Source of the DNA: an uncultured Syntrophomonas sp.
Lineage (GTDB): Bacteria > Bacillota > Syntrophomonadia > Syntrophomonadales > Syntrophomonadaceae
Assembly: GCA_964501655.1 (NCBI GenBank)
Contig: CAZCTN010000006.1
Span: 29,206-93,205 of the forward strand
Direction: 5' to 3'
Length of the DNA: 64,000 nucleotides
Position numbers and translations under genes: made by a program. The notes below the pieces were generated by a model. The model was not told the DNA's origin. It saw only the letters and a list, made by a program, of their open reading frames with translations, and ran no database searches. This document shows, piece after piece, positions 1 to 64,000 of the stretch; positions within the stretch are counted from its first letter, which is position 1; each line of letters begins with the position of its first letter.

Positions 1-3000
1 TTTTTAACTCGCCATTCTCGGTAGTACGGGTTTCTCTTACGGCTTTGCGATCCGAGCTTAGATCATTGCTTTGTTTGATAATGGTATCGGCATCTTTTTT
101 ATATTCGATGGATTTGACCAAGTTGTAACTATAATCATAGCTGTATTTTGCTTCGTATTCGCTGTTGGGATAGCCGGACGCCAGGGGGCTGGTATAGGTA
201 AGTACATTCCCTTTGGAATCATATGTGTACTGCTGGCTGACTAGTTTTCCCATATTGCTATTGCTTCCATAGGTTTGAGTGGTTATTTTTTTTGGCAGTT
301 CAGTAGTAGTATACTCATACTGTATGGTTTTTCTGGTTTTGTTATTCTCGCTTACCGTCTCAGTCTTTTTTAAATGGGTTTGATAATCAAATTTATAACT
401 GCTTTTAGTCCCGAGAGCATTGGTTACGGTGGTGCTATAGTCACTGGTAGCATTCAGAAAACTGGCGCTATAGGTGTAGGTATCATTCAGGTAGATTTGT
501 TTGCCGTCTTTTTTATACATGCTTTTGATGCGGTAGTAGGTGGCGATACCGCCGTTAACGCTTTCATATTCGTTGGTGCAAACTAGTCCGGTGGGGTAGG
601 TTACTCTGATAAGGTTCTGGTAGTTCCGGGTTTGACCATCGTAGGTTCCGTTTGCGTTCTGGTAGGCATAGGTGGTCACCCGGCCCATTTGGTCTTCTTT
701 TTTTATTAAGTTCCCGCTGGTATTTAAGTTGAGGGCAATTACAGATTTATCGGGCAGGATGATGTTGTAAAAGTTGGCCGCTAGTTCGCAGTTGCATAAT
801 ATTCGGGTGGTCTGCCCGGCGCTGTCTACTATAGTTACTTCTTTATTATCGCCTATAGTTTTTTTACTGAAGGTTATGCGGTTGTCAAAGCGGTCGGTTA
901 TAGAGCTTATGTTTCCATCAGAGTCGAAGCTTTCTTTGCGCCCGTCGGCATAGGTCAGGGCGGTTACTTTGCTGGAGGATACAGTTACTTGTATATCACT
1001 TAGTTTGTAGCCTCCTAATTTGTAGATTTGATTCTCGTATACCAATGGATAGGTAGAACCATCGGTTAAGCGTATGTATTTTCCGTCTGTTCTATATAGT
1101 ATGCGGGTAAAATTTAATGACCACCCTCTCCCCAGGTATTTCTGAGGCCATTTGGCTTTTTGGTCGTTTCCGCTATAGGTTTCGGCCGAGTTGTAGACCA
1201 GCACCAGGTTAAGATCCAGGCCGTTTTTCCCAGGCATACTGGCCAGGGTTTCTTCGTATAGCAGGGCTCCGCTGTTAAGGTTTACGGTTTCATTTATGCC
1301 TGCCCGGTAGCCAAAGGGAGCACTTGGGTAGGGCTCTACCGCATCTTCATCTGTTGTCAAAGCTTTCAGTTCGTCTTCAAAATATATGTTCAGCTCTTCT
1401 TTTTTCTCTTGGATTAGCTCTTCGATTTCCTGAACCGTTTTTCCTGTGGTTTTCATGTATTTTATAATGGCTTCTTCATTCAAGTTGTAGCTTATAGCCA
1501 GGGCATGAATTAATTGCTGTTCTTGCGAACTATAATCTGCAAGATCATCGCTGCTGCTGTCTTTGGCAATTATACTGCTTATTTCCAAGCCCAAGGCCTG
1601 GGATGCTATGTAGGCATTTACAATGTTTCGAGCGGGGTAGCCTTTTTGAATGAGTTCTATGATAATGGCTTTATCTTTACTCAGGGTTTCAAATCTCAAT
1701 AAGTAGTCAGCAAGCAATTCCGCCTGCTCGGCTGCGGTTTTTTCGCTGGCAAAGACTAATCCCATTGCTTTAGCTTCTTCTAAAGTCAAGTTTAGGCTTT
1801 GCATGATTTTGGCTTTATATATGCTTTGTTTTAAGGTTAAGCCGGCCTCTTCACAAATCAGCAGGGCCGGTTCGGTTAGTTTTAAATGAAAGTAGAGCAG
1901 TTTTTTTTCATCTTCGTTTAGCTCCGAATATTTATTTTTGGTATTTAGCAGTTCTATTACTTCCTGGGGCAGGTAGGCAAAGTCTTCTTCCGGATTATCT
2001 ATTATCTCGTTATCTATGTTTTCCAATAAAGGAGTTATCGCTAATAAGCCATTTGCTATTTTGTTTACCAGGGTGTCTGCCTGGCTGGCGTTTTCTTTTA
2101 GGGCGAGGGCTATTCCTGTCGCGGTTGCATCTGGTTTTAGTCCTTTATATATTGCTGCTGAGGCTGTTGCATAGGCGGCTGCTAATGAGGTTCCGCTTCC
2201 ATAAGTATAGCTATTACCGGGACTGGTGCTGTATATGTTTTCACCGGGGGCTGCTATATGCACGTGGCTGCCGTAGCTGGATGTGGCGGCTAGTTCTCCT
2301 TGCTGGTTCATTGATGCTACCGAAATTATATTAGGCAGCTGATACGCAGCCGGATATATTTTACTGTCATCACCGGTATTCCCGGCAGCGCATATGAAGA
2401 GTATATTAGGGTTTTGCTCAATGGCGTCTTTGAGAGCCTGATTGTATTCGGGGCTTCCCCAGCTGCAGTTGATGATCGATATACCTTTGCTCCTGGCATA
2501 TTCTATAGCAGCTATGGCATCAGAGGTGTATCCGCTTCCGTTTTCTATAAATTTTAAGGGCATTATCCGGGCTTTTGTGGCTAGCCCCGCTATACCTTCG
2601 CCATCATGATTGGCACCTATTATTCCGGCTATTTGGGTTCCGTGAAACGAATCTCCTTCATCGAATACGCTGTCGTCTTCATTGTAAAAATCCCATCCGT
2701 TTACGATTCTGCCGGCTAGTTCGCTATGGCTGACATCGATTCCGGTATCTATTACCCCTACGGTTACAGGTTCCATGGCATCTATGATAGCCCACTTATC
2801 GCCTATGTTTAGGTCATAGGGCTGGTCTTCTGCTTGTTCCCCGGTACCACCTAATGCCCATTGCTGGTCAAGGTCCGGTTCCGAGGAGGGGTCCATGCTT
2901 TCCAACTGGTAATTGAACTGAACATATTCTACTTTCGGGTCTTTTTCCAGTTGTTCTTTGACTTCTGTGATATTTATATTTGAACCTACAGTTATTTCTG

Positions 3001-3355
3001 CTAGTTTTAACGCTTCATGTTCTTGTTTGACGCTTAGTCTGTTATCTAGCTTTTCCGGTTCCTTTACTGAGTGTTTCTCGGCCAGATCGCTATTTGCATT
3101 TTCTATGATTGTTTCTGCTATTTCAAGGTTTTTGTATTTTATTATTAACTGTGGTTTTTCTACCTTTGGTCGGTCACCCTCTTTATCTTGTTGGAGGTTA
3201 TCTTTGCTTTTTTGTTCTATACTATTTCCCTGGTCTACTGTTTCTACGGCGTATGTTTTAACCACATTTACTGGCAATGTGGTTAGAATCATCAATGTCA
3301 TCAATAGAACCGTTATACTTTTCCTCATTGCCCGTTTAATTCCCCGCATGTTCAT
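1..3355 (-). CDS. Secreted subtilisin-like (S8) serine peptidase fused to an RHS/YD-repeat protein; the 3' end runs off the left window edge
   Basis: Absent from the ORF track because it has no stop in the window. My manual minus-strand translation from ATG 3355 (GGAGAAGGAGA immediately upstream) stays open to position 1. Signal peptide MNMRGIKRAMRKSITVLLMTLMILTTLPVNVVKTYA. S8 triad motifs VGVIDTGID, SFHGTQIAG, GSGTSLAAAY. A helical linker follows, then an RHS-type entry LNSGALLYEETLASMPGKNGLDLNLVLVYNS and YD repeats (FDSDGNISSITDRFDNRITF, YTYDSKGNVLTYT). Confidence 0.8.
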   Translation of the reverse strand, partial: MNMRGIKRAMRKSITVLLMTLMILTTLPVNVVKTYAVETVDQGNSIEQKSKDNLQQDKEGDRPKVEKPQLIIKYKNLEIAETIIENANSDLAEKHSVKEPEKLDNRLSVKQEHEALKLAEITVGSNINITEVKEQLEKDPKVEYVQFNYQLESMDPSSEPDLDQQWALGGTGEQAEDQPYDLNIGDKWAIIDAMEPVTVGVIDTGIDVSHSELAGRIVNGWDFYNEDDSVFDEGDSFHGTQIAGIIGANHDGEGIAGLATKARIMPLKFIENGSGYTSDAIAAIEYARSKGISIINCSWGSPEYNQALKDAIEQNPNILFICAAGNTGDDSKIYPAAYQLPNIISVASMNQQGELAATSSYGSHVHIAAPGENIYSTSPGNSYTYGSGTSLAAAYATASAAIYKGLKPDATATGIALALKENASQADTLVNKIANGLLAITPLLENIDNEIIDNPEEDFAYLPQEVIELLNTKNKYSELNEDEKKLLYFHLKLTEPALLICEEAGLTLKQSIYKAKIMQSLNLTLEEAKAMGLVFASEKTAAEQAELLADYLLRFETLSKDKAIIIELIQKGYPARNIVNAYIASQALGLEISSIIAKDSSSDDLADYSSQEQQLIHALAISYNLNEEAIIKYMKTTGKTVQEIEELIQEKKEELNIYFEDELKALTTDEDAVEPYPSAPFGYRAGINETVNLNSGALLYEETLASMPGKNGLDLNLVLVYNSAETYSGNDQKAKWPQKYLGRGWSLNFTRILYRTDGKYIRLTDGSTYPLVYENQIYKLGGYKLSDIQVTVSSSKVTALTYADGRKESFDSDGNISSITDRFDNRITFSKKTIGDNKEVTIVDSAGQTTRILCNCELAANFYNIILPDKSVIALNLNTSGNLIKKEDQMGRVTTYAYQNANGTYDGQTRNYQNLIRVTYPTGLVCTNEYESVNGGIATYYRIKSMYKKDGKQIYLNDTYTYSASFLNATSDYSTTVTNALGTKSSYKFDYQTHLKKTETVSENNKTRKTIQYEYTTTELPKKITTQTYGSNSNMGKLVSQQYTYDSKGNVLTYTSPLASGYPNSEYEAKYSYDYSYNLVKSIEYKKDADTIIKQSNDLSSDRKAVRETRTTENGELK

Positions 3356-4758
3356 TCTCCTTCTCCTATGTTTTTCCGGTTATAATTCTTAGCCATCAAG
3401 TTGGACATTTGTTAAGGGTGTTAGACTTGTCATTCTATTTCAAATTGAATAATAGTAGTGCCGGTTGTTAAGGGTTTAAATTTGATGATGGTTAGAACTC
3501 CGGTCCAGGCTTTATCGGTATAACTGCTCTTATCTACTTTAAATCGTATGACTCCATTCTTATGACTGAGGATTTCTATCCCGGTTCCAGCTATTACTCC
3601 AGGTTGGGTGTCCTCTCCCCATGTCTGCGCTGCCAGGTCTGTTATTTGTATTTCTTCAGGGTTATATTTTAGGACATAGATCTTCCCCAGGTTATGGGGC
3701 ATATCACTAACATTAAGGCTCAGTATCTGGCTGTTATCTTGAACAATGGTCAGATTTTTTTCGGCTGCGCTTGCCCCCAGCAAAAATTCTTCTATAGTAC
3801 AATTGCTAACCTGCGCTTCTCCAGCCAACTGGCCTATTATTTTTCCACTTTCTGTTGTTCCGCTGATATTCTTAACGCCGGTTATGCTGCAGTTTTGTGC
3901 AGCCCCCCCATTCATATAGCCGATTAATGCTCCTACATTAGTGCTTCCGGTGATATCTACTTTATTCAGTTTTAAATCCTGGATTATTGCTTGATTGGTG
4001 TAGCCAAACAATCCTACATTGTCTGTTGTAGGCAGGTTTATCAGCAGGTTATTGATACTGTGACCATTGCCGTTAAAATTCCCTGTAAAGGGTGTTGTTG
4101 ATGTCCCTAGGGGCTGCAGGGATTGGTTTTGCAAATCTATATCCCGCTCCAAACGATAGCAGGCGCTCAGGTTTTGAGCTACAGCTAACAAATCGTTTGT
4201 GGTGTAGATCAGAATAGGATCTTCAAGGGTTCCGGCAGCTGCTGCCGGGACGCTGCTGCTAACAGTTAGTTGCGTGGACCAAGCGCTGGCAAAAGTTCCT
4301 ATTCGGCTTCTTACCCTGAAGTTATATTCTGTTTGAGGCATGAGTTGCTCTATCAGGCAGGTATGGCTATCGCTGGTAAATATCTCATTCTGAAAATCGA
4401 TCTCATAGGTTTCTGCCCCGGCTTGTGGATCCCAGGTCAGTTCTATGCAGGTTGCTGTCACCAATGATGCTGTTAGATTGCTTGGCGCCAATTGGGTATC
4501 GCTTAAGGTTGTAACGGTGATGGGCTCACTCCAGGGGCTTTTCATATTGTAGTTACGGGCTCGTATAATAAACTCATAGGTAGTATCAGGCTGCAATTCA
4601 TTGATTACAATTTCTGCTGTGTCAGAAGCAGCGATTTTGTCATTGTAACTGACTTCATATGCTTCTGCTGTTGCTTGATTATTCCAGGTTAATTTGACTG
4701 ATACCGGGGTAATATATTCTGCTGTTAACTGGATTGGCGCAACTAGATATATGGGTTG

Positions 4759-7191
4759 GCTTATCCCCTCTACATCTCTCAGATAGGGATAAGATCCGCT
4801 TTCTATGCCCCAGGTATTTATGAAGTCCCAGTTTTCATAGGTCGTTTCGGTCTTTAACTGGCTGCTGGTCTTGGCTTGTTCGACCGGGGTGCTTACTCCT
4901 GCTTTATCTAAATCAAAATAGCTGCTCACCATGCTTACCGTACTTGGTGCTATTCCATTTTTACTGCCGTTTCCACTTAGCTGACACAGGCTGTAGCTGT
5001 TAGTGATTTCCCTGCTTCCGCTGGTAGCGCTATATCCGATTATCCCACCTGCATAACTGCTTGCTAGTATTACTCCTGATGCAAAGCTGTTTTCTACTGC
5101 TAAAGCTCCGGTCGAAGAATTATACCCAATCAATCCCCCGGCTTGAGTACAACTGCTAGACCCAATTTCGCAATCGGCATAGCTGCTTTCTATTACGGTA
5201 CTTCCGGCTCCGCCTACACTTCCTACTAAACCGCCGGCATACCTCCCACTGCTTTTACCTACAGTTCCACTGGCGCAGCTGTTGCTTATCCTGCTTTCCT
5301 CGCTGGTGCTGCTGCTTATGGAGCCGATTAACCCCCCAGCATAATTACTACTGCTACTGTTTATGGTTCCCCGGGATTTACTCCCAGTTATCTCTCCTCC
5401 CAGGGTATTACGTCCTATTAAACCGCCTGCATAATTACCGCCATATACTTCCGCTGCCGCACTACTGTCTGCTATGTCTCCGCCTTTGTTAGATCCAACC
5501 AGGCCGCCTGCTGTTGATCCCGACACTATCCCGCTGCTGATATGGCAGTTTTCTACTCTCCCGCCTTCCATTTCTCCTATGAGACTGCCTATACAGCTGC
5601 CTCCCCTAACGTCTATATTCTCTACTCGTAAATTCTTTATTACCGCGTTGTTGCAACTGCCAAATAATCCTACATTGCCTGTCCCATTAACGCTTACGTT
5701 CTTTATCACATGATCTCTGCCATCAAAGCTGCCGCCGAATGGCACCGTCCCGGTTAAGGGCTCTATGGCTGCCATTTCTAAGTCTATATCGTTTATCATG
5801 GCAAAGTGTTTGCCCGGATTATTCTTTACTCCCAGCAATTGTTCTTTGTTCTCGATTATATATGGATCAGCTTCTGTTCCTGCTCCCTCATACTGTTCTT
5901 TGCCTATCTTGACTTGTTCCGGATTGTCCACTTCTCTTAAATATGAATAGGTAGCTCCTTCTTCTATATCCCAGATGTTTTCATAATCAAAGCCGTTTAC
6001 TTTCTTTATCAGCAGTTCCTTTTGGCTGGCATTATAGCAGGATGTTATATTGCTGCTGCTTAAGCTTCCTCCGCTAAGTACTCCTACGTTAAGATTCCCT
6101 TTTACTTCTCCTACGGTGTAGCTGGTCTTGAGGGTGCTGTCAATTCCTACCTGTCCTACTAAACCTCCTACATAGTTGTTTCCAGTTATGTTCCCCAGTG
6201 CAAAGCTGTTCTCTATATTTACTGTTTTGCTACTATGTCCTACTATACCCCCGGTATACTGGCTGGTTAATCCGTTGCTTTCTATATTCCCGGCAGCATA
6301 GCTCTGGGTAATCGTGGTAACTGACCCGCTTGTATCTCCTATTAGGCCCCCTGCTTTTCCTGCATCGCTTACCACCTTGCCGGTGACAAAACTTCTGGTT
6401 ATTGTGCCACTAAAATACCCGGCCAAGCCCCCGACAATATTTTCTCCTTCTACATCTATGCTGCTGCTGCTTCCTTCAATACCGTTACTCCCATATCCTA
6501 CTATTCCCCCTACATTATTCTTGCCTTTGATTAAGCCTGCCGCCGTAACTTGGCTGTTTATTACCGCGCCGCTGCTATTATATCCGACTAAACCTCCTAC
6601 ATACTGGCTGCTGCTGTTTATGTAGGCTTTGCCTTTTACTTCGCACCCTTCTATGCTTCCGCGCTATTCTCCTATCATTCCTCCTACTCTAATAGCTGAA
6701 TTAGAATTGGTCTCTATACTCAAGTCTCCGTTTACCTGGTTGTTCTTTACCGTACTGCTGTTACTGCGTCCTATCATCCCGCCTATGTATGATGTACCGC
6801 TGCTGGTATCGCTTTTTATTACTATGTTTCCTTCTACCGCGCAGTCTTCTACCTGCCCGTTGTTTATGTAGCCTATCAGTCCGCCTGCATTGCTCATTTT
6901 CCCTTCGCTGATATTCACATTCTCTATCGTTATGTTCTTTAATACGGCTCCATCTCCATAAGCAAATAATCCGGCATAGCTCTGGTTCTTTATGCTTAAA
7001 TTCTTTATCTTATGGCCATCCCCGTCCAAACTCCCTTTGAAGGCATTATTGTTTTCGCCTACCGGCTGCCAGTGCTGGTTCTCCAAGTCTATGTCGCTTC
7101 CTAATCTGTAATGGGCAGTTAAATTGTTCCTTATCCCTTGTAACTGCTCGGCGTTCTCTATTATATATGGGGCTTCTATGGTCCCCTGTCC
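4759..7191. repeat. Tandem duplication, copy 1 (2,433 bp)
   Basis: Matches 7207..9639 wherever I compared the printed lines. All ORF-track entries inside it recur at +2448 with identical translations (5474/7922, 5765/8213, 6314/8762, 6629/9077). Confidence 0.9.
6664..6666 (-). other. In-frame amber codon 2 (same position in the second repeat copy, 2,448 nt downstream)
   Basis: 9112 minus 2448 = 6664; identical context. Confidence 0.9.
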
Positions 7192-7206
7192 GGCTGGCGT
7201 CGTACC

Positions 7207-9639
7207 GCTTATCCCCTCTACATCTCTCAGATAGGGATAAGATCCGCTTTCTATGCCCCAGGTATTTATGAAGTCCCAGTTTTCATAGGTCGTTTCGGTC
7301 TTTAACTGGCTGCTGGTCTTGGCTTGTTCGACCGGGGTGCTTACTCCTGCTTTATCTAAATCAAAATAGCTGCTCACCATGCTTACCGTACTTGGTGCTA
7401 TTCCATTTTTACTGCCGTTTCCACTTAGCTGACACAGGCTGTAGCTGTTAGTGATTTCCCTGCTTCCGCTGGTAGCGCTATATCCGATTATCCCACCTGC
7501 ATAACTGCTTGCTAGTATTACTCCTGATGCAAAGCTGTTTTCTACTGCTAAAGCTCCGGTCGAAGAATTATACCCAATCAATCCCCCGGCTTGAGTACAA
7601 CTGCTAGACCCAATTTCGCAATCGGCATAGCTGCTTTCTATTACGGTACTTCCGGCTCCGCCTACACTTCCTACTAAACCGCCGGCATACCTCCCACTGC
7701 TTTTACCTACAGTTCCACTGGCGCAGCTGTTGCTTATCCTGCTTTCCTCGCTGGTGCTGCTGCTTATGGAGCCGATTAACCCCCCAGCATAATTACTACT
7801 GCTACTGTTTATGGTTCCCCGGGATTTACTCCCAGTTATCTCTCCTCCCAGGGTATTACGTCCTATTAAACCGCCTGCATAATTACCGCCATATACTTCC
7901 GCTGCCGCACTACTGTCTGCTATGTCTCCGCCTTTGTTAGATCCAACCAGGCCGCCTGCTGTTGATCCCGACACTATCCCGCTGCTGATATGGCAGTTTT
8001 CTACTCTCCCGCCTTCCATTTCTCCTATGAGACTGCCTATACAGCTGCCTCCCCTAACGTCTATATTCTCTACTCGTAAATTCTTTATTACCGCGTTGTT
8101 GCAACTGCCAAATAATCCTACATTGCCTGTCCCATTAACGCTTACGTTCTTTATCACATGATCTCTGCCATCAAAGCTGCCGCCGAATGGCACCGTCCCG
8201 GTTAAGGGCTCTATGGCTGCCATTTCTAAGTCTATATCGTTTATCATGGCAAAGTGTTTGCCCGGATTATTCTTTACTCCCAGCAATTGTTCTTTGTTCT
8301 CGATTATATATGGATCAGCTTCTGTTCCTGCTCCCTCATACTGTTCTTTGCCTATCTTGACTTGTTCCGGATTGTCCACTTCTCTTAAATATGAATAGGT
8401 AGCTCCTTCTTCTATATCCCAGATGTTTTCATAATCAAAGCCGTTTACTTTCTTTATCAGCAGTTCCTTTTGGCTGGCATTATAGCAGGATGTTATATTG
8501 CTGCTGCTTAAGCTTCCTCCGCTAAGTACTCCTACGTTAAGATTCCCTTTTACTTCTCCTACGGTGTAGCTGGTCTTGAGGGTGCTGTCAATTCCTACCT
8601 GTCCTACTAAACCTCCTACATAGTTGTTTCCAGTTATGTTCCCCAGTGCAAAGCTGTTCTCTATATTTACTGTTTTGCTACTATGTCCTACTATACCCCC
8701 GGTATACTGGCTGGTTAATCCGTTGCTTTCTATATTCCCGGCAGCATAGCTCTGGGTAATCGTGGTAACTGACCCGCTTGTATCTCCTATTAGGCCCCCT
8801 GCTTTTCCTGCATCGCTTACCACCTTGCCGGTGACAAAACTTCTGGTTATTGTGCCACTAAAATACCCGGCCAAGCCCCCGACAATATTTTCTCCTTCTA
8901 CATCTATGCTGCTGCTGCTTCCTTCAATACCGTTACTCCCATATCCTACTATTCCCCCTACATTATTCTTGCCTTTGATTAAGCCTGCCGCCGTAACTTG
9001 GCTGTTTATTACCGCGCCGCTGCTATTATATCCGACTAAACCTCCTACATACTGGCTGCTGCTGTTTATGTAGGCTTTGCCTTTTACTTCGCACCCTTCT
9101 ATGCTTCCGCGCTATTCTCCTATCATTCCTCCTACTCTAATAGCTGAATTAGAATTGGTCTCTATACTCAAGTCTCCGTTTACCTGGTTGTTCTTTACCG
9201 TACTGCTGTTACTGCGTCCTATCATCCCGCCTATGTATGATGTACCGCTGCTGGTATCGCTTTTTATTACTATGTTTCCTTCTACCGCGCAGTCTTCTAC
9301 CTGCCCGTTGTTTATGTAGCCTATCAGTCCGCCTGCATTGCTCATTTTCCCTTCGCTGATATTCACATTCTCTATCGTTATGTTCTTTAATACGGCTCCA
9401 TCTCCATAAGCAAATAATCCGGCATAGCTCTGGTTCTTTATGCTTAAATTCTTTATCTTATGGCCATCCCCGTCCAAACTCCCTTTGAAGGCATTATTGT
9501 TTTCGCCTACCGGCTGCCAGTGCTGGTTCTCCAAGTCTATGTCGCTTCCTAATCTGTAATGGGCAGTTAAATTGTTCCTTATCCCTTGTAACTGCTCGGC
9601 GTTCTCTATTATATATGGGGCTTCTATGGTCCCCTGTCC
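7207..9639. repeat. Tandem duplication, copy 2 (2,433 bp); period 2,448 bp = 816 codons
   Basis: See copy 1. The copies are joined by a unique 15-nt junction 7192..7206 (ggctggcgtcgtacc), which encodes GTTPA on the minus strand. Confidence 0.9.
9112..9114 (-). other. In-frame amber codon 1 (context GGMIGE-TAG-RGSIEGC, followed by C)
   Basis: cta at 9112..9114 on the plus strand; flanking codons read directly. Confidence 0.9.
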
Positions 9640-9732
9640 CATGCCAGGATAGGTCTGAGCATATGCCAAGCTGGCACTGCCGCTTATTATTAGTAACATA
9701 ATATTGATAATGGCCATAACTTTTTTTAGCAT
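9112..9732 (-). CDS. Only segment of the surface-protein gene with a real start: signal peptide plus first beta-helix module (206 aa), ending at the in-frame TAG
   Basis: ATG at 9732 preceded by AAAGGAAGAG; typical Sec signal ending AYA-Q; stop TAG at 9112..9114. Confidence 0.7.
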   Translation of the reverse strand: MLKKVMAIINIMLLIISGSASLAYAQTYPGMGQGTIEAPYIIENAEQLQGIRNNLTAHYRLGSDIDLENQHWQPVGENNNAFKGSLDGDGHKIKNLSIKNQSYAGLFAYGDGAVLKNITIENVNISEGKMSNAGGLIGYINNGQVEDCAVEGNIVIKSDTSSGTSYIGGMIGRSNSSTVKNNQVNGDLSIETNSNSAIRVGGMIGE

Positions 9733-9868
9733 TTCGTTCTCTTCCTTTCACTGCCAGATAAATAATAAATAAGCAATCATGTTGATATGTACCAATTTAT
9801 ATTATACTTGTTCTTTATGTTATATTTTGTTATTATATGGTAGTTTTTGACATAATAAAAATAATTTA

Positions 9869-10215
9869 TCTGGATTGGGTGAGCACTTGACTCCTTGATT
9901 GCCACCGAAATTAGGAATTCACCAGTTCAAGAAAGCCAAACAGCTGGCAGCGTATTACGGTGTTGATCCCTCCGTCAGACATTAAGGCAACTTCACCCGG
10001 AACGCTCAACAAGGTAACCAAGGGAGGGTCACCTTATCCTCGCAGAGCACTATACATAGCTGCCACTGTTGCCATTAGGAAAGCGTCAAATGGAAGTTTG
10101 GTTACCCAGTTCTCTATGATTATTATTAAGAAAAAACGAAGAGTAAGGCCAAGAAACAGGCATTAGGCGCTGCGATGAACAAATTCTTGAAATACCAGAA
10201 GCCCTTTATTCTTAA
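9869..10215 (+). mobile_element. Decayed C-terminal fragment of an IS110-family transposase (Transposase_20-like region), with frameshifts and stops and no N-terminal part
   Basis: Piecing frames together gives ...LIATEIRN..FKKAKQLAAYYGVDPSVRH*GNFTGTLNKVTKGGSPYPRRALYIAATVAIRK...PVLYDYY*EK..KAKKQALGAAMNKFLK. This matches the conserved IS110 C-terminal pattern (AKQLAAYxGLxPs..qSG....isKrGs..LRraLy.aA). Hairpins lie downstream at about 10205..10240 and 10284..10299. Confidence 0.6.
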
Positions 10216-10341
10216 AGAACAAAGGGCTCGATTCAATCAAAAATTAGCGTTTGTAGCTTAAGAACCTCGATTTACTATACGGACTTCGCTAATGCGAAGA
10301 TAGCTGTTTGCAACTATTATTCGTATTCTGGGTAGTACTAA

Positions 10342-10375
10342 AAAAAGCTTGACTTTAGCTAGCTGGTCCTTGGTT
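10342..10375. repeat. Inverted copy (31/34 identical) of 23843..23876
   Basis: The reverse complement aaccaaggaccagctagctaaagtcaagcttttt compares with aaccagagaccagctaactaaagtcaagcttttt. Confidence 0.8.
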
Positions 10376-10378
10376 CGA

Positions 10379-11797
10379 TCACATGAATATCTGGATAGCG
10401 TACCCGGCTAGTTGGGATAAGGGGCCGGGGTAGACTCCCAGGAGGATGGTAGCCAGTACGCACACCCATAGTGCGACAGTGCTGCCCCATCCCAGAGACA
10501 CTGGTGCTTGATCCGAGTTTTCCCCGATGTACATGGCTTTGGAAACTCCCAGGTAATAGTAAACCGAGACCATGCTCATCACCAGACCCAAGAGGGCCAG
10601 CCAGAGATAGCCGGCTTCTATGGCTCCGGCAAACAAGTAGAACTTGCCCGCGAAGCCTGCCATGGGCGGAATTCCGGCCAGGGACAGCATGCATATGGTC
10701 ATTATAGCGGCCAGCAGGGGCGAACGTTTGCTCAAACCGGCAAAGGCCTCGATATCAGTTCGTCCGGTATCTGCTTCCACCGCGGCAGCCACAGCAAATG
10801 CACCCACATTGGCAAAAACATATATCATGGCATAAAACAATACTCCTTTCAAACCATATGAGTTGGCGGCAGCCAGCCCTACCAGAATATATCCGGCTTG
10901 GGCAATGCTGGAGTATGCCAAGAGTCTCTTAATATCCTGCTGGGAAAGGGCTATAAGGTTTCCGATAATAATGGTCAGAGCAGCCAGGACCGCCAGGAGC
11001 AGGCTCCAGTTGAATACTGAACCCTGGTCTGCTGCGGCCATGAATACCCGCAGAAGGGCGGCAAAACCTGCCGCTTTGGAAGCCACCGAAAGATAGGTGG
11101 TAACCGGAATGGGCGCTCCCTGGTAAATGTCCGGGGTCCACATGTGGAAAGGCACTACCGAAACCTTGAAGGCGAAACCGGCGATTATCATCGCCATTCC
11201 AGCTATGACAGCCGCCGATGAAGTAAAGGACGCTCCTATGTCTATAAAATTGGTGCTTCCCAGGCTGGCATAGATCAGGCTGATGCCAAAGAGGAGGATA
11301 GCTGAAGATATGGCACCCAGGATCAGGTATTTTAATCCGGCTTCACCCGAAAGCTTATCAGTCTTCAGATAAGCGGTCAGAATATAGAAACTTATGGTCA
11401 TCAGCTCCAGACCCAAATAAAGGGTGATGAATTCCCCGGCTGAAACCATAAGCATCATGCCCAGGGTGGCAAATATCATCAGACCGTAAAATTCATTGCT
11501 TTTCTCTTCAAACCGGCTGATATACCGTCCCGCCATTAGCATGACCAGGATGCCGGCACTGAGGAATAATATCTTGAAATAATTGCCATACAAGTCAATC
11601 TGGTAAACCCCGTTGAACAAACCGGCTTCCCGGGAATAGCTCAGGGCTAAATAAAGCAGCACCAGGCTCAACCCGGATACAGACAGGCCATTGACATACT
11701 TCCCTGCCTTTTGGGGCAGGGCCAGACCCAGGATCAACACCGCCAACCCTAGCAGGGCCATCAGGATTTCAGCTGCCAGTATCGAAAAATCCATCAT
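10379..11797 (-). CDS. nuoN: NADH-quinone oxidoreductase subunit N
   Basis: Polytopic antiporter-like protein at the last position of the nuo operon. ATG 11797 lies 6 nt after GGAGG and overlaps the nuoM stop. Confidence 0.85.
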   Translation of the reverse strand: MMDFSILAAEILMALLGLAVLILGLALPQKAGKYVNGLSVSGLSLVLLYLALSYSREAGLFNGVYQIDLYGNYFKILFLSAGILVMLMAGRYISRFEEKSNEFYGLMIFATLGMMLMVSAGEFITLYLGLELMTISFYILTAYLKTDKLSGEAGLKYLILGAISSAILLFGISLIYASLGSTNFIDIGASFTSSAAVIAGMAMIIAGFAFKVSVVPFHMWTPDIYQGAPIPVTTYLSVASKAAGFAALLRVFMAAADQGSVFNWSLLLAVLAALTIIIGNLIALSQQDIKRLLAYSSIAQAGYILVGLAAANSYGLKGVLFYAMIYVFANVGAFAVAAAVEADTGRTDIEAFAGLSKRSPLLAAIMTICMLSLAGIPPMAGFAGKFYLFAGAIEAGYLWLALLGLVMSMVSVYYYLGVSKAMYIGENSDQAPVSLGWGSTVALWVCVLATILLGVYPGPLSQLAGYAIQIFM

Positions 11798-13302
11798 AAC
11801 CAACCTCCTATCTGCAGCAGTCCAATCTGCGCTGCCAGTGCTCCTACCCCATTATTGATCAGATCCATCAGGGTAAAGGGGAGGAAACCTCCCAGGAATA
11901 TTGCCGATCCCAGTACTACCAGGGGCACCATCTCCACACCTTTTAGATCCTGGAGATGATCCCACTTCTCATTACGGGGACCAAACAACATCCTGCCCAG
12001 GGCTCGCAGAACATAAAGGGCGGTGAAAACGATTCCTGATATGGCCAGGATGGTTATTACTCTATAGGTACCGAAAGCTCCTACAAATATGGTAAACTCG
12101 CCAATAAAATTCACCATGCCCGGCAAGCCCAAGGAAGCCAAACCGGCAATCATAAAGCCTGCAGTGAGTTTCGGCATCTGATGAGCCAGTCCTCCGAAAT
12201 CTTCGATATTGCGGGTGTGGCTCTTTTCATACAGGTTGCCGATCATGGCAAAGAAGAGGGCCGCCATCACCCCGTGGGCGAACATCATGATAACCGCGCC
12301 ATTCAAGCTGATTAAATTCAAGGCCGCGATTCCTACCAGCACATAGCCCATGTGGCTTACACTGGAGTAACCCACTATGTACTTCAAATCCTTCTGGCTT
12401 AAACAGATATAGGCGGCATATACAATATTTCCAACCGCAAGCACCGCGATAATAGGGGCTACAATTGCTGCCCCAACCGGCAGAATAGTAATCGCTATGC
12501 GGATTAAGCCGTATCCCCCGATTTTCTTCAGCACCCCGGCGTGGATCATGCTCACCGCAGTGGGCGCTCCGGCATAACCATCCGGCGACCAGGCGTGAAA
12601 GGGGAACATGGATAACAAGGTGCCAAAACCAAAGGCCATAAAGGCAAATACCAGAATTTGAAATTCCACCCCATAGTCCAGGGTGGCCAGGAAGGCCATA
12701 TCCATACTGGCAATGCCGCTGATCGCTTGTGCCTGCACAAAAAGAGCTATTAAGCCGGTTAGTAAAAAGGCGCTGCCTATCAACAGATAAATGGTAAGTT
12801 TCATGCCAGCGTACTCCTTGCTGACCCGTTTGGTACTGCCAAACATAATTACCAGCAGATAAATGGGTATAACTACCACCTCATAGAACAGGAAGAAAAT
12901 AAACAGATCGGTAGTAATAAAGGTTCCCATTACCCCGGCTATCAGTATTAACAGCAGAGCAAAGAATTCCTTGACCCGCTCGGCCAGGTTCCAGGAAGCA
13001 TATACGGAACTGAATCCAATCAGATTAGTCAATAGCAGCATGGGGATACTTATCCCGTCTACTCCCAGGGCATAGTTGACTCCCAGGTCTTTGATCCAGG
13101 GTATGGTTTCTACAAACTGCATACCCCCAGCTGCCCGGTCATAAGCCAGGAATACCGCTATAGACAGCAGCAAGCTGATCAGGGTGGCGAATGCTGCCGT
13201 CCACTTTATCCCTTTATGCTGTTGGGCAGGCAGGCCCATAATAAGCATGGCTCCCAGCAAAGGTATCACCAGGGTTATAGTTAATACCGGTATTTCGTTC
13301 AT
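11794..13302 (-). CDS. nuoM: NADH-quinone oxidoreductase subunit M
   Basis: 502-aa antiporter-like subunit; operon position between L and N. Confidence 0.85.
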   Translation of the reverse strand: MNEIPVLTITLVIPLLGAMLIMGLPAQQHKGIKWTAAFATLISLLLSIAVFLAYDRAAGGMQFVETIPWIKDLGVNYALGVDGISIPMLLLTNLIGFSSVYASWNLAERVKEFFALLLILIAGVMGTFITTDLFIFFLFYEVVVIPIYLLVIMFGSTKRVSKEYAGMKLTIYLLIGSAFLLTGLIALFVQAQAISGIASMDMAFLATLDYGVEFQILVFAFMAFGFGTLLSMFPFHAWSPDGYAGAPTAVSMIHAGVLKKIGGYGLIRIAITILPVGAAIVAPIIAVLAVGNIVYAAYICLSQKDLKYIVGYSSVSHMGYVLVGIAALNLISLNGAVIMMFAHGVMAALFFAMIGNLYEKSHTRNIEDFGGLAHQMPKLTAGFMIAGLASLGLPGMVNFIGEFTIFVGAFGTYRVITILAISGIVFTALYVLRALGRMLFGPRNEKWDHLQDLKGVEMVPLVVLGSAIFLGGFLPFTLMDLINNGVGALAAQIGLLQIGGWL

Positions 13303-13319
13303 TTACTACCTACCCCCTT

Positions 13320-15209
13320 TCATAATACTGCGGACTCTACGGCTATGGCTCCCAGCACTACCAGGATTAATACCCCGGCCATCATGTACATGGCATAGCT
13401 CTGAACCTGTCCATCTTCGGTGTATTTTAAGCTGTCCCCGCTTTTCCCGGTTAGATATGCAATGCCGTTAACAAACCCGTTAACTATATGGATATCGATC
13501 CAGAACATAACCCGGGCTCCCCCGTAAACCAGTATCTCACCCAGGCGGGTATATATTTCATCGATATAGTATTTATTCTGCACCAGGGTATAGAGTCCAG
13601 AAAATTTCTGGCGCAGGGCTTCATGGCTGATAACATTTTTCTGGTAGATCAACCAGGCCAGTAAGATTCCGGCCCCGGCGATAAGGGAAGATGATACCAT
13701 TATACCGATACTGGGATGAGGGTGGATGCCCAGAGGACTGTTAACATATTCCCCGAACACATGATGCATAAGGGGCGAGTTAACGAAACCAACCAGGACG
13801 GCTGCCACCGCCAGTATTACCAGCGGAACAGTAATTACTCCTCTGTTCTCGTGGGCTTTTTCCTGCCCATAGGTATTACTGCCATAGAAGGCGGTGAATA
13901 TCAGGCGGAACATGTAAAAAGCGGTCATAAAGGCCACCACTACTCCCAGCACATATAATCCTATGTGACCGCTAGAGTAGGCGGCCAGGAGGATCTCGTC
14001 CTTACTCCAAAATCCGGACAGGGGGGGTATCCCGGAGAGGGCCAGGGCTCCGATAATAAAAGTCCAGGTGGTTATCGGCATTTTCCGGGATAGATTGCCC
14101 ATTTTCCAGATGTTCTGTTCCTCGTGCATGGCATGTATCACACTGCCCGCGCCCAGGAATAACAGGCTCTTAAAGAAGGCATGGGTCATTAAATGGAACA
14201 TTCCGGCGGTCATAGCTCCTATGCCCATAGCCATCATCATATAACCCAACTGGCTCAAGGTTGAATAGGCCAGTATTCTTTTTATATCATTCTGAGTAAT
14301 AGCTATGGTGGCGGCAAACAGGGCGGTAAAGCCGCCTACTACGGCTATTACGGTCATAGCCTGGGGTACGCTGGCAAATATGAAGAAGGCCCTGGCCACC
14401 AGGTACACCCCGGCAGCTACCATGGTGGCAGCATGAATCAATGCGCTGACTGGGGTGGGTCCTTCCATGGCATCCGGCAGCCACCCGTGCAGGGGGAACT
14501 GGGCTGATTTGCCCATGGGGCCGAAGAACAACAGTATGGCAACCGGAATCAGCACTGCGACATTCTGATATCCAGGTATTACATGGGCCAGAGCGGTAAA
14601 GCTAAGAGTACCGAATATTATCTGCAAAAAGAGTATCCCCAGCAAGAACCCAAAGTCTCCTACCCGGTTGGTTATAAAGGCTTTGATGGCGGCATTCTTG
14701 GCCGAGTCCAGCCCAAACCAGAAGCCGATCAGGAAGTAGGAACAAATTCCCACCAGTTCCCAGAACACAAACATCTGTCCAAAGTTGTTGGCCATTACCA
14801 GTCCCAGCATGGAGGCGGCAAACAGGCTTTGATAGCCGTAATAACTGGCGAAACCTGGATCACCTTCCATGTAGCCCAGGGAGTAAATCTGCACCAGGGT
14901 GGCAATAGAGGTTACTACCAGCAGCATTACCGCTGTCAGCGGGTCCAGCAGCAGCCCCATATCTACCTGCAAACCAGGCATCTGCAGCCAGCGCATCGAG
15001 TACTCAAATACTGCTCCCCCGGGTTCTGCAAATACTGCCGACGCCAGTGGAATAGAAAATATACAGGCCGCAGCAATACTGAGTATGGATAAACCTGCTG
15101 ATATACCGGGCCAGCGGTGCACGAATAAGAAGATCAATGCGGCGGCCAGAAAAGGCAAGAAGGCTATCAGCCAGGCGTTGGGCAAAATAAATTCATACAT
15201 ATTCATCAC
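13320..15209 (-). CDS. nuoL: NADH-quinone oxidoreductase subunit L
   Basis: 629-aa antiporter-like subunit with the long C-terminal extension typical of NuoL. Confidence 0.85.
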   Translation of the reverse strand: MMNMYEFILPNAWLIAFLPFLAAALIFLFVHRWPGISAGLSILSIAAACIFSIPLASAVFAEPGGAVFEYSMRWLQMPGLQVDMGLLLDPLTAVMLLVVTSIATLVQIYSLGYMEGDPGFASYYGYQSLFAASMLGLVMANNFGQMFVFWELVGICSYFLIGFWFGLDSAKNAAIKAFITNRVGDFGFLLGILFLQIIFGTLSFTALAHVIPGYQNVAVLIPVAILLFFGPMGKSAQFPLHGWLPDAMEGPTPVSALIHAATMVAAGVYLVARAFFIFASVPQAMTVIAVVGGFTALFAATIAITQNDIKRILAYSTLSQLGYMMMAMGIGAMTAGMFHLMTHAFFKSLLFLGAGSVIHAMHEEQNIWKMGNLSRKMPITTWTFIIGALALSGIPPLSGFWSKDEILLAAYSSGHIGLYVLGVVVAFMTAFYMFRLIFTAFYGSNTYGQEKAHENRGVITVPLVILAVAAVLVGFVNSPLMHHVFGEYVNSPLGIHPHPSIGIMVSSSLIAGAGILLAWLIYQKNVISHEALRQKFSGLYTLVQNKYYIDEIYTRLGEILVYGGARVMFWIDIHIVNGFVNGIAYLTGKSGDSLKYTEDGQVQSYAMYMMAGVLILVVLGAIAVESAVL

Positions 15210-15210
15210 C

Positions 15211-15519
15211 TCACCACTTCAACAGATTAAAATCGTGCAGATCCACTGATCCGCGCTGCCGGTAAATGGATATGACCAGAGCCAGGCCCACGGCTATTTC
15301 GGCAGCGGCTACCACGATAACGAAAACGGAAAACAATTGACCTACTGCGCTGTCGGGGGCAATATACTTGTTGGCGGCTACAAAATTAATGTTAACCGCA
15401 TTCAGCATCAGTTCCACTGACATCAACACCGCTACCGCATTGCGCCGGGTCAAAACTCCAAAAATCCCTATGCAAAATATAATAGTACCCAATAATAAAT
15501 AATGGGGTAATCCGATCAC
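15211..15519 (-). CDS. nuoK: NADH-quinone oxidoreductase subunit K
   Basis: 102 aa, three TM helices; operon position. Confidence 0.85.
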
Positions 15520-16043
15520 TTGTTTTCAACCCCCTTAGCCAGAATAATGGCCCCTACCACTGCTACCAGCAGCAATATGGCCGCCGCCTCAAAAGCTATC
15601 ACATAGTCCCCCAGCATCAACTCGGCCAGCAGGCCCGGAGAGTTGTCCGGACCTGGCCGCCCGGTCAGCGGCCAGCTGGTAAACCCCATAACTGCCATCA
15701 AGGCGGTCAGCATCATGGCAGTTATTGTGCCGCCGATAAAAACTTCCCGGGTTCTGGGACTGCTAAGGTTGGTCTCTCCCGCCGCCCGGTTCATTACCAG
15801 CATGATGGCAAATATGATTAAAACCGATATGGCTCCGGCATATACCAGGATCTGTATTACTCCCAGGAAGCCAGCATTCAGTTGGAAGTAGACGGCTGCT
15901 GCCCCCAGAAATGCCAGGATCAGGCTCAAGGCGCTGTAAATAATATTTCTGAACAAGACCACCCCCAGGGCGGCGGTAATGGTTATTCCGGCGATAACTA
16001 TGAATACTGCATCAAATAATGTGACGGAGGCCAGATTAAGCAT
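15516..16043 (-). CDS. nuoJ: NADH-quinone oxidoreductase subunit J
   Basis: Start moved to ATG 16043 (GGAGGAA 7 nt upstream, ATGCTTAA overlap with the nuoI stop). The track start at 16106 would add a charged non-membrane leader. Confidence 0.8.
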
Positions 16044-16725
16044 CTGTGTTTCCTCCTTCCTGGTCACTCTCTTCTCTGGCCCGGTTTTTCTTTTCTTTGT
16101 TAACAAAACCGCTGGCCACCTTAACTGCTTTTTCCTTATCTTTAACCATAAGTTCAGCCATCTTTGCGGCTGTTTTCTGGTCCGACTGTATCAACTCAGC
16201 CAGAATATTGATATCCTCCTCCGCTTTCAGCAGCTTTGACAGCACTTTCTGCGGACTCTTCTCCAGCGCTTTTAACATGGCTGCAATCTGCTTCTGCTCT
16301 TTATCTTCCTGCTCAGCCGATCCTTCCTCCGCCTCATCCAGTCCTTCAGGTCTCTGGTAGATCATTTTAATGTCTTCCCGGCTAAAGCGGGATAGTTCAA
16401 ATTCATGATCAAAGTGCAGGCAGGAAGTAGGACAGCCTTCCACACACAGGTTGCAGAACATACAGTATTGGAAATCTATAGTGTAGTTTAAGAGTTTTTT
16501 CTTCTTACCTTTTTCATTCTTATCAGTTTCAAAGGACAGCACATCATTGGGGCAGTTGTTGACGCAAATCCCGCAGGCTATACATTTTTCGAACTGAAAA
16601 CGCAGGCAGCCCCTGAACCGGGGTGCCAGCCGGGGCATTACGTCGGGGTATTGCTCGGTTATCTCTTTCTGAAAAAAATGCTTAAAGGTAATACCCAGTC
16701 CTTTTATTAATCCCTGTCCATTCAT
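16036..16725 (-). CDS. nuoI: NADH-quinone oxidoreductase subunit I (2x[4Fe-4S] ferredoxin-type) with a C-terminal Lys/Glu-rich extension of about 100 aa
   Basis: Two CxxCxxCxxxCP motifs (CIACGICVNNCP, CMFCNLCVEGCP), then the tail DEAEEGSAEQEDKEQKQIAAMLKALEK...[13 protein letters not shown]. Confidence 0.85.
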   Translation of the reverse strand: MNGQGLIKGLGITFKHFFQKEITEQYPDVMPRLAPRFRGCLRFQFEKCIACGICVNNCPNDVLSFETDKNEKGKKKKLLNYTIDFQYCMFCNLCVEGCPTSCLHFDHEFELSRFSREDIKMIYQRPEGLDEAEEGSAEQEDKEQKQIAAMLKALEKSPQKVLSKLLKAEEDINILAELIQSDQKTAAKMAELMVKDKEKAVKVASGFVNKEKKNRAREESDQEGGNTDA

Positions 16726-16728
16726 TAC

Positions 16729-17769
16729 TTAACACCACCCCATCCATTGGCAAAAGTAGATCCCGGCCCCGGTAAGCAGTATATTGCCCAAGCTGACTGG
16801 AACCAGCACTTTCCAACTGAAGGACATCAGGTGGTCCATACGGATTCGGGGAAAGGTCCATTTTACCCAGAAGAATACCAGTATTATCCCGTAGGTCTTG
16901 ATAATAATCCATAGCCAGGAGGGCAGCCAGGGTCCCTGCCAGCCCCCCAGGAATACTGTGGCCATCAAGGCTGAAACGGCTACCAGATTGGTATATTCGG
17001 CCAGGAAGAACAAGGCCCAGCGCATACCGGTATATTCGGTATATGCTCCCCCGGTCAGCTCCTGCTCGGCTTCCGGCATGTCAAAGGGTCCCCGGTTCAA
17101 TTCAGCGGTTGCGGCAATAAAATAGGTTATGAAGGCTATGGGCTGCAGGATTATGAACCACAGCTTGTCCTGGGCTGCTACGATATCCTGCAGGTTTAAC
17201 GAGCCAGTGATCATAACTACTCCCAGCAGGGAAAAGGCCAGGGGTATTTCATAGCTTACCATCTGGGCTACTGATCGCACCGCCCCCATCAATGACCATT
17301 TGTTGTTTGAGCCCCAGCCCGCCATTAACAGAGCTATGGTGGCCAGAGAACCTATTGAAATAAAGAATAAAAGTCCGATGTTCAAGTTGACGACTTCCAT
17401 TCCTTCTCCCATAGGTATAACTGTATAGAGCATGACAGCTATGACGATAAATAACATGGGAGCGGTCTTGAAGATCAATTTGTCTGCTACTGAAGGAACA
17501 ATGTCCTCCTTGGTTAATAGCTTGATGGCATCGGCTATAGTCTGAAATATTCCGAACGGTCCCAGCCGATTGGGTCCCAGCCTCTCCTGGAAGAAGGCGC
17601 TGACTTTTCTTTCCAGCCAGATCAGAATAATAATATTAAGAGTGATAATAGTAATTACTATTATCCATTTAACTAGCAGCAATATGGCATCGGCCCAAGC
17701 CGGATCCAAGCCCAGACTTACTATCCAGCCGGTAAAAGCTGCCGCCAAGTTGATAAACAAAGGTTCCAT
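16729..17769 (-). CDS. nuoH: NADH-quinone oxidoreductase subunit H
   Basis: 346-aa polytopic protein with NuoH/ND1-like sequence (ERKVSAFFQERLGPNRLGPFGIFQ). Confidence 0.9.
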   Translation of the reverse strand: MEPLFINLAAAFTGWIVSLGLDPAWADAILLLVKWIIVITIITLNIIILIWLERKVSAFFQERLGPNRLGPFGIFQTIADAIKLLTKEDIVPSVADKLIFKTAPMLFIVIAVMLYTVIPMGEGMEVVNLNIGLLFFISIGSLATIALLMAGWGSNNKWSLMGAVRSVAQMVSYEIPLAFSLLGVVMITGSLNLQDIVAAQDKLWFIILQPIAFITYFIAATAELNRGPFDMPEAEQELTGGAYTEYTGMRWALFFLAEYTNLVAVSALMATVFLGGWQGPWLPSWLWIIIKTYGIILVFFWVKWTFPRIRMDHLMSFSWKVLVPVSLGNILLTGAGIYFCQWMGWC

Positions 17770-17821
17770 ATACTATTCGCTCCTCTTGAGTGAAATTGGC
17801 CAATTAGCTTGACGCTGATTA

Positions 17822-18922
17822 TTATCTATCTGATTCCCCCAGTATCGGGTCCAGGGTAGCAATATTGGTTATGAGGTCCTGGAATACCCCGCCCCGACAT
17901 ACCAGGGGCAGTACCATCAGGTTAATAAAGGACGGAGCCCTCACATGCAGGCGATAGGGTTTACTGCTCCCATCACTGACCATATAGTAGCCCAACTCGC
18001 CTTTGGCTGACTCGATCCGATGATAGACTTCCTTGCCCGGATCGGGTTTTAATACCTTGGGGACCCGGGTGCTGATCTCTCCCTCCGGCATCCCCTCCAG
18101 GGCTTGTTCGATTATCCGGCCGCTCTGCCTGATTTCTTCGATCCTAACCTGCCACCGGTCCAGGGAATCTCCCCGGTCCCCGGTGGGAATATCAAATTCA
18201 AAGCGAGGATAAATCCCATAGGGGTCAGCTTTACGCAAGTCATAGGATATTCCGCTGGCTCTCAAATTGGGTCCGGTGACTCCATAATTGATGGCGTCTT
18301 GAGGATCAAGGATGCCGACTCCCTGCATGCGGGCGGCCCATATTTCGTTCCCGGTCATAAGACCATTGTATTCGTCAATCATTAAGGGGATATCCTTAAC
18401 CAGGCTCTTAACCGCCGGGATGAATCCTTCCGGGATATCATCCGCCACTCCTCCTATCCTGATGTAGGATGACAGTAAGCGCTGTCCGCCAGTCATTTCG
18501 AAAATATTCATAATCCGCTCCCGGTCCCGCATCCCGTACATCAAGGCGGTAGTAGCCCCCAGGTCTATCCCGGTAGCGGCGATGGCGATTTGGTGGGAGG
18601 CAATCCGGGACAATTCAGCCATGATAACGCGTATATATTCAGCTCGTTCAGGCACCTGGATACTCAGGAGTTTTTCCACACTCTGGCAATAACCCAGAAC
18701 CGGCAGATTGGTAGCCAGGTAGTCCAGCCGTGCAGTATAGGGCACAAATTGCTGATAAGTTTTACCTTCAGCTATCTTCTCTACGCTTCTATGTACATAA
18801 CCCAGATGAACGATAACATCCTGGATTATCTCTCCATCCATGAAGGCTTCCGCATGCAGGCCTCCATGGGTGCTGGGATGGATGGGCCCGACGTTGACCG
18901 TATATTGATCAGTCTGAAACAC
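17822..18922 (-). CDS. nuoD: NADH-quinone oxidoreductase subunit D
   Basis: 366 aa with NuoD/49-kDa-like sequence (GPIHPSTHG..., LDPILGESDR at the C-terminus). GTG start overlaps the nuoC stop. Confidence 0.9.
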   Translation of the reverse strand: MFQTDQYTVNVGPIHPSTHGGLHAEAFMDGEIIQDVIVHLGYVHRSVEKIAEGKTYQQFVPYTARLDYLATNLPVLGYCQSVEKLLSIQVPERAEYIRVIMAELSRIASHQIAIAATGIDLGATTALMYGMRDRERIMNIFEMTGGQRLLSSYIRIGGVADDIPEGFIPAVKSLVKDIPLMIDEYNGLMTGNEIWAARMQGVGILDPQDAINYGVTGPNLRASGISYDLRKADPYGIYPRFEFDIPTGDRGDSLDRWQVRIEEIRQSGRIIEQALEGMPEGEISTRVPKVLKPDPGKEVYHRIESAKGELGYYMVSDGSSKPYRLHVRAPSFINLMVLPLVCRGGVFQDLITNIATLDPILGESDR

Positions 18923-19375
18923 TTACTTTCTCCCTCCCATCACATAGTCTTTACGCAGGGGATGCCCGTCAAAACCTTCCGGCAGCAGCACCCGAATCAA
19001 GTTGGGATGGCCTTTGAACTTAATCCCCATCAGATCATACACTTCTCTCTCCTGCCAATCGGCCGTGCTCCATATATGAATAAGAGAATCCACTTCAGCC
19101 GCATTCCGGGGAACCCGGGTCTTAACCAGCACCTGGTTGTTTTCCGGGATAGAATAAAGGTGATAGAGTATCTCAAACTCCTGGCCATAATCTACCGAAG
19201 TCAGATTGGCCAGGTGGTTAAAACCATATTCATCTCTGAGCGTCTTCATCAAGTTGAGCAGTTGGAGGCTGTCTATGCCTAAAATGGTGAAAAACTGATC
19301 ACTGCTGATTTTCAATCCATCCCCCAGCAAGCCTCCCAACTCCTGTACCATCTTCTCCATATTGAATTCCTGCAA
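18923..19375 (-). CDS. nuoC: NADH-quinone oxidoreductase subunit C
   Basis: 150-aa 30-kDa-subunit-like protein (WQEREVYDLMGIKFKGHPNL). Confidence 0.85.
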   Translation of the reverse strand: MQEFNMEKMVQELGGLLGDGLKISSDQFFTILGIDSLQLLNLMKTLRDEYGFNHLANLTSVDYGQEFEILYHLYSIPENNQVLVKTRVPRNAAEVDSLIHIWSTADWQEREVYDLMGIKFKGHPNLIRVLLPEGFDGHPLRKDYVMGGRK

Positions 19376-19379
19376 AATA

Positions 19380-19892
19380 TCAACTCCTCCGGTATTGGCC
19401 CTGCTGGACTTTCTTTTTTAATTCCAGCATGCCGTGGAACAGGGCCTCCGGCCTAACCGGGCAACCCGGGATATATACATCCACCGGTATTATGGAATCT
19501 ACTCCCGGCAGTACACTGTAGCCATCCTTAAAAGGTCCGCCGCTAATGGCACAATTACCCATGGCGATTACCCATTTGGGTTCCGGCATCTGAGCCCACA
19601 CCCGCAGTATCGCCGGCTTCATCTTAAGGGTAATAGGACCGGCTACCGTCAGCAGATCTGCTTGGCGGGGAACTGCTCTTACTACCTCATATCCGAACCG
19701 GGCTTGATCGAACCGGCCGGCCCCAGCCGCCATAACCTCGATAGGACAGCAATTACAGCCATAATTCAACGGCCAGAAGGACCAGGACCGTCCCCAGTTC
19801 CACAATTTATCAAAAGTAGTAACCAGTATATTGTTCCTGGCCAGTTCTTCCACATCATTTAGCTTATCATTGTCCTTGCTTTCTAATACCAT
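19380..19892 (-). CDS. nuoB: NADH-quinone oxidoreductase subunit B
   Basis: NuoB/PSST-like (CCPIEVMAAG..., GNCAISGGPF, IPGCPVRPEAL). The start is more likely ATG 19892 (purine-rich RBS) than 19922. Confidence 0.85.
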   Translation of the reverse strand: MVLESKDNDKLNDVEELARNNILVTTFDKLWNWGRSWSFWPLNYGCNCCPIEVMAAGAGRFDQARFGYEVVRAVPRQADLLTVAGPITLKMKPAILRVWAQMPEPKWVIAMGNCAISGGPFKDGYSVLPGVDSIIPVDVYIPGCPVRPEALFHGMLELKKKVQQGQYRRS

Positions 19893-20248
19893 TCCAAAGC
19901 CCCTTCTTTCCATGCGTACCATAAGCCGATCAAGAGAATAGCAATGAAGATTATCATTTCAATAAAAGCGAAAGGTCCTAAAACCTGGAATTTTACCGCC
20001 CAGGGATAGAGAAACAGTATTTCTACATCAAAAGCCAGAAATACCAGGGCATACAAAAAGTAGTTCACCTTAAATCTGATCCAGGTCTTCCCCCGGGTGT
20101 CTACCCCGCACTCATAAGTAAGAAACTTCTCATCATCCGGGGGCGCTTTAGGTTTGGGGCGGAAAAGCCAGGCCAGGGCCATGGCCGCGATGGGAAAGGC
20201 CAGGGTGAACAGAAAAAATAAACCCAGAGTCGGATATTCAGCCAACAA
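19883..20248 (-). CDS. nuoA: NADH-quinone oxidoreductase subunit A
   Basis: 121 aa, three TM helices, YECG motif (LTYECGVD); first gene of the operon; stop is TAG. Confidence 0.85.
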   Translation of the reverse strand: MLAEYPTLGLFFLFTLAFPIAAMALAWLFRPKPKAPPDDEKFLTYECGVDTRGKTWIRFKVNYFLYALVFLAFDVEILFLYPWAVKFQVLGPFAFIEMIIFIAILLIGLWYAWKEGALEWY

Positions 20249-20343
20249 GAATATCTCCTCCTTTCATATTATGAATTCCACCTTTATCCATATTATATCC
20301 TTAAACTCATGTTTTCCTTCTATATTATAGATGTATGATTGCG

Positions 20344-20372
20344 TTGACAGGCTGCCCAAATAGACGTAAAAT
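20344..20372 (+). promoter_or_regulatory. Sigma-A type promoter candidate (TTGACA-17 nt-TAAAAT) facing the 20560 gene
   Basis: TTGACA at 20344..20349, a 17-nt spacer, TAAAAT at 20367..20372. Confidence 0.5.
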
Positions 20373-20440
20373 TTCATTGAGTTATATAAACACATTATAC
20401 TTATTATAATAGTTTATTATCTTTATACCAGCATTCTATT

Positions 20441-20497
20441 GTTAATTCTGGGTTAATTCCTTTTCTCTCATTATTACTTGGTTAATTTTGGGTTAAT
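20441..20497. promoter_or_regulatory. Direct repeat of a 17-mer (GTTAATTYTGGGTTAAT), exactly 40 bp apart, giving four GTTAAT hexamers; operator-like array
   Basis: gttaattctgggttaat at 20441..20457 and gttaattttgggttaat at 20481..20497. Confidence 0.5.
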
Positions 20498-20559
20498 GCG
20501 TGAAACACAAAATACCGCAGCAGGTATTCTAAAATAATAAAATAGAGGAGATGATAATA

Positions 20560-21834
20560 ATGGCCGACTACCGTCAGATGTGGAGCGATCTGGGGATGGA
20601 TCTGAAAAAACATGATATCTTGTGTGAAGTCCTGCCCGATGCTTTTGGGGGGGTATACCTCTCCCAGGAGAACCGGCCCGAAGGCATGGATTATTTCAAT
20701 TTCGTGGTGGCGGAAATCCATGGAGTAAGGCCGGCGGAACTGATCGAACACCAGCAGAAGGGGGGAAAAGTATTTGGCACCTTCTGTGTTTATGTTCCAG
20801 ACGAAGTAATATTCGCTGCCGGGGCCATCGCAACCGGACTATGCGGGGGTTCACAGTTCTGGGTGCCGGGCGGGGAGAAGGTCCTGCCGGCCAACACCTG
20901 CCCCCTGATCAAGGCTTCGGTGGGAGCCCGGTTGGATGGAACCTGCCCCTTTTTCAAGATAGCTGATATGTATATCGGGGAAACTACCTGTGACGGCAAG
21001 AAAAAGGCCTGGGAGATCCTTAACCAGGAAGTTCCGGTATATGTCATGGACCTGCCCCAGATGAAACGGGATCGGGATATTCAAGCCTGGAAAGAAGAAA
21101 TAAAGTCCCTGGTGCAGAAAGTGGAAGAATTCACCGGCAATACTGTTACCGTGGAAGCCCTGGCCCAAAATATCAAACTGATAAACGACAAGAGAAAAGC
21201 CCTGGCTCGCTTGTATGCACTGCGGAAGAATTCACCGGTGCCCATCAGCGGCAAAGATGCGCTGCTGATCACCCAGATCGCTTTCTATGACGACCCGGGC
21301 CGTTTTACCGCCCAGGTTAACGCCCTGTGCGATGAACTGGATCAGAGAGTGTTACGGGGCGAAGGCGTTTTCCCGGCTGATGCTCCCCGTATCATGATCA
21401 CTGGCACCCCTATGGCAATACCCAACTGGAAACTGCATCATGTAGTGGAAAGCCTGGGGGCAGCAGTGGTAGTGGAAGAACTATGTACCGGGGTGCGCTA
21501 TTTCGAGAACCCGGTAGATGAAAACGGCAGCACCATGGATGAACAATTGCAAGCCTTGTCCGATCGCTATATGAAAACCAACTGTGCCTGCTTTACCCCC
21601 AATACCGGACGAGTGGAAGATATTTTGAGACTGGCCAAAGATTACCGGGTGGATGGTATCATAGACTGCAACCTGCAGTTCTGCGGCCTGTATTCGACTG
21701 AAAGTTATCTGGTCCAGCAGGCGGTAAAAGAAGCCGGTCTTCCCATAATGCATTTGGAAACTGATTACAGTGAACAGGATTTTGAGCAGATCAGAACCAG
21801 GGTGGAAGCCTTCCTGGAGATGCTGCAAAAGTAA
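20560..21834 (+). CDS. 2-hydroxyacyl-CoA dehydratase / double-cubane-cluster (DCCP) family protein
   Basis: About 424 aa. Family-level recognition from the overall sequence pattern (Cys-rich HGD-D-like). ATG 20560 is better spaced from AGAGGAG than 20551. Confidence 0.65.
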   Translation: MADYRQMWSDLGMDLKKHDILCEVLPDAFGGVYLSQENRPEGMDYFNFVVAEIHGVRPAELIEHQQKGGKVFGTFCVYVPDEVIFAAGAIATGLCGGSQFWVPGGEKVLPANTCPLIKASVGARLDGTCPFFKIADMYIGETTCDGKKKAWEILNQEVPVYVMDLPQMKRDRDIQAWKEEIKSLVQKVEEFTGNTVTVEALAQNIKLINDKRKALARLYALRKNSPVPISGKDALLITQIAFYDDPGRFTAQVNALCDELDQRVLRGEGVFPADAPRIMITGTPMAIPNWKLHHVVESLGAAVVVEELCTGVRYFENPVDENGSTMDEQLQALSDRYMKTNCACFTPNTGRVEDILRLAKDYRVDGIIDCNLQFCGLYSTESYLVQQAVKEAGLPIMHLETDYSEQDFEQIRTRVEAFLEMLQK

Positions 21835-21835
21835 T

Positions 21836-22111
21836 ATGGACAGGTCTGAGCAGGAAGATAAATATCAGTATTATATGTTGTTTCCCAATCATCACGAGGG
21901 ATTAAAGGCCCATAAATATATTAAGGAAGCGGGGATAAAATGCACCATATCCCCAACCCCTCGGGAAGCCAGCAAATCCTGCGGTATTTCGCTGATGCTG
22001 GAGCCGGAGAATATCGGTCCAGCTAGGAACATAATCGAACAAAACAATATAAACACCGAAGGCATTGTTAAAATCAAGAGCAAGAGCCATGATGGCTACC
22101 GTTCTTGTTAA
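21836..22111 (+). CDS. DUF3343 (putative S/Se carrier-like) small protein
   Basis: 91 aa from ATG 21836, two nt after the upstream stop. Pattern YYMLFPNHHEGLKAHKYIKEAGIKCTISPTPREASKSCGISL matches DUF3343 (xAxxAExxLkxxGIxxxxxPtPrxxsxxCGxxL). Confidence 0.65.
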   Translation: MDRSEQEDKYQYYMLFPNHHEGLKAHKYIKEAGIKCTISPTPREASKSCGISLMLEPENIGPARNIIEQNNINTEGIVKIKSKSHDGYRSC

Positions 22112-22124
22112 CCAGCCAGAGCAG

Positions 22125-22168
22125 AGCGTCCTCTCAACATCAACCAGAGGACGCTATCTTTCTTCTTC
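22125..22168 (+). terminator. Rho-independent terminator of the 20560-22111 operon
   Basis: 10-bp stem AGCGTCCTCT / AGAGGACGCT followed by a T-rich tract. Confidence 0.7.
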
Positions 22169-22527
22169 ATACCCCCTCAATGACCGTCCCCCTGGTTTCC
22201 ACCATAGACTTTCCACACTTGCCGTATTTAATTAACCAGGCGAATAGGCCCTTTTTACCGGGGCCGGTGCGAGCTAGCTTTTTAGAATTTGCTGATAGTT
22301 TATTCTAAGCTGCTACAAAAATATCCTCGGGGATTATTCCCCGGGGACCACCAACTGATAGGACCCAGTCTGATTGATCGCGTAAAGATGTTCTTTGTTT
22401 GCGTACCACAGATACAATAAATATTAAAAATGTAAAAAATTTCTTTTCGTTATATGAGTCACATGGTAATATAAACCCAATTATGCGCATGATGTTGTAA
22501 TACTAATGTAGAAAGGAAGAAACTTTG

Positions 22528-23088
22528 ATGAGAAAAAAGATAGTCAGAATAGCGTCTATTTGTATTATTATGCTATTGTGTTTTTCTTCAGTCGCACTAG
22601 GTGAGAGAAGAGTATTGCCTGTTACCGGTTATGAACAGGAGGGAATTGGATGGTGTTGGGCAGCGAGCGATAAAATGATAATAAAATACACTAAAGGCTC
22701 AGCTCCATCGCAGCAGTCTTTGGTTAACGATTATTCTACAGATCCTGACGGTGGAGCCAATTTGAGTGTAGCAAGAGACGCTTTGAACGATTATGGCGTA
22801 TCAAACTCAATCACGTACAATTGCTTAAGCTATACTGCTGTGAAGTCACAAATAAACTATGGCGATGATGGCCGACCAATATTTTGCAGATTGCAAAACG
22901 GCGATGGTTGGTTGTATAGCCATGCAGTTGTTCTTAGGGGTTATAATACTGACAATAGTCTGGTATATTATATTGATCCTTCGGATGGTTTGGGGCACGG
23001 CATTACTTATAGTAGATTTTGCGCTGGCGTAAAATATGATGGCTTCTATTCTGATTGGGATGGTACCATCTACAATAATCATGATTAG
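22528..23088 (+). CDS. Secreted papain-fold cysteine peptidase (C39-like/papain-like)
   Basis: Signal peptide. Gln is six residues before the Cys in YEQEGIGWCWAAS, the papain Q19/C25 spacing. His candidate in YSHAVVLRGY, Asp/Asn candidate in YYIDPSDG. RBS GAAAGGAAG. AT-rich relative to neighbouring genes. Confidence 0.6.
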   Translation: MRKKIVRIASICIIMLLCFSSVALGERRVLPVTGYEQEGIGWCWAASDKMIIKYTKGSAPSQQSLVNDYSTDPDGGANLSVARDALNDYGVSNSITYNCLSYTAVKSQINYGDDGRPIFCRLQNGDGWLYSHAVVLRGYNTDNSLVYYIDPSDGLGHGITYSRFCAGVKYDGFYSDWDGTIYNNHD

Positions 23089-23107
23089 CAGCGATGGAGG
23101 TTAGTAA

Positions 23108-23863
23108 ATGAAACGTACAAATATTTTATGGGTCTTATCTATTGCTTTATTAATTACTCTAATAACGTCAGGCATTGTATATGCAGTTTCACCTGATCAA
23201 CAAGCTAGAATATTTGCTGATGAATGCTTTTCTACTGGAATTGCAGAATCTGCTTTGGTTGATTGTGGTTATACTAGTGAAGAGGAGGCCACAAGGGCAC
23301 ATTTGGGTGAACCAATTAAGAATTATATGATATCTTATGATAAGCTTGATATGGGCAAAAGCTTAAAAGAGAACTCTCAGGAAATGCCATTTTACGTTTT
23401 GCCCATTATAGTTGATGGAGAAGTTGTTACTGACTTTATAATATTACTTGAGAATGGGAAATGGGAGTTCGTTAGTGTCGGCGGCAATATGAGCAAACTA
23501 GCGTATGAAATGGCAAAGGACAATAAGATTAATATAAGCCAGGTTAATATGCTTAGGTTTGGCGGACAAAGCTACTTATTTGCTGACAAAAATGGGAATG
23601 AAGTTGCGTACTCCCCCTATATATCCAGCCCCGAATTAGGAATCAATAAACAGAAGACGTATTCTTCAGAAAAAATTAAAAAACAATTGGAAATTAGACA
23701 AAAACAAATACAAGAAAAAATGAAAACCAGAGACACTGGTATAATGGGTGGAGAAAATTATGGCGCATATGGGCCGATTGATTTTCATCAGAGCAAGAGT
23801 GTTTTATCCAGGTTGCTAGGATACCTAGATTATTCAATAGTAAACCAGAGACCAGCTAACTAA
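23108..23863 (+). CDS. Hypothetical N-terminally membrane-anchored or secreted protein, partner of the peptidase
   Basis: GGAGG RBS 7 nt upstream and 19 nt after the peptidase stop. N-terminal hydrophobic helix ILWVLSIALLITLITSGIVYA. No family recognised. Confidence 0.55.
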   Translation: MKRTNILWVLSIALLITLITSGIVYAVSPDQQARIFADECFSTGIAESALVDCGYTSEEEATRAHLGEPIKNYMISYDKLDMGKSLKENSQEMPFYVLPIIVDGEVVTDFIILLENGKWEFVSVGGNMSKLAYEMAKDNKINISQVNMLRFGGQSYLFADKNGNEVAYSPYISSPELGINKQKTYSSEKIKKQLEIRQKQIQEKMKTRDTGIMGGENYGAYGPIDFHQSKSVLSRLLGYLDYSIVNQRPAN

Positions 23864-23876
23864 AGTCAAGCTTTTT
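23843..23876. repeat. 3' end of ORF 23108..23863 plus 13 nt; partner of the inverted repeat at 10342..10375
   Basis: See the partner entry. Confidence 0.8.
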
Positions 23877-24027
23877 GGCGTAAACCATGGGGACGGTTCT
23901 TGAAGGGGTCAATCGGAAGTTTTGCGCACGAAATAGGGCTCAACTATCGTTTTAGGCGATCTTTGAGTCCTTTAAACAGCCTACGCAATTTGGTATAATA
24001 TCACAAAAGATTTCGAGGATTAGTCAA

Positions 24028-24252
24028 TTGGATCGTATACATTTAGCGTGGGCTATAATTATCACCTGCTTCATAACCTGGTTAAGTATGCCTGCTATTG
24101 GACTTATTTGGATAAAAAATAACAGGCTAGACCTAAAATTCAAAATATTACTCGGAGTTGTTATTCTATTTGCCTTTGCCATTATTAGTATAGAGCTGGG
24201 GAACTACATGGATAACTATATTAATGCCAGCATACAAGCAACAGGGAAATGA
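24028..24252 (+). CDS. Hypothetical 74-aa two-TM protein (TTG start)
   Basis: Two clear hydrophobic helices. TGGTATAAT extended -10 lies about 30 nt upstream. Short length and TTG start keep confidence low. Confidence 0.35.
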   Translation: MDRIHLAWAIIITCFITWLSMPAIGLIWIKNNRLDLKFKILLGVVILFAFAIISIELGNYMDNYINASIQATGK

Positions 24253-24367
24253 ACCCCTGGGTTCCATTTAATAATTTTTTTATTGAAAATTCGGCAGAAA
24301 TTTGAGAGAATGAATGTGTAGGAATAATTCCGGCTGATGGCTGGTTTTATTGGAGATTAAGCAAATC

Positions 24368-24479
24368 AAAAAGGTAGGAAGGTAAGAACGGTAGGTATAA
24401 GAATGTGGAGTTATTCCCGTTGGGCTATTGGCCGATTGGGAATCAACGCTGTTCTTGAACTCCTGTGGGAGTTTTTTTT
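24368..24479 (+). promoter_or_regulatory. Leader element copy 1: purine-rich GGTA-repeat head, variable hairpin, intrinsic terminator
   Basis: AAAAAGGTAGGAAGGTAAGAACGGTAGGTATAAGAATGTGGAGTTA...; hairpin ATTCCC/GGGAAT; terminator AACTCC-TGTG-GGAGTT followed by T8. Confidence 0.6.
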
Positions 24480-24630
24480 ATTACCTTGATATTGTAGGCA
24501 AAGGAGGCGGAGATAACTAGTATCATCAACGGGGCTAATCACCCTTGTTATTACACTTTTACATTTGATACTGCGATTCAAAAGCCGGTCAAGGTTTTTA
24601 AAGTAGTATTGCAGGATGGTTTAACAATTT

Positions 24631-24749
24631 AAAAGGTAGGAAGGTTAGACGGTAGGTAAAAGAATGAGGTGTTAACCCGGTAATCCCAGTTGCGCTGTGC
24701 GCAAGCAGGATTCAGCACCATTCTTGGGACTCCTATGGGAGTTTTTTTT
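24631..24749 (+). promoter_or_regulatory. Leader element copy 2, homologous to copy 1; ends about 20 nt before the dctP RBS
   Basis: AAAAGGTAGGAAGGTTAGACGGTAGGTAAAAGAATGAGGTGTTA...; hairpins AATCC/GGATT and TTGCGC/GCGCAA; AAGAATG can pair with CATTCTT; terminator ACTCC-TATG-GGAGT followed by T8. Confidence 0.6.
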
Positions 24750-24783
24750 CTTGCCTGAAGCCAGTTACTTAAGGAGGAGAAAA

Positions 24784-25881
24784 ATGCGAGTATTGTTGGG
24801 TAGCAGAAAAAAGAGTTGGGGAATGAGCCAAAAATTGCTGTGTCTGATGCTGATCTTGGTGCTGAGCACAGCCGTGGGATGTTCGAATTCCAGTAATGAA
24901 TCCGGGCAGGAACAGAAGCAGGCCCCGGTTATTGAACTTAGACTGGCCCATTTTTTCCCCAGTACTCATCCCGCTGAAACTGAACTGATTCAGCCCTGGA
25001 TAGCAGCTATTGAAGAGGCCACCGCCGGTCAGGTCAAGATAGTAAGTTATCCCAATCAGACTCTGCTGAATGCTGATTCCATATATGCCGGAGTAGTAGA
25101 CGGCAGCGCTGATCTGGGTCTTTCCTGTTTTTCATATACTCGAGGACGCTTCCCGGTTTTGGAAGTCTTTGAACTCCCGGGAATAACTTATAATAATTCC
25201 AAAGTAGCCAGCAAGGTAGCCTGGGAAGGTATTCAGGAACTGAATCCCCAGGAAATCCAGGACACCAAGCTCATGATGGTACTGACTACCGGTCCTGGCG
25301 ACCTCTACACCAAGTCTGCGGTTCGCAGCCTGGATGATATTAAGGGCATGGAGATTAGAGCTACCGGATTGAGCGCTACTACCCTGCAGGCCCTGGGAGC
25401 CGTACCGGCCGCTATGCCCCAGTCAGATGCCTATGAGGCTTTGACTAAAGGTGTGGTTAAGGGTAATCTGGGCCCCATTGAAGTATTAAAGGGATGGAAG
25501 CAGGCCGAGGTCACCAGTTACATTACCCAGACCCCCTTCCTGTATAACACCTTGTTTTTTGTCACCATGAATCTTGATAAATGGAATTCATTGGAACCTG
25601 ATGTTCAACAGGCTATAGAAGCCATTAACGAAGAATATTTTGAAAAAGTTGCCATCTCCCTTTGGGATAAGCAAAATGAAGATGCATTAAAATATGCGGT
25701 GGATGAACAGGGGATGGAAGTAATCACTCTCACCCCGGAAGAAGCTGATAAATGGATCAGCCTGGTTCAGCCTATCCAGGATGATTTTGTGGCCCGGATG
25801 AACGCAGACGGCAAGCCGGGACAGGAAATACTGGATACCGTAAAACAACTGGCTGATAAATACAACGCCGAATTTAAATAA
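24784..25881 (+). CDS. dctP: TRAP transporter substrate-binding protein (DctP family), lipoprotein
   Basis: AAGGAGGAG RBS before ATG 24784; lipobox LSTAVGC; ELRLAHFFPSTHP... DctP-type pattern. Confidence 0.85.
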   Translation: MRVLLGSRKKSWGMSQKLLCLMLILVLSTAVGCSNSSNESGQEQKQAPVIELRLAHFFPSTHPAETELIQPWIAAIEEATAGQVKIVSYPNQTLLNADSIYAGVVDGSADLGLSCFSYTRGRFPVLEVFELPGITYNNSKVASKVAWEGIQELNPQEIQDTKLMMVLTTGPGDLYTKSAVRSLDDIKGMEIRATGLSATTLQALGAVPAAMPQSDAYEALTKGVVKGNLGPIEVLKGWKQAEVTSYITQTPFLYNTLFFVTMNLDKWNSLEPDVQQAIEAINEEYFEKVAISLWDKQNEDALKYAVDEQGMEVITLTPEEADKWISLVQPIQDDFVARMNADGKPGQEILDTVKQLADKYNAEFK

Positions 25882-25899
25882 ATCTGGAGGTGCAGTTAG

Positions 25900-26469
25900 A
25901 TGAACAAGGCAGCCCGGCTGGTAAAAGAAATAAGCCAGCAAATGGATTATTTGGCTGGTTTATGTATTACAGCGGTGATGCTGCTGGTGGTCAGTAATGT
26001 CCTGCTGCGGGTGTTTTTGCATCGTCCTATACTGGGGACCTACGAATATGTAAACATGCTTACGGCAGTAGGGATTGGCCTCGCTCTGGCCCACTGCGCT
26101 TATCAAAAAGGCCATATCGCGGTGGACTTTCTGCTGGAACGTTTTTCCCGGAAACTGCAGACAACAGCCCAGATTCTTACCAATATAATTGCCTTATCGT
26201 TCTGGAGTATGTCAGCATGGTACGTGGCCAAATATGCCCGTACCATGCTGGAAAGCAATACCGTATCACCTACCACCCAGTTTCCCCTGTGGCCGGTAGT
26301 CTTCCTGATAGCCTTCGGTCTTATGGCTTTAAGCCTGGTATTGACACTACAATTAACCCAATCATTGCAGATGGCTTTTGCCGCCGGTCTTCCTGATGGC
26401 TTGCGGCCAGCTGGTTTTAAGCCCAGTATGGACGCTCCGGTAAACCCTGCCATTGAAGAGGGTTTTTAG
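25900..26469 (+). CDS. dctQ: TRAP transporter small permease
   Basis: 189 aa, four TM helices, between dctP and dctM; stop is TAG. Confidence 0.8.
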   Translation: MNKAARLVKEISQQMDYLAGLCITAVMLLVVSNVLLRVFLHRPILGTYEYVNMLTAVGIGLALAHCAYQKGHIAVDFLLERFSRKLQTTAQILTNIIALSFWSMSAWYVAKYARTMLESNTVSPTTQFPLWPVVFLIAFGLMALSLVLTLQLTQSLQMAFAAGLPDGLRPAGFKPSMDAPVNPAIEEGF

Positions 26470-27780
26470 ATGAATTCACTGCTTGCGGGACTTTTAGGTC
26501 TGGCTGCTTTTATGCTTTTGTTGGTACTCAGAATGCCTATTGCCTATGCCATGGCCCTGGTGGGATTTGTAGGATTCAGTCTTCTGACCTCTTTTTCATC
26601 AGGGTTTAGCATGGTAGCCAAGGAGATTTACAATACTTTCTCATCCTATTCCTTGAGTGTTATCGTAATGTTTATCTGGATGGGCTTTCTGGCTTACTAT
26701 TCCGGTATTGGCACCCGCTTGTATGTCTTTGCTCATAAGATGATCGGGCACTGGCCGGGAGGCCTGGCTATTGCAACTCAGCTGGCCTGTGGGGTCTTTG
26801 GAGCCATCTGTGGTTCCAACACCGCTACCTCGGCCACCATGGGGGCCATTGCCCTGCCGGAAATGAAGAAATACCATTATGATATGTCTCTGGCTACCGC
26901 CAGTATTGCTGCCGGGGGAGTACTGGGAGTCTTGATTCCACCCAGTGTTATTTTTATCGTTTACGGTATGGCTACGGAACAATCGATAGGACGGCTCTTT
27001 ATGGCCGGTATCATTCCCGGCCTCCTGTTGATGGTGTTCTATATTATAACTATCTGGATATTAACCCGACGCCGGACTGACTTGGGTCCCCCGGGCCCCA
27101 GGGCAGATTGGAAGGAGCGGCTGAAAAGCCTGCGGGGAGGTCTGGCTGAAGTACTGTTTGTGTTTGCCCTGTCCATGGGTGGTCTCTTTGCCGGCTGGTT
27201 TACACCCACTGAAGCCGGAGCAATTGGAGCCGCAGGAGTATTGGCAGCAGCTTTGGCCGGCAGGCACCTGAACTGGGAGGGCTTCAAACAATCTCTCTTT
27301 GATACTACTCGCACCACTGCCATGATCATGCTCATGATTGCAGGCGCCATGATGTTCGGTCGCTTTATGGCTATCAGCCGGGTTCCCTTTGAACTGGCTT
27401 CGTGGGCAGGCTCCCTGGCCTTTCCTCCCGTGCTGGTACTGGCCATAATTCTGCTGATCTACCTGGTGCTGGGCTGCTTTATTGATGCCCTGGCACTTAT
27501 CCTGCTTACCATTCCTATCTTTTTCCCAGTGGTGGTGAATACCCTGGGGTACGATCCCATCTGGTTCGGAGTAATTATGGTTATGGTAGTTGCCATGGGT
27601 GTTATTACACCGCCGGTGGGAATGAATGTGTATGTTATTAAAGGAGTAGCACCGGAAATTCCGGTAGAATTAATATTCAAAGGTGTCTGGCCCTTTTTAA
27701 TCGCTATCATATTGTGTCTGGCAGTACTGATAGCCTTCCCGGCCCTGGCTACCTTCCTCCCTTCCCTGCTGATAAGGTAA
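26470..27780 (+). CDS. dctM: TRAP transporter large permease
   Basis: 436-aa polytopic protein; start abuts the dctQ stop. Confidence 0.85.
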   Translation: MNSLLAGLLGLAAFMLLLVLRMPIAYAMALVGFVGFSLLTSFSSGFSMVAKEIYNTFSSYSLSVIVMFIWMGFLAYYSGIGTRLYVFAHKMIGHWPGGLAIATQLACGVFGAICGSNTATSATMGAIALPEMKKYHYDMSLATASIAAGGVLGVLIPPSVIFIVYGMATEQSIGRLFMAGIIPGLLLMVFYIITIWILTRRRTDLGPPGPRADWKERLKSLRGGLAEVLFVFALSMGGLFAGWFTPTEAGAIGAAGVLAAALAGRHLNWEGFKQSLFDTTRTTAMIMLMIAGAMMFGRFMAISRVPFELASWAGSLAFPPVLVLAIILLIYLVLGCFIDALALILLTIPIFFPVVVNTLGYDPIWFGVIMVMVVAMGVITPPVGMNVYVIKGVAPEIPVELIFKGVWPFLIAIILCLAVLIAFPALATFLPSLLIR

Positions 27781-27803
27781 ACCATGCAGGTCTTGTCAGC
27801 TGT

Positions 27804-28862
27804 TCAGCGGTTGATATATCGGGGAACCTTTTCTTGAGGATTGACCCGGTCCAAATCATACAAAACCCCGTCCGGATCGATGGAATAAGGTTGAAGTTTT
27901 TCCGCTATTCGGGCTTTTTCCATTTCCAGGTTGGACTGACCCGGGATCCATATATCGATAAGAATAGGACGTTCATTGACCGGCATCTGGTCAACCTGGG
28001 CCAGGGCCCGATTGCACACTTCGCAATGGCTGGCAATAAACAGAACATATTCCCGGCTAAGATCAATCTGCACCGGGCTTCCATCGGCCCGATAGAAGGT
28101 AGTCAAAATTACTGCATCTCCTGCATCCGCGGCATCGTTCCCGACCTGCTCATCTGCCTGATGTTCATCAACAGTCTGACTTCTTTCTTCCCTGGTGTTC
28201 TTGTCAGGAAGGGTTTCAAGGTTTTCAGTATCGCTAATTTCTTCCGAGCTGCCCCGCGGTTCCATCCCTGCTTCAGACTGGGTATCAGAATCCTGGATGA
28301 AACTTTCAGAACTTGAAGGAGTATCTTGCCCGGGCTGGGACACTGCAATACTGGATGACTCTTCGATTCTGCTGTTCGCTTGATTAGCCCCATCACTGAA
28401 GTTCAGCAGTAGCAGGAACGCCCCGACTGCCAGCAGCGAGATCAGGAGCATACACCTTACCGGCCTGGATTCTCTTTGCTGATAACCCAGCAGGAGCCAT
28501 AACCCGACCATAATAACGGCCGAGATACAGCAGAAGACACAATACTGTTTAAGCACAAATATCTGTATCAGGACCATATTCATTGACACTAGGGCACCCC
28601 CAGCAGCCAGCAACAGAGCGTAATTTCTTTTTCCCCTGACCAGGCACAGAAGAATCAGCAGGTAACCCAGTATTCCGGCATAGGCAATGGGCACCCCGAA
28701 GGGCTGACCCCAAAAGGTGTTATGAACTGTGTCACACGCTTCACAGCCGTATTTGGAGAAACTGATATAAAGACTGTCGATAACCCCTATTGCCGCCAGC
28801 AATACAGGCAAACGCTGATTATTCATCCCCATGATCCTTCCACTTGGAATTTGATGCTTCAT
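27804..28862 (-). CDS. Vitamin K epoxide reductase (VKOR) domain fused via an acidic low-complexity linker to a thioredoxin-like CxxC domain
   Basis: N-terminal four or five TM helices with loop Cys pair (GCEAC) and membrane CxxC (YCVFCC). Linker of about 110 aa rich in D/E/S/Q. C-terminal domain carries HCEVC. The real start may be an internal Met (about 28826). Confidence 0.7.
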   Translation of the reverse strand: MKHQIPSGRIMGMNNQRLPVLLAAIGVIDSLYISFSKYGCEACDTVHNTFWGQPFGVPIAYAGILGYLLILLCLVRGKRNYALLLAAGGALVSMNMVLIQIFVLKQYCVFCCISAVIMVGLWLLLGYQQRESRPVRCMLLISLLAVGAFLLLLNFSDGANQANSRIEESSSIAVSQPGQDTPSSSESFIQDSDTQSEAGMEPRGSSEEISDTENLETLPDKNTREERSQTVDEHQADEQVGNDAADAGDAVILTTFYRADGSPVQIDLSREYVLFIASHCEVCNRALAQVDQMPVNERPILIDIWIPGQSNLEMEKARIAEKLQPYSIDPDGVLYDLDRVNPQEKVPRYINR

Positions 28863-29183
28863 AATTCCTTAAAAATAAACAACTACGGGCAGGGTCAACC
28901 CTCCACCGCAACGAGCTGGAGATTAACATCCACCACCGGCTTTGCTAACAGAACCGATCGTTTAAGAGGGGGAGTCATCTTTTCGCCTCGTAATAATATT
29001 ATCACAGCCGGGATTATGTGAATAGATAAGATGAACGCAGGGGGGGGGCTTGCTGCCGCCAATTGTCCTGTTCTATAAGACCAAGGAGGATTTGTTGCCT
29101 TCTCCCCGATATCCAAGAGCCCCCGCTAATGGTTCAGCAGGGGCTCTTGATCTGCTCTGGTAATTTCACTCCAGGTCTGGAGG

Positions 29184-29366
29184 CTATTTCTTGTCCGCTA
29201 ATTCTTCCAGGTAATCGTCATCTTCCCGGGCTTTGCGGAAATTATTCAGGGCTTTGCCCATGGACTCACCCACCTTGGGTAATTTCCCCGGTCCGACAAT
29301 AATCAGTATGATAGCCAGTATAAATATCATTTCCCAGGGACCAAAGTTGCCAATTAATCCAAACAT
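29184..29366 (-). CDS. tatA: Twin-arginine translocase subunit TatA/E
   Basis: 60 aa: N-terminal TM helix, then the amphipathic GPGKLPKVGESMGKALNNFRKA. Confidence 0.85.
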   Translation of the reverse strand: MFGLIGNFGPWEMIFILAIILIIVGPGKLPKVGESMGKALNNFRKAREDDDYLEELADKK

Positions 29367-29524
29367 CTTTTCATCCTCCTCTTCCTAAGACCGGACTGCT
29401 CAGAGTCTGAATCCTCTGGTTGCCGGTTGTTCTCGCCGCTGCAGATCTCAAACAAAATATACTGTGGCCATTAAGGCCATGGATATCATCGCATCTGGTA
29501 CCGGGAGCCTTTCCCCATGTTTTC

Positions 29525-30310
29525 TTAGCCATAGCTGTGCAGCCCTGCCAGGAGATAGTTTACTCCAAAGAAGGTGAAGAGCACCAGTATGAATCCCGCT
29601 ATTACCACAAGGTTGGCATTGCTGCCTTTCCAGCCTTTGCTGCGATATATATGCAGGTATATGGCATAGATTATCCAGGTTACCAATGCCCAGGTCTCTT
29701 TGGGGTCCCAGCTCCAGTAAGTTCCCCAGGCTTGTTCTGCCCATACTCCTCCCAACACTATGGAGATGGACAGCATCACGAACCCGCCTCCTACTGCTCT
29801 GTATACATTTATATCATGACTGTTATCCTTTTTCAGCAGCTGCACCAGAGCCAGGGCTGCCGCCAGGGCAAAGGCGCTGTAGGCAAATACAGCAGTCAAT
29901 ACGTGGCTGGTCAGCCAGGGACTCTTCAGGGCCGGCATCAGTGGAGTAAAGCTGCCATGCTGCTGGGGCATGAGTAAAAATACCGTTCCCAGCAACAGAG
30001 CGGTGATAACCATCAGACCGGCTCCCCCGCTGCGAGTCCGACTCGTCTTTTCATAAAGTAAATACAGCAGTACACTCACAAAAGTGAAGCAAAGCAAAAA
30101 TTCATAACCGTCAGTTAAAGGCAGCCGGCCGGTCATAATGGTTCGTGCTGTCAGGGCAGCCAGGTTGGCCAGTGCTCCGGCTATGGCGGCAATAACGGCC
30201 GCCTGGAGCAGCTTTTCACGCCTGCTCGAATATCCCAGGCCATACAGGCAACTACTAATCAAGAAAAGCAGCAAGGCCAGTCCGGTACTGGTTTTTATTA
30301 TTTCTGCCAT
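29525..30310 (-). CDS. ccsA: Cytochrome c biogenesis protein CcsA/ResC (System II heme handling)
   Basis: WWD-type motif WGTYWSWDPKETWALVTW. Confidence 0.85.
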   Translation of the reverse strand: MAEIIKTSTGLALLLFLISSCLYGLGYSSRREKLLQAAVIAAIAGALANLAALTARTIMTGRLPLTDGYEFLLCFTFVSVLLYLLYEKTSRTRSGGAGLMVITALLLGTVFLLMPQQHGSFTPLMPALKSPWLTSHVLTAVFAYSAFALAAALALVQLLKKDNSHDINVYRAVGGGFVMLSISIVLGGVWAEQAWGTYWSWDPKETWALVTWIIYAIYLHIYRSKGWKGSNANLVVIAGFILVLFTFFGVNYLLAGLHSYG

Positions 30311-30312
30311 AT

Positions 30313-31317
30313 CTATTCCTCCCGGGTTTTCCTGTCCGAGCTGTCTCCGGTCCGCCTAAAAATACCCAGCTCCGCCAAAACTACCCCTAACATGAACAAG
30401 ATCCCTCCTGCTCCAGCATAAGGCAAGCCCGGATCTTCTTTAACTTTGAACACCGAATATGATTTGAGACCGTTGAATTCAAGGGCAGCATTGGAGTCAA
30501 TTTCGATCCTTTCTCCAAAAGGAGCCGCCCCCACTCCCAGAAGCTGCTCTTCCTGGTAGATGGAATAGATAATCTTAGGGTTATTGGGCTGAAGACTCTT
30601 GCTTTCCATCCCATAGGACGGGTCGAAATCGGGGACATATTTGAAAACTTTAACCCCCCACCTGCTGCCTGGAATGTTCAGCAGCTGCCCTTCTACGGCA
30701 GCAGTATTCATCACCTTTCCCTCAGCTTCCAGCGTCACCCCCACCATGCTGCCATAACTTTGCTGATATATTTTGATTCCGTCATAGCGCAGCGGATAGT
30801 TTACCCTAATGGTTTCCTGCTGCTCCAGCTGATCCCCCTTAAATACACTTACCCGGGACAAATACTGGGAGGGCATATTATTGTCATACAGCTCAATTTC
30901 AAAGGCTTCCAGCAGCAAAGTCACCGCTTCCCCATTTCTTTCCTCAGCAATAACAGCTTTTTCTCCTTCGGCCAGCCTCACCGTACCGCTCTGTCCGGCC
31001 CAGCTGTTAATCATACCCCCGATCAGGATCAGCATCAATCCGCTGTGCAATATCAACCATCCCCATTGCCGCACCTTGCTCAAAAGGTCCTTCCCGGCCC
31101 CCAGCAGTTTTCTCAACTTAAGGCAGCGATTGATGGTACATAAACCCAGGTTGAAAAACAGCAAGATTATCAGGATATTGAACAGCAAATGATGATAAAA
31201 TCTGTCCGGCAGAATACTGCTCCCCACAGCTGAGAATAAAGCCAGCAATGCCAGCAAGACCAATCCGGTTTTCATGGAGGAAAAAGTCTTAAAGGTATAA
31301 TGAAAGATCCTGCTCAT
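30313..31317 (-). CDS. resB: Cytochrome c biogenesis protein ResB/Ccs1 (short form)
   Basis: Immediately upstream of ccsA; N-terminal TM pair plus a large extracytoplasmic domain and a C-terminal TM helix. Confidence 0.7.
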   Translation of the reverse strand: MSRIFHYTFKTFSSMKTGLVLLALLALFSAVGSSILPDRFYHHLLFNILIILLFFNLGLCTINRCLKLRKLLGAGKDLLSKVRQWGWLILHSGLMLILIGGMINSWAGQSGTVRLAEGEKAVIAEERNGEAVTLLLEAFEIELYDNNMPSQYLSRVSVFKGDQLEQQETIRVNYPLRYDGIKIYQQSYGSMVGVTLEAEGKVMNTAAVEGQLLNIPGSRWGVKVFKYVPDFDPSYGMESKSLQPNNPKIIYSIYQEEQLLGVGAAPFGERIEIDSNAALEFNGLKSYSVFKVKEDPGLPYAGAGGILFMLGVVLAELGIFRRTGDSSDRKTREE

Positions 31318-31601
31318 GCCGACTCCTCCGTCTGAAATAATAAGATCGTACCTATATTGTACAATTATCTCTGATTTTTTTTCTTTGGATGAACCAACAA
31401 TTCTTAAGATATCTTAATTGTACTAGCATCCAATCGTATTCATCATGTATACAGTTTCGTCCTGAACTCCTGCTGTTTTAACCCCAGCTTAGACCCAGAA
31501 ATGCTCCGGTTCCCACTCCAATAATAACAGCTATTCCCCCAGCAGCAAGTGTAACTTTTTTACTAAAAATAGCTTTCCATCCCTTTTTGCCTTTTACTTC
31601 A

Positions 31602-31826
31602 TTATTTTCCGTTTAATAGGTTTGCTGCTTTAACGCAGTCATTTCTCTGCTTAGAATCCTTCTGGCATTTCAGGCAGGCTGCAATCAGATGATCCAGCTC
31701 CTGGCTCAATTGCAGTATGTCTCCTTCAGTAAAGACTGTACCTCTTTCCTCGGCCAACCTGTTCAGATGCCATCGCTTATCTCCAATCCGCTCCATCAAC
31801 GGACAACCTTTGCACATCATTTCCAT
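31602..31826 (-). CDS. Spo0E-family aspartyl-phosphate phosphatase-like protein
   Basis: Signature SQELDHLI in a small helical protein; start uncertain (several Met codons). Confidence 0.5.
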   Translation of the reverse strand: MEMMCKGCPLMERIGDKRWHLNRLAEERGTVFTEGDILQLSQELDHLIAACLKCQKDSKQRNDCVKAANLLNGK

Positions 31827-32118
31827 ATCCTCCGCTTCATACCTGTATGACCTCTATACAAATTAGCAGCATATGTTTATAATCAAGTGTAGAAGTTGGC
31901 AGAAGCACCTTTTCAAGAAAACGCCTGCGAATTTCATCTCCATTATAATTCAACTATCCGCTAAGTTGTTTTAGAGCCTACCCCAAGTTTTAGTCTCGAT
32001 TTTAGTATCCGCGCCCAATCGAATATGCGAATTCTGCATGATACCATTAAACTAAACTTAATAGTTCTTTAGTTTGTCGTGTTGTTAACAGGGAATCCAA
32101 TTAGAGAGGAGAAGGATT

Positions 32119-33831
32119 ATGAGTTTAGAAGAAAACGGCAAAAAAGGCATCTCCAGAAGAACATTCATTCAGGGTACGGCCATTGGTGCTGTAGGTCTAG
32201 CCGGCGCTGGTTTGCTGACTGGCTGCAGCCCCAAAGAAACACCTTCAGATGGACAGGCTGGCAGCTCTACCGGTAAGTGGAGCTGGGAAACCAAGCCTGA
32301 CCCGATACCCGCCTCTGAGATTAAAAAGACCGTTGATACTGAAGTGTTGGTAGTAGGTGCCGGACTGGCTGGTACCTGCGCTGTATTGTCTGCTCATGAA
32401 GCAGGAGCCAAGGCCATTTTGATTGATAAAAATGATACCTGGGCAGCCCGCGGAGGTCATATAACCGCTTTTGGCAGCAAGCTTCAGCAAGAGATGGGCA
32501 TCAATGTAGATTACCGGCATGTAATTAGAAGATGGGTTTACTGGGCTCAGGGCAGATGTAAAGAAGATTTGCTCTGGCTCTTTGCGGAGAAAAGCGGAGC
32601 CTGTTTCGACTGGGTTATGGACCAGGTTGAGCCCCGCGGCTTGAAAGTTGCCATGTGGGATGGCTATTTTAAAGGACCCGATTATACCGAATATCCTGTT
32701 ACTCATTTCTTTTATCAGGACGGAACCAACTTCATTTACCAGGACGGAAATATTGAGGGAGCCGGCAACGGAGTTCTGCTTCCCATCCTGGAAGAAATCA
32801 TCAAAGAAAAGGGGATTGATATACATTATAAAACTCCGGCCGTACAGCTGGTCAGAGATGGTAATGGGCCAGTTACCGGCATAATCGCCGGAGAGGCCGG
32901 TAATTATACCCAGTATAATGCCAGCAAGGGAGTCATAATCGCTACCGGAGACTATGCATCCGATAAAGAAATGGTAGAGAGATACGATCCTTTTGCTCTC
33001 CAGGCTGATTCCCAGATATACTTCCCCAACAAGTGTAATACCGGTGATGCTCACAAAATGGCCATGTGGGTCGGCGGAGCTATGCAGAAAGTGGAACCTC
33101 ATGCCGCTGTTATTCACCTGGAATCCGGAGCCCAAAGCTATGCTTTCCTGCATGTTAATGCCTTGGGCCAGCGTTTTAAAAATGAGGACGTTAATACCCA
33201 GTCCAAGAGCTGCAGCAAGCACTACGAGCCGGACGGTATCGCCTGGACGGTATATGATGCTGATGGCCTTCAGCAGGTCAAAAAGCAAATCGATGCCGGC
33301 ATCGGCGGCGGCCTATTCTATGGTCAGACCTTCCAGCGCATAGGAACTGAATTTGACCTGGAAGCTGAGCAGCAGGTTCTGGATCTGCACCTGAGCAACG
33401 GCAAGGTAGTTACTGCCGATACCCTGGAGGGCCTGGCAGCAAAAATGGGAGTTCCCGCCGATGCTCTGGCTGAAACAGTCCAGCGTTACAATGAAATGGT
33501 CGCGTCTCAAAACGACAAGGAATACGGCAAACGATCCGAATTATTGACCCCCATAGTTAAAGCCCCGTTCTACGCCGGGAAACTCTTGAGCACCGTTCTG
33601 ACCATGGTAGGCGGACTGAGAACCAACACCAATCTGAATGTTCTGGACGAAAATGACCAGCCGATTGAAAACTTGTATGTAGCAGGATCGGCTGCCGGCG
33701 ATTTCTTTGCCAACGATTATCCCACTATTTGTCCTGGCATCGGACATGGACGCTGTATAACTTTCGGCCGCTTGGCGGGAATTATTGCAGCCGGAAAATC
33801 GGCTGACATCGTTCCGTCAATAGATGTTTAA
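32119..33831 (+). CDS. Tat-exported lipoprotein FAD-dependent oxidoreductase (fumarate reductase / flavocytochrome-c flavin-subunit-like, FAD_binding_2)
   Basis: Twin-arginine signal SRRTFIQG plus lipobox LLTGC; dinucleotide fold VVGAGLAGTCA; GAGGAGAAGG RBS. Confidence 0.8.
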   Translation: MSLEENGKKGISRRTFIQGTAIGAVGLAGAGLLTGCSPKETPSDGQAGSSTGKWSWETKPDPIPASEIKKTVDTEVLVVGAGLAGTCAVLSAHEAGAKAILIDKNDTWAARGGHITAFGSKLQQEMGINVDYRHVIRRWVYWAQGRCKEDLLWLFAEKSGACFDWVMDQVEPRGLKVAMWDGYFKGPDYTEYPVTHFFYQDGTNFIYQDGNIEGAGNGVLLPILEEIIKEKGIDIHYKTPAVQLVRDGNGPVTGIIAGEAGNYTQYNASKGVIIATGDYASDKEMVERYDPFALQADSQIYFPNKCNTGDAHKMAMWVGGAMQKVEPHAAVIHLESGAQSYAFLHVNALGQRFKNEDVNTQSKSCSKHYEPDGIAWTVYDADGLQQVKKQIDAGIGGGLFYGQTFQRIGTEFDLEAEQQVLDLHLSNGKVVTADTLEGLAAKMGVPADALAETVQRYNEMVASQNDKEYGKRSELLTPIVKAPFYAGKLLSTVLTMVGGLRTNTNLNVLDENDQPIENLYVAGSAAGDFFANDYPTICPGIGHGRCITFGRLAGIIAAGKSADIVPSIDV

Positions 33832-33867
33832 GCGTCTGTTAACTGAAGTAACTGAAATCTGAACTAT

Positions 33868-33900
33868 AAGGGGAGATCGCGGCTTTCGATTCTCCCCTTT
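33868..33900 (+). terminator. Rho-independent terminator
   Basis: AAGGGGAGA ... TCTCCCCTT stem followed by T residues. Confidence 0.65.
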
Positions 33901-34121
33901 CCATAAGGAAATGCAGCCTGAAAATACAGGGTAATAACCCTGGCAGAAATAACACAATATAATCACAGCTATATCAAACTGGCATTCCAGTCTATATGCA
34001 AGCTATAATAAAACTAGAATATGTCCCCCGCTTAAGGTGAGGTTCTTTTTAACAGAACAGGCGGCAGGTTCAAACTAGTTTCTTCCTTATTTGTTGTCGA
34101 ACCTAAATGGTGGTGTATTTT

Positions 34122-35321
34122 ATGTCAACAGACTTTAAAACTTCACATTATTTACTTGAAGGCATGCTTGATGCTGGATTACCTTTTGTGGGCATATATC
34201 TGGAAAAAAAAATAGGTAAGCCGGCAAAAATCACTGATGCGGCAGGTCGGATATTATATCCCGACCAAAGGGATAAGGTTCATCAAGCAGATGAGTTGTT
34301 TATAAATATCCCGGCAGGTATCAACCCCCGTTCTGATTATGAATTATCCAACGATTGTCTGTACTTTCAGATCCAACACAATTCCAGCTGCAGTGCCTAC
34401 GTGATAATCGATAATATTGCTGAACAGGACATTAACCGGGCTCTGAGCATACTGAAGGATAGCAGGCTGGCTTTAAAGTATCATTTTTTCATGTACAATG
34501 AAATGATCAAAAACAAGGAGGATTTTGCCCAGAGCTTGTATGAAAACTTCTTCCTGTCAGCCGATGTGAGTATCCCGGACAAGCTTAAAATGTATGAACA
34601 GAAAATGGATATCAACAACTATTATTTCGTTTCCCTTTGGGATATAGAGGAAGGTTCTTCCCAGCTGGACTGGAAGATACTTCGATCATATATATATGAA
34701 ACCATGAATCTGGAACAGTCAGAATATGTAAGTTCGATAATGGTCCCCGGACGCATCATAACCATTTTCCGGGGCAATCCCAAAGAAAGTCCCATGGATA
34801 TCGATCCTGACTGGCCGGGACGAGAGAACCTGGCATCAAGCAAAGAGGCTATAGAAAAGAAGTTCAATATAATTTATTCACAGGGATTGGGGAGAATTTA
34901 CCGGCCTTCAGGCTTGCTGCAGAGCTACCAGGAGGCCTGTATTGCCGTAGCCCTTCCTCGTTTGATGGGTCAAAAGGGCTTTATCCAGTATTTTTCCCAG
35001 CTGGGTGTATTCTCCATTATTTTCTCCCACGAACCCGAAACGGTAAGAAATTACTGCTATCAGGTTCTGGGCAGGATCATCGAACACGATCAGAAATATG
35101 GCACTGATCTGCTGGATACCCTCAGAATACTTCTGGATAATTCCTGCAGCTGGACTACTACCGCTAACCAGATGTATGTTCATGTTAATACCGTTTATTA
35201 TCGGATGTTTAAAGTACAAAAACTATTAAATGTAGACTTCTCCCTATTTGAAACCAGACTGCATCTGTATACGGCTATCAGAGCCTGGGATACTCTGAAT
35301 AACTGTAGTTTTCCAGAGTAA
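34122..35321 (+). CDS. PucR/CdaR-family transcriptional regulator
   Basis: C-terminal PucR-type HTH (TTANQMYVHVNTVYYRMFKVQKLLNVDF). ATG 34122 has better RBS spacing than 34107. Confidence 0.75.
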   Translation: MSTDFKTSHYLLEGMLDAGLPFVGIYLEKKIGKPAKITDAAGRILYPDQRDKVHQADELFINIPAGINPRSDYELSNDCLYFQIQHNSSCSAYVIIDNIAEQDINRALSILKDSRLALKYHFFMYNEMIKNKEDFAQSLYENFFLSADVSIPDKLKMYEQKMDINNYYFVSLWDIEEGSSQLDWKILRSYIYETMNLEQSEYVSSIMVPGRIITIFRGNPKESPMDIDPDWPGRENLASSKEAIEKKFNIIYSQGLGRIYRPSGLLQSYQEACIAVALPRLMGQKGFIQYFSQLGVFSIIFSHEPETVRNYCYQVLGRIIEHDQKYGTDLLDTLRILLDNSCSWTTTANQMYVHVNTVYYRMFKVQKLLNVDFSLFETRLHLYTAIRAWDTLNNCSFPE

Positions 35322-35489
35322 TACCAGGAAATATGGAGACAATATGCGAATTAATGAGGGAATGTTTAATCGGGTATGATCTGGACCGATTCTTTTGAAT
35401 TCTATTTTTTTATTACCACCTTAGAAGAATATTTCCAGTATCATTGAGAGAGGAAATTATAACAGCTACTAGTAATAGGGGATGATTTT

Positions 35490-37046
35490 ATGAACAGGAC
35501 TCCAATTACCAAATGGAGTTGGGAAAAGCGGCCATTACCTATACCAGCGGAGGAAATCAAACAAACTAGAGACGCAGATGTAGTAATAGTCGGGGCTGGA
35601 TTGGCCGGAATGGTGGCCGCGCTATCGGCCCGGGAAGCAGGAGCAAATCCCATATTAGTTGAAAAAAACTGGACTTTTTCCGCCCGCGGATTTCACAATG
35701 CAGCTTTTGGCAGCAGGGTTCAGCAGAAGATGGGGATTGAAGTTGACTATCGGCAGGTTATACGGGATTGGATAAGGTGGTCGCAGAGCAAAGCGGACGA
35801 GGTTCTGCTCTGGCACTTTGCCAGGAAGAGCGGCGCTTGCATGGACTGGCTGGTAGATATTGCCGAAGCCGGGGGGATGCAGACTGGAATTTGGGACGGC
35901 TATTACAAAGGGCCGGATTATACCGAGTATCCCGTTACCCACATGTTCTATGTTCCGGGCCAGCCTGATATTTCCTGGAATTATGGCTTGAGCATTATTT
36001 TAGACCAGAACCTCAGAACCAGCGGAGTAGAAATGCACTACAATATGCCGGCAGTTCGCTTGATCAGGGAAGATCACGGCCCGGTCACGGCAGTTATTGC
36101 CGGCCAACCCGGCAGCTATACCCAATTTAATGTCAGACGGGGAGTTATCATAGCCACCGGAGACTATGCCTCGGATATGGAGATGCTGGAGCGTTATAAT
36201 TCCTTCGCCCTGGAAGCCGATGCTCAAGTATATTTCCCCCAGGAGACCAACGCCGGTGAAGGTCATAAAATAGCCATGTGGGTAGGAGCGGCCATGCAAA
36301 AAGTGGAGCCCCATTCTACGGTTATCCACCTGGAAGCCGGGGCTATGAGTTATTTCTTTCTCCATGTTAATTCCCGGGGAAAACGTTTTAAAAACGAAGA
36401 TGTCAACACCCAGTCAAAAAGCTGCGGCAAACTGCTGGAACCCGGCGGAATTGCCTGGACCGTATACGATGCCAATGGCCTGGCCGATGTTCAGCGAACT
36501 ATTATCAGCAGTATCGGCGGCGGATTGTTCTGGGATCAAACTGAGCGATTGATGGGACAGGAATGGGATATGGATGCTGAACAGGTCTTGTTGGAGGAGC
36601 ACATCAAGACCGGCAAGGTGGTCACCGCCAATACCCTGGAAGAACTGGCTAAAAAAATGAGGGTGCCAGTGGATAGTTTTCTTGCTACGGTAGCCCGTTA
36701 CAACCAGATGGTGGAGCAAAAGGATGACGAAGACTTTGGCAAAAGACCGGAGCTGCTTACTCCCATTGTAAAACCTCCCTTTTTTGCCGGTAAACTCCTG
36801 GCCACCATACTTACTGCGTCTGGCGGCCTGCGCACCAATACCGAATGCCAGGTGCTGGATGAGGATGACGAACCGATTGCAAATCTCTATGTAGCAGGCT
36901 CTACGGCGGGTGGTTTTTTTGCCAATGACTATCCCACTATCTGCCCCGGTATAGGTCATGGGCGCTGTATTACCTTTGGGCGTATCGCCGGAATTGCAGC
37001 CGCCGGGAAAAATGTGGATGACTATATCCCTTCCCGGCGCATATAG
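35490..37046 (+). CDS. Cytoplasmic paralog of the 32119 flavoprotein (FAD_binding_2), with no signal peptide
   Basis: Alignable end to end with 32119..33831 from KWSWE onward (VVGAGLAGM, NEDVNTQSKSC, ANDYPTICPGIGHGRCITFGR). Stops tag/taa/tag immediately upstream exclude an N-terminal extension. Confidence 0.8.
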   Translation: MNRTPITKWSWEKRPLPIPAEEIKQTRDADVVIVGAGLAGMVAALSAREAGANPILVEKNWTFSARGFHNAAFGSRVQQKMGIEVDYRQVIRDWIRWSQSKADEVLLWHFARKSGACMDWLVDIAEAGGMQTGIWDGYYKGPDYTEYPVTHMFYVPGQPDISWNYGLSIILDQNLRTSGVEMHYNMPAVRLIREDHGPVTAVIAGQPGSYTQFNVRRGVIIATGDYASDMEMLERYNSFALEADAQVYFPQETNAGEGHKIAMWVGAAMQKVEPHSTVIHLEAGAMSYFFLHVNSRGKRFKNEDVNTQSKSCGKLLEPGGIAWTVYDANGLADVQRTIISSIGGGLFWDQTERLMGQEWDMDAEQVLLEEHIKTGKVVTANTLEELAKKMRVPVDSFLATVARYNQMVEQKDDEDFGKRPELLTPIVKPPFFAGKLLATILTASGGLRTNTECQVLDEDDEPIANLYVAGSTAGGFFANDYPTICPGIGHGRCITFGRIAGIAAAGKNVDDYIPSRRI

Positions 37047-37066
37047 GCAAAAGCACTACCCAGGCT

Positions 37067-37375
37067 TTAATCCTCGCTTAGTCTGGATCTGATCTGCTCA
37101 TACAGGTTGTATTCCTTGATTTTACGATATAGGGTTGATCTGCTCATCCCCAACCTGCCGGCAGCTTCAGATACATTGTAATTGTAAGCAGTTTGCAGAA
37201 AAGCTTGAATGATGGCTATTATTACCATTTTCTTAATGGAAAGATTGTTCTCCGCTGAGGCCAGGTCCATATCATAATCTGACTCCGGCCGAAGGGCTCC
37301 GATCAATCCGCTGATCTCATCAGGCAGGTTATTCGGTTTTATTACACCGTCATTGGCCGTATTTACGGCGTACAA
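37067..37375 (-). CDS. Small Fis-type HTH protein, possibly a remnant of a larger activator
   Basis: C-terminal HTH_8 pattern AAGRLGMSRSTLYRKIKEYNL. The only start is a TTG, so gene integrity is uncertain. Confidence 0.45.
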   Translation of the reverse strand: MYAVNTANDGVIKPNNLPDEISGLIGALRPESDYDMDLASAENNLSIKKMVIIAIIQAFLQTAYNYNVSEAAGRLGMSRSTLYRKIKEYNLYEQIRSRLSED

Positions 37376-37516
37376 CCTGGGATCTTTCCCAGATGCTTAC
37401 CCGGGTAAACCTTTATACAGCGAGAAAAGTCTGGGACACCCTGGAACTCAATGGATATCTGAGTTAACCCGGCTGCCAGCCGGGCAGGGATAGTGGTTTA
37501 ATTATCCAGGATAGGC

Positions 37517-38038
37517 TTAAAACAATAGTTCTATGTTGTCCCAGCCATAAGCGGCAAATAGCAATTCTTCTTCAGCAATGGCAAAAACCCTGGTGGTTAC
37601 CTGTTTTCCACCCAGCATCTCATAAAAACCACAGGCAGAGCCAGACTCCAGGGTCCAGAGCATCAGAGAAGATATTCCGGATTGAAAAAGCTGACCGGCG
37701 GCAGCCTTGACCAGCATTCTGCCTATCCCCTTATTCTGCCATGATTGTAAAACATATAAAGCATATATTTCCCCGGCATAAGGTATGATTCCCATTCTTT
37801 CCCGGCCTCCTATAACAAAACCCAGCACTTCTCCCTGCTCATCTTCCGCTACGCAGGCAAACGAAAGCTCCTCCGTTTGATCAATATAATCCCGGAAATG
37901 TTTTTCCCGGTCCTCATAAGATAGAGCATTCAAGAAATCATCAGATATTATCCCGCAGAAAGCTGATCTCCAGGTATCCACATTTACTCTGGCGATAGCA
38001 GCAGCATCCTCCCTTTGGGCCTTTCTAACCCGTATCAT
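37517..38038 (-). CDS. GNAT-family N-acetyltransferase
   Basis: Acetyl-CoA motif QNKGIGRMLV; typical size of about 170 aa. Confidence 0.8.
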   Translation of the reverse strand: MIRVRKAQREDAAAIARVNVDTWRSAFCGIISDDFLNALSYEDREKHFRDYIDQTEELSFACVAEDEQGEVLGFVIGGRERMGIIPYAGEIYALYVLQSWQNKGIGRMLVKAAAGQLFQSGISSLMLWTLESGSACGFYEMLGGKQVTTRVFAIAEEELLFAAYGWDNIELLF

Positions 38039-38149
38039 AAAGCACCTCCTTCATTTTTTAGAATTCGGGGAACCTCCCCCCCGGGGCTCTCACCTTTTTA
38101 GGATTATATGCATATTATAGATCATAACGTGTTCACGGAGGACTGATAC

Positions 38150-38473
38150 ATGAGCAGAACTTTGCATTACAAGAATGTGAACAAAAAACGGTTTGAATGT
38201 ATGAAATCCACTATGCGTTCCCGGGTGAACGAATTCGCCCGCATCCACCATTACACTATCAGCGTCTGGCAGGTACCAGACAAGGATTCGGGACGATGGC
38301 ATATAAAGCTGGAAAGCAACAAAATGAACAAACCCGGTCTGGATTTTATAGCCAACGTAAAACGCAGTCCCAACAACCAGTTGACCATCGATCTGGTCCA
38401 TATGCCCGCGTTCATATCCACATCCAGCGCCGTAAGGGAAGTCAATGCAGTCTATAATAGCTGCAGCGAATAA
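38150..38473 (+). CDS. Hypothetical protein (107 aa)
   Basis: GGAGG RBS 8 nt before the ATG and a strong hairpin after the stop; no family recognised. The overlapping minus-strand ORF 38090..38401 is rejected. Confidence 0.5.
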   Translation: MSRTLHYKNVNKKRFECMKSTMRSRVNEFARIHHYTISVWQVPDKDSGRWHIKLESNKMNKPGLDFIANVKRSPNNQLTIDLVHMPAFISTSSAVREVNAVYNSCSE

Positions 38474-38484
38474 AAATCAAGAAA

Positions 38485-38548
38485 AAACAAGGGGACGGTT
38501 CTTTTGTTTGCTGGCATACAAGCAAACAAAAGAACCGTCCCCTTGTTT
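38485..38548. terminator. Perfect 28-bp inverted repeat (8-nt loop) between convergent genes; bidirectional terminator or palindromic element
   Basis: aaacaaggggacggttcttttgtttgct (38485..38512) pairs with agcaaacaaaagaaccgtccccttgttt (38521..38548). Confidence 0.7.
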
Positions 38549-38556
38549 GGTGTATG

Positions 38557-39030
38557 CTAGGTGTCGTAAGTGGGATGTCCCTCGGGGATGATGCCCCAGG
38601 AACTGCCATTTGCATTGCGGCATATGACTTTGTATATACCGGCGTTCAGTATTATTCTTTTGCATAAAAAACATGGCTCAGCATCTATCGGTTTGCCGCT
38701 GGGCACATCATAACCAGCCAGGTATAGGATACCTCCCAGGGTTTTCCCTCTGCCGGCATTGATAATGGCGTTCATCTCTGCGTGGACACTGCGGCATAAC
38801 TCATAACGTTCTCCGCTGGGCACGCCTTTTTGTTCCCGATCACAGAAGCCTAGGTCGCAGCAGTTGGGAAGGCCCCGGGGCGCTCCGGTATAACCGGTGG
38901 AAACAATAGCGTCATTTTTAATAATAACTGCTCCGTAGTTTCTTCGCAAACAGGTGCCGCGCGAAGCTACGTCCAGGGCAATATTTAAGTAATAATCATT
39001 TTTACTAGGTCTGGGCTTCAAGGCCATCAC
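38557..39030 (-). CDS. comEB: dCMP deaminase (ComEB-type)
   Basis: Zinc motifs HAEMNAI and PCFLCKRII. Confidence 0.85.
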   Translation of the reverse strand: MMALKPRPSKNDYYLNIALDVASRGTCLRRNYGAVIIKNDAIVSTGYTGAPRGLPNCCDLGFCDREQKGVPSGERYELCRSVHAEMNAIINAGRGKTLGGILYLAGYDVPSGKPIDAEPCFLCKRIILNAGIYKVICRNANGSSWGIIPEGHPTYDT

Positions 39031-39196
39031 TCCTAAAGATCAGGTATTTTTCAGATAAAACATCTGGTATAGCATATATTCATTCTATCGGTTATTCCCG
39101 GTCAACAGTTAATAGGACTCATATGGTCGTATCTGCCTAAACCATACCTGAACAATCCGGGCACAAATCCTTTCGGAAGGCTATATCATTCTGAAA

Positions 39197-41338
39197 TCAG
39201 CTGTTCTGACGCATGGACAGCGCTACTCGGCCCCTCTCTTTTTCTATCGATATCACCCTTACGCTTACCCGGTCCCCTACATTTACAATATCCATAGGGT
39301 GTTTTACATAATTATCAGCCAGCTGGGATATATGTATCATTCCACTTTGTTTGAGTCCTATATCAACGAAGGCTCCAAAATCAACTACATTTATTACTGT
39401 ACCCTGCAGTTCCATCCCTTCCTGCAGATCATCCAGATTTAATATGTCTTCTCTGAAAACCGGAGCGGGAAGTTCCTCACGGGGATCTCGCCCCGGCTTG
39501 CCCAGATCATCGATAATGTCTTTCAGGGTCATAACACCGGCCTCCAGAGTCTCGGCGGTACTCTGCAGCGGAAGTTTGGCCAGTTGTTCTTTAAGCTCCC
39601 TGCTGCCTATGTGGCTCCAATCGGCTTCCAGCATCCTTAATATTTTTTCCGTCAGGGCATACGATTCAGGGTGAATTGCAGTCGCATCCAGGGGATGCTC
39701 TCCTCCGGGCAAACGCAAGAATCCGGCACATTGCTCAAAGGTTTTCGGACCCAGGCGGGGGACCTTGACCAGATCGTGCCGACGCCTGAACATTCCGTTG
39801 CTTTCCCGGTATTTAACTATGTTTTCGGCCACTGGCATATTAATTCCTGCCACATAGCTTAACAGTGATGCCGAGGCGGTATTCAGATCCACCCCCACGT
39901 AATTTACTACGGTTTCTACTACCGCTGCCAGTTTCTCTTCCAGTATTTTACCGTTAATATCGTGCTGATACTGTCCTACCCCGATAGCCCTTGGTTCTAT
40001 CTTGACCAGTTCTGCCAGCGGGTCCTGCAGCCGACGCGCAATGGATACTGCACTCCTCTGGGACACATCAAGTTCAGGAAATTCCCGGGCGGCCAAGGTG
40101 GAGGCTGAATATACGCTGGCCCCGGCTTCATTCACTATTATGTAAGCCAGCTGATAATTTTGATTCTCCCGGATAAAATCAGCTATAAATTTTTCTGTCT
40201 CCCGGGAGGCAGTACCATTGCCTATGGCGATTAGGCTTATATCATGCCGGTCCACCATACGGCGGAGTGTCTCTCTGGCCTCAGCTATCTGCTGGCGGGG
40301 AGGAGTGGGGTATATTACTCCCGTCTCCAGCAGCTTACCGGTCTCGTCAACCACTCCCAGCTTGCATCCGGTACGAAAGGCCGGGTCTACTCCCAGTACT
40401 CTATTTCCCTTGACCGGAGGCTGCAGCAATAATTTGCGGAGGTTCTGGGAAAAGATGTTTATGGCCTGTTTTTCAGCCTTTTCGGTGAGTTCAGCCCGAA
40501 TGTCTCTTTGTACCGCCGGCTGGATCAAGCGCTTGTAGGAATCCAGTATCGCTTCTGCGGCCGGCTGTGAAGTTATCGATGCCGGCCGGACCAATTTGTC
40601 CTCCAGAAATTTTATTATTGGGCTTTCGTCTACGTCTATCTTAACTTTTAATATTTCCTCTCTTTCACCCCGGTTTATGGCCAGGATCCTGTGAGCCGGA
40701 ATTTTTTTAACTTCTTCCTTATAATTATAGTACATGGTATATACGGATTGAACTTCAGCATCACGGGCAGCGGAACTTACCACCCCCTGACGGCGGGTAT
40801 AATCCCTTATCCATCCTCGTACCAGGGGTTCATCGGCTATACTCTCGGCGATTATATCCCGGGCTCCTTTGAGGGCCTCCTCTGCTGTTGGAACTGCTTC
40901 ACTAATAAATTCAAAGGCTTTTTCTTCCAGTGATCCCTGGGCAGGAAAAGAAAGGATATATTCAGCCAGGGGCTCCAAACCCTTTTCTCTGGCTGCCGCC
41001 CCCCTGCTTTTCTTCTTGGGCCGAAAAGGCCGGTATATGTCGTCAACAGCGGTAATTCCGGCAGCTTGCCAGATCTTTTCCTGCAATTCTGGTGTCATTT
41101 TGCCCTGTTCGTCGATGAGACGTATCACATTTTGTTTGCGTTCCTCCAGGCTGCGGTTGGAACTCAGCAGTTCTTCTATCTGCCTTATCTGTACTTCGTC
41201 CAGTCCCCCGGTCATTTCCTTTCGGTACCGGGCGATAAAAGGTATGGTATTGCCGTCATCCAACAGGGTTACAGTACTCTCTACTTTTTTGATGTCAATG
41301 CCGCTTGTTCGTGCTATGGTGTCCAGTATTCTATTAAT
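39197..41338 (-). CDS. tex: Tex-like RNA-binding transcription accessory protein (YqgF/HHH/S1 domains)
   Basis: TIPFIARYRKEMTGGLDE near the N-terminus and an S1 domain at the C-terminus. The track start is an internal TTG. The frame is open 25 codons further upstream (INRILDTIARTSGIDIKKVESTVTLL) to an ATT located 6 nt after AGGAGGAG. Confidence 0.8.
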   Translation of the reverse strand: MNRILDTIARTSGIDIKKVESTVTLLDDGNTIPFIARYRKEMTGGLDEVQIRQIEELLSSNRSLEERKQNVIRLIDEQGKMTPELQEKIWQAAGITAVDDIYRPFRPKKKSRGAAAREKGLEPLAEYILSFPAQGSLEEKAFEFISEAVPTAEEALKGARDIIAESIADEPLVRGWIRDYTRRQGVVSSAARDAEVQSVYTMYYNYKEEVKKIPAHRILAINRGEREEILKVKIDVDESPIIKFLEDKLVRPASITSQPAAEAILDSYKRLIQPAVQRDIRAELTEKAEKQAINIFSQNLRKLLLQPPVKGNRVLGVDPAFRTGCKLGVVDETGKLLETGVIYPTPPRQQIAEARETLRRMVDRHDISLIAIGNGTASRETEKFIADFIRENQNYQLAYIIVNEAGASVYSASTLAAREFPELDVSQRSAVSIARRLQDPLAELVKIEPRAIGVGQYQHDINGKILEEKLAAVVETVVNYVGVDLNTASASLLSYVAGINMPVAENIVKYRESNGMFRRRHDLVKVPRLGPKTFEQCAGFLRLPGGEHPLDATAIHPESYALTEKILRMLEADWSHIGSRELKEQLAKLPLQSTAETLEAGVMTLKDIIDDLGKPGRDPREELPAPVFREDILNLDDLQEGMELQGTVINVVDFGAFVDIGLKQSGMIHISQLADNYVKHPMDIVNVGDRVSVRVISIEKERGRVALSMRQNS

Positions 41339-41364
41339 GCCTATCTCCTCCTGTGTTCCATTAA

Positions 41365-41934
41365 TTAAAAATATTTGTCAATGATCTTTTCAGCTAATCT
41401 TTTTTCGTTTTCCGCCCGGCTGAGTAAAAGCATGGCCAGTAAGAACCACTGCTGTTGCTCGACTTCCTCCGGCTCGGTCCCTGTTATCTCCGGTATGGAT
41501 TCCAGTTCCTGAAAAACTGCTGCCTCCAGTTTGGCGTATCGATCCTGCTCAGTTTCCAAAAAGGTTTCATACATTTTCTGCACATAAGCTCCATCATCCT
41601 TTAATCCCAGAAATAGGTGGGAAAACAGCTGTCCAATGTCATTGATGGAAAGCATCTGTTTGAGATGATAGATCAAGAGCAGCAGGATCATATTGTCCCG
41701 GGAATATTTCTTGTTTCGGGGGGGAATTAATAACCCGGCTTTGGCGTAGTTATTTATCATGGCTTTGGTCAACACCTTATCCTCTTCGTTGCGTTTATAC
41801 CCGCTCAGCTTGTTATCCATGAAGGTAGTGACCTGATCCATATAGAGTTCAATATCAGGAATATCTTCCGTTCGCAGCTGGGCAGCAGATGAGATTTCCC
41901 GGATAAGTCTGCTTATATTCTCCGATGGGAGCAT
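41365..41934 (-). CDS. DUF1836-family protein
   Basis: LYMDQVTTFMD...LTKAMINNYAKAGLLIPPRNKKYSRDNMILLLLIYHLKQ matches the DUF1836 pattern. ATG 41934 follows GGAGG. Confidence 0.65.
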   Translation of the reverse strand: MLPSENISRLIREISSAAQLRTEDIPDIELYMDQVTTFMDNKLSGYKRNEEDKVLTKAMINNYAKAGLLIPPRNKKYSRDNMILLLLIYHLKQMLSINDIGQLFSHLFLGLKDDGAYVQKMYETFLETEQDRYAKLEAAVFQELESIPEITGTEPEEVEQQQWFLLAMLLLSRAENEKRLAEKIIDKYF

Positions 41935-42067
41935 AAATATTCCTCCATCTCCAAATAATATTATATACATGTTATTATTTATTGCCTATTTGCACAAGAT
42001 GTATTAATATATAGATATCTTATTACATAGTATTAAATACTACATTTTGTTACATGGAGGTTTATTT

Positions 42068-42799
42068 ATGTATTCACCTGATTGCAAAACCAATCCGGTC
42101 GGCCAGGCTGTAGCTGGCCGGCCAGGCCGACGTAAAGGCGATATCAGCCGCTTCATCCGGCCCGGGGAGGCGGTAAACGGTTTAACTCATCTTCTGGGGG
42201 CATTTCTGGCCATTCCGGCTTTGTACCTGCTGATTCACCAGGCTCCCCCTGGCAAAGGCCTGGCTTTCTATGTTTCTCTCTATGTTTTTGGCATCAGCCT
42301 TTTTTTGCTCTATGCCGCCAGCAGCAGTTATCACCTGCTAAACCTGTCCGAAAAGTGCACTTTGAACCTCAGGCGTATGGATCATATGATGATCTATATA
42401 CTAATAGCCGGTTCCTACACTCCTATATGCATAATAGCTTTGCCCGGCTGGTGGGGATGGGGCTTGTTAATTGCGGTGTGGAGCATTGCTATTGCCGGCA
42501 TATGCCTTAAAATCTGGTTTTTTAACGCTCCCCGCTGGTTTTCTACCCTTTTGTATACTCTTATGGGGTGGATGGTTATGATAGCCCTTTACCCCCTTTA
42601 CCTGCGGGTATCTTTTTCAGGCATATTCTGGCTGGCCCTGGGCGGAGTAAGCTATACTACCGGGGCAGTAATATACGCTATAAAGAAACCCAATCTCAAT
42701 ATCAAATACCTGGGGTTCCATGAAATATTTCATCTATTTGTCCTGATGGGCAGTTTCTGCCACTACTGGATGATTTACCGGTATCTGCTGCCGGTCTGA
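42068..42799 (+). CDS. Hemolysin III / PAQR-family membrane protein
   Basis: Seven TM helices; C-terminal HEIFHLFV motif; ATG 42068 follows GGAGG. Confidence 0.8.
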   Translation: MYSPDCKTNPVGQAVAGRPGRRKGDISRFIRPGEAVNGLTHLLGAFLAIPALYLLIHQAPPGKGLAFYVSLYVFGISLFLLYAASSSYHLLNLSEKCTLNLRRMDHMMIYILIAGSYTPICIIALPGWWGWGLLIAVWSIAIAGICLKIWFFNAPRWFSTLLYTLMGWMVMIALYPLYLRVSFSGIFWLALGGVSYTTGAVIYAIKKPNLNIKYLGFHEIFHLFVLMGSFCHYWMIYRYLLPV

Positions 42800-42871
42800 T
42801 AAGAAGATTGGTCCCCGGGCGCACCAAAAAAAGAGCCTCATCCAGGATGGGCTCTTTTTTTTGCGGACTAT

Positions 42872-43744
42872 TTACAGAGTCAATATTTCAACCCCATCTT
42901 CAGTAACCAATACGGTATGTTCCCACTGGGCTGATAGTGATCCGTCCTGGGTAACCGCGGTCCAGTTGTCACCCAATACCCGACAGCGGTAGTCCCCGGC
43001 ATTGATCATGGGTTCAACGGTGAGAACCATGTTGGGCACCAAAACCATGCCGGATTGCTGCTTTCCGTAGTGCTGAACAAACGGATCTTCATGAAATTTA
43101 TTTCCAGTTCCGTGCCCGCCATAATTCTGCACCACGGAGAAGCCGTATTGCTTGGCATGCTGTTCAACCACATAGCCAATATGCCCGGTACGGTTAAAGG
43201 GTTTAACTTGTTCTATCCCCAGGTTCATGCATTCATAGGCAACCCGCACCAGGTTCCTGGCTTCTGCTGAAGGGTCTCCCAGCATGAACATGCGGCTCAT
43301 ATCTCCATAATATCCTTCCAATATACAGGTGATATCAACGTTGAGTATATCTCCGTCTTTTAAAACCGTCCCATCCGGTATGCCATGGCATATAACATTA
43401 TTAAGTGAGGTGCAAACGCTTTTGGGATAGCCATTATACCCCAGGGGGGCCGGGATGGCATTATTCTGAACAGTAATATCATGTACCCAGGTATTGATAT
43501 CGTCGGTAGTAATCCCCACCTGTATCTTGTCGCTTACCAGATCCATTATTTTCTTGCTCAGTTGACTCGCCCGGCGAATACCATCAATCTGCGCCCTGGT
43601 TTTAATCAAATTACGCCCTGGGATGAGAACTCCCTGTTTTTTAAATTCTCGCAATTTCTCGTCCTGTTCCATATGGCACTTCTTGTATTTAACCCCGCTG
43701 CCGCACCAGCAAGGATCGTTGCGGGATATCCGTTCAAATAACAT
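42872..43744 (-). CDS. map: Type I methionine aminopeptidase with an N-terminal SEC-C zinc motif
   Basis: NDPCWCGSGVKYKKCH, then the pita-bread fold (VCHGIP, DITCILEGYYGD, GHGTG, EPM). Confidence 0.9.
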   Translation of the reverse strand: MLFERISRNDPCWCGSGVKYKKCHMEQDEKLREFKKQGVLIPGRNLIKTRAQIDGIRRASQLSKKIMDLVSDKIQVGITTDDINTWVHDITVQNNAIPAPLGYNGYPKSVCTSLNNVICHGIPDGTVLKDGDILNVDITCILEGYYGDMSRMFMLGDPSAEARNLVRVAYECMNLGIEQVKPFNRTGHIGYVVEQHAKQYGFSVVQNYGGHGTGNKFHEDPFVQHYGKQQSGMVLVPNMVLTVEPMINAGDYRCRVLGDNWTAVTQDGSLSAQWEHTVLVTEDGVEILTL

Positions 43745-43995
43745 TTTTATTTTGCTCAGGCTCCTTTCGTATCCTGCCCGTTATCATCATCCTTACTTAT
43801 CTTACCCTTAAACCACAGCATTTGTCACTGCGGTTAAGGGCAAGATATGATCTCGGCCCTATTCTATTATGGTGTACCTCTGCTTTTGCTGGTACTTAGT
43901 TGCACTTGGAAAACTCCGGCCTTTTCAAGGAGTAGGTTTAAATATCCCGGCCGCTGTTGGCGAAGCATGGCTCAAACACCCTCCAGGCAAGCTGA

Positions 43996-44646
43996 TTAAC
44001 CCAGCAACTGCTGGAGCTCCTTAACACTTTCCGCTATATAAGACGGCCGCGCCCGCAGCAGTTCCTCCCGGGAACCATAACCATAGGCTACTGCAGCCGA
44101 TTCAATTCCGTTCACCCGAGCGCCTTCCACATCATATTTTCTGTCCCCCACCATTATTATCTCCTGGACCGGGAGGTGCTGGTATTGCTCAATAACCAGA
44201 GCAATAAGTTCTCCTTTATCAATCAAGCTGCCGTCCAGATTGCTTCCCGCAACCTGGCTGAAATACTGCAGCAGATCAAAATGTGCCAGTATTTGCCGGG
44301 CATAAACCCCCGGTTTGGAGGTAGCTACGGCCAATATCCGTCCAGAATGATGAAGCTCATCCAGTAATACTGGTATGCCCGGGTAAACCTGGTTTTCGAA
44401 CATACCGTTTACCACAAAGTATTCCCGGTAGTATTGCACCGCCTGCCAGGCATCCCCGCTGCCCAAGCCATAGAATTCCTGGAAAGAACTGATCAGCGGC
44501 GGGCCGATAAAAGCCTGAAGTTTCAGACGGTCATTCTCCACCATACCCATTTTATCCAGGGCATACTGCACCGAGTTAACAATCCCTTGGGCGGAATCGG
44601 TCAAGGTTCCATCCAAATCAAAAATTACCAGTTGATGCTTTTTCAT
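43996..44646 (-). CDS. HAD-IA family phosphatase (phosphoglycolate phosphatase-like)
   Basis: FDLDGTLTDS motif I and VGDRKYD motif IV. Confidence 0.8.
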   Translation of the reverse strand: MKKHQLVIFDLDGTLTDSAQGIVNSVQYALDKMGMVENDRLKLQAFIGPPLISSFQEFYGLGSGDAWQAVQYYREYFVVNGMFENQVYPGIPVLLDELHHSGRILAVATSKPGVYARQILAHFDLLQYFSQVAGSNLDGSLIDKGELIALVIEQYQHLPVQEIIMVGDRKYDVEGARVNGIESAAVAYGYGSREELLRARPSYIAESVKELQQLLG

Positions 44647-44709
44647 TTCCAATTTCTCCTCATCAGGGCTACCGGTTTCCTCTCTTATTCCACTTTTTTA
44701 CCTGGGCGC

Positions 44710-45507
44710 TTATGTTTTCCATCCTCCGTCAATACACAAAACCTGGGCATTGATAGATGCTGCCTCCCGGGAGAGAAAGAATACACAGGCAGCAGCAATC
44801 TCTTCCGGCAAAACCATCCTGCCCTGGGGCATTTCAGCCAGCAGACTTTTCATATCCTCTTCACTCAGCTGGGAATAGATCATCTCGGTGGCTACCGGAC
44901 CCGGCGCAATAGCGTTGACAGTTATTCCACTGGGTCCTGCTTCACCGGCCAGTGATTTGGTGAAGGCTATCAGCCCTCCTTTGGAGGCCGCATAAACCGA
45001 CTCAAAAGAGGCTCCGGCTACTCCCTGGATGGAGGCGATATTTACTATTCGGCCATAGCGTTTCCTTATCATACCAGGCAAGGCTTCCCGACAGCATAAA
45101 AAAGCGCCTTTGAGGTTAACATTTATCACCCGGTCCCATTCTGCCATACTGGTGTCCTGCACCAGATTTCTCAAAGAGACTCCGGCATTATTTACCAGCA
45201 GGTCCACCGTCCCCAAAGCAGTTCTGATCCCTTGAAACAAACGGTGCACATCCTCCTCGCGGCTGATGTCCCCCGGCATGGCCAGAGCAGTACACCCTTG
45301 CCCCCTAAGCTCGGCGGCCAGATCCTCGGCTTCCGTCCGGGAGTGATGGTAATTTATTGCCACCCGGGCTCCCCGGAGGGCAGTCGCCCGGGCCACAGCA
45401 GCGCCTATACCCCGCCCGCCTCCGGTAATCAGGCAAACCTGACCTTTTAGGATGTTATGATATTTATCCAAGCTCGCACCTCCGGATAAATAATTCCCTT
45501 GCATCAA
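44710..45507 (-). CDS. Short-chain dehydrogenase/reductase (FabG-like)
   Basis: TGGGRGIG cofactor motif and YAASKGG catalytic motif. Confidence 0.8.
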   Translation of the reverse strand: MMQGNYLSGGASLDKYHNILKGQVCLITGGGRGIGAAVARATALRGARVAINYHHSRTEAEDLAAELRGQGCTALAMPGDISREEDVHRLFQGIRTALGTVDLLVNNAGVSLRNLVQDTSMAEWDRVINVNLKGAFLCCREALPGMIRKRYGRIVNIASIQGVAGASFESVYAASKGGLIAFTKSLAGEAGPSGITVNAIAPGPVATEMIYSQLSEEDMKSLLAEMPQGRMVLPEEIAAACVFFLSREAASINAQVLCIDGGWKT

Positions 45508-45998
45508 GATGAGGGTCTATTAGTGAGTAAAACCCTGCTTATCATTATAATACAAGCAATGGAGAAATCCATACCCCGTGTACGCAACTGCTTCCCCCGG
45601 GAAAAACAAATAAAAAACTCCGGCGGTAATAACCTGCCGAAGCCATAGCCATATAAAAATCAGGCGGCGGAGTTTGATTAAAAGACTCATGACCAAACCA
45701 AATGAACATTTGTCAACCGCTCTCAACAAGCCAACCCGAATAGATATCACAAAAGTAATTTTATTCCATGAAAAACAGTGGTACAGATTCTAGTTTACTG
45801 GTTTTATTTTTTCTCCGCCACCTGTATTTGTATTATAATTGGCCTTTAACAACCCAGTCAATATACATATTATGCCATGTAAATAATCCCCTGTATCCCG
45901 AGGCAAATATTCGCATTTTTGCTGCTCTGTTCCAGCCCGCCACATCTGCAACGGCGGCCATTACATATGAATTTCAGAAACATTCCGAATACTACATC

Positions 45999-46027
45999 TT
46001 GACAAAGATGACCTGGTCTCATACAAT
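45999..46027 (+). promoter_or_regulatory. Near-consensus sigma-A promoter (TTGACA-17 nt-TACAAT), about 500 nt upstream of the next CDS
   Basis: TTGACA at 45999..46004 and TACAAT at 46022..46027. Confidence 0.5.
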
Positions 46028-46528
46028 TAAAGCACCTTGGAGACTATTTGTTGACAGGATTTTTTAAATCTTTTAGCAAATTCGACAAATTTGACCTACT
46101 ATTTAGAATTTGACCGACCCCTAATAGCTGAAAATTTAAATAGGTTTTCTGAATAATTTTTATACCCATAGAATAATGATTAATACGTCAAAAACCCAAT
46201 TTTATAAATCAGCAGTAAGGCCGGATGAATTTTTCTAGCAAATTCTGATTATCCATTCCAGTTTATTCTTACCAAACAACAAGCCTAGCCTTGCAGACCA
46301 GTACATCAGTCCGGACATATTATGCTCATCTTGTGTTTTTTCAATTAATATTTCATATTAATGTCCTGGACTATATCTCTAACTCTTTAACTCAGATCAA
46401 GACTTTCGGATTCCAATCACGGAAAGTTGGAATTCGATACAAAATAAATGGTGAGGGGGTGTACAAAAGCAATATTATCCCTTTAGCAAAGATAGATAAG
46501 AGTTCGAACGAGAAAAGGAGGAGTTTAA

Positions 46529-47125
46529 ATGTCTGGACATGGAAGTGGTTGGGCGAATCCCGCCCCTGCAGGGTTGCTTGCTCTGGCAATAGCATGTTTT
46601 ACCTTTTACGCAATTTTAGGGGGTAAGGTAGATCATTCCTGTATACCCTTACTTGGTTGCTGGTTGCTTGGTGGTGCTATGGTACAGTACACAGTTGCCA
46701 TCATAGAACTTAAGGAAGGTGCCACAACCGGTGGTAACGTATTCCTGTTCTTCTCAGCTTTCTTTATGTTTGTTGGTGGAATTGAGATGATTCTGAAGTA
46801 TTTGATCGGTGCCAACGGATGGCCGGCAGTTGATGCTCGGATAGACGGTTATGCTTGGTGTGCTTTATGGTTCGGTCTCTGGCTGTGGACTCCCGCCTAT
46901 TTCAAATCACCGCTGGTTCTCTGTATTGCGGTACTTGCCCTCGATATAGCAGTTCCCATAGTAGCATTGCAGGACCTGCAAGCGATTGGTCATGACTATG
47001 CTGGCATTGCTGCTAACTTCTTGGGTCTGGCTGGAATTTGCGGTATTTATGTAGCATCTGCTATCATCCTGAATACTGAGTACGGGAAAACGATTCTTCC
47101 GATGCCCGGTCCGATTGTAAAATAG
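46529..47125 (+). CDS. Acetate/succinate uptake transporter (GPR1/FUN34/YaaH, SatP family)
   Basis: Signature NPAPAGLLALA; six TM helices; AAAGGAGGAG RBS. Confidence 0.8.
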   Translation: MSGHGSGWANPAPAGLLALAIACFTFYAILGGKVDHSCIPLLGCWLLGGAMVQYTVAIIELKEGATTGGNVFLFFSAFFMFVGGIEMILKYLIGANGWPAVDARIDGYAWCALWFGLWLWTPAYFKSPLVLCIAVLALDIAVPIVALQDLQAIGHDYAGIAANFLGLAGICGIYVASAIILNTEYGKTILPMPGPIVK

Positions 47126-47215
47126 CAGGGGCGTAGGGCATAATATAAATCAAGCGTTCCTTTGGAATAACGCAGGGTTATATAAGTCTTTATAACATAA
47201 GTTTATTAATAATTT

Positions 47216-47253
47216 AAAAATTGAGTGGACTTGCTGAAGCCCACTCAATTTTT
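47216..47253. terminator. Bidirectional Rho-independent terminator between convergent genes
   Basis: A5-TTGAGTGG...CCACTCAA-T5. Confidence 0.75.
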
Positions 47254-47329
47254 GTTTTCTATTCTCCAGTTTACAGTTCTTGAAGTTTGTACTCCTATAA
47301 AGAACAATAACAGGCTCTACTTAAGCTGA

Positions 47330-48478
47330 TTAGCGGCTTCCGGCAATCTCACCGACGGCCTTGATTACCATTTCCATCTCTTCCCGGGTAGTAAAATAGC
47401 CCGGGCTCAAACGGCAGGAGCCGGTTTCAAAAGTTCCTATGGTTTTATGGGCTAAAGGGGCACAGTGCAGACCCGACCGGGTGACTATGCCATATCGATA
47501 ATCCAGCTGGGTACTCACTTCCCCGCAATCCATTCCCATTATATTAAAGGATATAACCGCGGTCCTCCGGCTCATATCAGCCGGGCCATATACTCTTACC
47601 TCCGGGATATCTGCCAGCCCTTTCATAAGCATCTGCCCCATTTGCTGCTCCTGGCGGTGAATCCTATCCATACCTTCAGAATTAATAAAATTTATTCCGG
47701 CCAGCAGACCTGCTATCCCGGGAGTATTATGGGTCCCGCATTCCAGCAGATCAGGCATAAAAGCAGGATGTTCCAGGTACTCAGATAATGAACCGGTTCC
47801 TCCCTGCTTCAGGGGGACAATGTCCAACTTGGGCTTAATATATATCCCGCCGCTGCCCTGAGGGCCCAGCAGTCCCTTATGCCCTGTGAAGGTTAGCACA
47901 TCAATATATTGTTTTTCTATATCTATAGGTATTACCCCCGCGGTTTGAGCTGTATCCACCACAAATAACAACTGGTTCTCCCGGGCAATTCTGCCGACTT
48001 CTTCTATGGGCATCAGGGTGCCGGTTATATTGGAAGCATGAAGCATGCATATCATCCTGGTGTTAGGCTTAATAGCCTTTCTCACCTCATCTGAATCCAA
48101 GCTTCCATCACCGGCACAGGAAACCGCCGTCCATTCCACTCCGTTTTGCTGCATTACATACAACGGCCGGGCCACGGCATTGTGCTCCATACTGCTGCTT
48201 ATAACATGATCTCCCGGTCTCAGCAAACCTTTCAAGGCGATATTGATAGCCTCGGTTATATTAATAGTGAAGGCGATATGCGAACTGTCAGATATGTTAA
48301 ACAAAGCAGCCAGAGCGTCCCGGCATTCCATGAGTATCGATCCGGCCTCCAGGGTCGCCTGGTTGCTTCCCCGGCCTGGATTTCCGCCCATATGGCGGTT
48401 GAAATGATCAACTGCCTGGTATACCGATTCCGGTTTGGGAAAAGTAGTTGCAGCATTATCCATATATATGGCTCGCAT
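47330..48478 (-). CDS. Class V aminotransferase: cysteine desulfurase / selenocysteine lyase family
   Basis: PLP lysine in TGHKGLLGPQG; active-site Cys in RSGLHCAPLAH. Confidence 0.8.
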   Translation of the reverse strand: MRAIYMDNAATTFPKPESVYQAVDHFNRHMGGNPGRGSNQATLEAGSILMECRDALAALFNISDSSHIAFTINITEAINIALKGLLRPGDHVISSSMEHNAVARPLYVMQQNGVEWTAVSCAGDGSLDSDEVRKAIKPNTRMICMLHASNITGTLMPIEEVGRIARENQLLFVVDTAQTAGVIPIDIEKQYIDVLTFTGHKGLLGPQGSGGIYIKPKLDIVPLKQGGTGSLSEYLEHPAFMPDLLECGTHNTPGIAGLLAGINFINSEGMDRIHRQEQQMGQMLMKGLADIPEVRVYGPADMSRRTAVISFNIMGMDCGEVSTQLDYRYGIVTRSGLHCAPLAHKTIGTFETGSCRLSPGYFTTREEMEMVIKAVGEIAGSR

Positions 48479-48489
48479 ACTTTCCTCCT

Positions 48490-49083
48490 CTATATAGTAA
48501 TGGTCCTGTCGGCTCCAGCTAGGGTTTCAAGGGCCGAATACATATTGGTGATCCTTCCCGCAGCCAGCTTATCTGTTTTTTGATAATAATCCAAACAGGT
48601 TCCGCAGGATAAAACTTCAATACCCTTCTTTTCCAGGGTTTGTATATGTTCTATAACGGGTGAGTCCTCCAGGGTCAGGAAAATCCCTTTGTTCATAAAT
48701 ATAAGTGAACTCAGGCTGGTTTCCAGTTCATTCAGGGTGTATAGAAAACCTTTCATGAGTACCCGGCCCAGTTCTTCATCCCCTTCCCCGAAAAGGTCGC
48801 TCTTAATCAATATGGATATACGGCCTGAACCGGAAGTCTCATTCTCCTCCTTGTTAAGTACCCTGGTCATATGAATATGATATTCCCCGTCTTTTTCCTC
48901 CACCCGATAATCATAGCCCTGGTTTTGGGCCAGCCTTTTTATGTTCTCCCGGGCCACGTCTCTATCTACAATGGCGGTAAGTCTGCCCGCTCCTCCCCCT
49001 TCATCCATGGCTTTTTTGGTTAATATTACGGGCTGAGGACAGTCCAAACCCCTGGCATCAACAATTTTGTTCACTTGCATCAA
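48490..49083 (-). CDS. yedF: YedF-type protein: TusA/SirA-like N-domain plus DsrE-like C-domain (sulfur/selenium carrier)
   Basis: DARGLDCPQPV (CPxP motif). The C-domain is LIKSDLFGEGDEELGRVLMKGFL...VLSCGTCLDYY. Confidence 0.7.
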   Translation of the reverse strand: MMQVNKIVDARGLDCPQPVILTKKAMDEGGGAGRLTAIVDRDVARENIKRLAQNQGYDYRVEEKDGEYHIHMTRVLNKEENETSGSGRISILIKSDLFGEGDEELGRVLMKGFLYTLNELETSLSSLIFMNKGIFLTLEDSPVIEHIQTLEKKGIEVLSCGTCLDYYQKTDKLAAGRITNMYSALETLAGADRTITI

Positions 49084-49297
49084 TCCTTTCCCCTTGCTTT
49101 ATTATCCCGGGTGAATCAGCTGCAGCCTCTTCCAGTTCCTTGATCAACTGGGCCAGATCAAAATCATATCGCTTGGTCAATTCATTCAAGGTATCAAAAA
49201 TATGGCTGCACATGACACAGCCTCCCAGCCTGGAGTCATAACGTTTGAAAACTGCTTCCGTGTGGGGATACCGGTAAACTATATCAATCACTTTCAT
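49058..49297 (-). CDS. DUF1858 (hybrid-cluster-protein-associated redox disulfide) domain protein
   Basis: MKVIDIVYRYPHTEAVFKRYDSRLGGCVMC pattern; 26-nt overlap with yedF. Confidence 0.6.
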   Translation of the reverse strand: MKVIDIVYRYPHTEAVFKRYDSRLGGCVMCSHIFDTLNELTKRYDFDLAQLIKELEEAAADSPGIIKQGERIDASEQNC

Positions 49298-49482
49298 ATC
49301 TTCCCTAAGCACTCGCTTATCCCTCCTATACATATGCAGCCGGCAGGCTTATTATTATAAAACCAAATAAAAAGCATGATATTCATCATGCTTTTATATC
49401 AATATATCACTTTAAGTATTATATTAAAAATAACTTTCATTTATGCTTCAGACAACCCATTATCCCATTTGCCATTTAATAG

Positions 49483-49686
49483 TTATTTGACCAGGGTAAC
49501 ATGTATGGCCTTGGTCAACGCTGTAACCCGATCCCCTAATTTTAGGTCCATCTCCTGCAGAGATTCTTTGGTCATTACTGAAGTAATAATATAATCTCCG
49601 GCCGCAACCTTGACCTGAGCCATAACACTGCCTTCTTTAATTTCCACTACTTCACCTTCAAAATTATTTCTGACACCAGCTTTCAT
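49483..49686 (-). CDS. mop: Mop/TOBE molybdate-binding (molbindin) protein
   Basis: 67 aa; VRNNFEGEVVEIKEGSVMAQVKV...VTALTKAIHVTLVK, a typical Mop fold sequence. Confidence 0.8.
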   Translation of the reverse strand: MKAGVRNNFEGEVVEIKEGSVMAQVKVAAGDYIITSVMTKESLQEMDLKLGDRVTALTKAIHVTLVK

Positions 49687-49920
49687 TTTATCTCCTCCTG
49701 CTCAATATTTTATACGTCAGGTCTATTCTACTTTAGTTTACCATGTACTGGCAGTTTTATTCAATAAGCTCTGGTAATAGACCAGGGTCGTAAGCTGATA
49801 TAGCAGTTACAGGTATAAATATAGTTCCTACTCATTGCTGTATGGTGTTAAAATCAATATGCAGGCCATAATTTTTACTGCTCGTAAGCTGGATTACATT
49901 TGTATAAAGGGTATGGCGTT

Positions 49921-51036
49921 ATGAAAAATAAACTGAACCTTATTAAGGGTGAAATCGCAGGTTCCATCGGTGACCTGGGAACCTTTCTGCCCTACATAAT
50001 TGGAGTTATAACCGTAGGGGGAATGGATGCTACCGGTGTGCTATTCATGTTTGGGCTCATGTATGTTTTTACAGGTTACTTTTACCGGCTCCCGGTGCCG
50101 GTGCAGCCCATGAAAGTGATAGGCGCGGTGGTACTGGTCAATGGTCTGACTGCAGGAGAAATAACTGCCTCCGGCATATTGATGGGACTGAGCCTGATCT
50201 TCCTGGCTTTAACCGGTCTGGCCGATAACCTGGCACGTATCACCCCTATAAGTGTGACTTCAGGTATACAGGCTGGTCTGGGTATCAGCCTGGCTATCCT
50301 GGGAATCAAATTTATCAGCAGCGATTTGCTGATAGGCATAATAATTCTGCTGCTGATGCTGCTCTTGCTGGGAAATCCCCGGATTCCTGCAGCACTGGCT
50401 GCACTGGCGGTTGGAATCCTGCTTACTTTGCTTATTCATCCGGAAATATCCTGGCCCGCTTTGGATCCGGGCTTCTATCTGCCGCATCTGGTCCTGCCTC
50501 AGTGGCAGGATTTCTACCGCGGCTTTACCCTGGGGTTCTTGCCGCAGCTTCCCCTAACCCTTACTAATTCAGTTCTGGTAACTGCTGCACTGGCCAGAGA
50601 GCTTTTTCCCGGGCAAGCCAACAAGGTGAGTGAGAAAAATCTCTGTCTCACCCTGGGTATTGGTAATTTGATCAGTATGCCCCTGGGGGGCTTTGTAATT
50701 TGCCACGGCAGCGGCGGATTGGCTGCTCATCACCGTTTCGGTGCTCGAACCGGTCTTTCAGTGACCATAATGGGATTATTTCTCTTGTTGGCCGCCGTCG
50801 TCCTCGGTCCGTCCAGTATTAAGGTACTGCAATTCATCCCCCAAACCGTACTGGGCTGTCTGCTTTTCTATAGTGGAATAGATCTGGCCGCCAACGTCAA
50901 AGGTCTGGAGGGTAAAAACAGTATCTACACTTTTGCAGTAGTAACCGTAATCAGCATTGCCGTCAATCCGGCAGCAGGTTTCCTGGTGGGAATCCCTTTG
51001 ATTTATGTTCTTAACCAAGGGTTGATTAAACTATGA
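49921..51036 (+). CDS. MOT1-type (MFS_MOT1 / sulfate-permease-related) putative molybdate transporter
   Basis: EIAGSIGDLGTFLPYIIG...YRLPVPVQPMKVIGAVV matches the MOT1-family N-terminal signature; polytopic. Confidence 0.7.
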   Translation: MKNKLNLIKGEIAGSIGDLGTFLPYIIGVITVGGMDATGVLFMFGLMYVFTGYFYRLPVPVQPMKVIGAVVLVNGLTAGEITASGILMGLSLIFLALTGLADNLARITPISVTSGIQAGLGISLAILGIKFISSDLLIGIIILLLMLLLLGNPRIPAALAALAVGILLTLLIHPEISWPALDPGFYLPHLVLPQWQDFYRGFTLGFLPQLPLTLTNSVLVTAALARELFPGQANKVSEKNLCLTLGIGNLISMPLGGFVICHGSGGLAAHHRFGARTGLSVTIMGLFLLLAAVVLGPSSIKVLQFIPQTVLGCLLFYSGIDLAANVKGLEGKNSIYTFAVVTVISIAVNPAAGFLVGIPLIYVLNQGLIKL

Positions 51037-51137
51037 TTTCTTTTCTAAATTACCAGCCTGCTCCTCAGCCCATGGGCTAATGGATTAATAATTGTTTCCA
51101 GACAGGCAGATAATGATAATACAAAGGAGCAGGAAAG

Positions 51138-51350
51138 ATGAAAAGCACCCAACCTTTTCCCGGCAGGCAAAGTGTACCGGGAGTACTTATCTTCATAACT
51201 GCGGGTATTCTGTTATACCTGTTGGGGGGTGAGCAAAGCCCGGTTAATGCTCCGCCTTTGACTCCTGCTCTGACAGCCGCTCTGCTGGTAAGCGGATTAA
51301 TAGCAGGACTGTTTGGTTCCCCCAGATTCATCGCCTCCCCTTTTCTATAA
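51138..51350 (+). CDS. Hypothetical small two-TM protein
   Basis: AAGGAG RBS 8 nt before the ATG; two hydrophobic helices. The 3' end overlaps a convergent gene, which keeps confidence low. Confidence 0.3.
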   Translation: MKSTQPFPGRQSVPGVLIFITAGILLYLLGGEQSPVNAPPLTPALTAALLVSGLIAGLFGSPRFIASPFL

Positions 51351-52107
51351 AGCTTTTAATGGCGCCAAAATATTTGGGGATATCTCTCACTATTATGTCA
51401 TTATGCCCTGCCCGTGGTATGATCAGTATTTCCTTGTCCTGAGAACCCAGTGCATTATAAACTCTCTGTCCCTCTTCCGGCAGCACCAGAACGTCTGACT
51501 CGCCATGTATGACCAAAGCAGGTATCTTTATAGACGCTATCATTTTCAAGCATTCGTTTTCTATAGTATCCAGAGACTTATTGGGTTTGTCTATCCCCAG
51601 GTGATAGATAAGCCGGTTGATGCTGGAAAAACCGCTTTCAATTATCAATCCTCTTAAGGTTTCCTGATAATGGCAAGCCAACTCCAAAGCCGATATGCTC
51701 CCCAGGGATCGGCCCATTACGAATAGATCCGACCGATAATTTCTTTTCTCCAGCTCATTCTTGATTGCTTCGTAAAGCAGATGAGCATCAGCGATAAGGC
51801 GGGTGAAGCTGGGGGTGCCGCCGCTCAATCCGTAACCCCGGTAATCTGCTACAACCAGGTTGATGTTCTGCTCCAGGTAAAGGCAAGCCAGGTCGTCATA
51901 ATCAGCTGCTACTTCTCCATTGCCGTGAAAATACAGTATCCATGGCCACTGCTCACTCTTGGAATAAAAGCGGGCAGCCACCTTAACCTTGTCCCCTGTT
52001 TCTGCCAACAAATCGAAAGCATAGGCCGGGGGAGGAGTGAAATCAGGGCGAGGATAAAAGAGCATCTGCAGGAAATGGGGTTGATCTGCATAAGAATAAT
52101 CCGGCAT
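51328..52107 (-). CDS. Alpha/beta hydrolase
   Basis: Nucleophile elbow GRSLGS; HG oxyanion motif (YFHGNG); C-terminal GHND. Confidence 0.75.
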   Translation of the reverse strand: MPDYSYADQPHFLQMLFYPRPDFTPPPAYAFDLLAETGDKVKVAARFYSKSEQWPWILYFHGNGEVAADYDDLACLYLEQNINLVVADYRGYGLSGGTPSFTRLIADAHLLYEAIKNELEKRNYRSDLFVMGRSLGSISALELACHYQETLRGLIIESGFSSINRLIYHLGIDKPNKSLDTIENECLKMIASIKIPALVIHGESDVLVLPEEGQRVYNALGSQDKEILIIPRAGHNDIIVRDIPKYFGAIKSFIEKGRR

Positions 52108-52278
52108 AGTTACCTCCTTTTTTTCTCTTTAGTGGTATATTCAAGCTCTACTGGCAGCTTCCTCCTTTATTTAACATTTTAGCCGCAAAATTTATCTAAA
52201 CAATATAAAAAGCAGAACAGTTATAGTACACTATTCAAAGCAACAGATTAAATATATGGATAGAGGTGGCGGTTGAGT

Positions 52279-53220
52279 ATGAAAATTTTAGTCTTTGGCT
52301 TGGGAGCACTGGGTACAGTTTACTCCTGTTTATTACAAAATAAGGGGCATGAAATTACCGGGATTGACTACCCGCCGGTAGTAGAAGCTGTTCAACAAAC
52401 TGGAGTGCGGGTCACGGGCATATGGGGAGATCACCACGCCCTTCTGACACAGGCAGCAAGCAATCTGGCCCATATTCAGGAACAAGACTTTGATTTAATC
52501 ATTGTGAGTGTTAAATCCTATGAAACCGGAGAGGTGGCTCGACAACTGCGGGATTTCATATCCGATAAAACTTATATATTGCTGGCTCAGAACGGATACG
52601 GCAATTTCGAAGCTGCGGCCAGCTTCCTGCCTCCCCGGCAAATCGTACTGGGCCGGGTTATTTTTGGCTCAGAAACCATAAATCCTGGAGCGGCTCGGGT
52701 AACGGTTATCGCTGATGATGTTATACTGGGCTCACCTGCCAATTTAATTGATATGGACATACTGCAAAATATTGCGCAGATATGTTCTCAGGCCGGTATT
52801 CCCACCCGCTCTTCAGATGAAATTATGCGTTATGTATGGGGCAAAATAATTTACAATTCAGCCCTGAATCCTCTGGGAGCCATACTGGAAGTTCCTTATG
52901 GCCGGCTAGCGGAGATAGTCTACAGCCGAAATCTAATGGACGAAATTATTGAAGAAATATTTGCGGTTTTAAAAGCATCCGGTCAGTCTACCATGTGGGA
53001 TGATGCCGAATCTTATCGGAAAGTTTTTTATTCCCAGCTGCTTCCTTCCACTGCCGCCCATCATGCTTCTATGCTTCAGGATATACAGCGGGGAAGAAAG
53101 ACAGAAATCGACTCCCTGAACGGGGCGGTGGTTGAACTAGGCCGAATACATGGAACGGACACCCCGGTAAACCGCTTTATTACCATGATGCTCAAGGCTA
53201 AGGAGGCTATGAGCAAGTAG
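52279..53220 (+). CDS. panE: 2-dehydropantoate 2-reductase (ApbA/PanE family)
   Basis: N-terminal Rossmann motif ILVFGLGALG; ApbA_C pattern (WGKIIYNSALNP, SMLQDIQRGRKTEID). Confidence 0.8.
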   Translation: MKILVFGLGALGTVYSCLLQNKGHEITGIDYPPVVEAVQQTGVRVTGIWGDHHALLTQAASNLAHIQEQDFDLIIVSVKSYETGEVARQLRDFISDKTYILLAQNGYGNFEAAASFLPPRQIVLGRVIFGSETINPGAARVTVIADDVILGSPANLIDMDILQNIAQICSQAGIPTRSSDEIMRYVWGKIIYNSALNPLGAILEVPYGRLAEIVYSRNLMDEIIEEIFAVLKASGQSTMWDDAESYRKVFYSQLLPSTAAHHASMLQDIQRGRKTEIDSLNGAVVELGRIHGTDTPVNRFITMMLKAKEAMSK

Positions 53221-53581
53221 CAGAAGCGGCCCCACCCAGCCTGGCTGTTGTTCGCCAAAAAAACACCATGAACTGCCATTGGCGTTCGCGGTTGCTCACC
53301 AGGAATAAGAAAGCCCGCTGGATCAACCTGAGCAGGTTGGCATCCTTTACGGGCTTCTTTTTAGGCATCGGGGAAGCGATCCGGGAGCAGTGTTATTGGG
53401 GTTCGCAGGCTCAGGAATAAACTTTGCAGCAGTTTTCAACCCGCTGCAGCCAGGCGGAAACTCTTTTTATATGCTCAGCCGATCAATAATAATTCGGTAA
53501 ATATTGTTTTCAGTTTTAATACCTTTGTCGAATGAGACCTAATCCCCTATCCAGGGAAAGCAGCTGACAGCAGCCCGGCAT

Positions 53582-53788
53582 CTAGTGCATAAATTTCTTG
53601 ACCGGAAATATTGCATCCAGTTCATTGAGCGGGATATGAACTATGTTCTCCTGATTCACTACTGCCAGAATGGCAATTTCTTCTCCGGTATATTCTTCCA
53701 GATAAGTACCAACCACGCATACGGTTATCATTACTCCGTCCAAATAAACTGTAAACAGGTCTCCTCGATTCAAATTTACCCCCTCCAC
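53582..53788 (-). CDS. Hypothetical 68-aa protein, overlapping the upstream amidohydrolase stop by 13 nt
   Basis: ORF only, plus the overlap with the upstream stop that would allow translational coupling; no family recognised. Confidence 0.3.
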   Translation of the reverse strand: MEGVNLNRGDLFTVYLDGVMITVCVVGTYLEEYTGEEIAILAVVNQENIVHIPLNELDAIFPVKKFMH

Positions 53789-54912
53789 GTTAGTCCGTCT
53801 ACCATGGCCATTTCCACTCGGGATCTAAAATCAAGGGGATGGCCGCTGTATACTACCAGATCAGCCTTTTGGCCTCGGGAGACAGATCCCAGTTCCTGTG
53901 ATACCTTCAGTATCTCCGCCGGCCAGGAGCTAATCGCTCTTAAAGCGGCATCTTCATCCAACCCTTCTCTTACCGCCAGGGCGGCACAGACTCTCAGATG
54001 TTCGATCGGCACTACCGGATGATCGGTAATCAGACTGAATTTTACTCCCCTCTCCGCCAGCAGGGCAGCGGTCCTAAAAGACGCTTCTTTCAACTCCACT
54101 TTCGCCCGGTTGATTAAGAAGGGGCCCAGGAAAACTGCAACATTTCTCTTCCGCAGTTCATCCGCTATGGTAACCGCTTCGGTACCATGCTGGATAACCA
54201 TGTCAATATCAAATTCATCCTTTATACGCAGGGCGGTCATAATATCATCGGCCCGATGGGCATGCACCAGCAAAGGAATTTCCTTTTTTATTACTCTTCT
54301 TACAGGTTCCATCCTAAAAAGCTCAGATGCTTGGTTATCCTCCCGATCAATATTCATAGCCGCACTGTACAAAGCTTCTCTCATCAGACTGGCATTGGCC
54401 ATCCGGGTTACGGGAGATTTTTTTTGTTCAGCATATACTCGTTTGGGATTTTCACCCAGAGCGGCCTTTAATCCGCAGGACTGCTTATATACCATGTCTT
54501 GCGGAGCGGAAGCCAGGTGTTTTAAAAATACCGCCTGCCCCCCGATAAGATTAGCACTGCCGGGCATACTCAAAGAGCGAGTAACTCCGCCTTTCAGGGC
54601 ATCGGCAAAAGCCAGATCCCAGAAATTGATGCCGTCCAATGCTCTTAGCTGGGGAGCAATGGGTTCGGCTATCTCGTTAACATCGCTTCCTTCTATCCGG
54701 TATATTTCCTCTTCCAGACCTATGTGGGTATGGCTGTCGATAAAGCCGGGGAGCAGGTATTTACCGGCAGCATCATATATAGTACAACCTTCAGGTATAG
54801 TGATATTCTCTCCAACCTCGGTTATCAAATCCCCATCAACTAAAACAACAGCATTTTCCAGCAATCCTGCTTCAGCCATAGTAAGTACTCTAGCGCCCTT
54901 TATTGCTAACAC
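53776..54912 (-). CDS. Metal-dependent amidohydrolase family protein
   Basis: FIDSHTHIG metal-binding motif; GTG start after AAGGAGAA. Confidence 0.8.
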   Translation of the reverse strand: MLAIKGARVLTMAEAGLLENAVVLVDGDLITEVGENITIPEGCTIYDAAGKYLLPGFIDSHTHIGLEEEIYRIEGSDVNEIAEPIAPQLRALDGINFWDLAFADALKGGVTRSLSMPGSANLIGGQAVFLKHLASAPQDMVYKQSCGLKAALGENPKRVYAEQKKSPVTRMANASLMREALYSAAMNIDREDNQASELFRMEPVRRVIKKEIPLLVHAHRADDIMTALRIKDEFDIDMVIQHGTEAVTIADELRKRNVAVFLGPFLINRAKVELKEASFRTAALLAERGVKFSLITDHPVVPIEHLRVCAALAVREGLDEDAALRAISSWPAEILKVSQELGSVSRGQKADLVVYSGHPLDFRSRVEMAMVDGLTWRG

Positions 54913-55048
54913 TGAATTCTCCTTCCTTATCCTATGATATTCTGCCTGCGGCTGTTCAAAGATAATCCTAGTATAATCTACCTGTCTTTTTCAATTATAT
55001 TATAAACTCGGGCTTATGTCCCCTTGGCCCTTAAGGTGGTTCTGTCCC

Positions 55049-55735
55049 TCAATTGCCGGCTGCTTCCACCAGAGCTCGAAATAGACTGGCGGCATGCTCA
55101 TCCTGCATGCATTCCGGGTGCCACTGAACCCCTAGTACCAGCTGCCTTCCATCATACTCTACCGCTTCAATGGTCCCATCCGGCGCACAGGCTGAAATTT
55201 TCAAGTCATGCCCCGGTATTTTTATGGCCTGATGATGAAAGCTGTTTACTCTTATCTCCTCACAGGCCAATATCCTTCCTAATTTGCTGGAACTTTGGAT
55301 ATATACGGGATGAAAGGCATAGTTTCGGGGTGCCTTCTGCCGATGCATAAAGCTTCCTCCCAGGTCTTGCTCCAAACTCCCCCCGGCCGCCACATTTATT
55401 ATCTGACACCCTCGGCAAATTCCCAGTATTGCTTTGCCCATACCCATAATCTTCCGGGTCAGTTCTATCTCAAATATATCCCTTACTGGATTGATCTCTC
55501 CCATATTTTTTTCCGGCCATGCTTCCCAAAATACCGGGTCTGCATCTCCCCCTCCGCTTAGGAGCAAACCATCACAAATAGCGCTGTAGGACTGTATCGT
55601 CTCTTGATCTTGGACCGGCGGCAGCATTACCGGCAAACCTCCGGCCCTGAGTATAGAGCTTACATATTTTTCTCCCAGCACATAGCTTTTTCCCCCGGCA
55701 TCATAATCGGTACTTACCCCAATAACTGGCCTCAT
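55049..55735 (-). CDS. Class I glutamine amidotransferase-like / peptidase C26 (gamma-glutamyl-GABA hydrolase family)
   Basis: GICRGCQIINVAAGG nucleophile elbow, HHQA, WHPE. Confidence 0.8.
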   Translation of the reverse strand: MRPVIGVSTDYDAGGKSYVLGEKYVSSILRAGGLPVMLPPVQDQETIQSYSAICDGLLLSGGGDADPVFWEAWPEKNMGEINPVRDIFEIELTRKIMGMGKAILGICRGCQIINVAAGGSLEQDLGGSFMHRQKAPRNYAFHPVYIQSSSKLGRILACEEIRVNSFHHQAIKIPGHDLKISACAPDGTIEAVEYDGRQLVLGVQWHPECMQDEHAASLFRALVEAAGN

Positions 55736-55851
55736 TGAATTCCTCCTGATCTTTCCTCCACGGGAGCATAAAAAAACAGGTTATTGATTACAACCTGTTC
55801 TGCTCCAAAAGTCAATCATGATTATGCTTATGTATGTTGTATTGCCAAGGT

Positions 55852-56199
55852 TTACATATCATTCAGCCCCAGGCTTACCTGCAAGGCTTGATCCACATTA
55901 GCCATCATACCTTCATCCAAAATCGCTATTCTCTGTTTTAACCTGGTTTTATCTATAGTCCTGATCTGCTCGGCCAGTATTACAGAATCTCTTTCCAGCC
56001 CATATTGCTCAGCTCTAAGTTCTATGTGGGTCGGCAGCTTGGCCTTGTTTATCTGGGATGTGATAGCCAACACGATGGTTGTCGGACTGTATTGATTTCC
56101 TATATCATTCTGTATTACCAGAACCGGTCTTATACCCCCCTGTTCTGATCCTACTACCGGATTCAACTGGGCAAAATAAATTTCCCCTCGTTTTATCAT
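55852..56199 (-). CDS. mazF: MazF/PemK (EndoA/NdoA-type) endoribonuclease toxin
   Basis: [31 protein letters not shown]; position downstream of alr as in Bacillus. Confidence 0.9.
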
Positions 56200-56208
56200 A
56201 TAATTATA

Positions 56209-56487
56209 TCACTCCAACAATTTTTCTATGCAGGTGGTCAGAGCTTCATCCTCCAGTCCGGTAACTTCGCAGGCTATATTAAGATTGATCTGCGCCATTT
56301 CCAAATAGCCTTTTTTCATCTGTTCTCTCATTAGATTCCTTTTGCGCTCCCCCAGATAAAACTTGATGGCTTCTCTGATAATCTCACTGCGATTCTTGCA
56401 TTCTACGGCAGTTACACAATCCATTTCACATAAGAGACTTTCCGGTACCGTTATTATAATCCTTTTGGATACTGGCAAAGCGAACAC
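56209..56487 (-). CDS. mazE: Ribbon-helix-helix antitoxin (EndoAI/MazE-type)
   Basis: RIIITVPESLL...NRSEIIREAIKFYL RHH pattern; 9 nt upstream of mazF. Confidence 0.8.
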   Translation of the reverse strand: MFALPVSKRIIITVPESLLCEMDCVTAVECKNRSEIIREAIKFYLGERKRNLMREQMKKGYLEMAQINLNIACEVTGLEDEALTTCIEKLLE

Positions 56488-56575
56488 CCCCAGACATAGA
56501 TAGCAAACCCGATATACTAATTATATTGATAAGTAAGGCGGCTCGCAAATCCAATAATTGCATTTTTGTAGTGCT

Positions 56576-57694
56576 TTATACATAAATTCTGGGGACTCGC
56601 GAACTTACCGAGCATACTATCTCATAATTGATGGTGTTGGAAATAAACGCCAGGTCGTCTGCGGTTATGCCATCTGCTTCAGTTCCAAAGAGAACAGCTT
56701 CTTCTCCTTCAGTAATATCTTCTCTCCCGCTGATGTCAAACATACATTGATCCATACATATCGTGCCTAGAGAATTGGCTCGCTGGCCCTTGATCATAAT
56801 CCAGGACTGATTGGAAAACCTCCGGCTGTACCCATCTGCATATCCAACCGGGAGAGTGGCCACCCGAGTGTCCCTATCGCATATATAAGTACGGCCATAA
56901 CTTACTCCGTGCCCCTGCGGCAGCTTCTTGACCATACTCACCCGGCTTTTTAAGGTCATGGCTGGAACAATACCCAGATCCATACTTTTTTTCATATAAG
57001 GCGATGGATACAAGCCATAAAGAGCTATACCGGCCCTTACCATATCCAGATGGGTCTGGGGGTACCTGAAAATCGCCGCACTATTGGAGCAATGTCTGAG
57101 CGGTATCTTAATGCCCCTCCCTTCCAGCTCCTGGATAAAATCCTGGAAGGTCTTTAACTGCTCCATGGTAAAGTCATCGTCCTCGCCATCTGCTTCGGCA
57201 AAATGAGAGAAGATGCCTTCCATATTGATACCCGGCAAGGAAGCAATTTCTTGTATTGCTGCAATGGATTCTTCCCCAGGGGCGAACCCAATTCTGCCCA
57301 TGCCCGTATCAATCTTCAAATGAATATAAGCCGGTCGGCCCAGAGCCTGTGAGGCTGCTGAAAGTGCTCGTGCCATGGATACATCAAATATAGCCGCTCT
57401 CAGCGAGCAGTTAACCATAAAGTCTGCAAACTGCGGCGGTACATAGCCCAAAATCATAACCGGTACGCCGACATCCCCTAGTTCCAGAGCTTCATCCAGG
57501 GTTGCTACCGACAGAAAGTCAACCCCCTCTTCCAGGTAGATCCTGCTCACTTCCTTAACCCCATGTCCGTATGCATTAGCCTTAACTGAGGCCATGACTT
57601 TAACCCCGGGTCCTACAGCTTTCTTGACACAGCACAGGTTATTCCTTATTGCTGCTAAATTTATTTCTGCCCAGGTTGGCCTCTTATTATCCAT
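56576..57694 (-). CDS. alr: Alanine racemase
   Basis: PLP site VKANAYGHG; full length 372 aa. Confidence 0.9.
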   Translation of the reverse strand: MDNKRPTWAEINLAAIRNNLCCVKKAVGPGVKVMASVKANAYGHGVKEVSRIYLEEGVDFLSVATLDEALELGDVGVPVMILGYVPPQFADFMVNCSLRAAIFDVSMARALSAASQALGRPAYIHLKIDTGMGRIGFAPGEESIAAIQEIASLPGINMEGIFSHFAEADGEDDDFTMEQLKTFQDFIQELEGRGIKIPLRHCSNSAAIFRYPQTHLDMVRAGIALYGLYPSPYMKKSMDLGIVPAMTLKSRVSMVKKLPQGHGVSYGRTYICDRDTRVATLPVGYADGYSRRFSNQSWIMIKGQRANSLGTICMDQCMFDISGREDITEGEEAVLFGTEADGITADDLAFISNTINYEIVCSVSSRVPRIYV

Positions 57695-58142
57695 TATTGC
57701 TTACCATGGCTTTCAAAATATCGTTGCGGGTGATTATGCCAATCAGTTTGCCATGCCTTAATACCGGTACCCGGTTCACTTTTTTGTCCTGCATTATCTG
57801 CACAATATTACTGACTGTTTCATCTTCGTCCACTGCAACTACTTTAGTGGTCATAGCCTCTTTTACCCGGGAGGCGGTATACTTCTTCAGGTTGTTGTTA
57901 AACCGCATAGTATTTTCCAGAAAAATAATACTGTCAAAAAGGGTTATGTAAAAAGGCACCTTCAGTTCTCCTGCTTTGATGATCAGATCTTTCTCGCTGA
58001 TGATTCCTACCACCCTGTTTTCGGCATCCACTACCGGTATTCCACTGATTTTGTTTTCCAGCAGAATCCTGGCCGCTTTTTCCACACTGTCATCAGGTCT
58101 GGCTATCAGTACATCCTGGGTCATTATATCTCTTGCCCGCAT
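57687..58142 (-). CDS. CBS-domain pair protein
   Basis: Two CBS repeats (ISGIPVVD..., VNRVPVL...); 8-nt overlap with alr. Confidence 0.8.
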   Translation of the reverse strand: MRARDIMTQDVLIARPDDSVEKAARILLENKISGIPVVDAENRVVGIISEKDLIIKAGELKVPFYITLFDSIIFLENTMRFNNNLKKYTASRVKEAMTTKVVAVDEDETVSNIVQIMQDKKVNRVPVLRHGKLIGIITRNDILKAMVSNNG

Positions 58143-58195
58143 AATTATCCCCTCGCAATCTTTATAATAAGATTATATATGGCATTAAAATATTT

Positions 58196-59743
58196 TTACT
58201 CAAAATTTGCGATTATATCCGGAATCACGTCCATAATGTCTCCGGCTACTATTCCCCGTTCTCCCCGTTTTTCCTTGCATAAATCTCCGGCCAGTCCGTG
58301 AAAGTATACTCCGGCTACAGCAGCATCCTGGGGTTTCAGCCCCTGGGCTATCAGGCCGGCAATCATCCCGCACAGTACATCTCCGCTGCCTGCGGTTGCC
58401 ATCCCGGGATTGCCAGTTATGTTAATATATATATTCCCGGAAGGATCAGCTATTACGGTTTTGTTGCCTTTTAATATCAGGGTCACACCCCATTCCCGGG
58501 CATACCGGGCGGCAAATTCCAGTCGATTTTGCTGTATATCCTCTATACTCTCACCGGTCAATCGGGCCATCTCTCCCGGATGGGGAGTAAGTATCACCGG
58601 CACCTGCCGGTCCTTTAAGATTTCGGTATCATCCCTGAGGGCGTTGAGTCCGTCCGCATCAATAACCAGAGGAATGCCAGAGCGTTCCAGCACAAAGCGC
58701 ATCACGGCATTTCCCTCGGGATAACCGGACATGCCAGGACCAATAGCACAAACCGAAGCCGTCCCCAGCAAATTCCCAATGGCCGGAAGAGCCTCCGGGG
58801 ATATATACCCCTGTTGGTTCTCGGATAACGGTGCGGTCATTACTTCCATCAGCTGAGAATCCACAATGGGCAGCAAAGACTCAGGCAGAGCCGCGGTTAC
58901 CAGACCTGCTCCGACCCTGAGCGCTGAATAGGCCGACATAACTACGGCCCCAGTCAGACCTGGAGAGCCCCCTATAACCAGTACCTGCCCGAATGATCCC
59001 TTGTGGGATTCAGCCGGTCGGGGCCTTATCAGGGGCCTGATCATCTCATCATCAATCAAATTATTTTTCAGTTTATTGTTCTTCAGTAAGGCTTCCGGAA
59101 TGGAAATATCAGCCACCGTCAAGGTGCCGGCGTACTCGCGCCCGGGCTCAAAAACCAGCCCTAGTTTGGGCAGGGCAAAGGTTACCGTGTGAGCGGCCTT
59201 GATAGCTTCTCCGTAAACCTTGCCGGTATCTGCTTCAACTCCCGTGGGAACATCAACGGCTACCACCGGCAGATGACTCCAGTTAACCATTCTGACCACC
59301 CGAGCTTCAAAATCCTTAAGTGTGCCTTTGAATCCATTGCCATAAATAGCATCCACAACCAGATCGGCCGACAGGAGAGCCAGCATCAATTTATCCAGGT
59401 CTTCCTGTCCCTGCAGTTGAGAGATACTGGAACTGATTTTATTCAGTATCTGGTAGTTGATATAGGAATCGGCGGTTAATTCGTCGGAATACGCCATCAG
59501 AAAAGTCTCTACATTTACTCCCAAATTGACCAAGTGACGGGCTATCACCAATCCGTCTCCACCATTGTTTCCCTTTCCTGCCAGAACCACAACATTTGTT
59601 CCTCCTGCCTTCTGCAGCAAATCCTCTATTACCTCGGTGGTTCTAATTCCAGCATTTTCCATCAGCACAATGCTGGGAATACCATAGTCGTTGATGGCCT
59701 GGTAGTCTATTTCCCTCATTTCCCGGGAATTCAATAACTTCAA
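58196..59743 (-). CDS. nnr: Bifunctional NAD(P)H-hydrate epimerase / ADP-dependent dehydratase
   Basis: YjeF_N motif GKGNNGGDG plus a C-terminal carbohydrate-kinase domain (GPGMS, GSGDVL). Confidence 0.9.
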   Translation of the reverse strand: MKLLNSREMREIDYQAINDYGIPSIVLMENAGIRTTEVIEDLLQKAGGTNVVVLAGKGNNGGDGLVIARHLVNLGVNVETFLMAYSDELTADSYINYQILNKISSSISQLQGQEDLDKLMLALLSADLVVDAIYGNGFKGTLKDFEARVVRMVNWSHLPVVAVDVPTGVEADTGKVYGEAIKAAHTVTFALPKLGLVFEPGREYAGTLTVADISIPEALLKNNKLKNNLIDDEMIRPLIRPRPAESHKGSFGQVLVIGGSPGLTGAVVMSAYSALRVGAGLVTAALPESLLPIVDSQLMEVMTAPLSENQQGYISPEALPAIGNLLGTASVCAIGPGMSGYPEGNAVMRFVLERSGIPLVIDADGLNALRDDTEILKDRQVPVILTPHPGEMARLTGESIEDIQQNRLEFAARYAREWGVTLILKGNKTVIADPSGNIYINITGNPGMATAGSGDVLCGMIAGLIAQGLKPQDAAVAGVYFHGLAGDLCKEKRGERGIVAGDIMDVIPDIIANFE

Positions 59744-59746
59744 AAT

Positions 59747-60118
59747 CTATCCCCCCTTTGATGCAATTACGGCGGCCACTGCCTGTTGATCGGCATGGGA
59801 AAGACTGACTGACAGGCCGCTGATTCCAGCCAGCCCTCTCTTTTCCTCGGCCCTCCCATGCAAGCGCAAGTCTGGGCGGCCGTCAAGGTCGATTACTATT
59901 TCCACCTCATGATATTTGATCCCCGATGAGAATACGGGATCCAGCTTGCGGACTGCTTCCTTGGCAGCAAATCTCACGGCCAGTGAAGGATAAGGGTTAG
60001 CCTTATCCAGGCAGTAAGTCAGTTCTTGAGGAGTAAAAACCCGGTGCAGAAATCGGGGAGTTCTTTCAGCACTTTTCCTGATTCTGTCAATGTCAATTAT
60101 ATCTATACCAATTAGCAA
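59747..60118 (-). CDS. acpS: Holo-ACP synthase
   Basis: GIDIIDIDRI, FAAKEA, SLSH motifs. Confidence 0.9.
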   Translation of the reverse strand: MLIGIDIIDIDRIRKSAERTPRFLHRVFTPQELTYCLDKANPYPSLAVRFAAKEAVRKLDPVFSSGIKYHEVEIVIDLDGRPDLRLHGRAEEKRGLAGISGLSVSLSHADQQAVAAVIASKGG

Positions 60119-60238
60119 TGCGCACCCCCCTTATTTTTAGTCATACCTATAAACAATTTTACCACTTATCCGCCCCCATATAACAATAAACCCTGAAACC
60201 TATACGGTTTCAGGGTTTGAACCATTCCGGACCAGTAG

Positions 60239-60712
60239 CTAAGCACTCATGCTGACGGCTAGATCAGCTTTTTCTTCTTCATTCAATATCTTATTCATAT
60301 CCAGCAATATTAACAGTCGGCCGTCGTGTTTTCCTACTCCGGTAATAAACTCCTCGGAAATATTTCCGATCAAGCCCGGGGGCGGTTCGATCCCCTCTAC
60401 CGGCAAACGCAGCACCTCACTTACTTCGTCTACAATAATTCCTACCGTCTGTCCCTCCACCTCAACTACTACACTTCTGGCGTCCACATCAGAATCCGCT
60501 GCTTCCATGTTAAACTTCCTTTTCAAGTCAATAATTGGTATGATCTGCCCCCTTAGATTAATAATCCCTTCGACAAAACACGGGGTTCCAGGCACCTTGG
60601 TGGGAACACTCATAGGTATTATTTCCTGCACATTGACAATTGGCACCCCATATTCGCATATAGTCCCACCACTATTGAGAGTAAATACTACTAATTGAAT
60701 TTCTTCAGCCAT
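60239..60712 (-). CDS. cheW: Chemotaxis coupling protein CheW (stand-alone)
   Basis: CheW-like domain pattern (GVPIVNVQEI..., INLRGQIIPIIDL). Confidence 0.8.
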   Translation of the reverse strand: MAEEIQLVVFTLNSGGTICEYGVPIVNVQEIIPMSVPTKVPGTPCFVEGIINLRGQIIPIIDLKRKFNMEAADSDVDARSVVVEVEGQTVGIIVDEVSEVLRLPVEGIEPPPGLIGNISEEFITGVGKHDGRLLILLDMNKILNEEEKADLAVSMSA

Positions 60713-60880
60713 ATGCCACCTCCTCTACACGCAATTACCAACTATAGACCCATATTGTATAATAATCCTCTTCTACACAAATGGGATATTTCCTTCTTAG
60801 AAAAACAAAAAAATCGGGTTTTTTAGCCCGATTGGAATTATATGGTCTTATTTCCTGCTTAAACCGGCCAGACCTCATAT

Positions 60881-62230
60881 TCAACGCAGCAAGTGCAGTA
60901 TCCAGGTGGAAATAGCCAGGTAGATGGACAAACCGGTGGCATCGGTAATAGAAGTAATTAAAGGATTGCTGGCTACCGCAGGGTCCAGATTTAAACGGGT
61001 CAGAATAAATGGCATCATTACCCCGATTATGTTGGCAACCATAACAATAGTTATCATGGAAATACAGACTATAATTGCGATTTCCGGCCCTCCCCTAATA
61101 ATTCCCAGTACCGCTGCGGCTACCCCCATGGTTAGACCCAAGGCCGCTCCCACACTCAGTTCTTTTAACAGAGTCATTAACCACTGGCCGGGTTCAATGT
61201 CCCCAGTACCCAGAGCACGGACCATCAGGGTGGCCGATTGCGCCCCGGCATTGCCGCCGCTCCCGATCAACAAGGGTATAAAAAAGGTTAAAGCTATGGT
61301 GGAGGCCAGAATTTCCTGGTAAGCAGCCAGGATTTCCAAAGATACCAGGTTGACAAATACCAGGGCAATTAACCAGCTAATTCGCTTTTTAAACAGTTCT
61401 CTGACTCCGGTCTCATAATAACTATTCTTCAAAGGGGTCACAGCCGCCCCTTTATGAAAATCTTCCGTAGCTTCTTCTTCCGCTACGTCCATGACATCGT
61501 CAAAAGTGACGACCCCCAGCAGCACCCCTTCCGAATCCACTACCGGCAGGGCAGACAGGTCATACTTGGACATGGTATAAACAGCTTCTTCCCGGTCTTC
61601 AAAGGCCGGCAGGCTAACAAAGGTATTGTCCATCAATGCTTCTATCCTGGTGTCGGGCGGATTGAATATAAACCGCTGCAATTCCAGGGCATCAAGCAAT
61701 TTCCAGTTTGAATCAGTAACATAGATCACATTCAGAGTCTCACTGTCTTCCTTGCCTTTAGTTCTCACCTGTTCCAGTCCCTGTCCAATGGTCCAGCCCG
61801 GTCTCACTGCAACATAATTCGGAGTCATAATGCGACCGATACTCTCCTCCGGGTATCCCATTAATTCCCGGGTCTTCTCTAATTCCCCTGGGCTCAGAAA
61901 ATTCAGCAGTTTTTGGGTCACCCGGCCAGGCAGCTCTTCAAATAGGTTGGTGCGATCATCCGGTTCCATATTATGCAGGAGGGTCCGAGTTTCTTCATCG
62001 CTCAATGCTGCCAATAGAGCATTGCGCTGGTCTTTCTTGAGATAGGTGAAAACCTCCGACGATATGTCTCGGGGCAGAAGCCGGAAAACCAGGACCTGAT
62101 CAGCTTTATCCAGTTCAAATAAAAATTCGCCGATATCCACTACCGGCCAGGCCGACAGTTCCTCCCGCAGCTTGCCCCATTGCTTGTTTTCTATCAATAT
62201 TTTCAAAGCTGATGTTTCTAGATCCAGCAC
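60881..62230 (-). CDS. mgtE: Magnesium transporter MgtE
   Basis: MgtE_N, CBS pair and C-terminal five-TM channel (GGNAGAQS). Confidence 0.9.
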   Translation of the reverse strand: MLDLETSALKILIENKQWGKLREELSAWPVVDIGEFLFELDKADQVLVFRLLPRDISSEVFTYLKKDQRNALLAALSDEETRTLLHNMEPDDRTNLFEELPGRVTQKLLNFLSPGELEKTRELMGYPEESIGRIMTPNYVAVRPGWTIGQGLEQVRTKGKEDSETLNVIYVTDSNWKLLDALELQRFIFNPPDTRIEALMDNTFVSLPAFEDREEAVYTMSKYDLSALPVVDSEGVLLGVVTFDDVMDVAEEEATEDFHKGAAVTPLKNSYYETGVRELFKKRISWLIALVFVNLVSLEILAAYQEILASTIALTFFIPLLIGSGGNAGAQSATLMVRALGTGDIEPGQWLMTLLKELSVGAALGLTMGVAAAVLGIIRGGPEIAIIVCISMITIVMVANIIGVMMPFILTRLNLDPAVASNPLITSITDATGLSIYLAISTWILHLLR

Positions 62231-62255
62231 TGTGTTACCCCCGCCCGTATAAAAT

Positions 62256-62798
62256 CTAAATGCTTATAAGTCTGGCTGCTGCAAAAAGCTTTTCAGTAAT
62301 GTCGTACATGTTGGCCATGTATCCCGCCTTCATCTTATCCTGTAAATTATAATATTCCAAGCAGCTGGAACTGGAGACAATCTCAACTCCCCTCTTTTCC
62401 AAGAGCTGCAGGTGTTCAAGCACCGGCGAACCCTCACTGACCAGAAATACTCCGCTGTTTATCAGAATTATGGCAGCCGGGACGCTTTCCATGCGAGTAA
62501 TGGAATATAAGAAGCGGTTCATCAGGGTGCTGCCCTGCTGATCATCGCCCCGTCCCAGCACACTGCTTCCTATCAAGACCACCAGATTAGCATACATGCT
62601 GATACTAAGACTGATGTTGCTTACGCTTTCCTCTTTGCCGATATCAATATAGTAGCCCCCGCACAGGTTGGGTGCCTTATCCCTTAACTCAGAGGCTGCT
62701 GCATATCCGGTATCCGAATCTGAACCGGATGCTTTTTCGAACCCTTTGCCGGCTGCTTCCGGGTAAGCTTTTAAGTTTGCATCTATCGGATTTTTCAT
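62256..62798 (-). CDS. Paralog of the YedF C-terminal (DsrE-like) domain with an unrelated N-terminus and no TusA domain
   Basis: VVLIGSSVLGRGDDQQGSTLMNRFLYSI...INSGVFLVSEGSPVLEHLQLLEKRGVEIVSSSSCLEYY aligns with 48490..49083 residues of about 95-197. GGAGAG RBS. Confidence 0.65.
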   Translation of the reverse strand: MKNPIDANLKAYPEAAGKGFEKASGSDSDTGYAAASELRDKAPNLCGGYYIDIGKEESVSNISLSISMYANLVVLIGSSVLGRGDDQQGSTLMNRFLYSITRMESVPAAIILINSGVFLVSEGSPVLEHLQLLEKRGVEIVSSSSCLEYYNLQDKMKAGYMANMYDITEKLFAAARLISI

Positions 62799-63270
62799 GA
62801 TACTACTCTCCTTGAAATGTTCCTCATATTTCCTATTCTATCATACCCCGACTTACCTTAAAGTATCATATAATCAGCTATTTTAACAGTATTATAGGGT
62901 TTCCGCCCATGAAAAAACTGTTATTCTCTTTTAGAGAATGCTGGTTCAGTATCCTGCCCATGTAACTAAAATGATGGAGATATGGAGCAACTGGCTCCTG
63001 GTGCTTGGAGAGCTCATGAAGATAAGTTCTGATCAAGATCCAAAATAAACCCGAGGAAGTCCTGGATAAGATAAATACCTGGAACCCGCTTGGAAGCAGA
63101 AGCCAAGATGCTGGAGCGATGATAAAAACCAAGGCAGGAGAAAAGCCCGGGATGGAGGCGTACCCAGGCACGTCCATTGCACGGGCTTTTTAGCGCAGAT
63201 ATTTGCTTAGTTCCGCAATCGGAGAACATCGATGCTGAGTCTCTGACCAAGGGAGTGTGGCCCCTTGGCT

Positions 63271-64000
63271 TTATTCAATCATTCCCAGGGCCCGGTAAGT
63301 TTCTTCATCTACTACTCCGGTAGGTTCCATATCATGCCATACTTGAAAATATTTAACCGCCAGTTCCGTCATATTGCCAAATCTTCCGTCAGCTCCGTCA
63401 AATTCCACTCCCAATTCCTTGAGCCGGCTCTGGAGGTATACAACCTTCTGACCACTTGATTTCTTCTTCAATTCCACCGGATTTATATCTTCCGGTATCA
63501 TTTTTCCGTCGTTGACTATTTTTACCCGGCAGCCCCAGGGAACCAGCGGATAGAGCTTTTCCACATCCTGGTTAAACATCCGGATACAGCCGTGGGAAGC
63601 ATAACTGCCAATGGAACCGGGCTTATTTGTACCATGAATGCCGAATATACCCCAAGGCACATTCAAGCCCATCCAGCGAGTCCCAAAACCGTTCCCCCAT
63701 CCTACCCCTTTATGAATAACCTTCCATTCACCAATAGGAGTAGGGGTTTTGGATTTCCCCACTGCCACCGGATAGCGGCATACTTCCTGCTCGTCTTCAT
63801 ACAGGACCAGGCTGCGAGCCGACACATCTATAACTATTAACATTCGTCCCTGTTTATCCTGTTCATCACCCGAAACATGTACCGAGTCTTCCCGGGCCAA
63901 TAAGGCGGCCCACACCTGCTCATTGACGATGCCGTTAACTTCAATATTATTAGATAATTGAAACATGCTTATGGTATTGCTGGTAGTACGATCATAGATA
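63271..64000 (-). CDS. L,D-transpeptidase (YkuD) with peptidoglycan-binding domains; the 5' end runs off the right window edge
   Basis: Catalytic HGTNKPGSIGSYASHGCIRM. The frame stays open upstream of the track Met to position 64000 (IYDRTTSNTISMFQ... continues a PG_binding_1 repeat). Confidence 0.85.
   Translation of the reverse strand, partial: IYDRTTSNTISMFQLSNNIEVNGIVNEQVWAALLAREDSVHVSGDEQDKQGRMLIVIDVSARSLVLYEDEQEVCRYPVAVGKSKTPTPIGEWKVIHKGVGWGNGFGTRWMGLNVPWGIFGIHGTNKPGSIGSYASHGCIRMFNQDVEKLYPLVPWGCRVKIVNDGKMIPEDINPVELKKKSSGQKVVYLQSRLKELGVEFDGADGRFGNMTELAVKYFQVWHDMEPTGVVDEETYRALGMIE

Follow-up and report, generated by a model that had tools for sequence, protein, structure and literature searches.

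A probable Sec-dependent RHS polymorphic-toxin cassette with a partner gene encoding a cohesin-like tail in an uncultured Syntrophomonas sp.

Results

Organization of the locus

The window analysed here is a 64,000-nucleotide stretch of contig CAZCTN010000006.1 (assembly GCA_964501655.1). Three co-oriented genes lie at and beyond its left end: a giant gene that we refer to as the partner, an S8-RHS toxin gene and an immunity candidate. Their main features are as follows, in window coordinates unless a contig is named.

3430..9732, minus strand: partner gene frame, from translation; 2101 codons, two in-frame amber codons
4759..9639, minus strand: perfect tandem duplication in the partner gene; period 2448 nt (816 codons), exact copies 4759-7191 = 7207-9639
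9112..9114, minus strand: in-frame TAG, codon 207, first copy of the duplicated unit
6664..6666, minus strand: in-frame TAG, codon 1023, second copy; the same TAG as codon 207
4252..4758, minus strand: fn3 pair of the partner; Pfam fn3, E = 3.9e-21, two stretches
3433..3777, minus strand: cohesin-like C-terminal domain, 115 aa, from profile and fold; common to all partner proteins
3356..3429, minus strand: spacer between partner and toxin gene, 74 nt, with a strong RBS, AGGAGAAGGAGA, and without a terminator
1..3355, minus strand: 5' half of the S8-RHS toxin gene, which runs 3094 nt past the left edge of the window to G000:C6:26111
2084..2767, minus strand: Peptidase_S8 domain, residues 197-424; Pfam PF00082, E = 1.7e-45
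1250..2062, minus strand: all-alpha repeat region that links S8 to the RHS entry, from alignment A2 and AF2
1..1291, minus strand: DUF6531 and first YD/RHS repeats; DUF6531 (RHS entry) at 1055-1291, Pfam E = 1.1e-6
C6:25472-26074, outside the window: immunity candidate, 201 aa, 36 nt after the toxin gene, with two TM helices

The partner frame ends at a TGA (3430-3432) and the toxin gene starts at ATG 3355, with a second ATG at 3349. These ORF coordinates are in agreement with the initial annotation, which had placed the stop at 3430, the start at 3355 and a 74-nt gap without a hairpin between them. A search of the spacer for terminator-like sites found none, and its folding is weaker than that of shuffled sequence (MFE -8.7 kcal/mol, z = +1.98). 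The 3' half of the spacer is kept in a relative (L006). A strong terminator (10229-10199) precedes the partner gene's own upstream region.

The S8-RHS toxin and its candidate immunity protein

The same annotation had recognized a signal peptide, an S8 triad, a helical linker and an RHS entry with YD repeats in the second gene, all of which were confirmed, and had placed the toxin-bearing end beyond the left edge. Extending the sequence leftwards indeed recovered the RHS core, a 207-aa tail and the candidate immunity gene. A 100-N gap (C6:26802-26901) hides 358 nt of the toxin gene, including most of the core, in the window's own assembly; the core was read in P0002, the intact 2233-aa form of the protein. 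The order is signal peptide, S8, all-alpha linker, DUF6531, RHS cage, RHS core and 207-aa tail. The signal peptide was read directly from MNMRGIKRAMRKSITVLLMTLMILTTLPVNVVKTYA/VE, and residues 108-148 weakly match a Fervidolysin_NPro-like prodomain (E = 0.0075; 17.1 bits against a cut-off of 21). The catalytic set follows the subtilase order, with D201, H236, N324 (the oxyanion Asn) and S388 in P0002 numbering, and these columns are kept in 23 of 23 sampled S8-RHS proteins. Over the whole protein, RHS_repeat (PF05593) matches in 11 stretches (E = 7.4e-63) and TIGR01643 with E = 9e-47. The RHS-associated core (TIGR03696; 81.1 bits against a cut-off of 32.5; residues 1946-2026) carries a terminal PxxxxDPxG motif just before the toxin, ending ...NNPIRYIDPSGH, which is a predicted autoprotease motif ahead of the tail.

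The linker was modelled by AF2 as 14 helices, with pLDDT about 90 over residues 30-230, and gave neither a Pfam match nor a significant PDB fold match (TM < 0.2). It recurs in G131 and in the S8-less RHS protein of G071 (E = 5e-33 and 9e-19) and is absent from the P0042, P0053 and P0054 types of RHS protein. We considered the linker as a dockerin or X-module analogue and rejected the idea, since it is missing in some partner-linked RHS proteins; moreover, Foldseek returned only designed helical toroids (TM < 0.2), and a profile search of PDB sequences only weak HTH-like matches (E about 6e-3). Homology to the ~320-aa membrane-anchored helical ORFs of Paenibacillales cassettes was not significant either (hhalign probabilities 12% and 1%; a single hmmsearch match, E = 8.6e-4), and the two have only a short 'L..GY....I..AY' motif in common.

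The 207-aa tail that follows the core is Gly/Ser/Thr-rich. Searches for Pfam domains, PDB or long-protein homologues and structural matches found nothing for it, and any activity proposed for it is therefore a guess. The 201-aa protein encoded after it carries a bPH-like domain in addition to its two TM helices. Both recur together in a genome of another family (G254), where the toxin core at the end of an RHS protein is 46% identical and a homologue with 43% identity to the 201-aa protein is encoded ~80 nt after the RHS gene, indicating that they are likely to be a toxin/immunity pair. We take the 201-aa protein to be, most likely, the one that confers immunity to the tail, and its two TM helices and bPH-like domain suggest that the toxin acts at the membrane. 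Relatives carry other C-terminal toxins and other downstream genes, among them immunity genes that match the toxin, as in Paenibacillus (L010), where a ribonuclease tail (PF00545) is followed by a Barstar. Fragments of an IS91-type transposase and of an NTase are also found downstream in our genome.

A recent duplication and two amber codons in the partner gene

The partner frame encodes, in order, a signal peptide, repeated Peptidase_M26_N/GLUG modules, two fn3 domains, a further M26_N/GLUG module and the cohesin-like tail; its Pfam matches are Glug, Peptidase_M26_N and fn3. The second perfect copy of the 2448-nt unit makes up ~39% of the frame, and both amber codons lie within the duplication. 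An independent metagenome contig (L004) carries the partner in single-copy form, 1285 codons long, which has 0 mismatches and contains the same TAG. Another contig (L005) starts exactly 127 nt before the repeat end (window 4885 versus 4759). This start would fit a branch of the assembly graph at k = 127, in which case the junction of the duplication probably exists in the reads. The duplication is recent.

As the TAG at codon 207 has been copied into both units, the full-length partner is probably not made, and the giant surface protein of the initial annotation is not intact in this strain. Pfam found no wall-anchoring or surface-retention domain in the partner. It could be argued that read-through or recoding of the amber codons, by pyrrolysine, a suppressor or an alternative code, yields a 2100-aa protein, since the frame stays open for 1894 codons past the first TAG. 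However, this genome uses TAG as a normal stop, which ends 460 of 1712 long ORFs (27%), PylS had no match above the cut-off in the 99.85%-complete genome and no tRNA with a CUA anticodon was found. We therefore rejected recoding, which we regard as highly improbable.

A different matter is whether the pair works in this strain at all. The partner may be a fresh pseudogene, with only toxin and immunity protein functional, or the locus may be decaying. The TAG is present in each copy of the repeat and also in metagenome contigs that are independent of this assembly, the genome offers neither Pyl machinery nor a suppressor tRNA, transposase and NTase fragments lie downstream, and there are RHS relics elsewhere in this genome. 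On the other hand, the other 1894 partner codons contain no further stops or frameshifts and both P0002 and L004 have an intact RHS gene, so any inactivation must have happened very recently; read-through at a low level or heterogeneity of the strain is also possible. On balance, we consider loss of function in this strain slightly favoured. This judgement concerns the state of the locus here, and its likelihood overlaps that of our preferred interpretation, a toxin cassette whose partner has probably been inactivated.

The partner tail resembles type II cohesins

The initial annotation had described the partner's C-terminus as cohesin-like, which is supported by profile and, more tentatively, by fold. 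The tail-alignment profile matched type II cohesins among PDB sequences (3l8q, E = 1.4e-4). An AF2 model of the tail, built on 6 sequences, reached a pLDDT of 81.8, and the top 11 Foldseek matches to it were all type II cohesins with probability 1.0, although TM was only 0.5-0.6, with an rmsd of about 5.5 Å and E of 1e-3 to 1e-2. Pfam Cohesin (PF00963) did not match the window's tail even at E <= 10, and matched the tails of two out of six relatives weakly (best E = 0.0045). As for dockerin-bearing partners, for which a search had been suggested, PF00404 found none in the 99.85%-complete genome, and neither the genome nor the partner-linked RHS proteins showed a dockerin Ca-loop motif. With no Pfam Cohesin match in the whole genome either, we rejected a canonical cohesin-dockerin system.

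The tail domain is widespread. A word-indexed search with it found 3 proteins, and overall it occurs in 1117 cluster representatives, typically in proteins of 1000-2400 aa. Among the best 150 of these 1117 representatives, it lies at the extreme C-terminus in almost all. This position would also suit a C-terminal sorting or processing tag, following the logic of the T9SS C-terminal domain, that would be recognized and perhaps removed by S8 or other cassette proteins as the partner is exported or matured, and a protease is indeed fused to or adjoins many linked RHS genes. Nevertheless, fifteen Paenibacillales cassettes and G071 have the tail without S8, no dedicated export machinery is encoded nearby, and profile and fold both point to type II cohesins, which are protein-binding modules. 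We thus find a tag unlikely and favour a docking role for the tail.

The pairing of partner and RHS genes is conserved

The two genes had been proposed to form a unit, and orthologous or analogous pairs in distant relatives support this. Starting from S8-RHS relatives, we found a tail-bearing giant protein encoded 12-81 nt upstream in five of six assessable loci (L006, L008 from Anaerotignum propionicum, L009, L010 and L012). The partner N-termini carry GLUG in close relatives and RCC1 propellers in distant ones. A tail search of 400 same-phylum genomes gave three matches, all with an S8 and/or RHS gene directly downstream. Among Paenibacillales tail loci, a same-strand giant RHS gene follows in 17 of 18, the 18th running off its contig; many of these loci are probably orthologous, so that the counts overstate their independence. 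The pairing is thus seen in Clostridia and Paenibacillales at nearly every locus examined, with RHS proteins that have or lack S8. All partner-linked RHS proteins share just two elements, the DUF6531-type entry and the cage.

We also weighed whether the adjacency is incidental, the upstream gene encoding an adhesin-like surface protein that works independently of the toxin. A strong terminator sets off an upstream region of the partner's own, the interaction between tail and RHS protein is a proposed one, and one genome with an S8-RHS protein (Wukongibacter G402) lacks any tail-domain protein. However, the same tail is found directly upstream of RHS genes in three architectures and two phylum-level groups despite differing partner N-termini, RHS N-termini and toxins, and the spacer is short and terminator-free. 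In addition, the second RHS gene of our genome (C2:113458-119058) has an M26_N/GLUG module fused directly to DUF6531-RHS. In view of these observations, an incidental arrangement seems very hard to credit.

Discussion

Our results indicate that the region is probably a Sec-dependent RHS polymorphic-toxin cassette composed of partner, S8-RHS toxin and immunity candidate, with the partner probably inactivated in this strain. Where the system is intact, the variable N-terminal repeat modules of the partner (here of the M26_N/GLUG beta-solenoid type, and fn3) would probably bind a surface, and the cohesin-like tail would probably serve to dock the partner, either onto the RHS protein or onto some component of its complex. 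S8 would most likely mature the exported assembly, either by cutting the N-terminal part off the cage or by processing the partner. In the strain studied here, the RHS toxin may work alone or the system may be freshly crippled. Two roles suggested initially have to be toned down. The adhesin as a tether finds no support, given a partner with no known anchor and a genome with no dockerin, and the protease as activator was overstated, since similar cassettes exist without S8.

More tentatively, the tail domain could define a large unnamed family of giant secreted proteins (~1100 cluster representatives, with RCC1 propellers, GLUG solenoids or fn3/Ig arrays as N-termini) that would be dedicated targeting or docking subunits of Firmicutes Sec-exported RHS toxins. 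In such a Tc-like 'A + BC' arrangement, the tail would use a new ligand on the RHS entry region instead of a cohesin-dockerin contact; we consider this plausible, although the odds are somewhat against it.

To our knowledge, WapA is the sole studied model of Gram-positive Sec-exported RHS toxins, and how such toxins leave the wall, find targets and transfer their cargo is largely obscure. The pairing bears on this question. A conserved partner with swappable binding modules and a constant tail offers a concrete handle, namely one small domain to probe for binding, and naturally occurring variants that have or lack the protease or the helical linker are available for comparison. Genome annotation would also gain a new marker for RHS toxin loci, and the locus supplies an unnamed family of likely toxin/immunity pairs. 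The locus of this particular strain mainly exemplifies a partner gene that was duplicated internally and probably knocked out, both very recently.

With respect to known systems, Tc (ABC) toxin complexes combine a TcA subunit for targeting and translocation with a TcB-TcC RHS cocoon that encloses an autoproteolytically released toxin. By analogy, the cassette may share the logic of a separate giant surface-binding subunit beside an RHS cage; no TcA, SpvB or TcB-type domains were found by Pfam. The best profile and fold matches of the tail are type II cohesins of cellulosomal scaffoldins (A. cellulolyticus ScaB, 3l8q/1qzn; C. thermocellum, 5g5d). Compared with these (140-170 aa), the tail is shorter (about 105-115 aa); it also differs in failing Pfam Cohesin, in occurring only C-terminally in non-cellulosomal proteins and in a genome without dockerin.

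The initial annotation did not recognize an S8 domain on an RHS protein, paired with a cohesin-tailed gene, as a characterized arrangement. The fusion as such is known: S8-RHS proteins are abundant in Firmicutes, and of the best 120 long homologues at least 60 are of this kind. A catalogue of Sec-type RHS toxins already names subtilisin/Peptidase S8 among their processing proteases, one example being its occurrence with Ntox32 (Zhang, de Souza, Anantharaman, Iyer and Aravind, 2012; PMC3482391). The pairing itself appears undescribed, as our literature search found no paper describing it. The Sec-dependent ('T2SS-type') RHS toxins of that catalogue resemble the cassette in having a signal peptide and RHS repeats, a C-terminal toxin that varies and an immunity gene downstream of it; in contrast, cohesin, dockerin or an RCC1/GLUG partner gene are not mentioned there, and the toxin tail found here matches no named toxin family. 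S8-PTS (Li, Tan and Zhang, 2022; PMC9424270) likewise combine an S8 subtilase, proposed to release the toxin, with a polymorphic toxin/immunity pair in Gram-positive bacteria. However, they have a separate single-domain S8 gene and a BetaH toxin without an RHS cage, whereas the S8 domain of the cassette is part of the RHS protein itself; with its S8-linker-DUF6531-RHS architecture, the cassette falls outside this class.

In turn, WapA of Bacillus subtilis and Streptococcus suis (PMC12704120), a wall-associated RHS toxin of Gram-positive bacteria, has in common with the cassette a Sec signal, a DUF6531-RHS cage, a C-terminal toxin after the core, a cognate immunity gene and accessory genes directly upstream. 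WapA carries its own wall-binding repeats (CWB/LysM), domains for which Pfam found no match in the partner or the RHS protein, and its accessories are SecF-like and SrtB, whereas the cassette described here has S8, a helical linker and a giant cohesin-tailed accessory.

The S8-RHS gene and its candidate toxin/immunity pair

The initial annotation had described a gene for a giant secreted protein with a cohesin-like tail (hereafter the partner), followed in the same orientation by an S8 peptidase-RHS fusion. Its domains and gene layout were right, but the first gene turned out to be interrupted by two TAG codons and half-duplicated. The features of the locus are listed below in window coordinates, except where contig C6 of the source genome is named; the window corresponds to C6:29206-93205.

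10229-10199, minus strand, strong intrinsic-terminator-like hairpin of 14 pairs, where the nuo operon ends, ahead of the partner gene
9732 (ATG) to 3430-3432 (TGA), minus strand, partner frame, 2101 codons in a single reading frame
9112-9114, minus strand, in-frame TAG at codon 207, from translation of the partner frame
6664-6666, minus strand, in-frame TAG at codon 1023, from translation of the partner frame
4759-7191 and 7207-9639, minus strand, exact copies of a perfect tandem duplication with a period of 2448 nt (816 codons)
3356-3429, minus strand, spacer of 74 nt between the partner and S8-RHS genes, with a strong RBS
3355, past the window edge to C6:26111, minus strand, S8-RHS gene, followed by contig extension beyond the window

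Leftward extension of the contig, which the initial annotation had proposed as a check, recovered the RHS core, a 207-aa toxin tail and a 201-aa candidate immunity ORF. A 100-N scaffold gap outside the window (C6:26802-26901) stands in for 358 nt of the RHS core, and the intact form of the protein (P0002, 2233 aa) comes from metagenome contigs. It begins with a signal peptide and a weakly matching Fervidolysin-type prodomain, followed by a Peptidase_S8 domain (E = 1.7e-45) in which Asp, His, Asn and Ser are all present. A linker of ~250 aa, all-alpha in a confident AF2 model for which no fold match was found, then leads to DUF6531, RHS repeats (E = 7e-63) and Rhs_assc_core, which scores 81 bits (cut-off 32.5) and ends in ...DPSGH. 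The C-terminal 207-aa toxin tail is rich in Gly/Ser/Thr and had no homologue in Pfam, PDB or long-protein searches.

The 201-aa ORF lies 36 nt downstream of the S8-RHS gene and its product has a pair of TM helices plus a weak bPH/PuhB-like region. Among 400 same-phylum genomes, one from a different family (G254) carries an RHS C-terminus with a 46%-identical toxin core and, ~80 nt after it, a homologue (43% identity) of the 201-aa protein. In relatives, toxin tails vary and the downstream genes vary too; a Paenibacillus locus (L010), for example, combines a ribonuclease tail with Barstar downstream. By these sequence comparisons, the tail and the 201-aa protein behave as expected of a polymorphic toxin/immunity pair, and the membrane-embedded nature of the candidate immunity protein suggests that the toxin may be membrane-directed. 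Past the 201-aa ORF come a transposase fragment of the IS91 family (Y2_Tnp) and a nucleotidyltransferase ORF that is truncated (L001:11454-12476, equal to C6:24053-25075), a layout shared by the metagenome contigs. Over 18 kb, all 21 alignment columns that differ between the source genome and the metagenome contig L004 (19 mismatches, 2 gaps) fall within ~157 nt (L004:16075-16231), right after the N gap, where core and toxin join (aa 2025-2077). This cluster could mark a patch of recombination or a mixture of strains at the toxin-swap point.

The fusion of S8 to RHS, part of a paired arrangement that the initial annotation did not recognise as characterised, is not unusual and is already known. 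Searching with residues 1-690, we found S8 and YD repeats combined in at least 60 of the best 120 long homologues. Such proteins occur across Clostridia and Paenibacillus and between them bear many named toxin tails, and the catalytic residues are kept in all 23 that were aligned. In Zhang et al. 2012 (PMC3482391), subtilisin is one of the processing proteases given for polymorphic toxins of the Sec type that contain RHS repeats; an experimental study of the fusion was not found in the literature.

The partner gene is interrupted and carries a tandem duplication

The partner frame encodes a signal peptide, repeated Peptidase_M26_N/GLUG modules, two fn3 domains, another M26_N/GLUG module and a 115-aa tail; no wall anchor was found in the protein. 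The two TAG codons occupy the equivalent position in each copy of the 2448-nt duplication. In the source genome (3.06 Mb, 64 contigs, 99.85% complete), TAG terminates 460 of 1712 long ORFs, PylS had no match above the cut-off, and ARAGORN found no tRNA with a CUA anticodon. TAG is therefore a normal stop, and the partner gene is not intact. Full-length partner is probably not made in this strain; any inactivation is recent, judging from the 1894 codons that are still open.

The independent contig L004 has the partner in a single-copy form of 1285 codons, with the TAG shared and 0 mismatches. A metagenome contig from another sample, L005, starts at window position 4885, exactly 127 nt ahead of the repeat end at 4759, which we interpret as a branch in a de Bruijn graph built with k = 127; the duplication junction would thus have been present in the reads rather than made by the assembler. 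This indirectly supports a real tandem duplication.

The 74-nt spacer contains no terminator-like site and is less structured than shuffled sequence in a folding comparison. The terminator-like hairpin ahead of the partner gene indicates that the toxin cassette starts its own transcription unit.

The partner ends in a compact cohesin-like domain

Although the 115-aa tail had no match in Pfam, the cohesin-like character ascribed to it in the initial annotation was largely borne out by profile and structure searches. A six-sequence profile run against PDB sequences matched type II cohesins best (3l8q, E = 1.4e-4; several more at ~5e-3). The AF2 model is a nine-strand beta domain (pLDDT 81.8), and its top 11 Foldseek matches were all type II cohesins, with a probability of 1.0 and a TM of only 0.5-0.6. 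Pfam Cohesin matched weakly in 2 of 6 relatives' tails and not in the window's own. The profile and the model thus largely support a cohesin-like fold.

Dockerin-bearing partners, for which the initial annotation had suggested a search, did not turn up. Since neither Pfam Cohesin nor Pfam Dockerin is found in the source genome, dockerin Ca-loop motifs are absent from the linked RHS proteins and TM stays at 0.5-0.6, we call the tail a compact cohesin-like domain, outside the cellulosomal cohesin-dockerin system. The S8-RHS linker was considered as a dockerin-like element and rejected; it is also not universal among linked RHS proteins. The tail domain family is large: a search of 1.84 billion sequences gave 1117 representatives (E <= 1e-3). 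The proteins that carry it are 1000-2400 aa long, and in nearly all of them the domain forms the very C-terminus.

The partner is conserved upstream of RHS genes

The pairing claimed in the initial annotation is real and recurs in relatives. At L006 (toxin 66% identical), an orthologous partner C-terminus, 68% identical, lies 81 nt upstream, and in Anaerotignum propionicum (L008, toxin 42% identical) a 37%-identical one lies 41 nt upstream. At the distant S8-RHS loci L009, L010 and L012, a 1730-2245-aa RCC1-propeller and fn3 protein with the same C-terminal tail domain is encoded 12-47 nt upstream. The locus in Wukongibacter (L011) has no partner, and the tail domain is absent from that whole genome; L007 ends 114 nt upstream of its S8-RHS gene.

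Sampled genome by genome, the tail domain is rare, occurring in 3 of the 400 same-phylum genomes, in each of which an S8 and/or RHS gene follows directly; the RHS protein of one, G071, has the helical linker and no S8. Among Paenibacillales it occurs in 19 of 301 sampled genomes, and 17 of the 18 loci fetched have a giant same-strand RHS gene downstream (the remaining one runs off its contig), although many paired loci are related by descent and the counts are not independent. At two of these 17, an S8-RHS gene is adjacent to the tail-bearing gene. The other 15 encode, in this order, one to three tail-bearing fn3/RCC1 proteins, one or two middle ORFs and an RHS protein without S8. Complete copies of this RHS protein have roughly 3200-3400 aa, and contig ends truncate a few. 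The middle ORFs (L029-L044; roughly 300-370 aa) have N-terminal TM segments and helical repeats and form two families without a Pfam match; their similarity to the S8-RHS linker was not significant.

A second RHS gene of the source genome (C2:113458-119058; L023:5456-11032, minus strand; 1858 aa) fuses an M26_N/GLUG module directly to DUF6531-RHS, so that a domain type of the partner is joined to the cage in the manner of a Rosetta stone. The pairing is kept even though the toxins and the N-termini of both the partners and the RHS proteins all vary, which argues for a functional association.

Several further arrangements were observed. Downstream of the second RHS gene lies another whose 746-aa Big_7/Big_5 product carries two RHS repeats. 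An S8-RHS partner in the comparison genome G131 (L020:4481-9156) has Big_2, its own Peptidase_S8 and RCC1 propellers before the cohesin-like tail, and is seemingly split over two overlapping frames, which could reflect a frameshift or a sequencing error. The source genome also holds two RHS relics: C1:66653-67135 (161 aa, 94% identical to the mid S8-RHS cage, with an internal stop) and C16:4046-4411 (an orphan 122-aa RHS core fragment).

A proposed two-component RHS toxin cassette and its relation to known systems

The locus is best read as an RHS toxin cassette with two components. The comparisons establish the gene structures, their conservation and the joint occurrence of toxin and immunity genes; what the tail docks to, what the protease cuts and where the toxin acts are inferences. 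The partner would combine variable surface-binding modules with one constant cohesin-like tail, which may contact the RHS entry region; DUF6531 plus the cage is all that every one of the linked RHS proteins shares. The S8 domain would mature the exported assembly, its presumed substrate, and the cage would free the toxin tail via the core autoprotease. The 201-aa membrane protein would protect the producer, and the toxin may act at the membrane. The roles suggested in the initial annotation, the adhesin as tether and the protease as activator, are hypothetical.

We found no description of this cassette in the literature on Rhs with cohesin, cohesin-like or RCC1 domains, and Zhang et al. 2012 (PMC3482391) mention no cohesin, dockerin or RCC1 partner. 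A 2026 survey reports cohesin and dockerin domains within some PT-TG toxins. The S8-PTS system (Li et al. 2022, PMC9424270) differs in combining a stand-alone S8 gene with a BetaH toxin. As S. suis WapA (PMC12704120) illustrates, RHS toxins of Gram-positive bacteria can require accessory genes encoded upstream; the WapA accessories, SecF-like and SrtB, are of another kind than the cohesin-tailed partner.

What the first reader, a model, noticed from the sequence alone, without database searches (positions are those of the whole stretch)
3430..9732. One 2,100-codon surface-protein frame broken only by two identical in-frame amber codons
The three track ORFs 9112..9732, 6664..8874 and 3430..6426 are all in the same minus-strand frame (9732, 8874 and 6426 are multiples of 3). 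The only interruptions are TAG at 9112..9114 and TAG at 6664..6666.

The 79 codons between each TAG and the next listed start are open. They read RGSIEGCEVKGKAYINSSSQYVGGLVGYNSSGAVINSQVTAAGLIKGKNNVGGIVGYGSNGIEGSSSSIDVEGENIVGG, which is the same GG[LIM][IV]G[YE] beta-helix repeat as the rest of the protein.

The M of the two downstream ORFs is a TTG that is really the Leu of a GGLAGY repeat, and it has no RBS. The coding signal therefore runs straight through GGMIGE-TAG-RGSIEGC.

I see two readings:
- A nonsense-inactivated gene that now makes only a 206-aa secreted stub.
- A gene whose full-length product of more than 200 kDa depends on amber suppression or read-through. The base after TAG is C, generally the weakest termination context in E. 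coli studies, so this could act as a dosage or phase control on a huge adhesin.

TAG is an ordinary stop elsewhere in this window (nuoA, tatA, resB, dctQ, peptidase 22528..23088). Genome-wide reassignment is therefore not supported.
Basis: partly seen in the sequence, partly recalled or inferred. Interest (0 to 1): 0.75.

Follow-up and report, generated by a model that had tools for sequence, protein, structure and literature searches.

The report
Nonsense-broken surface-protein gene with duplicated module
A large secreted beta-helix (GLUG-repeat) protein gene in a Syntrophomonas-like bacterium carries one premature TAG stop, which appears twice only because a 2.4-kb piece of the gene is perfectly duplicated; it is most likely an ordinary, recently inactivated accessory gene.

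Summary
The sequence facts are right. The minus-strand frame 9732→3430 has 2,100 codons and only two internal stops, both TAG. The two ambers are not independent, though. Positions 4759-7191 and 7207-9639 are 100% identical (2,433 bp, period 2,448 bp = 816 codons), so one TAG was copied by a tandem duplication.

At least 14 other assemblies read here hold the identical locus with a single unit: one TAG, about 1,284 codons. That makes the TAG a real fixed allele rather than a random sequencing error. No assembly in a 15-billion-protein collection has a sense codon at that position.

The gene has no orthologue above about 40% identity. It is absent downstream of nuoN in all related genomes examined, so it belongs to a strain-specific island together with an S8-peptidase/RHS gene.

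The TAG cuts a continuous beta-solenoid module at its third rung. TAG ends about 13 ordinary genes in the window, six of them as TAG-C, and no other gene has an in-frame stop. A near-identical strain (Logan SRR31227859) has two synonymous changes in the RHS gene and a second nonsense change (CAG→TAG) further down this gene.

Best reading: a young pseudogene. Read-through or pyrrolysine decoding has no support, but a genome-wide check for it was not possible.

The parts
3430..9732 (-). Whole interrupted reading frame of the GLUG / M26_N-type secreted protein gene. It has 2,100 codons in this window and about 1,284 codons in single-unit assemblies. The true stop is TGA at 3430-3432.
9112..9732 (-). 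5' fragment, the only part expected to be translated and exported. It holds a Sec-type signal peptide (MLKKVMAIINIMLLIISGSASLAYA|Q), the M26_N-like cap and three GLUG rungs. The 206-aa product ends at the TAG.
   Evidence: the exact 206-aa product is on 17 contigs
9112..9114 (-). Premature TAG, copy 1 (context GGA GAA TAG CGC)
6664..6666 (-). The same premature TAG in copy 2 of the duplicated unit
7207..9639 (-). Tandem repeat copy 1 (2,433 bp): module A (interrupted) plus module B
   Evidence: 100% identical to 4759-7191
7192..7206 (-). Unique in-frame 15-nt junction/linker GGTACGACGCCAGCC (GTTPA) between the two copies. It matches neither flank, occurs nowhere else in the window, and is absent from the single-unit loci.
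4759..7191 (-). Tandem repeat copy 2 (2,433 bp)
7207..8334 (-). Module B, an intact paralogue of the interrupted module. It models as a single capped beta-solenoid (pLDDT 95). The best solved-structure matches are the beta-helix domains of IgA1 proteases. The same sequence lies at 4759-5886.
4261..4746 (-). Two fibronectin type III domains (approximate limits)
4591..4593 (-). CAG (Gln) codon in the first fn3 domain. In the 99.935%-identical contig L003 (Logan SRR31227859) it reads TAG, a second, independent nonsense change.
3433..4194 (-). Third M26_N/GLUG-like module followed by a C-terminal domain of about 150 aa. The C-terminal domain has no family match, and its single-sequence model was unusable (pLDDT 39).
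1..3355 (-). Downstream neighbour with its own ribosome-binding site (GGAGAAGGAGA): a giant S8 peptidase-DUF6531-RHS/YD-shell protein gene that runs off the window. It lies in the same strain-specific island. No terminator is predicted between the two genes.
10199..10229 (-). Strong hairpin terminator after nuoN. The GLUG gene therefore has its own promoter region in 9733-10198.

Best explanation
This is a recently inactivated accessory gene, a pseudogene created by one nonsense mutation. It encodes a large secreted multi-module beta-solenoid protein built from M26_N-type caps, GLUG repeats, two fn3 domains and a C-terminal domain of unknown type.

Translation from the ATG at 9732 stops at the first TAG. 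The product is a 206-aa signal-peptide-bearing stub holding only the first three rungs of the first solenoid module. The rest of the frame is still open only because the mutation is young.

The TAG appears twice because the 816-codon unit that contains it (modules A and B) is present as two perfect tandem copies in this assembly. Most other assemblies of the same clone show one copy. The copy number either varies through recombination between the repeats or is collapsed by the assemblers.

**Shown:**
- the frame and the TAGs
- the perfect duplication and its unique junction
- the identical allele in many assemblies
- the absence of orthologues and of synteny
- the fold of an intact module
- normal use of TAG as a stop in the window
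- a second nonsense allele in a sister strain

**Inferred:** that termination at the TAG is efficient, and that the downstream part is not made.
For: 1. One event, not two. The two copies are 100% identical over 2,433 bp.
2. The TAG is a real consensus allele.
   - The exact 206-aa product is on 17 contigs from JGI, ENA and NCBI assemblies.
   - Eight loci whose DNA was read are mismatch-free against the window apart from the unit count.
3. Neither the homologue searches nor the cluster listings hold a version with a sense codon at that position.
4. The TAG lies inside a fold unit.
   - GLUG rungs continue on both sides of it.
   - The intact paralogous module models as one capped beta-solenoid with pLDDT 95. 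It matches IgA1-protease beta-helix domains 3N6Z and 6XJA at E = 3e-8 and 6e-5.
5. There is no in-frame start for 79 codons after the TAG and no ribosome-binding site at the TTG.
6. The gene is dispensable and accessory.
   - The best homologue is 34-40% identical.
   - The gene and its RHS neighbour are absent after nuoN in 8 metagenome loci and 80 related genome loci.
7. TAG is an ordinary stop. It makes up 17 of 58 ORF ends, including nuoA, dctQ, acpS and cheW, and six of those are TAG-C. The only stops flanked by long open frames inside a single gene are the two in this gene.
8. L003 is 99.935% identical over 4,615 nt and differs at three sites. Two are synonymous third-position changes in the RHS gene. 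The third is CAG→TAG in this gene, downstream of the first TAG. About 4% of random substitutions in this gene would create a stop. This pattern fits relaxed selection on this gene alone.
Against: - All full-length comparators are the same clone, so selection on the downstream part (dN/dS) cannot be measured.
- The frame after the TAG shows no decay in the main clone.
- The second nonsense allele lies 23 nt from the end of a low-coverage Logan contig. It could be a minor variant or an error.
- Both nonsense codons are TAG. By itself that would also fit tolerance of TAG, although TAG accounts for 29% of all possible nonsense substitutions in this gene and 48% of those reachable by transitions.
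- The rest of the genome could not be searched for pylT/pylS or a suppressor tRNA.
- The identity of the two copies may partly reflect an assembler traversing one collapsed node twice. If so, it is not proven that both physical copies carry the TAG.
Confidence: 0.8

Rival explanations
1. Full-length expression relies on decoding of the TAG, either by pyrrolysine (tRNA-Pyl CUA), by an amber-suppressor tRNA, or by context-driven leaky termination (TAG-C). Under this reading the amber acts as a dosage control on a giant surface protein.
For: - The frame stays perfectly open for 1,077 codons, or 815 + 1,077 codons in this window, after the TAG.
- The base after the TAG is C. My own recollection of Poole et al. 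1995 is that this is the weakest termination context for UAG in E. coli.
- A sister strain carries a second in-frame TAG derived from CAG.
- The 115 nt downstream of the TAG fold slightly better than shuffled sequence, z = -1.9.
Against: - TAG terminates about 13 ordinary genes in the window, six of them as TAG-C, so the context is not distinctive.
- In-frame TAGs occur only in this gene among about 55 genes. That pattern fits a pseudogene better than organism-wide suppression.
- There is no tRNA or Rfam element in the window.
- The TAG falls at a repeat position that varies among the paralogous rungs (I, M, N, S, G, F, V, T). It also lies in a rung that homologues lack, so there is no conserved site to compare.
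- To my knowledge, pyrrolysine use has not been reported for Syntrophomonas. A search for papers holding both 'pyrrolysine' and 'Syntrophomonadaceae' returned six, none with either term in its title or abstract; they were not read.
- The two TAGs in the window are not independent evidence.
Confidence: 0.05
2. The second copy, or the TAG itself, is an assembly or sequencing artefact. The real gene would then have one unit, with either one TAG or none.
For: - Fourteen or more assemblies read here show a single unit, whereas only three carry the 736-aa ORF that spans the junction.
- A perfect 2.4-kb repeat cannot be resolved by short reads.
- The eight ENA contigs are named k141_, which I take to be MEGAHIT output. 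They run straight through X1-R-X2. My inference from how de Bruijn-graph assemblers behave is that the junction path was absent or minor in those samples.
Against: **For the TAG**
- The identical codon appears in every independent assembly, made by at least two assembly pipelines.
- No sense-codon version exists in the protein collection.

**For the duplication**
- The junction is a unique, in-frame 15-nt sequence found nowhere else in the window or in the single-unit loci. An assembler cannot invent it, so reads joining the end of the unit to its start must exist.
- The junction-spanning ORF is present in one NCBI contig and two JGI contigs.
Confidence: 0.12
3. The truncation is adaptive rather than neutral. 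Loss of a giant surface protein, for example a phage receptor or a costly adhesin, was selected in the reactor-type population from which the samples come. Alternatively, the 206-aa secreted stub has a function of its own.
For: - The allele is fixed across all 17 contigs that carry it.
- The stub keeps its signal peptide and a complete M26_N-type cap.
Against: - All assemblies are one clone with zero mismatches, so fixation may simply reflect clonality.
- A three-rung solenoid without its C-terminal cap is unlikely to be stable. This is an inference from the model of the intact module.
Confidence: 0.1

Closest known systems
GLUG-motif / Peptidase_M26_N beta-helix proteins (N-terminal beta-helix domain of streptococcal IgA1 metalloproteases ZmpA; BACOVA_03286, PDB 3N6Z)
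   Same: - Pfam Peptidase_M26_N and Glug score above their gathering cut-offs.
- The intact module models as a capped beta-solenoid whose best solved-structure matches are 3N6Z, 6XJA, 6XJB and 7UVK.
- The protein has a signal peptide.
- It shares a multi-domain 'surface/secreted' architecture, here with fn3 domains.
   Different: - No M26 metalloprotease catalytic domain was detected.
- The modules are arranged in tandem as A-B-(A-B)-fn3-fn3-C.
- No recognisable wall anchor was found. Pfam gave no hit on the C-terminal 166 aa.
- The gene is interrupted by a stop.
Bacterial pseudogenes formed by a single nonsense mutation in accessory surface-protein genes
   Same: - A premature stop lies inside a domain.
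- The rest of the frame is intact.
- The gene is lineage-specific.
- A further disabling mutation occurs in a sister strain.
   Different: No intact orthologue is available to show the ancestral codon, so the inactivation is inferred from paralogous modules and distant homologues only.
Identical tandem repeat modules in Gram-positive surface proteins (for example alpha C/Rib, Bap, SasG/Aap), whose copy number changes by recombination
   Same: - The in-frame tandem copies are perfect at the DNA level.
- The number of units differs between assemblies, one versus two.
   Different: - The unit is very long (2,448 bp, two whole solenoid modules).
- Only one or two copies are seen.
- A distinct 15-nt linker sits at the junction.
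- Real copy-number variation has not been separated from assembly collapse.
Pyrrolysine-encoding genes / programmed amber read-through
   Same: An in-frame TAG is followed by a long open frame.
   Different: - The gene is not a methylamine methyltransferase.
- The site is not conserved in any homologue.
- TAG is frequent as a normal stop.
- No Pyl machinery could be examined.

Membership tests
GLUG / Peptidase_M26_N beta-helix protein family | Pfam PF07581 (Glug) and PF05342 (Peptidase_M26_N) matches above the curated cut-offs | tested here: met
   - Glug scores 86.9 and 71.7 bits against a cut-off of 20.5.
- M26_N scores 37-47 bits against a cut-off of 27.7.
- Hits fall on all three ORF pieces.
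GLUG / Peptidase_M26_N beta-helix protein family | Beta-solenoid fold like the IgA1-protease N-terminal domain | tested here: met
   The module B model has pLDDT 95.2 and pTM 0.93. Foldseek top hits are 3N6Z (E = 3e-8) and 6XJA/6XJB.
M26 IgA1-specific metalloprotease | M26 catalytic (zincin HExxH) domain | tested here: not met
   Pfam finds only the N-terminal region, Glug and fn3 families. No peptidase M26 C-terminal or catalytic family was hit.
Pseudogene by nonsense mutation | A premature stop inside a conserved domain that is uninterrupted in homologues or paralogues | tested here: met
   - The TAG sits at rung 3 of module A.
- Modules B and C, and 10-28 aligned homologues, are uninterrupted.
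Pseudogene by nonsense mutation | Relaxed selection or further disabling mutations downstream in related strains | tested here: inconclusive
   One further CAG→TAG change occurs in L003, alongside two synonymous changes in the neighbouring gene. This is a single SNP near a contig end, and all other assemblies are identical.
Pseudogene by nonsense mutation | An intact orthologue shows a sense codon at the site | not testable with these tools
   - No orthologue above about 40% identity exists in 5.8 billion clusters.
- The NNN-codon pattern search found nothing in metagenome contigs or genome contigs.
- No syntenic gene occurs in relatives.
Pyrrolysine (Pyl) decoding | pylT (tRNA with CUA anticodon) and pylS/pylBCD in the genome | not testable with these tools
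   Only this 64-kb window and the flanks of the same contig are available. ARAGORN finds no tRNA in the window.
Pyrrolysine (Pyl) decoding | The in-frame TAG is conserved at the same position in orthologues | tested here: not met
   The rung that holds the TAG is an insertion relative to the aligned homologues. The equivalent position in paralogous rungs is variable and is never a stop.
Programmed stop-codon read-through | A distinctive stop context or stimulatory downstream structure not shared by normal terminators | tested here: not met
   - Six ordinary genes in the window also end in TAG-C.
- The downstream fold has z = -1.9 only.
- There is no Rfam match.
Genome-wide TAG reassignment | TAG absent or rare as a terminator and frequent in-frame in conserved genes | tested here: not met
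   TAG is the terminator at 17 of 58 ORF ends, and no other gene has an in-frame TAG.
Tandem-repeat surface protein with recombinational copy-number variation | Perfect in-frame tandem units whose number differs between isolates | tested here: inconclusive
   There are two perfect units here and one unit in 14 or more assemblies of the same clone. Without reads, assembler collapse cannot be separated from real variation. The unique junction argues that the two-unit form is real.

The most novel reading that the evidence does not exclude
The amber is deliberately leaky. A suppressor or Pyl tRNA encoded elsewhere in this Syntrophomonas-like genome, or intrinsically weak termination at GAA-TAG-C, would let a small regulated fraction of ribosomes make the full protein of roughly 130-220 kDa. 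Each added tandem unit would bring another amber, so recombinational copy-number change would tune the dose of the full-length protein multiplicatively. The second CAG→TAG allele in a sister strain would then reflect tolerance of TAG in this gene.
Probability: 0.04. Interest if true: 0.7.

Novelty: new member of a known kind. Interest (0 to 1): 0.15.

Why it matters
This matters mainly as a clean-up. The striking pattern of two identical ambers in a 2,100-codon frame reduces to one nonsense mutation inside a perfectly duplicated 2.4-kb module of a strain-specific accessory gene.

It is a useful caution for genome scans. Repeated 'recoding-like' signals should first be checked for DNA-level duplication and for assembly differences between samples.

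There is some minor biological interest:
- The gene is a previously undescribed multi-module GLUG beta-solenoid protein. It lies next to an S8-RHS toxin-like gene in an island of a Syntrophomonas-like bacterium.
- It shows possible copy-number dynamics of a very long repeat unit.

If read-through were real, it would be a rare bacterial case of amber-controlled dosage. Nothing found here points that way.

Tried and rejected
- **Sense-codon variants by DNA pattern.** I searched for ATGATAGGAGAANNNCGCGGAAGCATAG. It gave 0 hits in metagenome contigs and genome contigs, although the pattern is correct. Those collections simply lack this strain.
- **Syntenic orthologues through nuoM/nuoN neighbours.** Relatives carry an AbiGi gene and a gerA operon after nuoN instead. 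tblastn of the GLUG and RHS proteins against 80 related genome loci found nothing.
- **Fetching the JGI contigs that carry the 736-aa junction-spanning ORF.** They were not on record.
- **Structure of the C-terminal 196 aa from a single sequence.** The model had pLDDT 39 and was unusable.
- **Modelling the interrupted module with the TAG replaced by Q.** I modelled the intact paralogous module B instead.
- **Ancestral codon.** The rung containing the TAG has no counterpart in homologues, so the ancestral residue cannot be inferred. Single-step candidates are Gln, Lys, Glu, Leu, Ser, Trp and Tyr.
- **Other TAG-split genes in the window.** All other stops flanked by open frames of at least 100 codons were read as junctions between neighbouring genes or frames lying over other genes; acpS / NAD(P)HX dehydratase was confirmed by Pfam, and dctQ/dctM and the nuoC/nuoD and nuoH/nuoI junctions by the gene calls in related loci.
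- **+1 frameshift or bypass.** Rejected, because the downstream frame is the zero frame.
- **Literature searches.** Searches on Pyl in Syntrophomonadaceae, GLUG pseudogenes and read-through context gave nothing specific.
- **A PylS homologue search.** Judged uninformative, because hits cannot be tied to this genome.


Full report
**1. The observation**

The three ORFs 9112..9732 (206 aa), 6664..8874 (736 aa) and 3430..6426 (998 aa) share one minus-strand frame. Translating 9732→3430 gives 2,100 codons. The only internal stops are at codons 207 and 1023, both TAG (9112-9114 and 6664-6666), in the context GGA GAA TAG CGC.

The 79 codons after each TAG are open, contain no ATG/GTG/TTG, and continue the GGxxG repeat. 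The listed TTG 'start' is the Leu of GGLAGY and has no properly spaced Shine-Dalgarno sequence. The descriptive part of the finding is therefore correct.

**2.

Comparing the sequence with itself at an offset of 2,448 nt shows that 4759-7191 and 7207-9639 are 100% identical over 2,433 bp. The two ambers are the same codon in two copies of an 816-codon tandem unit, so they are one mutational event.

The copies are joined by a 15-nt in-frame linker, GGTACGACGCCAGCC (7192-7206, GTTPA). It differs from the 15 nt before copy 1 and from the 15 nt after copy 2. It is unique in the window.

The unit corresponds exactly to two protein modules, A and B. It starts at GQGTIEAPY and ends at RDVEGIS.

**3. 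Other assemblies of the same locus**

The exact 206-aa product is on 17 contigs from JGI, ENA and NCBI.
- Two JGI loci (samples 3300033173 and 3300034686) and six ENA loci (ERZ27252294-308, contigs named k141_) were read.
- All eight are mismatch-free against the window but hold only one unit: the 206-aa ORF, a gap, then the 998-aa ORF, about 1,284 codons with one TAG.
- The junction sequence is absent from the two JGI loci, the only single-unit loci held when it was searched.
- The 736-aa ORF, which can exist only with two units, is recorded on one NCBI contig and two JGI contigs. Those contigs could not be fetched.

Conclusions from this:
- The TAG is a reproducible consensus allele of one clonal strain, not a random sequencing error.
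- The two-unit form is probably real in at least some samples, because an assembler cannot invent the junction.
- Either the copy number varies between samples or the repeat was collapsed by the assemblers.
- My inference from how de Bruijn-graph assemblers behave is that MEGAHIT-style contigs running straight through the unit mean the junction path was absent or minor in those samples.
- Where an assembler traversed one collapsed node twice, the 100% identity of the two copies arises by construction.

**4. No sense-codon version and no orthologue**

Homologue searches with the N-terminal 469 aa and the C-terminal 656 aa returned only this strain's own fragments at 99-100% identity. The next hits were at or below about 46% over short parts, and 34-40% over long alignments. 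The best named hit is a GLUG protein of Anaerovirgula multivorans. The cluster listings contain no full-length member.

A DNA pattern with NNN at the codon found nothing in the public metagenome or genome collections, although it matches the window and the loci.

The organism is Syntrophomonas-like. The best GTDB representative has NuoN at 87% amino-acid identity, and the nuo operon is about 80% identical at the nucleotide level. In its relatives, nuoN is followed by an AbiGi gene and a gerA operon. None of 80 related genome loci contains a GLUG or RHS homologue. The gene therefore lies in a strain-specific island together with the downstream S8-peptidase/DUF6531/RHS gene.

**5. What the protein is**

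Pfam finds Peptidase_M26_N and Glug on all three pieces, plus two fn3 domains.

Module B was modelled with an alignment of 35 sequences. It gives a high-confidence capped beta-solenoid (pLDDT 95.2, pTM 0.93). Its best solved-structure matches are:
- the putative IgA1 protease BACOVA_03286 (3N6Z, E = 3e-8);
- the beta-helix domain of S. pneumoniae IgA1 protease (6XJA and 6XJB);
- then pectate-lyase-type right-handed beta-helices.

No protease catalytic domain was found. The N-terminus is a typical Sec signal peptide. The C-terminal domain of about 150 aa has no family match, and its single-sequence model was unusable. The architecture is signal peptide - A - B - (A - B) - fn3 - fn3 - C - C-terminal domain.

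Aligning modules A, B and C places the TAG in the third GLUG rung of module A. At least seven further rungs and the C-terminal cap (W-D-I…Y-S-Y-L) follow it. The 206-aa product is thus a truncated fold unit.

**6. Is TAG special here?**

Among 58 non-overlapping ORFs of at least 90 aa, the stops are 26 TAA, 17 TAG and 15 TGA. About 13 of the TAG-ending ORFs are clear genes (nuoA, dctQ, acpS, cheW and others), and six end in TAG-C, the same context as the internal TAG.

A scan for stops flanked by at least 100 open codons on both sides found many junctions between adjacent genes. The two TAGs of this gene were the only such stops inside a single gene.

The window holds no tRNA and no Rfam family. 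The 115 nt after the TAG fold only slightly better than shuffled sequence (z = -1.9). Genome-wide reassignment is excluded, and there is no site-specific read-through signal.

**7. A second nonsense allele**

A Logan contig from SRR31227859 (L003) matches window 4615→1 at 99.935%, with three differences:
- Two are synonymous third-position changes in the RHS gene (GAC→GAT and CTG→CTC).
- The third is CAG→TAG (Gln→stop) at window 4593-4591, in the first fn3 domain of the GLUG gene.

Only about 4.2% of all possible substitutions in this gene create a stop, or 1.8% of transitions. TAG is 29% of all possible nonsense outcomes and 48% of those reachable by transitions, so two TAGs out of two is unremarkable.

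Synonymous changes in the neighbouring gene combined with a nonsense change downstream of an existing stop is what relaxed selection on a pseudogene predicts. The caveats are that this is a single SNP, that it lies 23 nt from the end of a short contig, and that it may be a minor variant.

**8. Explanation**

The most likely explanation (about 0.8) is a young nonsense pseudogene of an accessory secreted beta-solenoid protein. The stop is duplicated along with its 2.4-kb module pair.

Expected consequences:
- A 206-aa exported stub is made, which is probably unstable.
- No signal-peptide-bearing downstream product is made.
- Transcriptional polarity on the RHS gene is possible. That gene has its own ribosome-binding site, and no terminator lies between the two genes.

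Rival readings:
- Decoding of the TAG by Pyl, a suppressor tRNA or leaky termination (about 0.05). There is no positive evidence, but it cannot be excluded without the whole genome or proteomics.
- An artefact (about 0.12). This concerns mainly the copy number, not the TAG.
- Adaptive loss or a functional stub (about 0.1). This overlaps with the main reading.

**9. Comparison with known systems and verdict**

The protein is a member of the GLUG/M26_N beta-helix family, with both the sequence test and the fold test met. It is not an M26 protease, because no catalytic domain is present.

The interruption is an ordinary nonsense pseudogene. The perfect long tandem unit resembles the identical repeats of Gram-positive surface proteins, whose copy number changes by recombination. 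It fails the tests that could be run for Pyl decoding, for programmed read-through and for reassignment. The Pyl-machinery test could not be run.

The finding is real but ordinary, and interest is low (0.15). The most novel reading not excluded is amber-controlled dosage multiplied by unit copy number. I put its probability at about 0.04.

Noticed in passing
window 1-3355 (minus strand), continuing beyond the window; L001 13936-20621: A giant gene of more than 2,233 codons encodes an S8 peptidase, DUF6531 and RHS/YD-shell repeats. It starts 75-80 nt after the GLUG gene stop, has a strong ribosome-binding site of its own, and no terminator is predicted between the two genes. The called product length differs between assemblies (1,884 to 2,233+), probably because contigs break in its variable 3' end.
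   Followed up: partly
window 1-10198 versus L004-L011 and L018-L097: The GLUG and RHS genes form a strain-specific island downstream of nuoN. Related Syntrophomonas/Syntrophomonadaceae MAGs have an AbiGi gene and a gerA spore-germination operon there instead. None of 80 related genome loci has a homologue of either island gene.
   Followed up: yes
L003 positions 2541 and 2547 (window 2075 and 2069): The SRR31227859 strain carries two synonymous third-position differences 6 nt apart in the RHS gene (GAC→GAT, CTG→CTC). This suggests it is a genuinely distinct but very close strain.
   Followed up: yes
window 10379-20248 (minus strand): The nuo operon is of the 11-subunit type, nuoA,B,C,D,H,I,J,K,L,M,N, with no nuoE/F/G in the operon. 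It ends in a strong 14-bp hairpin terminator at 10199-10229.
   Followed up: no
window 1-10000 versus 10001-22000: AT skew changes sharply at about 10 kb, from about -0.21 to -0.35 (plus strand) across the island to about +0.1 in much of the nuo operon. The coding strand of the island genes is strongly A-rich. GC content is a little lower in the island (0.40-0.49) than in the operon (0.47-0.52).
   Followed up: no
L001, L002, L012-L017 (JGI 3300033173 and 3300034686; ENA ERZ27252294-308): The same strain is assembled with zero mismatches over more than 10 kb in at least eight samples from two repositories. This points to a clonal population in a sample series, probably reactors or enrichments. 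The window's own species was not found in the GTDB representative set by exact pattern.
   Followed up: partly
window 58196-60118 (minus strand): acpS (123 aa, ends in TAG) and a bifunctional NAD(P)HX epimerase/dehydratase gene (515 aa) lie in the same frame, separated only by the TAG and one codon. Pfam shows they are two ordinary genes, not a split gene.
   Followed up: yes

Follow-up and report, generated by a model that had tools for sequence, protein, structure and literature searches.

Tandem duplications in bacteria can arise by illegitimate, RecA-independent joining at short junctions, as is known from studies in Salmonella and E. coli, whereby the end points share 0–12 nt of microhomology and the resulting repeats are later unstable via RecA-dependent recombination. 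Repeat variation is also known from the Periscope Proteins and further repetitive surface proteins of variable length, among them Rib/alpha C, SasG/Aap, Esp, and Sgo_0707 (Whelan et al. 2021, PMC8201768). Here, we describe a tandem duplication within a secreted GLUG-motif/beta-helix gene of an uncultured Syntrophomonas sp. and compare it with both systems.

Results

The Duplicated Unit and Its Joint

The gene lies on the minus strand at positions 3430–9732 of the window, which denotes the whole analyzed stretch of 64,000 nucleotides. From its translation and Pfam matches it is a secreted, multi-module GLUG-motif/beta-helix gene (GLUG gene), which in the two-copy allele present here comprises 2,100 codons, two of them in-frame TAGs, and in the one-copy allele 1,284 codons. 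Exact comparison of positions 4759–7191 with positions 7207–9639 yielded 2433 matches at 2433 bases without any mismatch, and the identity at an offset of 2448 begins and ends precisely at these borders. An exact repeat of 2.4 kb cannot be of chance origin. The repeat period of 2,448 nt corresponds to 816 codons and is thus in frame, and the repeated unit consists of exactly the two beta-helix modules, A and B. The promoter-proximal copy 1 (7207–9639, minus strand, codons 32–842) contains module A at about 9639–8332 and module B at about 8331–7207, as delimited by an alignment of modules A, B, and C. The identical copy 2 (4759–7191, minus strand, codons 848–1658) contains module A at about 7191–5884 and module B at about 5883–4759. 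The original prediction had claimed that the two segments are identical, that the duplication is in frame, and that it covers a complete block of beta-helix modules including the amber codon. All of this is confirmed by the exact comparison, the period, and the TAG codons at positions 207 and 1023 of the reading frame.

The two copies are connected by a 15-nt filler at 7192–7206, which reads GGCTGGCGTCGTACC on the plus strand and GGTACGACGCCAGCC on the minus strand. The latter encodes G-T-T-P-A by the codons GGT, ACG, ACG, CCA, and GCC (codons 843–847), so that the minus-strand frame runs through the joint as ...DVEGIS-GTTPA-GQGTIEAPY.... No second occurrence of the 15-mer with up to two mismatches was found in the window, and a search for a template on both window strands revealed no shared 10-mer or longer, which agrees with the earlier claim that the segment is unique. 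The GC content of the filler is 73%, that of the gene 45%. The Gly and Thr codons of the filler are the gene's rarest, with GGT accounting for 7% of the Gly codons and ACG, which occurs twice, for 8% of the Thr codons. Between the two boundary flanks, neither homology nor, at the breakpoints, microhomology was found, and neither flank resembles the filler. Since the filler is also missing from the one-copy allele, the view that the copies were not joined by simple unequal crossing-over holds. A larger duplication that was later remodeled by deletion was considered as well and was excluded because the filler does not match either of the boundary flanks. Less can be said for the proposed likeness of the new linker to the natural inter-module linkers. 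This likeness is superficial, since it is the start of the unit itself that carries the conserved G-T-x-E-x-P-Y motif, and GTTPA is no more than the translation of GC-rich DNA. In the AF2 model, the joint lies in a coil of low confidence that connects two beta-helix domains, which themselves are confidently folded.

Architecture of the GLUG Protein

The order within the protein is signal peptide, A, B, GTTPA, A, B, two FN3 domains, a short module C, and a C-terminal beta domain. The signal-peptide-like N-terminus (9658–9732, minus strand, codons 1–25) reads MLKKVMAIINIMLLIISGSASLAYA, followed by Q, whereby the cleavage site is predicted from the AxA motif. The non-duplicated 3' part (3430–4758, minus strand) encodes the two FN3 domains, the truncated module C, and the C-terminal beta domain and ends with a TGA stop. 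Pfam matches were obtained for Glug (PF07581, E=1.8e-25) and Peptidase_M26_N (PF05342), which with 88 bits (cut-off 20.5) and 47 bits (cut-off 27.7), respectively, both lie above the curated cut-offs, and for fn3 (PF00041). The beta-helix model reached an AF2 pLDDT of 88.3 with Foldseek matches to 3n6z, 6xja, and PL6 lyases, and the modules are accordingly modeled as a right-handed beta-helix fold. An identity as an IgA1-specific M26 metalloprotease was rejected: neither an HExxH motif nor a Pfam match to the M26 catalytic domain was found in the protein, and it is therefore not an IgA protease. An LPXTG motif was likewise not found in the protein. The last 115–120 aa gave no Pfam match, and their best PDB hit, a cohesin-bearing scaffoldin, was non-significant (E=0.47).

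Upstream of the gene, a consensus scan revealed a terminator-like hairpin with a 14 bp stem after nuoN (10199–10229, minus strand). Because this candidate hairpin separates the GLUG gene from the nuo operon, the gene probably has its own promoter within 9733–10198. An Rfam scan of the window gave no match, and a literature search on GLUG yielded nothing relevant. Homologues of the protein contain two to three tandem modules, and module pairs within them are 34% to 86% identical, as determined by self-BLAST with masked windows. The nearest homologues beyond the strain's own clusters show only 31–38% identity.

One-Copy and Two-Copy Alleles in Metagenome Assemblies

Related loci were found via exact-protein look-ups, whereas protein-pattern scans of genome and metagenome contig collections and an exact 30-mer scan of metagenome contigs gave no match. 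Six of the loci (L001, L003, and L005–L008) have one unit and no joint and are otherwise 100% identical to the window over 16–19 kb. The one-copy state on 100% identical flanks of the same strain is found in JGI contigs and in nine ENA/MEGAHIT contigs. The one-copy alleles L001, L003, L005, and L006 lack the exact joint, as does the sister strain described below. Two copies are present in L002 (JGI 3300033170), and a 736-aa ORF that spans the joint occurs in three contigs, namely, an NCBI contig of 120,013 bp, a JGI contig of 127,286 bp, and another contig from JGI, which was taken as the 93,889-bp record of L002. The 120,013-bp and 127,286-bp contigs were classed as two-copy from this joint-spanning ORF. 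Overall, the two-copy allele is found in at least three contigs, and ORFs of 206 aa and 998 aa occur in 16–17 contigs. Most of the assemblies (MEGAHIT k141 and several from JGI) carry the one-copy allele, whereby the alleles are compared between assemblies and those from ENA and JGI may share overlapping read sets. Assemblers differ in whether they traverse a loop in the graph or prune it, and the exact copy number (two versus more) as well as the fraction of cells concerned depend on the assembler. JGI samples 3300033170 and 3300033175 are listed in the literature under an anaerobic digester in Wageningen (PMC10159854), and this was the sole information that literature searches on the sample and run accessions yielded. 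The strain is an uncultured member of the Bacillota with relatedness to Syntrophomonadaceae and Desulfotomaculia.

Two contigs break at the unit itself: a JGI contig from 3300033175 begins exactly at the unit's first base, 7191, and a Logan contig (SRR10872584) ends 30 nt (k-1) into the unit. In Logan, contigs are built with k=31 and each 31-mer is stored once (PMC12424806). The two breaks are positioned as would be expected of a graph loop, or of two alternative predecessors of the unit. The duplication thus appears to be real and polymorphic within one strain. The original prediction had proposed a comparison with sister genomes for copy-number alleles, and both one-copy and two-copy alleles were found. 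Among the explanations it had offered for the zero divergence, a very recent event and a copy-number-variable locus are favored by the occurrence of both alleles on otherwise 100% identical DNA; the two others, gene conversion and an assembly artifact, fare worse and are discussed below.

The Premature Amber Codon and the Sister Strain

The first reading-frame interruption is an amber TAG at 9112–9114 (minus strand, codon 207), which is located in a GLUG repeat of module A between GGMIGE and RGSIEGC. Its duplicate lies at 6664–6666 (minus strand, codon 1023). All alleles of the window strain carry the amber, and a CAG-bearing allele was not seen in any window-strain assembly. A sister strain (Logan SRR31227859), whose flanks are 0.25% divergent, has CAG (Gln) at this site within an uninterrupted ORF of 890 codons. 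Since the sister strain carries CAG there, the amber is most simply read as a derived CAG>TAG nonsense mutation. In the same strain, the end of the unit passes directly into the FN3 flank, and the locus is one-copy across both boundaries. Because the sister strain combines one copy with CAG, the ancestral state would have been one intact copy. Neither the derived origin of the amber nor the prevalence of the one-copy allele among the assemblies had been mentioned in the original prediction.

A second, independent nonsense mutation is found at the CAG (Gln) codon at 4591–4593 (minus strand) in the first FN3 domain. Here, position 23 of a sister-strain contig (L009) is T where window position 4593 is C, so that the codon is TAG in the sister strain. 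The fact that the sister strain bears its own, different TAG suggests that the gene is dispensable. In the window, the genes for AcpS and DctQ terminate in TAG at normal lengths and only the GLUG gene is split by a TAG; recoding of TAG as Gln or Pyl was rejected for the window on the grounds of these normal terminations. A search of the window for tRNA genes gave no hit.

The two strains also differ in divergent patches, with 29 synonymous and 36 non-synonymous codon changes. An origin of these patches by intragenic conversion or DGR-type mutagenesis was rejected, as neither an intragenic donor nor a template-repeat-like copy was found in the window; recombinational import of a diverged allele is more likely.

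Discussion

Proposed History of the Locus

We consider it likely that the locus represents a young head-to-tail segmental duplication, which is polymorphic in one strain, followed a nonsense mutation, and is probably neutral. The ancestor would have had an intact gene with a single A+B unit. Codon 207 (Gln) of the window strain would then have changed from CAG to TAG by a C>T transition, truncating the 1,284-codon protein after 206 residues. Later, codons 32–842 would have been duplicated in tandem in part of the window-strain population. It is most parsimonious that the nonsense mutation came first and that the duplication affected an already interrupted gene. Joining may have been RecA-independent and non-homologous, with ends lacking microhomology and 15 nt of non-native filler inserted between them. 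Two perfect 2.4-kb direct repeats would serve as a substrate for homologous recombination, and the locus would therefore be expected to flip among one, two, and possibly more copies, which would explain the mixture of alleles across samples. Deletion from two copies to one is mechanistically far easier than formation of a duplication, and for this reason the polarity within the window strain rests on parsimony and a single outgroup. As translation already halts at codon 207, the duplication most likely has no selective effect.

One aspect is left unexplained by a neutral origin. Both breakpoints are in codon phase 0 and lie in short inter-domain linkers, the 5' breakpoint two residues ahead of where conservation in module A begins and the 3' breakpoint five residues past the final conserved motif in module B, and the unit together with the filler is in frame. 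By a rough estimate, such an in-frame placement in linkers would occur by chance with a probability of ~1e-3. Such a placement is more suggestive of selection for a translated product than of a neutral change in a gene that is already dead.

Alternative Explanations

The two-copy allele might be an adaptive length variant that is still expressed, either because the amber is leaky or suppressed (by a near-cognate tRNA-Gln, a suppressor tRNA, or a pyrrolysine machinery encoded elsewhere in the genome) or because the TAG arrived after the duplication. In the latter case, the gene would have undergone the duplication while still intact (CAG/CAG), with the TAG spreading afterward via recombination between the copies. 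Selection would have retained a module-precise in-frame expansion, resulting in a "Periscope"-like switch with an 816-residue unit. The position of the breakpoints in inter-domain linkers, the in-frame joint modeled as a flexible coil between beta-helices, and the 3.85-kb reading frame of the one-copy length, which is intact except for the amber, would fit such a scenario. It would also fit that a multi-module architecture is the norm in the family, in which module duplications appear to have been fixed repeatedly, because module pairs of homologues span such a wide range of identities (34%–86%). However, ordinary genes of the window end in TAG, the sister strain reads CAG in place of the amber and has a TAG of its own at window position 4593, the duplication doubled the ambers, window-strain assemblies are devoid of a CAG allele, and the one-copy allele predominates. 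The observation that both independent nonsense codons are TAG might hint at a TAG-specific tolerance, but was not significant (p 0.09–0.24). Overall, we regard an expressed length variant as unlikely. The more specific assumption, namely, that an adaptive, module-precise expansion gave rise to the two-unit allele, that its protein is made by amber read-through or suppression, and that random filler was recruited as a linker, is quite improbable.

The zero divergence could also reflect an old two-unit gene that was homogenized by gene conversion or unequal exchange, whereby GTTPA would be an evolved linker and the one-copy alleles would be recent RecA-mediated deletions. Deletion between perfect 2.4-kb repeats is frequent and duplication formation is rare, and homology that ends at the module borders would account for both the placement of the boundaries and the frame. 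Against this, the sister strain is one-copy over both boundaries, the identity is perfect to the last edge base, which probably lies beyond the reach of crossover-driven homogenization, and the filler has 73% GC and the rarest Gly and Thr codons. Moreover, the amber would have had to reach both copies and every one-copy derivative. An old, homogenized gene is thus very unlikely, and the same one-copy sister, identity up to the unit edges, and rare filler codons make ongoing gene conversion, as put forward in the original prediction, unlikely. An assembly artifact, i.e., a spurious loop or chimeric reads with no two-copy cell behind them, would be in line with the inability of short reads to resolve perfect 2.4-kb repeats, with the single copy in most assemblies (MEGAHIT k141, several JGI), and with the finding of exactly two copies, which is the minimal loop traversal. 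Yet an assembler cannot invent a novel 15-nt joint, and this joint is present in at least three contigs of different lengths and from different sources, while the JGI 3300033175 and Logan SRR10872584 assemblies break at the unit's first base and k-1 bases into it, respectively. We therefore consider an artifact extremely improbable.

Significance and Comparison With Known Systems

With zero divergence, a parental allele, and an outgroup that gives the direction, the young duplication provides a natural snapshot of how a multi-module beta-helix surface protein grows. Because module pairs of homologues range from 34% to 86% identity, it would represent the time-zero end of a recurrent process in the family. 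It also serves as a warning that the length of a gene in a metagenome-assembled genome varies with assembler and sample. Were the protein still produced, this module-precise, in-frame joint built from filler DNA would exemplify linker birth, and if the adaptive reading were true, the birth of a new domain pair would have been caught within a living population.

Regarding its fold, the AF2 model resembles the putative IgA1 protease BACOVA_03286 (PDB 3n6z, E=3e-7) and the N-terminal beta-helix of the S. pneumoniae IgA1 protease (PDB 6xja, E=4e-5), but the GLUG protein differs from the M26 IgA1 proteases in lacking the M26 catalytic domain and HExxH. With the Periscope Proteins it shares that it is a secreted repetitive bacterial protein with DNA-identical tandem repeats of folded domains, whose repeat number varies between near-identical genomes and for which intragenic recombination is the proposed driver (PMC8201768). 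In contrast to these, only one versus two copies are seen in the GLUG gene, the unit comprises 816 residues and two beta-helix modules instead of a single domain of ~80–130 residues, a non-native joint lies between the units, and no wall anchor was found. Periscope repeats build an elongated stalk on which a distal functional domain is displayed; for the GLUG protein, the AF2 model shows beta-helix modules with low-confidence linkers. Where a Periscope Protein has a full-length product, whose variable length has a phenotype, the GLUG gene has a premature stop, the TAG at codon 207 in every window-strain allele.

The locus resembles the short-junction duplications in its head-to-tail repeat, a join point missing from the parental allele, end points without homology, the coexistence of the one-copy parental allele in the clone, and copies with zero divergence. 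It differs from them in its 15 nt of untemplated-looking filler in place of microhomology and in being intragenic, in frame, and domain-precise. The novel join point, the parental allele on the same background, and the lack of homology at the end points, as found in the assemblies, are the hallmarks of a tandem segmental duplication. By this comparison, the duplication is an ordinary copy-number variant in a gene that had probably already been shortened by a stop codon.

A Perfect In-Frame Repeat Within a GLUG Family Gene

Exact comparison of the two copies of the 2,433-nt unit (4759-7191 and 7207-9639) yielded identity at 2,433 of 2,433 positions, whereby at an offset of 2,448 nt the identity starts and stops precisely at the copy edges. 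The copies are separated by a 15-nt joint (7192-7206; minus strand GGTACGACGCCAGCC). A scan of the whole window revealed no second site with up to two mismatches to this joint and no 10-mer or longer that it has in common with the rest of the window. The minus-strand frame is open across the joint (...YPYLRDVEGIS-GTTPA-GQGTIEAPY...). Thus, comparison and translation confirmed the original prediction of an in-frame tandem repeat with a period of 816 codons and a unique junction. The joint looks like non-native filler and not like an evolved linker; its GC content is 73% compared to 45% for the gene, its Gly codon GGT represents 7% of the Gly codons of the gene, and its twice-used Thr codon ACG represents 8% of the Thr codons.

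The repeat is contained in a single gene of 2,100 codons (9732..3430, minus strand), here termed the GLUG gene. It is preceded by the 11-gene nuo operon with a terminator-like hairpin and followed by a giant RHS/YD-repeat gene. The nuo operon (10379-19922; 1550-11419 in the fetched locus L010) consists of nuoA, B, C, D, H, I, J, K, L, M, and N, with no nuoE/F/G-like genes between nuoD and nuoH. The RHS gene (1-3349, minus strand; complete in locus L001 at 13078-19779) follows the GLUG gene directly on the same strand and encodes 2,233 residues, with a Peptidase_S8 domain at the N-terminus and subsequent RHS/YD-shell repeats; it is followed by a 201-aa ORF without family match. Elsewhere in the window, a PucR-type regulator gene (34107-35321) lies between two genes for FAD_binding_2 flavoproteins (32119-33831 and 35490-37046, plus strand), which are paralogues with ~69% identity over 300 nt.

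The GLUG protein starts with a signal-peptide-like segment, matches the Pfam families Glug (E = 1.8e-25) and Peptidase_M26_N as well as two fn3 domains, and belongs to the GLUG/M26_N beta-helix family. Neither an HExxH nor an LPXTG motif was found in it, and an identity as M26 protease was rejected for lack of HExxH. Alignment of the internal modules defined modules A (codons ~32-467) and B (codons 468-842) on the minus strand, which share only ~37% identity, and the layout signal peptide, A, B, GTTPA, A, B, FN3, FN3, a short module C, and a C-terminal beta domain. In this alignment, the unit edges lie two residues ahead of the first conserved position in module A and five residues past the final conserved motif in module B. 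For the 736-residue joint-spanning ORF, AlphaFold2 predicted a structure of beta-helices (mean pLDDT 88.3), with the putative IgA1 protease BACOVA_03286 (3n6z, E = 3e-7) and the N-terminal beta-helix of the S. pneumoniae IgA1 protease (6xja) as best PDB matches. GTTPA (model residues 557-561) lies in coil, and its 10-residue block has a pLDDT of 59, about as low as the natural A-B linker. The last ~120 residues (3433-3792, minus strand) gave no Pfam or other family match. Their sole PDB sequence match, to a cohesin-bearing cellulosomal scaffoldin (3l8q), is non-significant (E = 0.47); this beta-rich domain may be a cohesin-like attachment module.

One-Copy and Two-Copy Alleles Occur on Otherwise Identical DNA

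The locus was recovered from several public assemblies by exact-protein look-ups. The Tex protein of the host is 75-80% identical to MAG proteins, including those of Syntrophomonadaceae, and ~63% identical to Desulfotomaculum-group proteins. One-copy alleles were present in JGI 3300033173 (118-kb contig; L001/L007/L010), JGI 3300034686 (L003/L008/L011), and the ENA MEGAHIT contigs L005, L006, and seven similar ones; they match the window at 100% identity over 16-19 kb, apart from having a single unit and lacking the joint. A 93.9-kb contig of JGI 3300033170 (L002) carries two copies and has the same sequence as the window. The joint-spanning ORF is present on three contigs (NCBI, 120,013 bp; JGI, 127,286 bp; and a second JGI contig, assumed to be the record of L002), and the 206-aa and 998-aa ORFs were found on 16-17 contigs. 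Contig L004 of JGI 3300033175 begins with the first base of the unit; this sample and 3300033170 are listed as anaerobic digester, Wageningen (PMC10159854). In Logan (SRR10872584), contig L013 stops precisely 30 nt inside the unit. Since Logan assemblies use k = 31 and retain every 31-mer once (PMC12424806), a stop at k-1 bases is expected at a branch point where the unit can be entered from two different sequences.

As the novel joint recurs on three contigs and cannot be invented by an assembler, the tandem arrangement must be present in genuine DNA, and an assembly artefact, which the original prediction had considered, is a very unlikely source of it. The alternatives of a very recent event and of a copy-number-variable locus both hold, with zero mismatches between the copies and one- and two-copy alleles on otherwise 100% identical DNA. 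Two copies would be the minimal traversal of a loop by the assembler, so that the true copy number could exceed two, and long unbroken MEGAHIT contigs would imply that those samples lack the joint or contain it at low relative coverage. The length of this gene is to be read with caution, as it depends on the assembly.

The Duplication Probably Arose in a Gene With a Premature Stop Codon

Comparison with a related genome showed that the sister strain L012 (Logan SRR31227859) carries one copy, because its unit passes without interruption into the FN3 flank and the contig is unbroken at both unit boundaries. Its ORF is uninterrupted over 890 codons. The flanks differ from the window at 6 of 2,390 nt (0.25%), whereas 80 differences were counted over the 2,433 nt of the unit (codon changes: 29 synonymous, 36 non-synonymous). 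Aligned to 7207-9639, the L012 unit (2391-4823) is a mosaic with 8-13% divergence in three patches (unit nt ~283-560, 1701-2000, and 2301-2496). An intragenic donor for these patches was sought and not found; they suggest recombination with a diverged allele.

In the window, an in-frame TAG occurs at codon 207 and recurs at codon 1023 in the second copy. AcpS and DctQ both terminate at TAG with normal protein lengths, no TAG-split gene other than the GLUG gene and no tRNA gene was detected in the window, and TAG acts there as an ordinary stop codon, so the GLUG gene is nominally truncated after 206 residues. AcpS (59747-60130, minus strand) is adjoined in the same frame by an NAD(P)H-hydrate repair gene (58196-59746; YjeF_N and Carb_kinase), and DctQ (25900-26469, plus strand) is abutted by the in-frame DctM (26470-27780); read-through at either site would yield fusion proteins. 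As L012 has one copy with CAG (Gln) at the amber position, the ancestral state is one intact copy, and the window TAG is a derived C>T nonsense mutation. It is present in every allele of the window strain, one-copy and two-copy alike, and parsimony favours a nonsense mutation followed by duplication. The same sister population (Logan SRR31227859, locus L009) carries a separate CAG>TAG change at L009 position 23 (window 4593 in codon 4591-4593, first FN3 domain), so that two closely related strains each have an independent inactivating mutation in this gene. Such a pattern points to selection that is relaxed on this gene or that favours its loss; the use of TAG at both stops is statistically unremarkable (p 0.09-0.24).

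There is no homology between the two end points, nor does the filler match either flank. This excludes unequal crossing-over, as the original prediction had held, and likewise a larger duplication remodelled later by deletion. We infer that one RecA-independent, non-homologous joining event made the two-copy allele, and two perfect 2.4-kb repeats would then render the locus recombinationally unstable, which fits the mixture of alleles. An ancient duplicate kept identical by ongoing gene conversion, also proposed initially, would account for identical copies, but is unlikely given the one-copy outgroup L012, identity that is perfect up to both unit edges, and the atypical codon usage of the filler.

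Both breakpoints lie at codon phase 0 within short linkers between domains, and the unit and filler together preserve the reading frame. The chance of such a placement is ~1e-3 (0.05 x 0.05 x 1/3, with ~5% of residues in linkers), a rough and post-hoc estimate. Selection on a translated protein would give this placement, although the gene has a premature stop. It speaks for a two-copy gene that is still functional or adaptive, which we nevertheless regard as improbable. It might be possible that the placement is a coincidence, that the amber codon is leaky, or that the duplication is older than the TAG, which then spread between the copies.

Comparison With Known Systems

Taken together, this nonsense-interrupted surface-protein gene has undergone a tandem duplication that is real, recent, and polymorphic in the population. 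Short-junction tandem duplications have been described in enteric bacteria; the present event resembles them in behaviour, except for the filler at its join. With the variable-length Periscope surface proteins (PMC8201768), the GLUG protein shares tandem repeats of folded domains that are identical at the DNA level and vary in number between near-identical genomes. In contrast to these, the premature TAG would preclude a full-length product, and the unit is ~6-10 times larger. An anchor and a stalk are further defining features of the Periscope proteins; for the GLUG protein, a scan gave no LPXTG motif, and the C-terminal domain matches no family. Homologues of the GLUG protein typically have 2-3 modules with a within-protein identity of 34%-86%, so that module duplication is the usual route of growth of the family. 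Module pairs in the distant homologues P0007, P0011, P0014, and P0015 are 82-86% identical at the protein level, and thus comparatively recent module duplications recur across the family. The duplication described here is a modest further case of a known type of event, useful mainly because it captures module gain at time zero.
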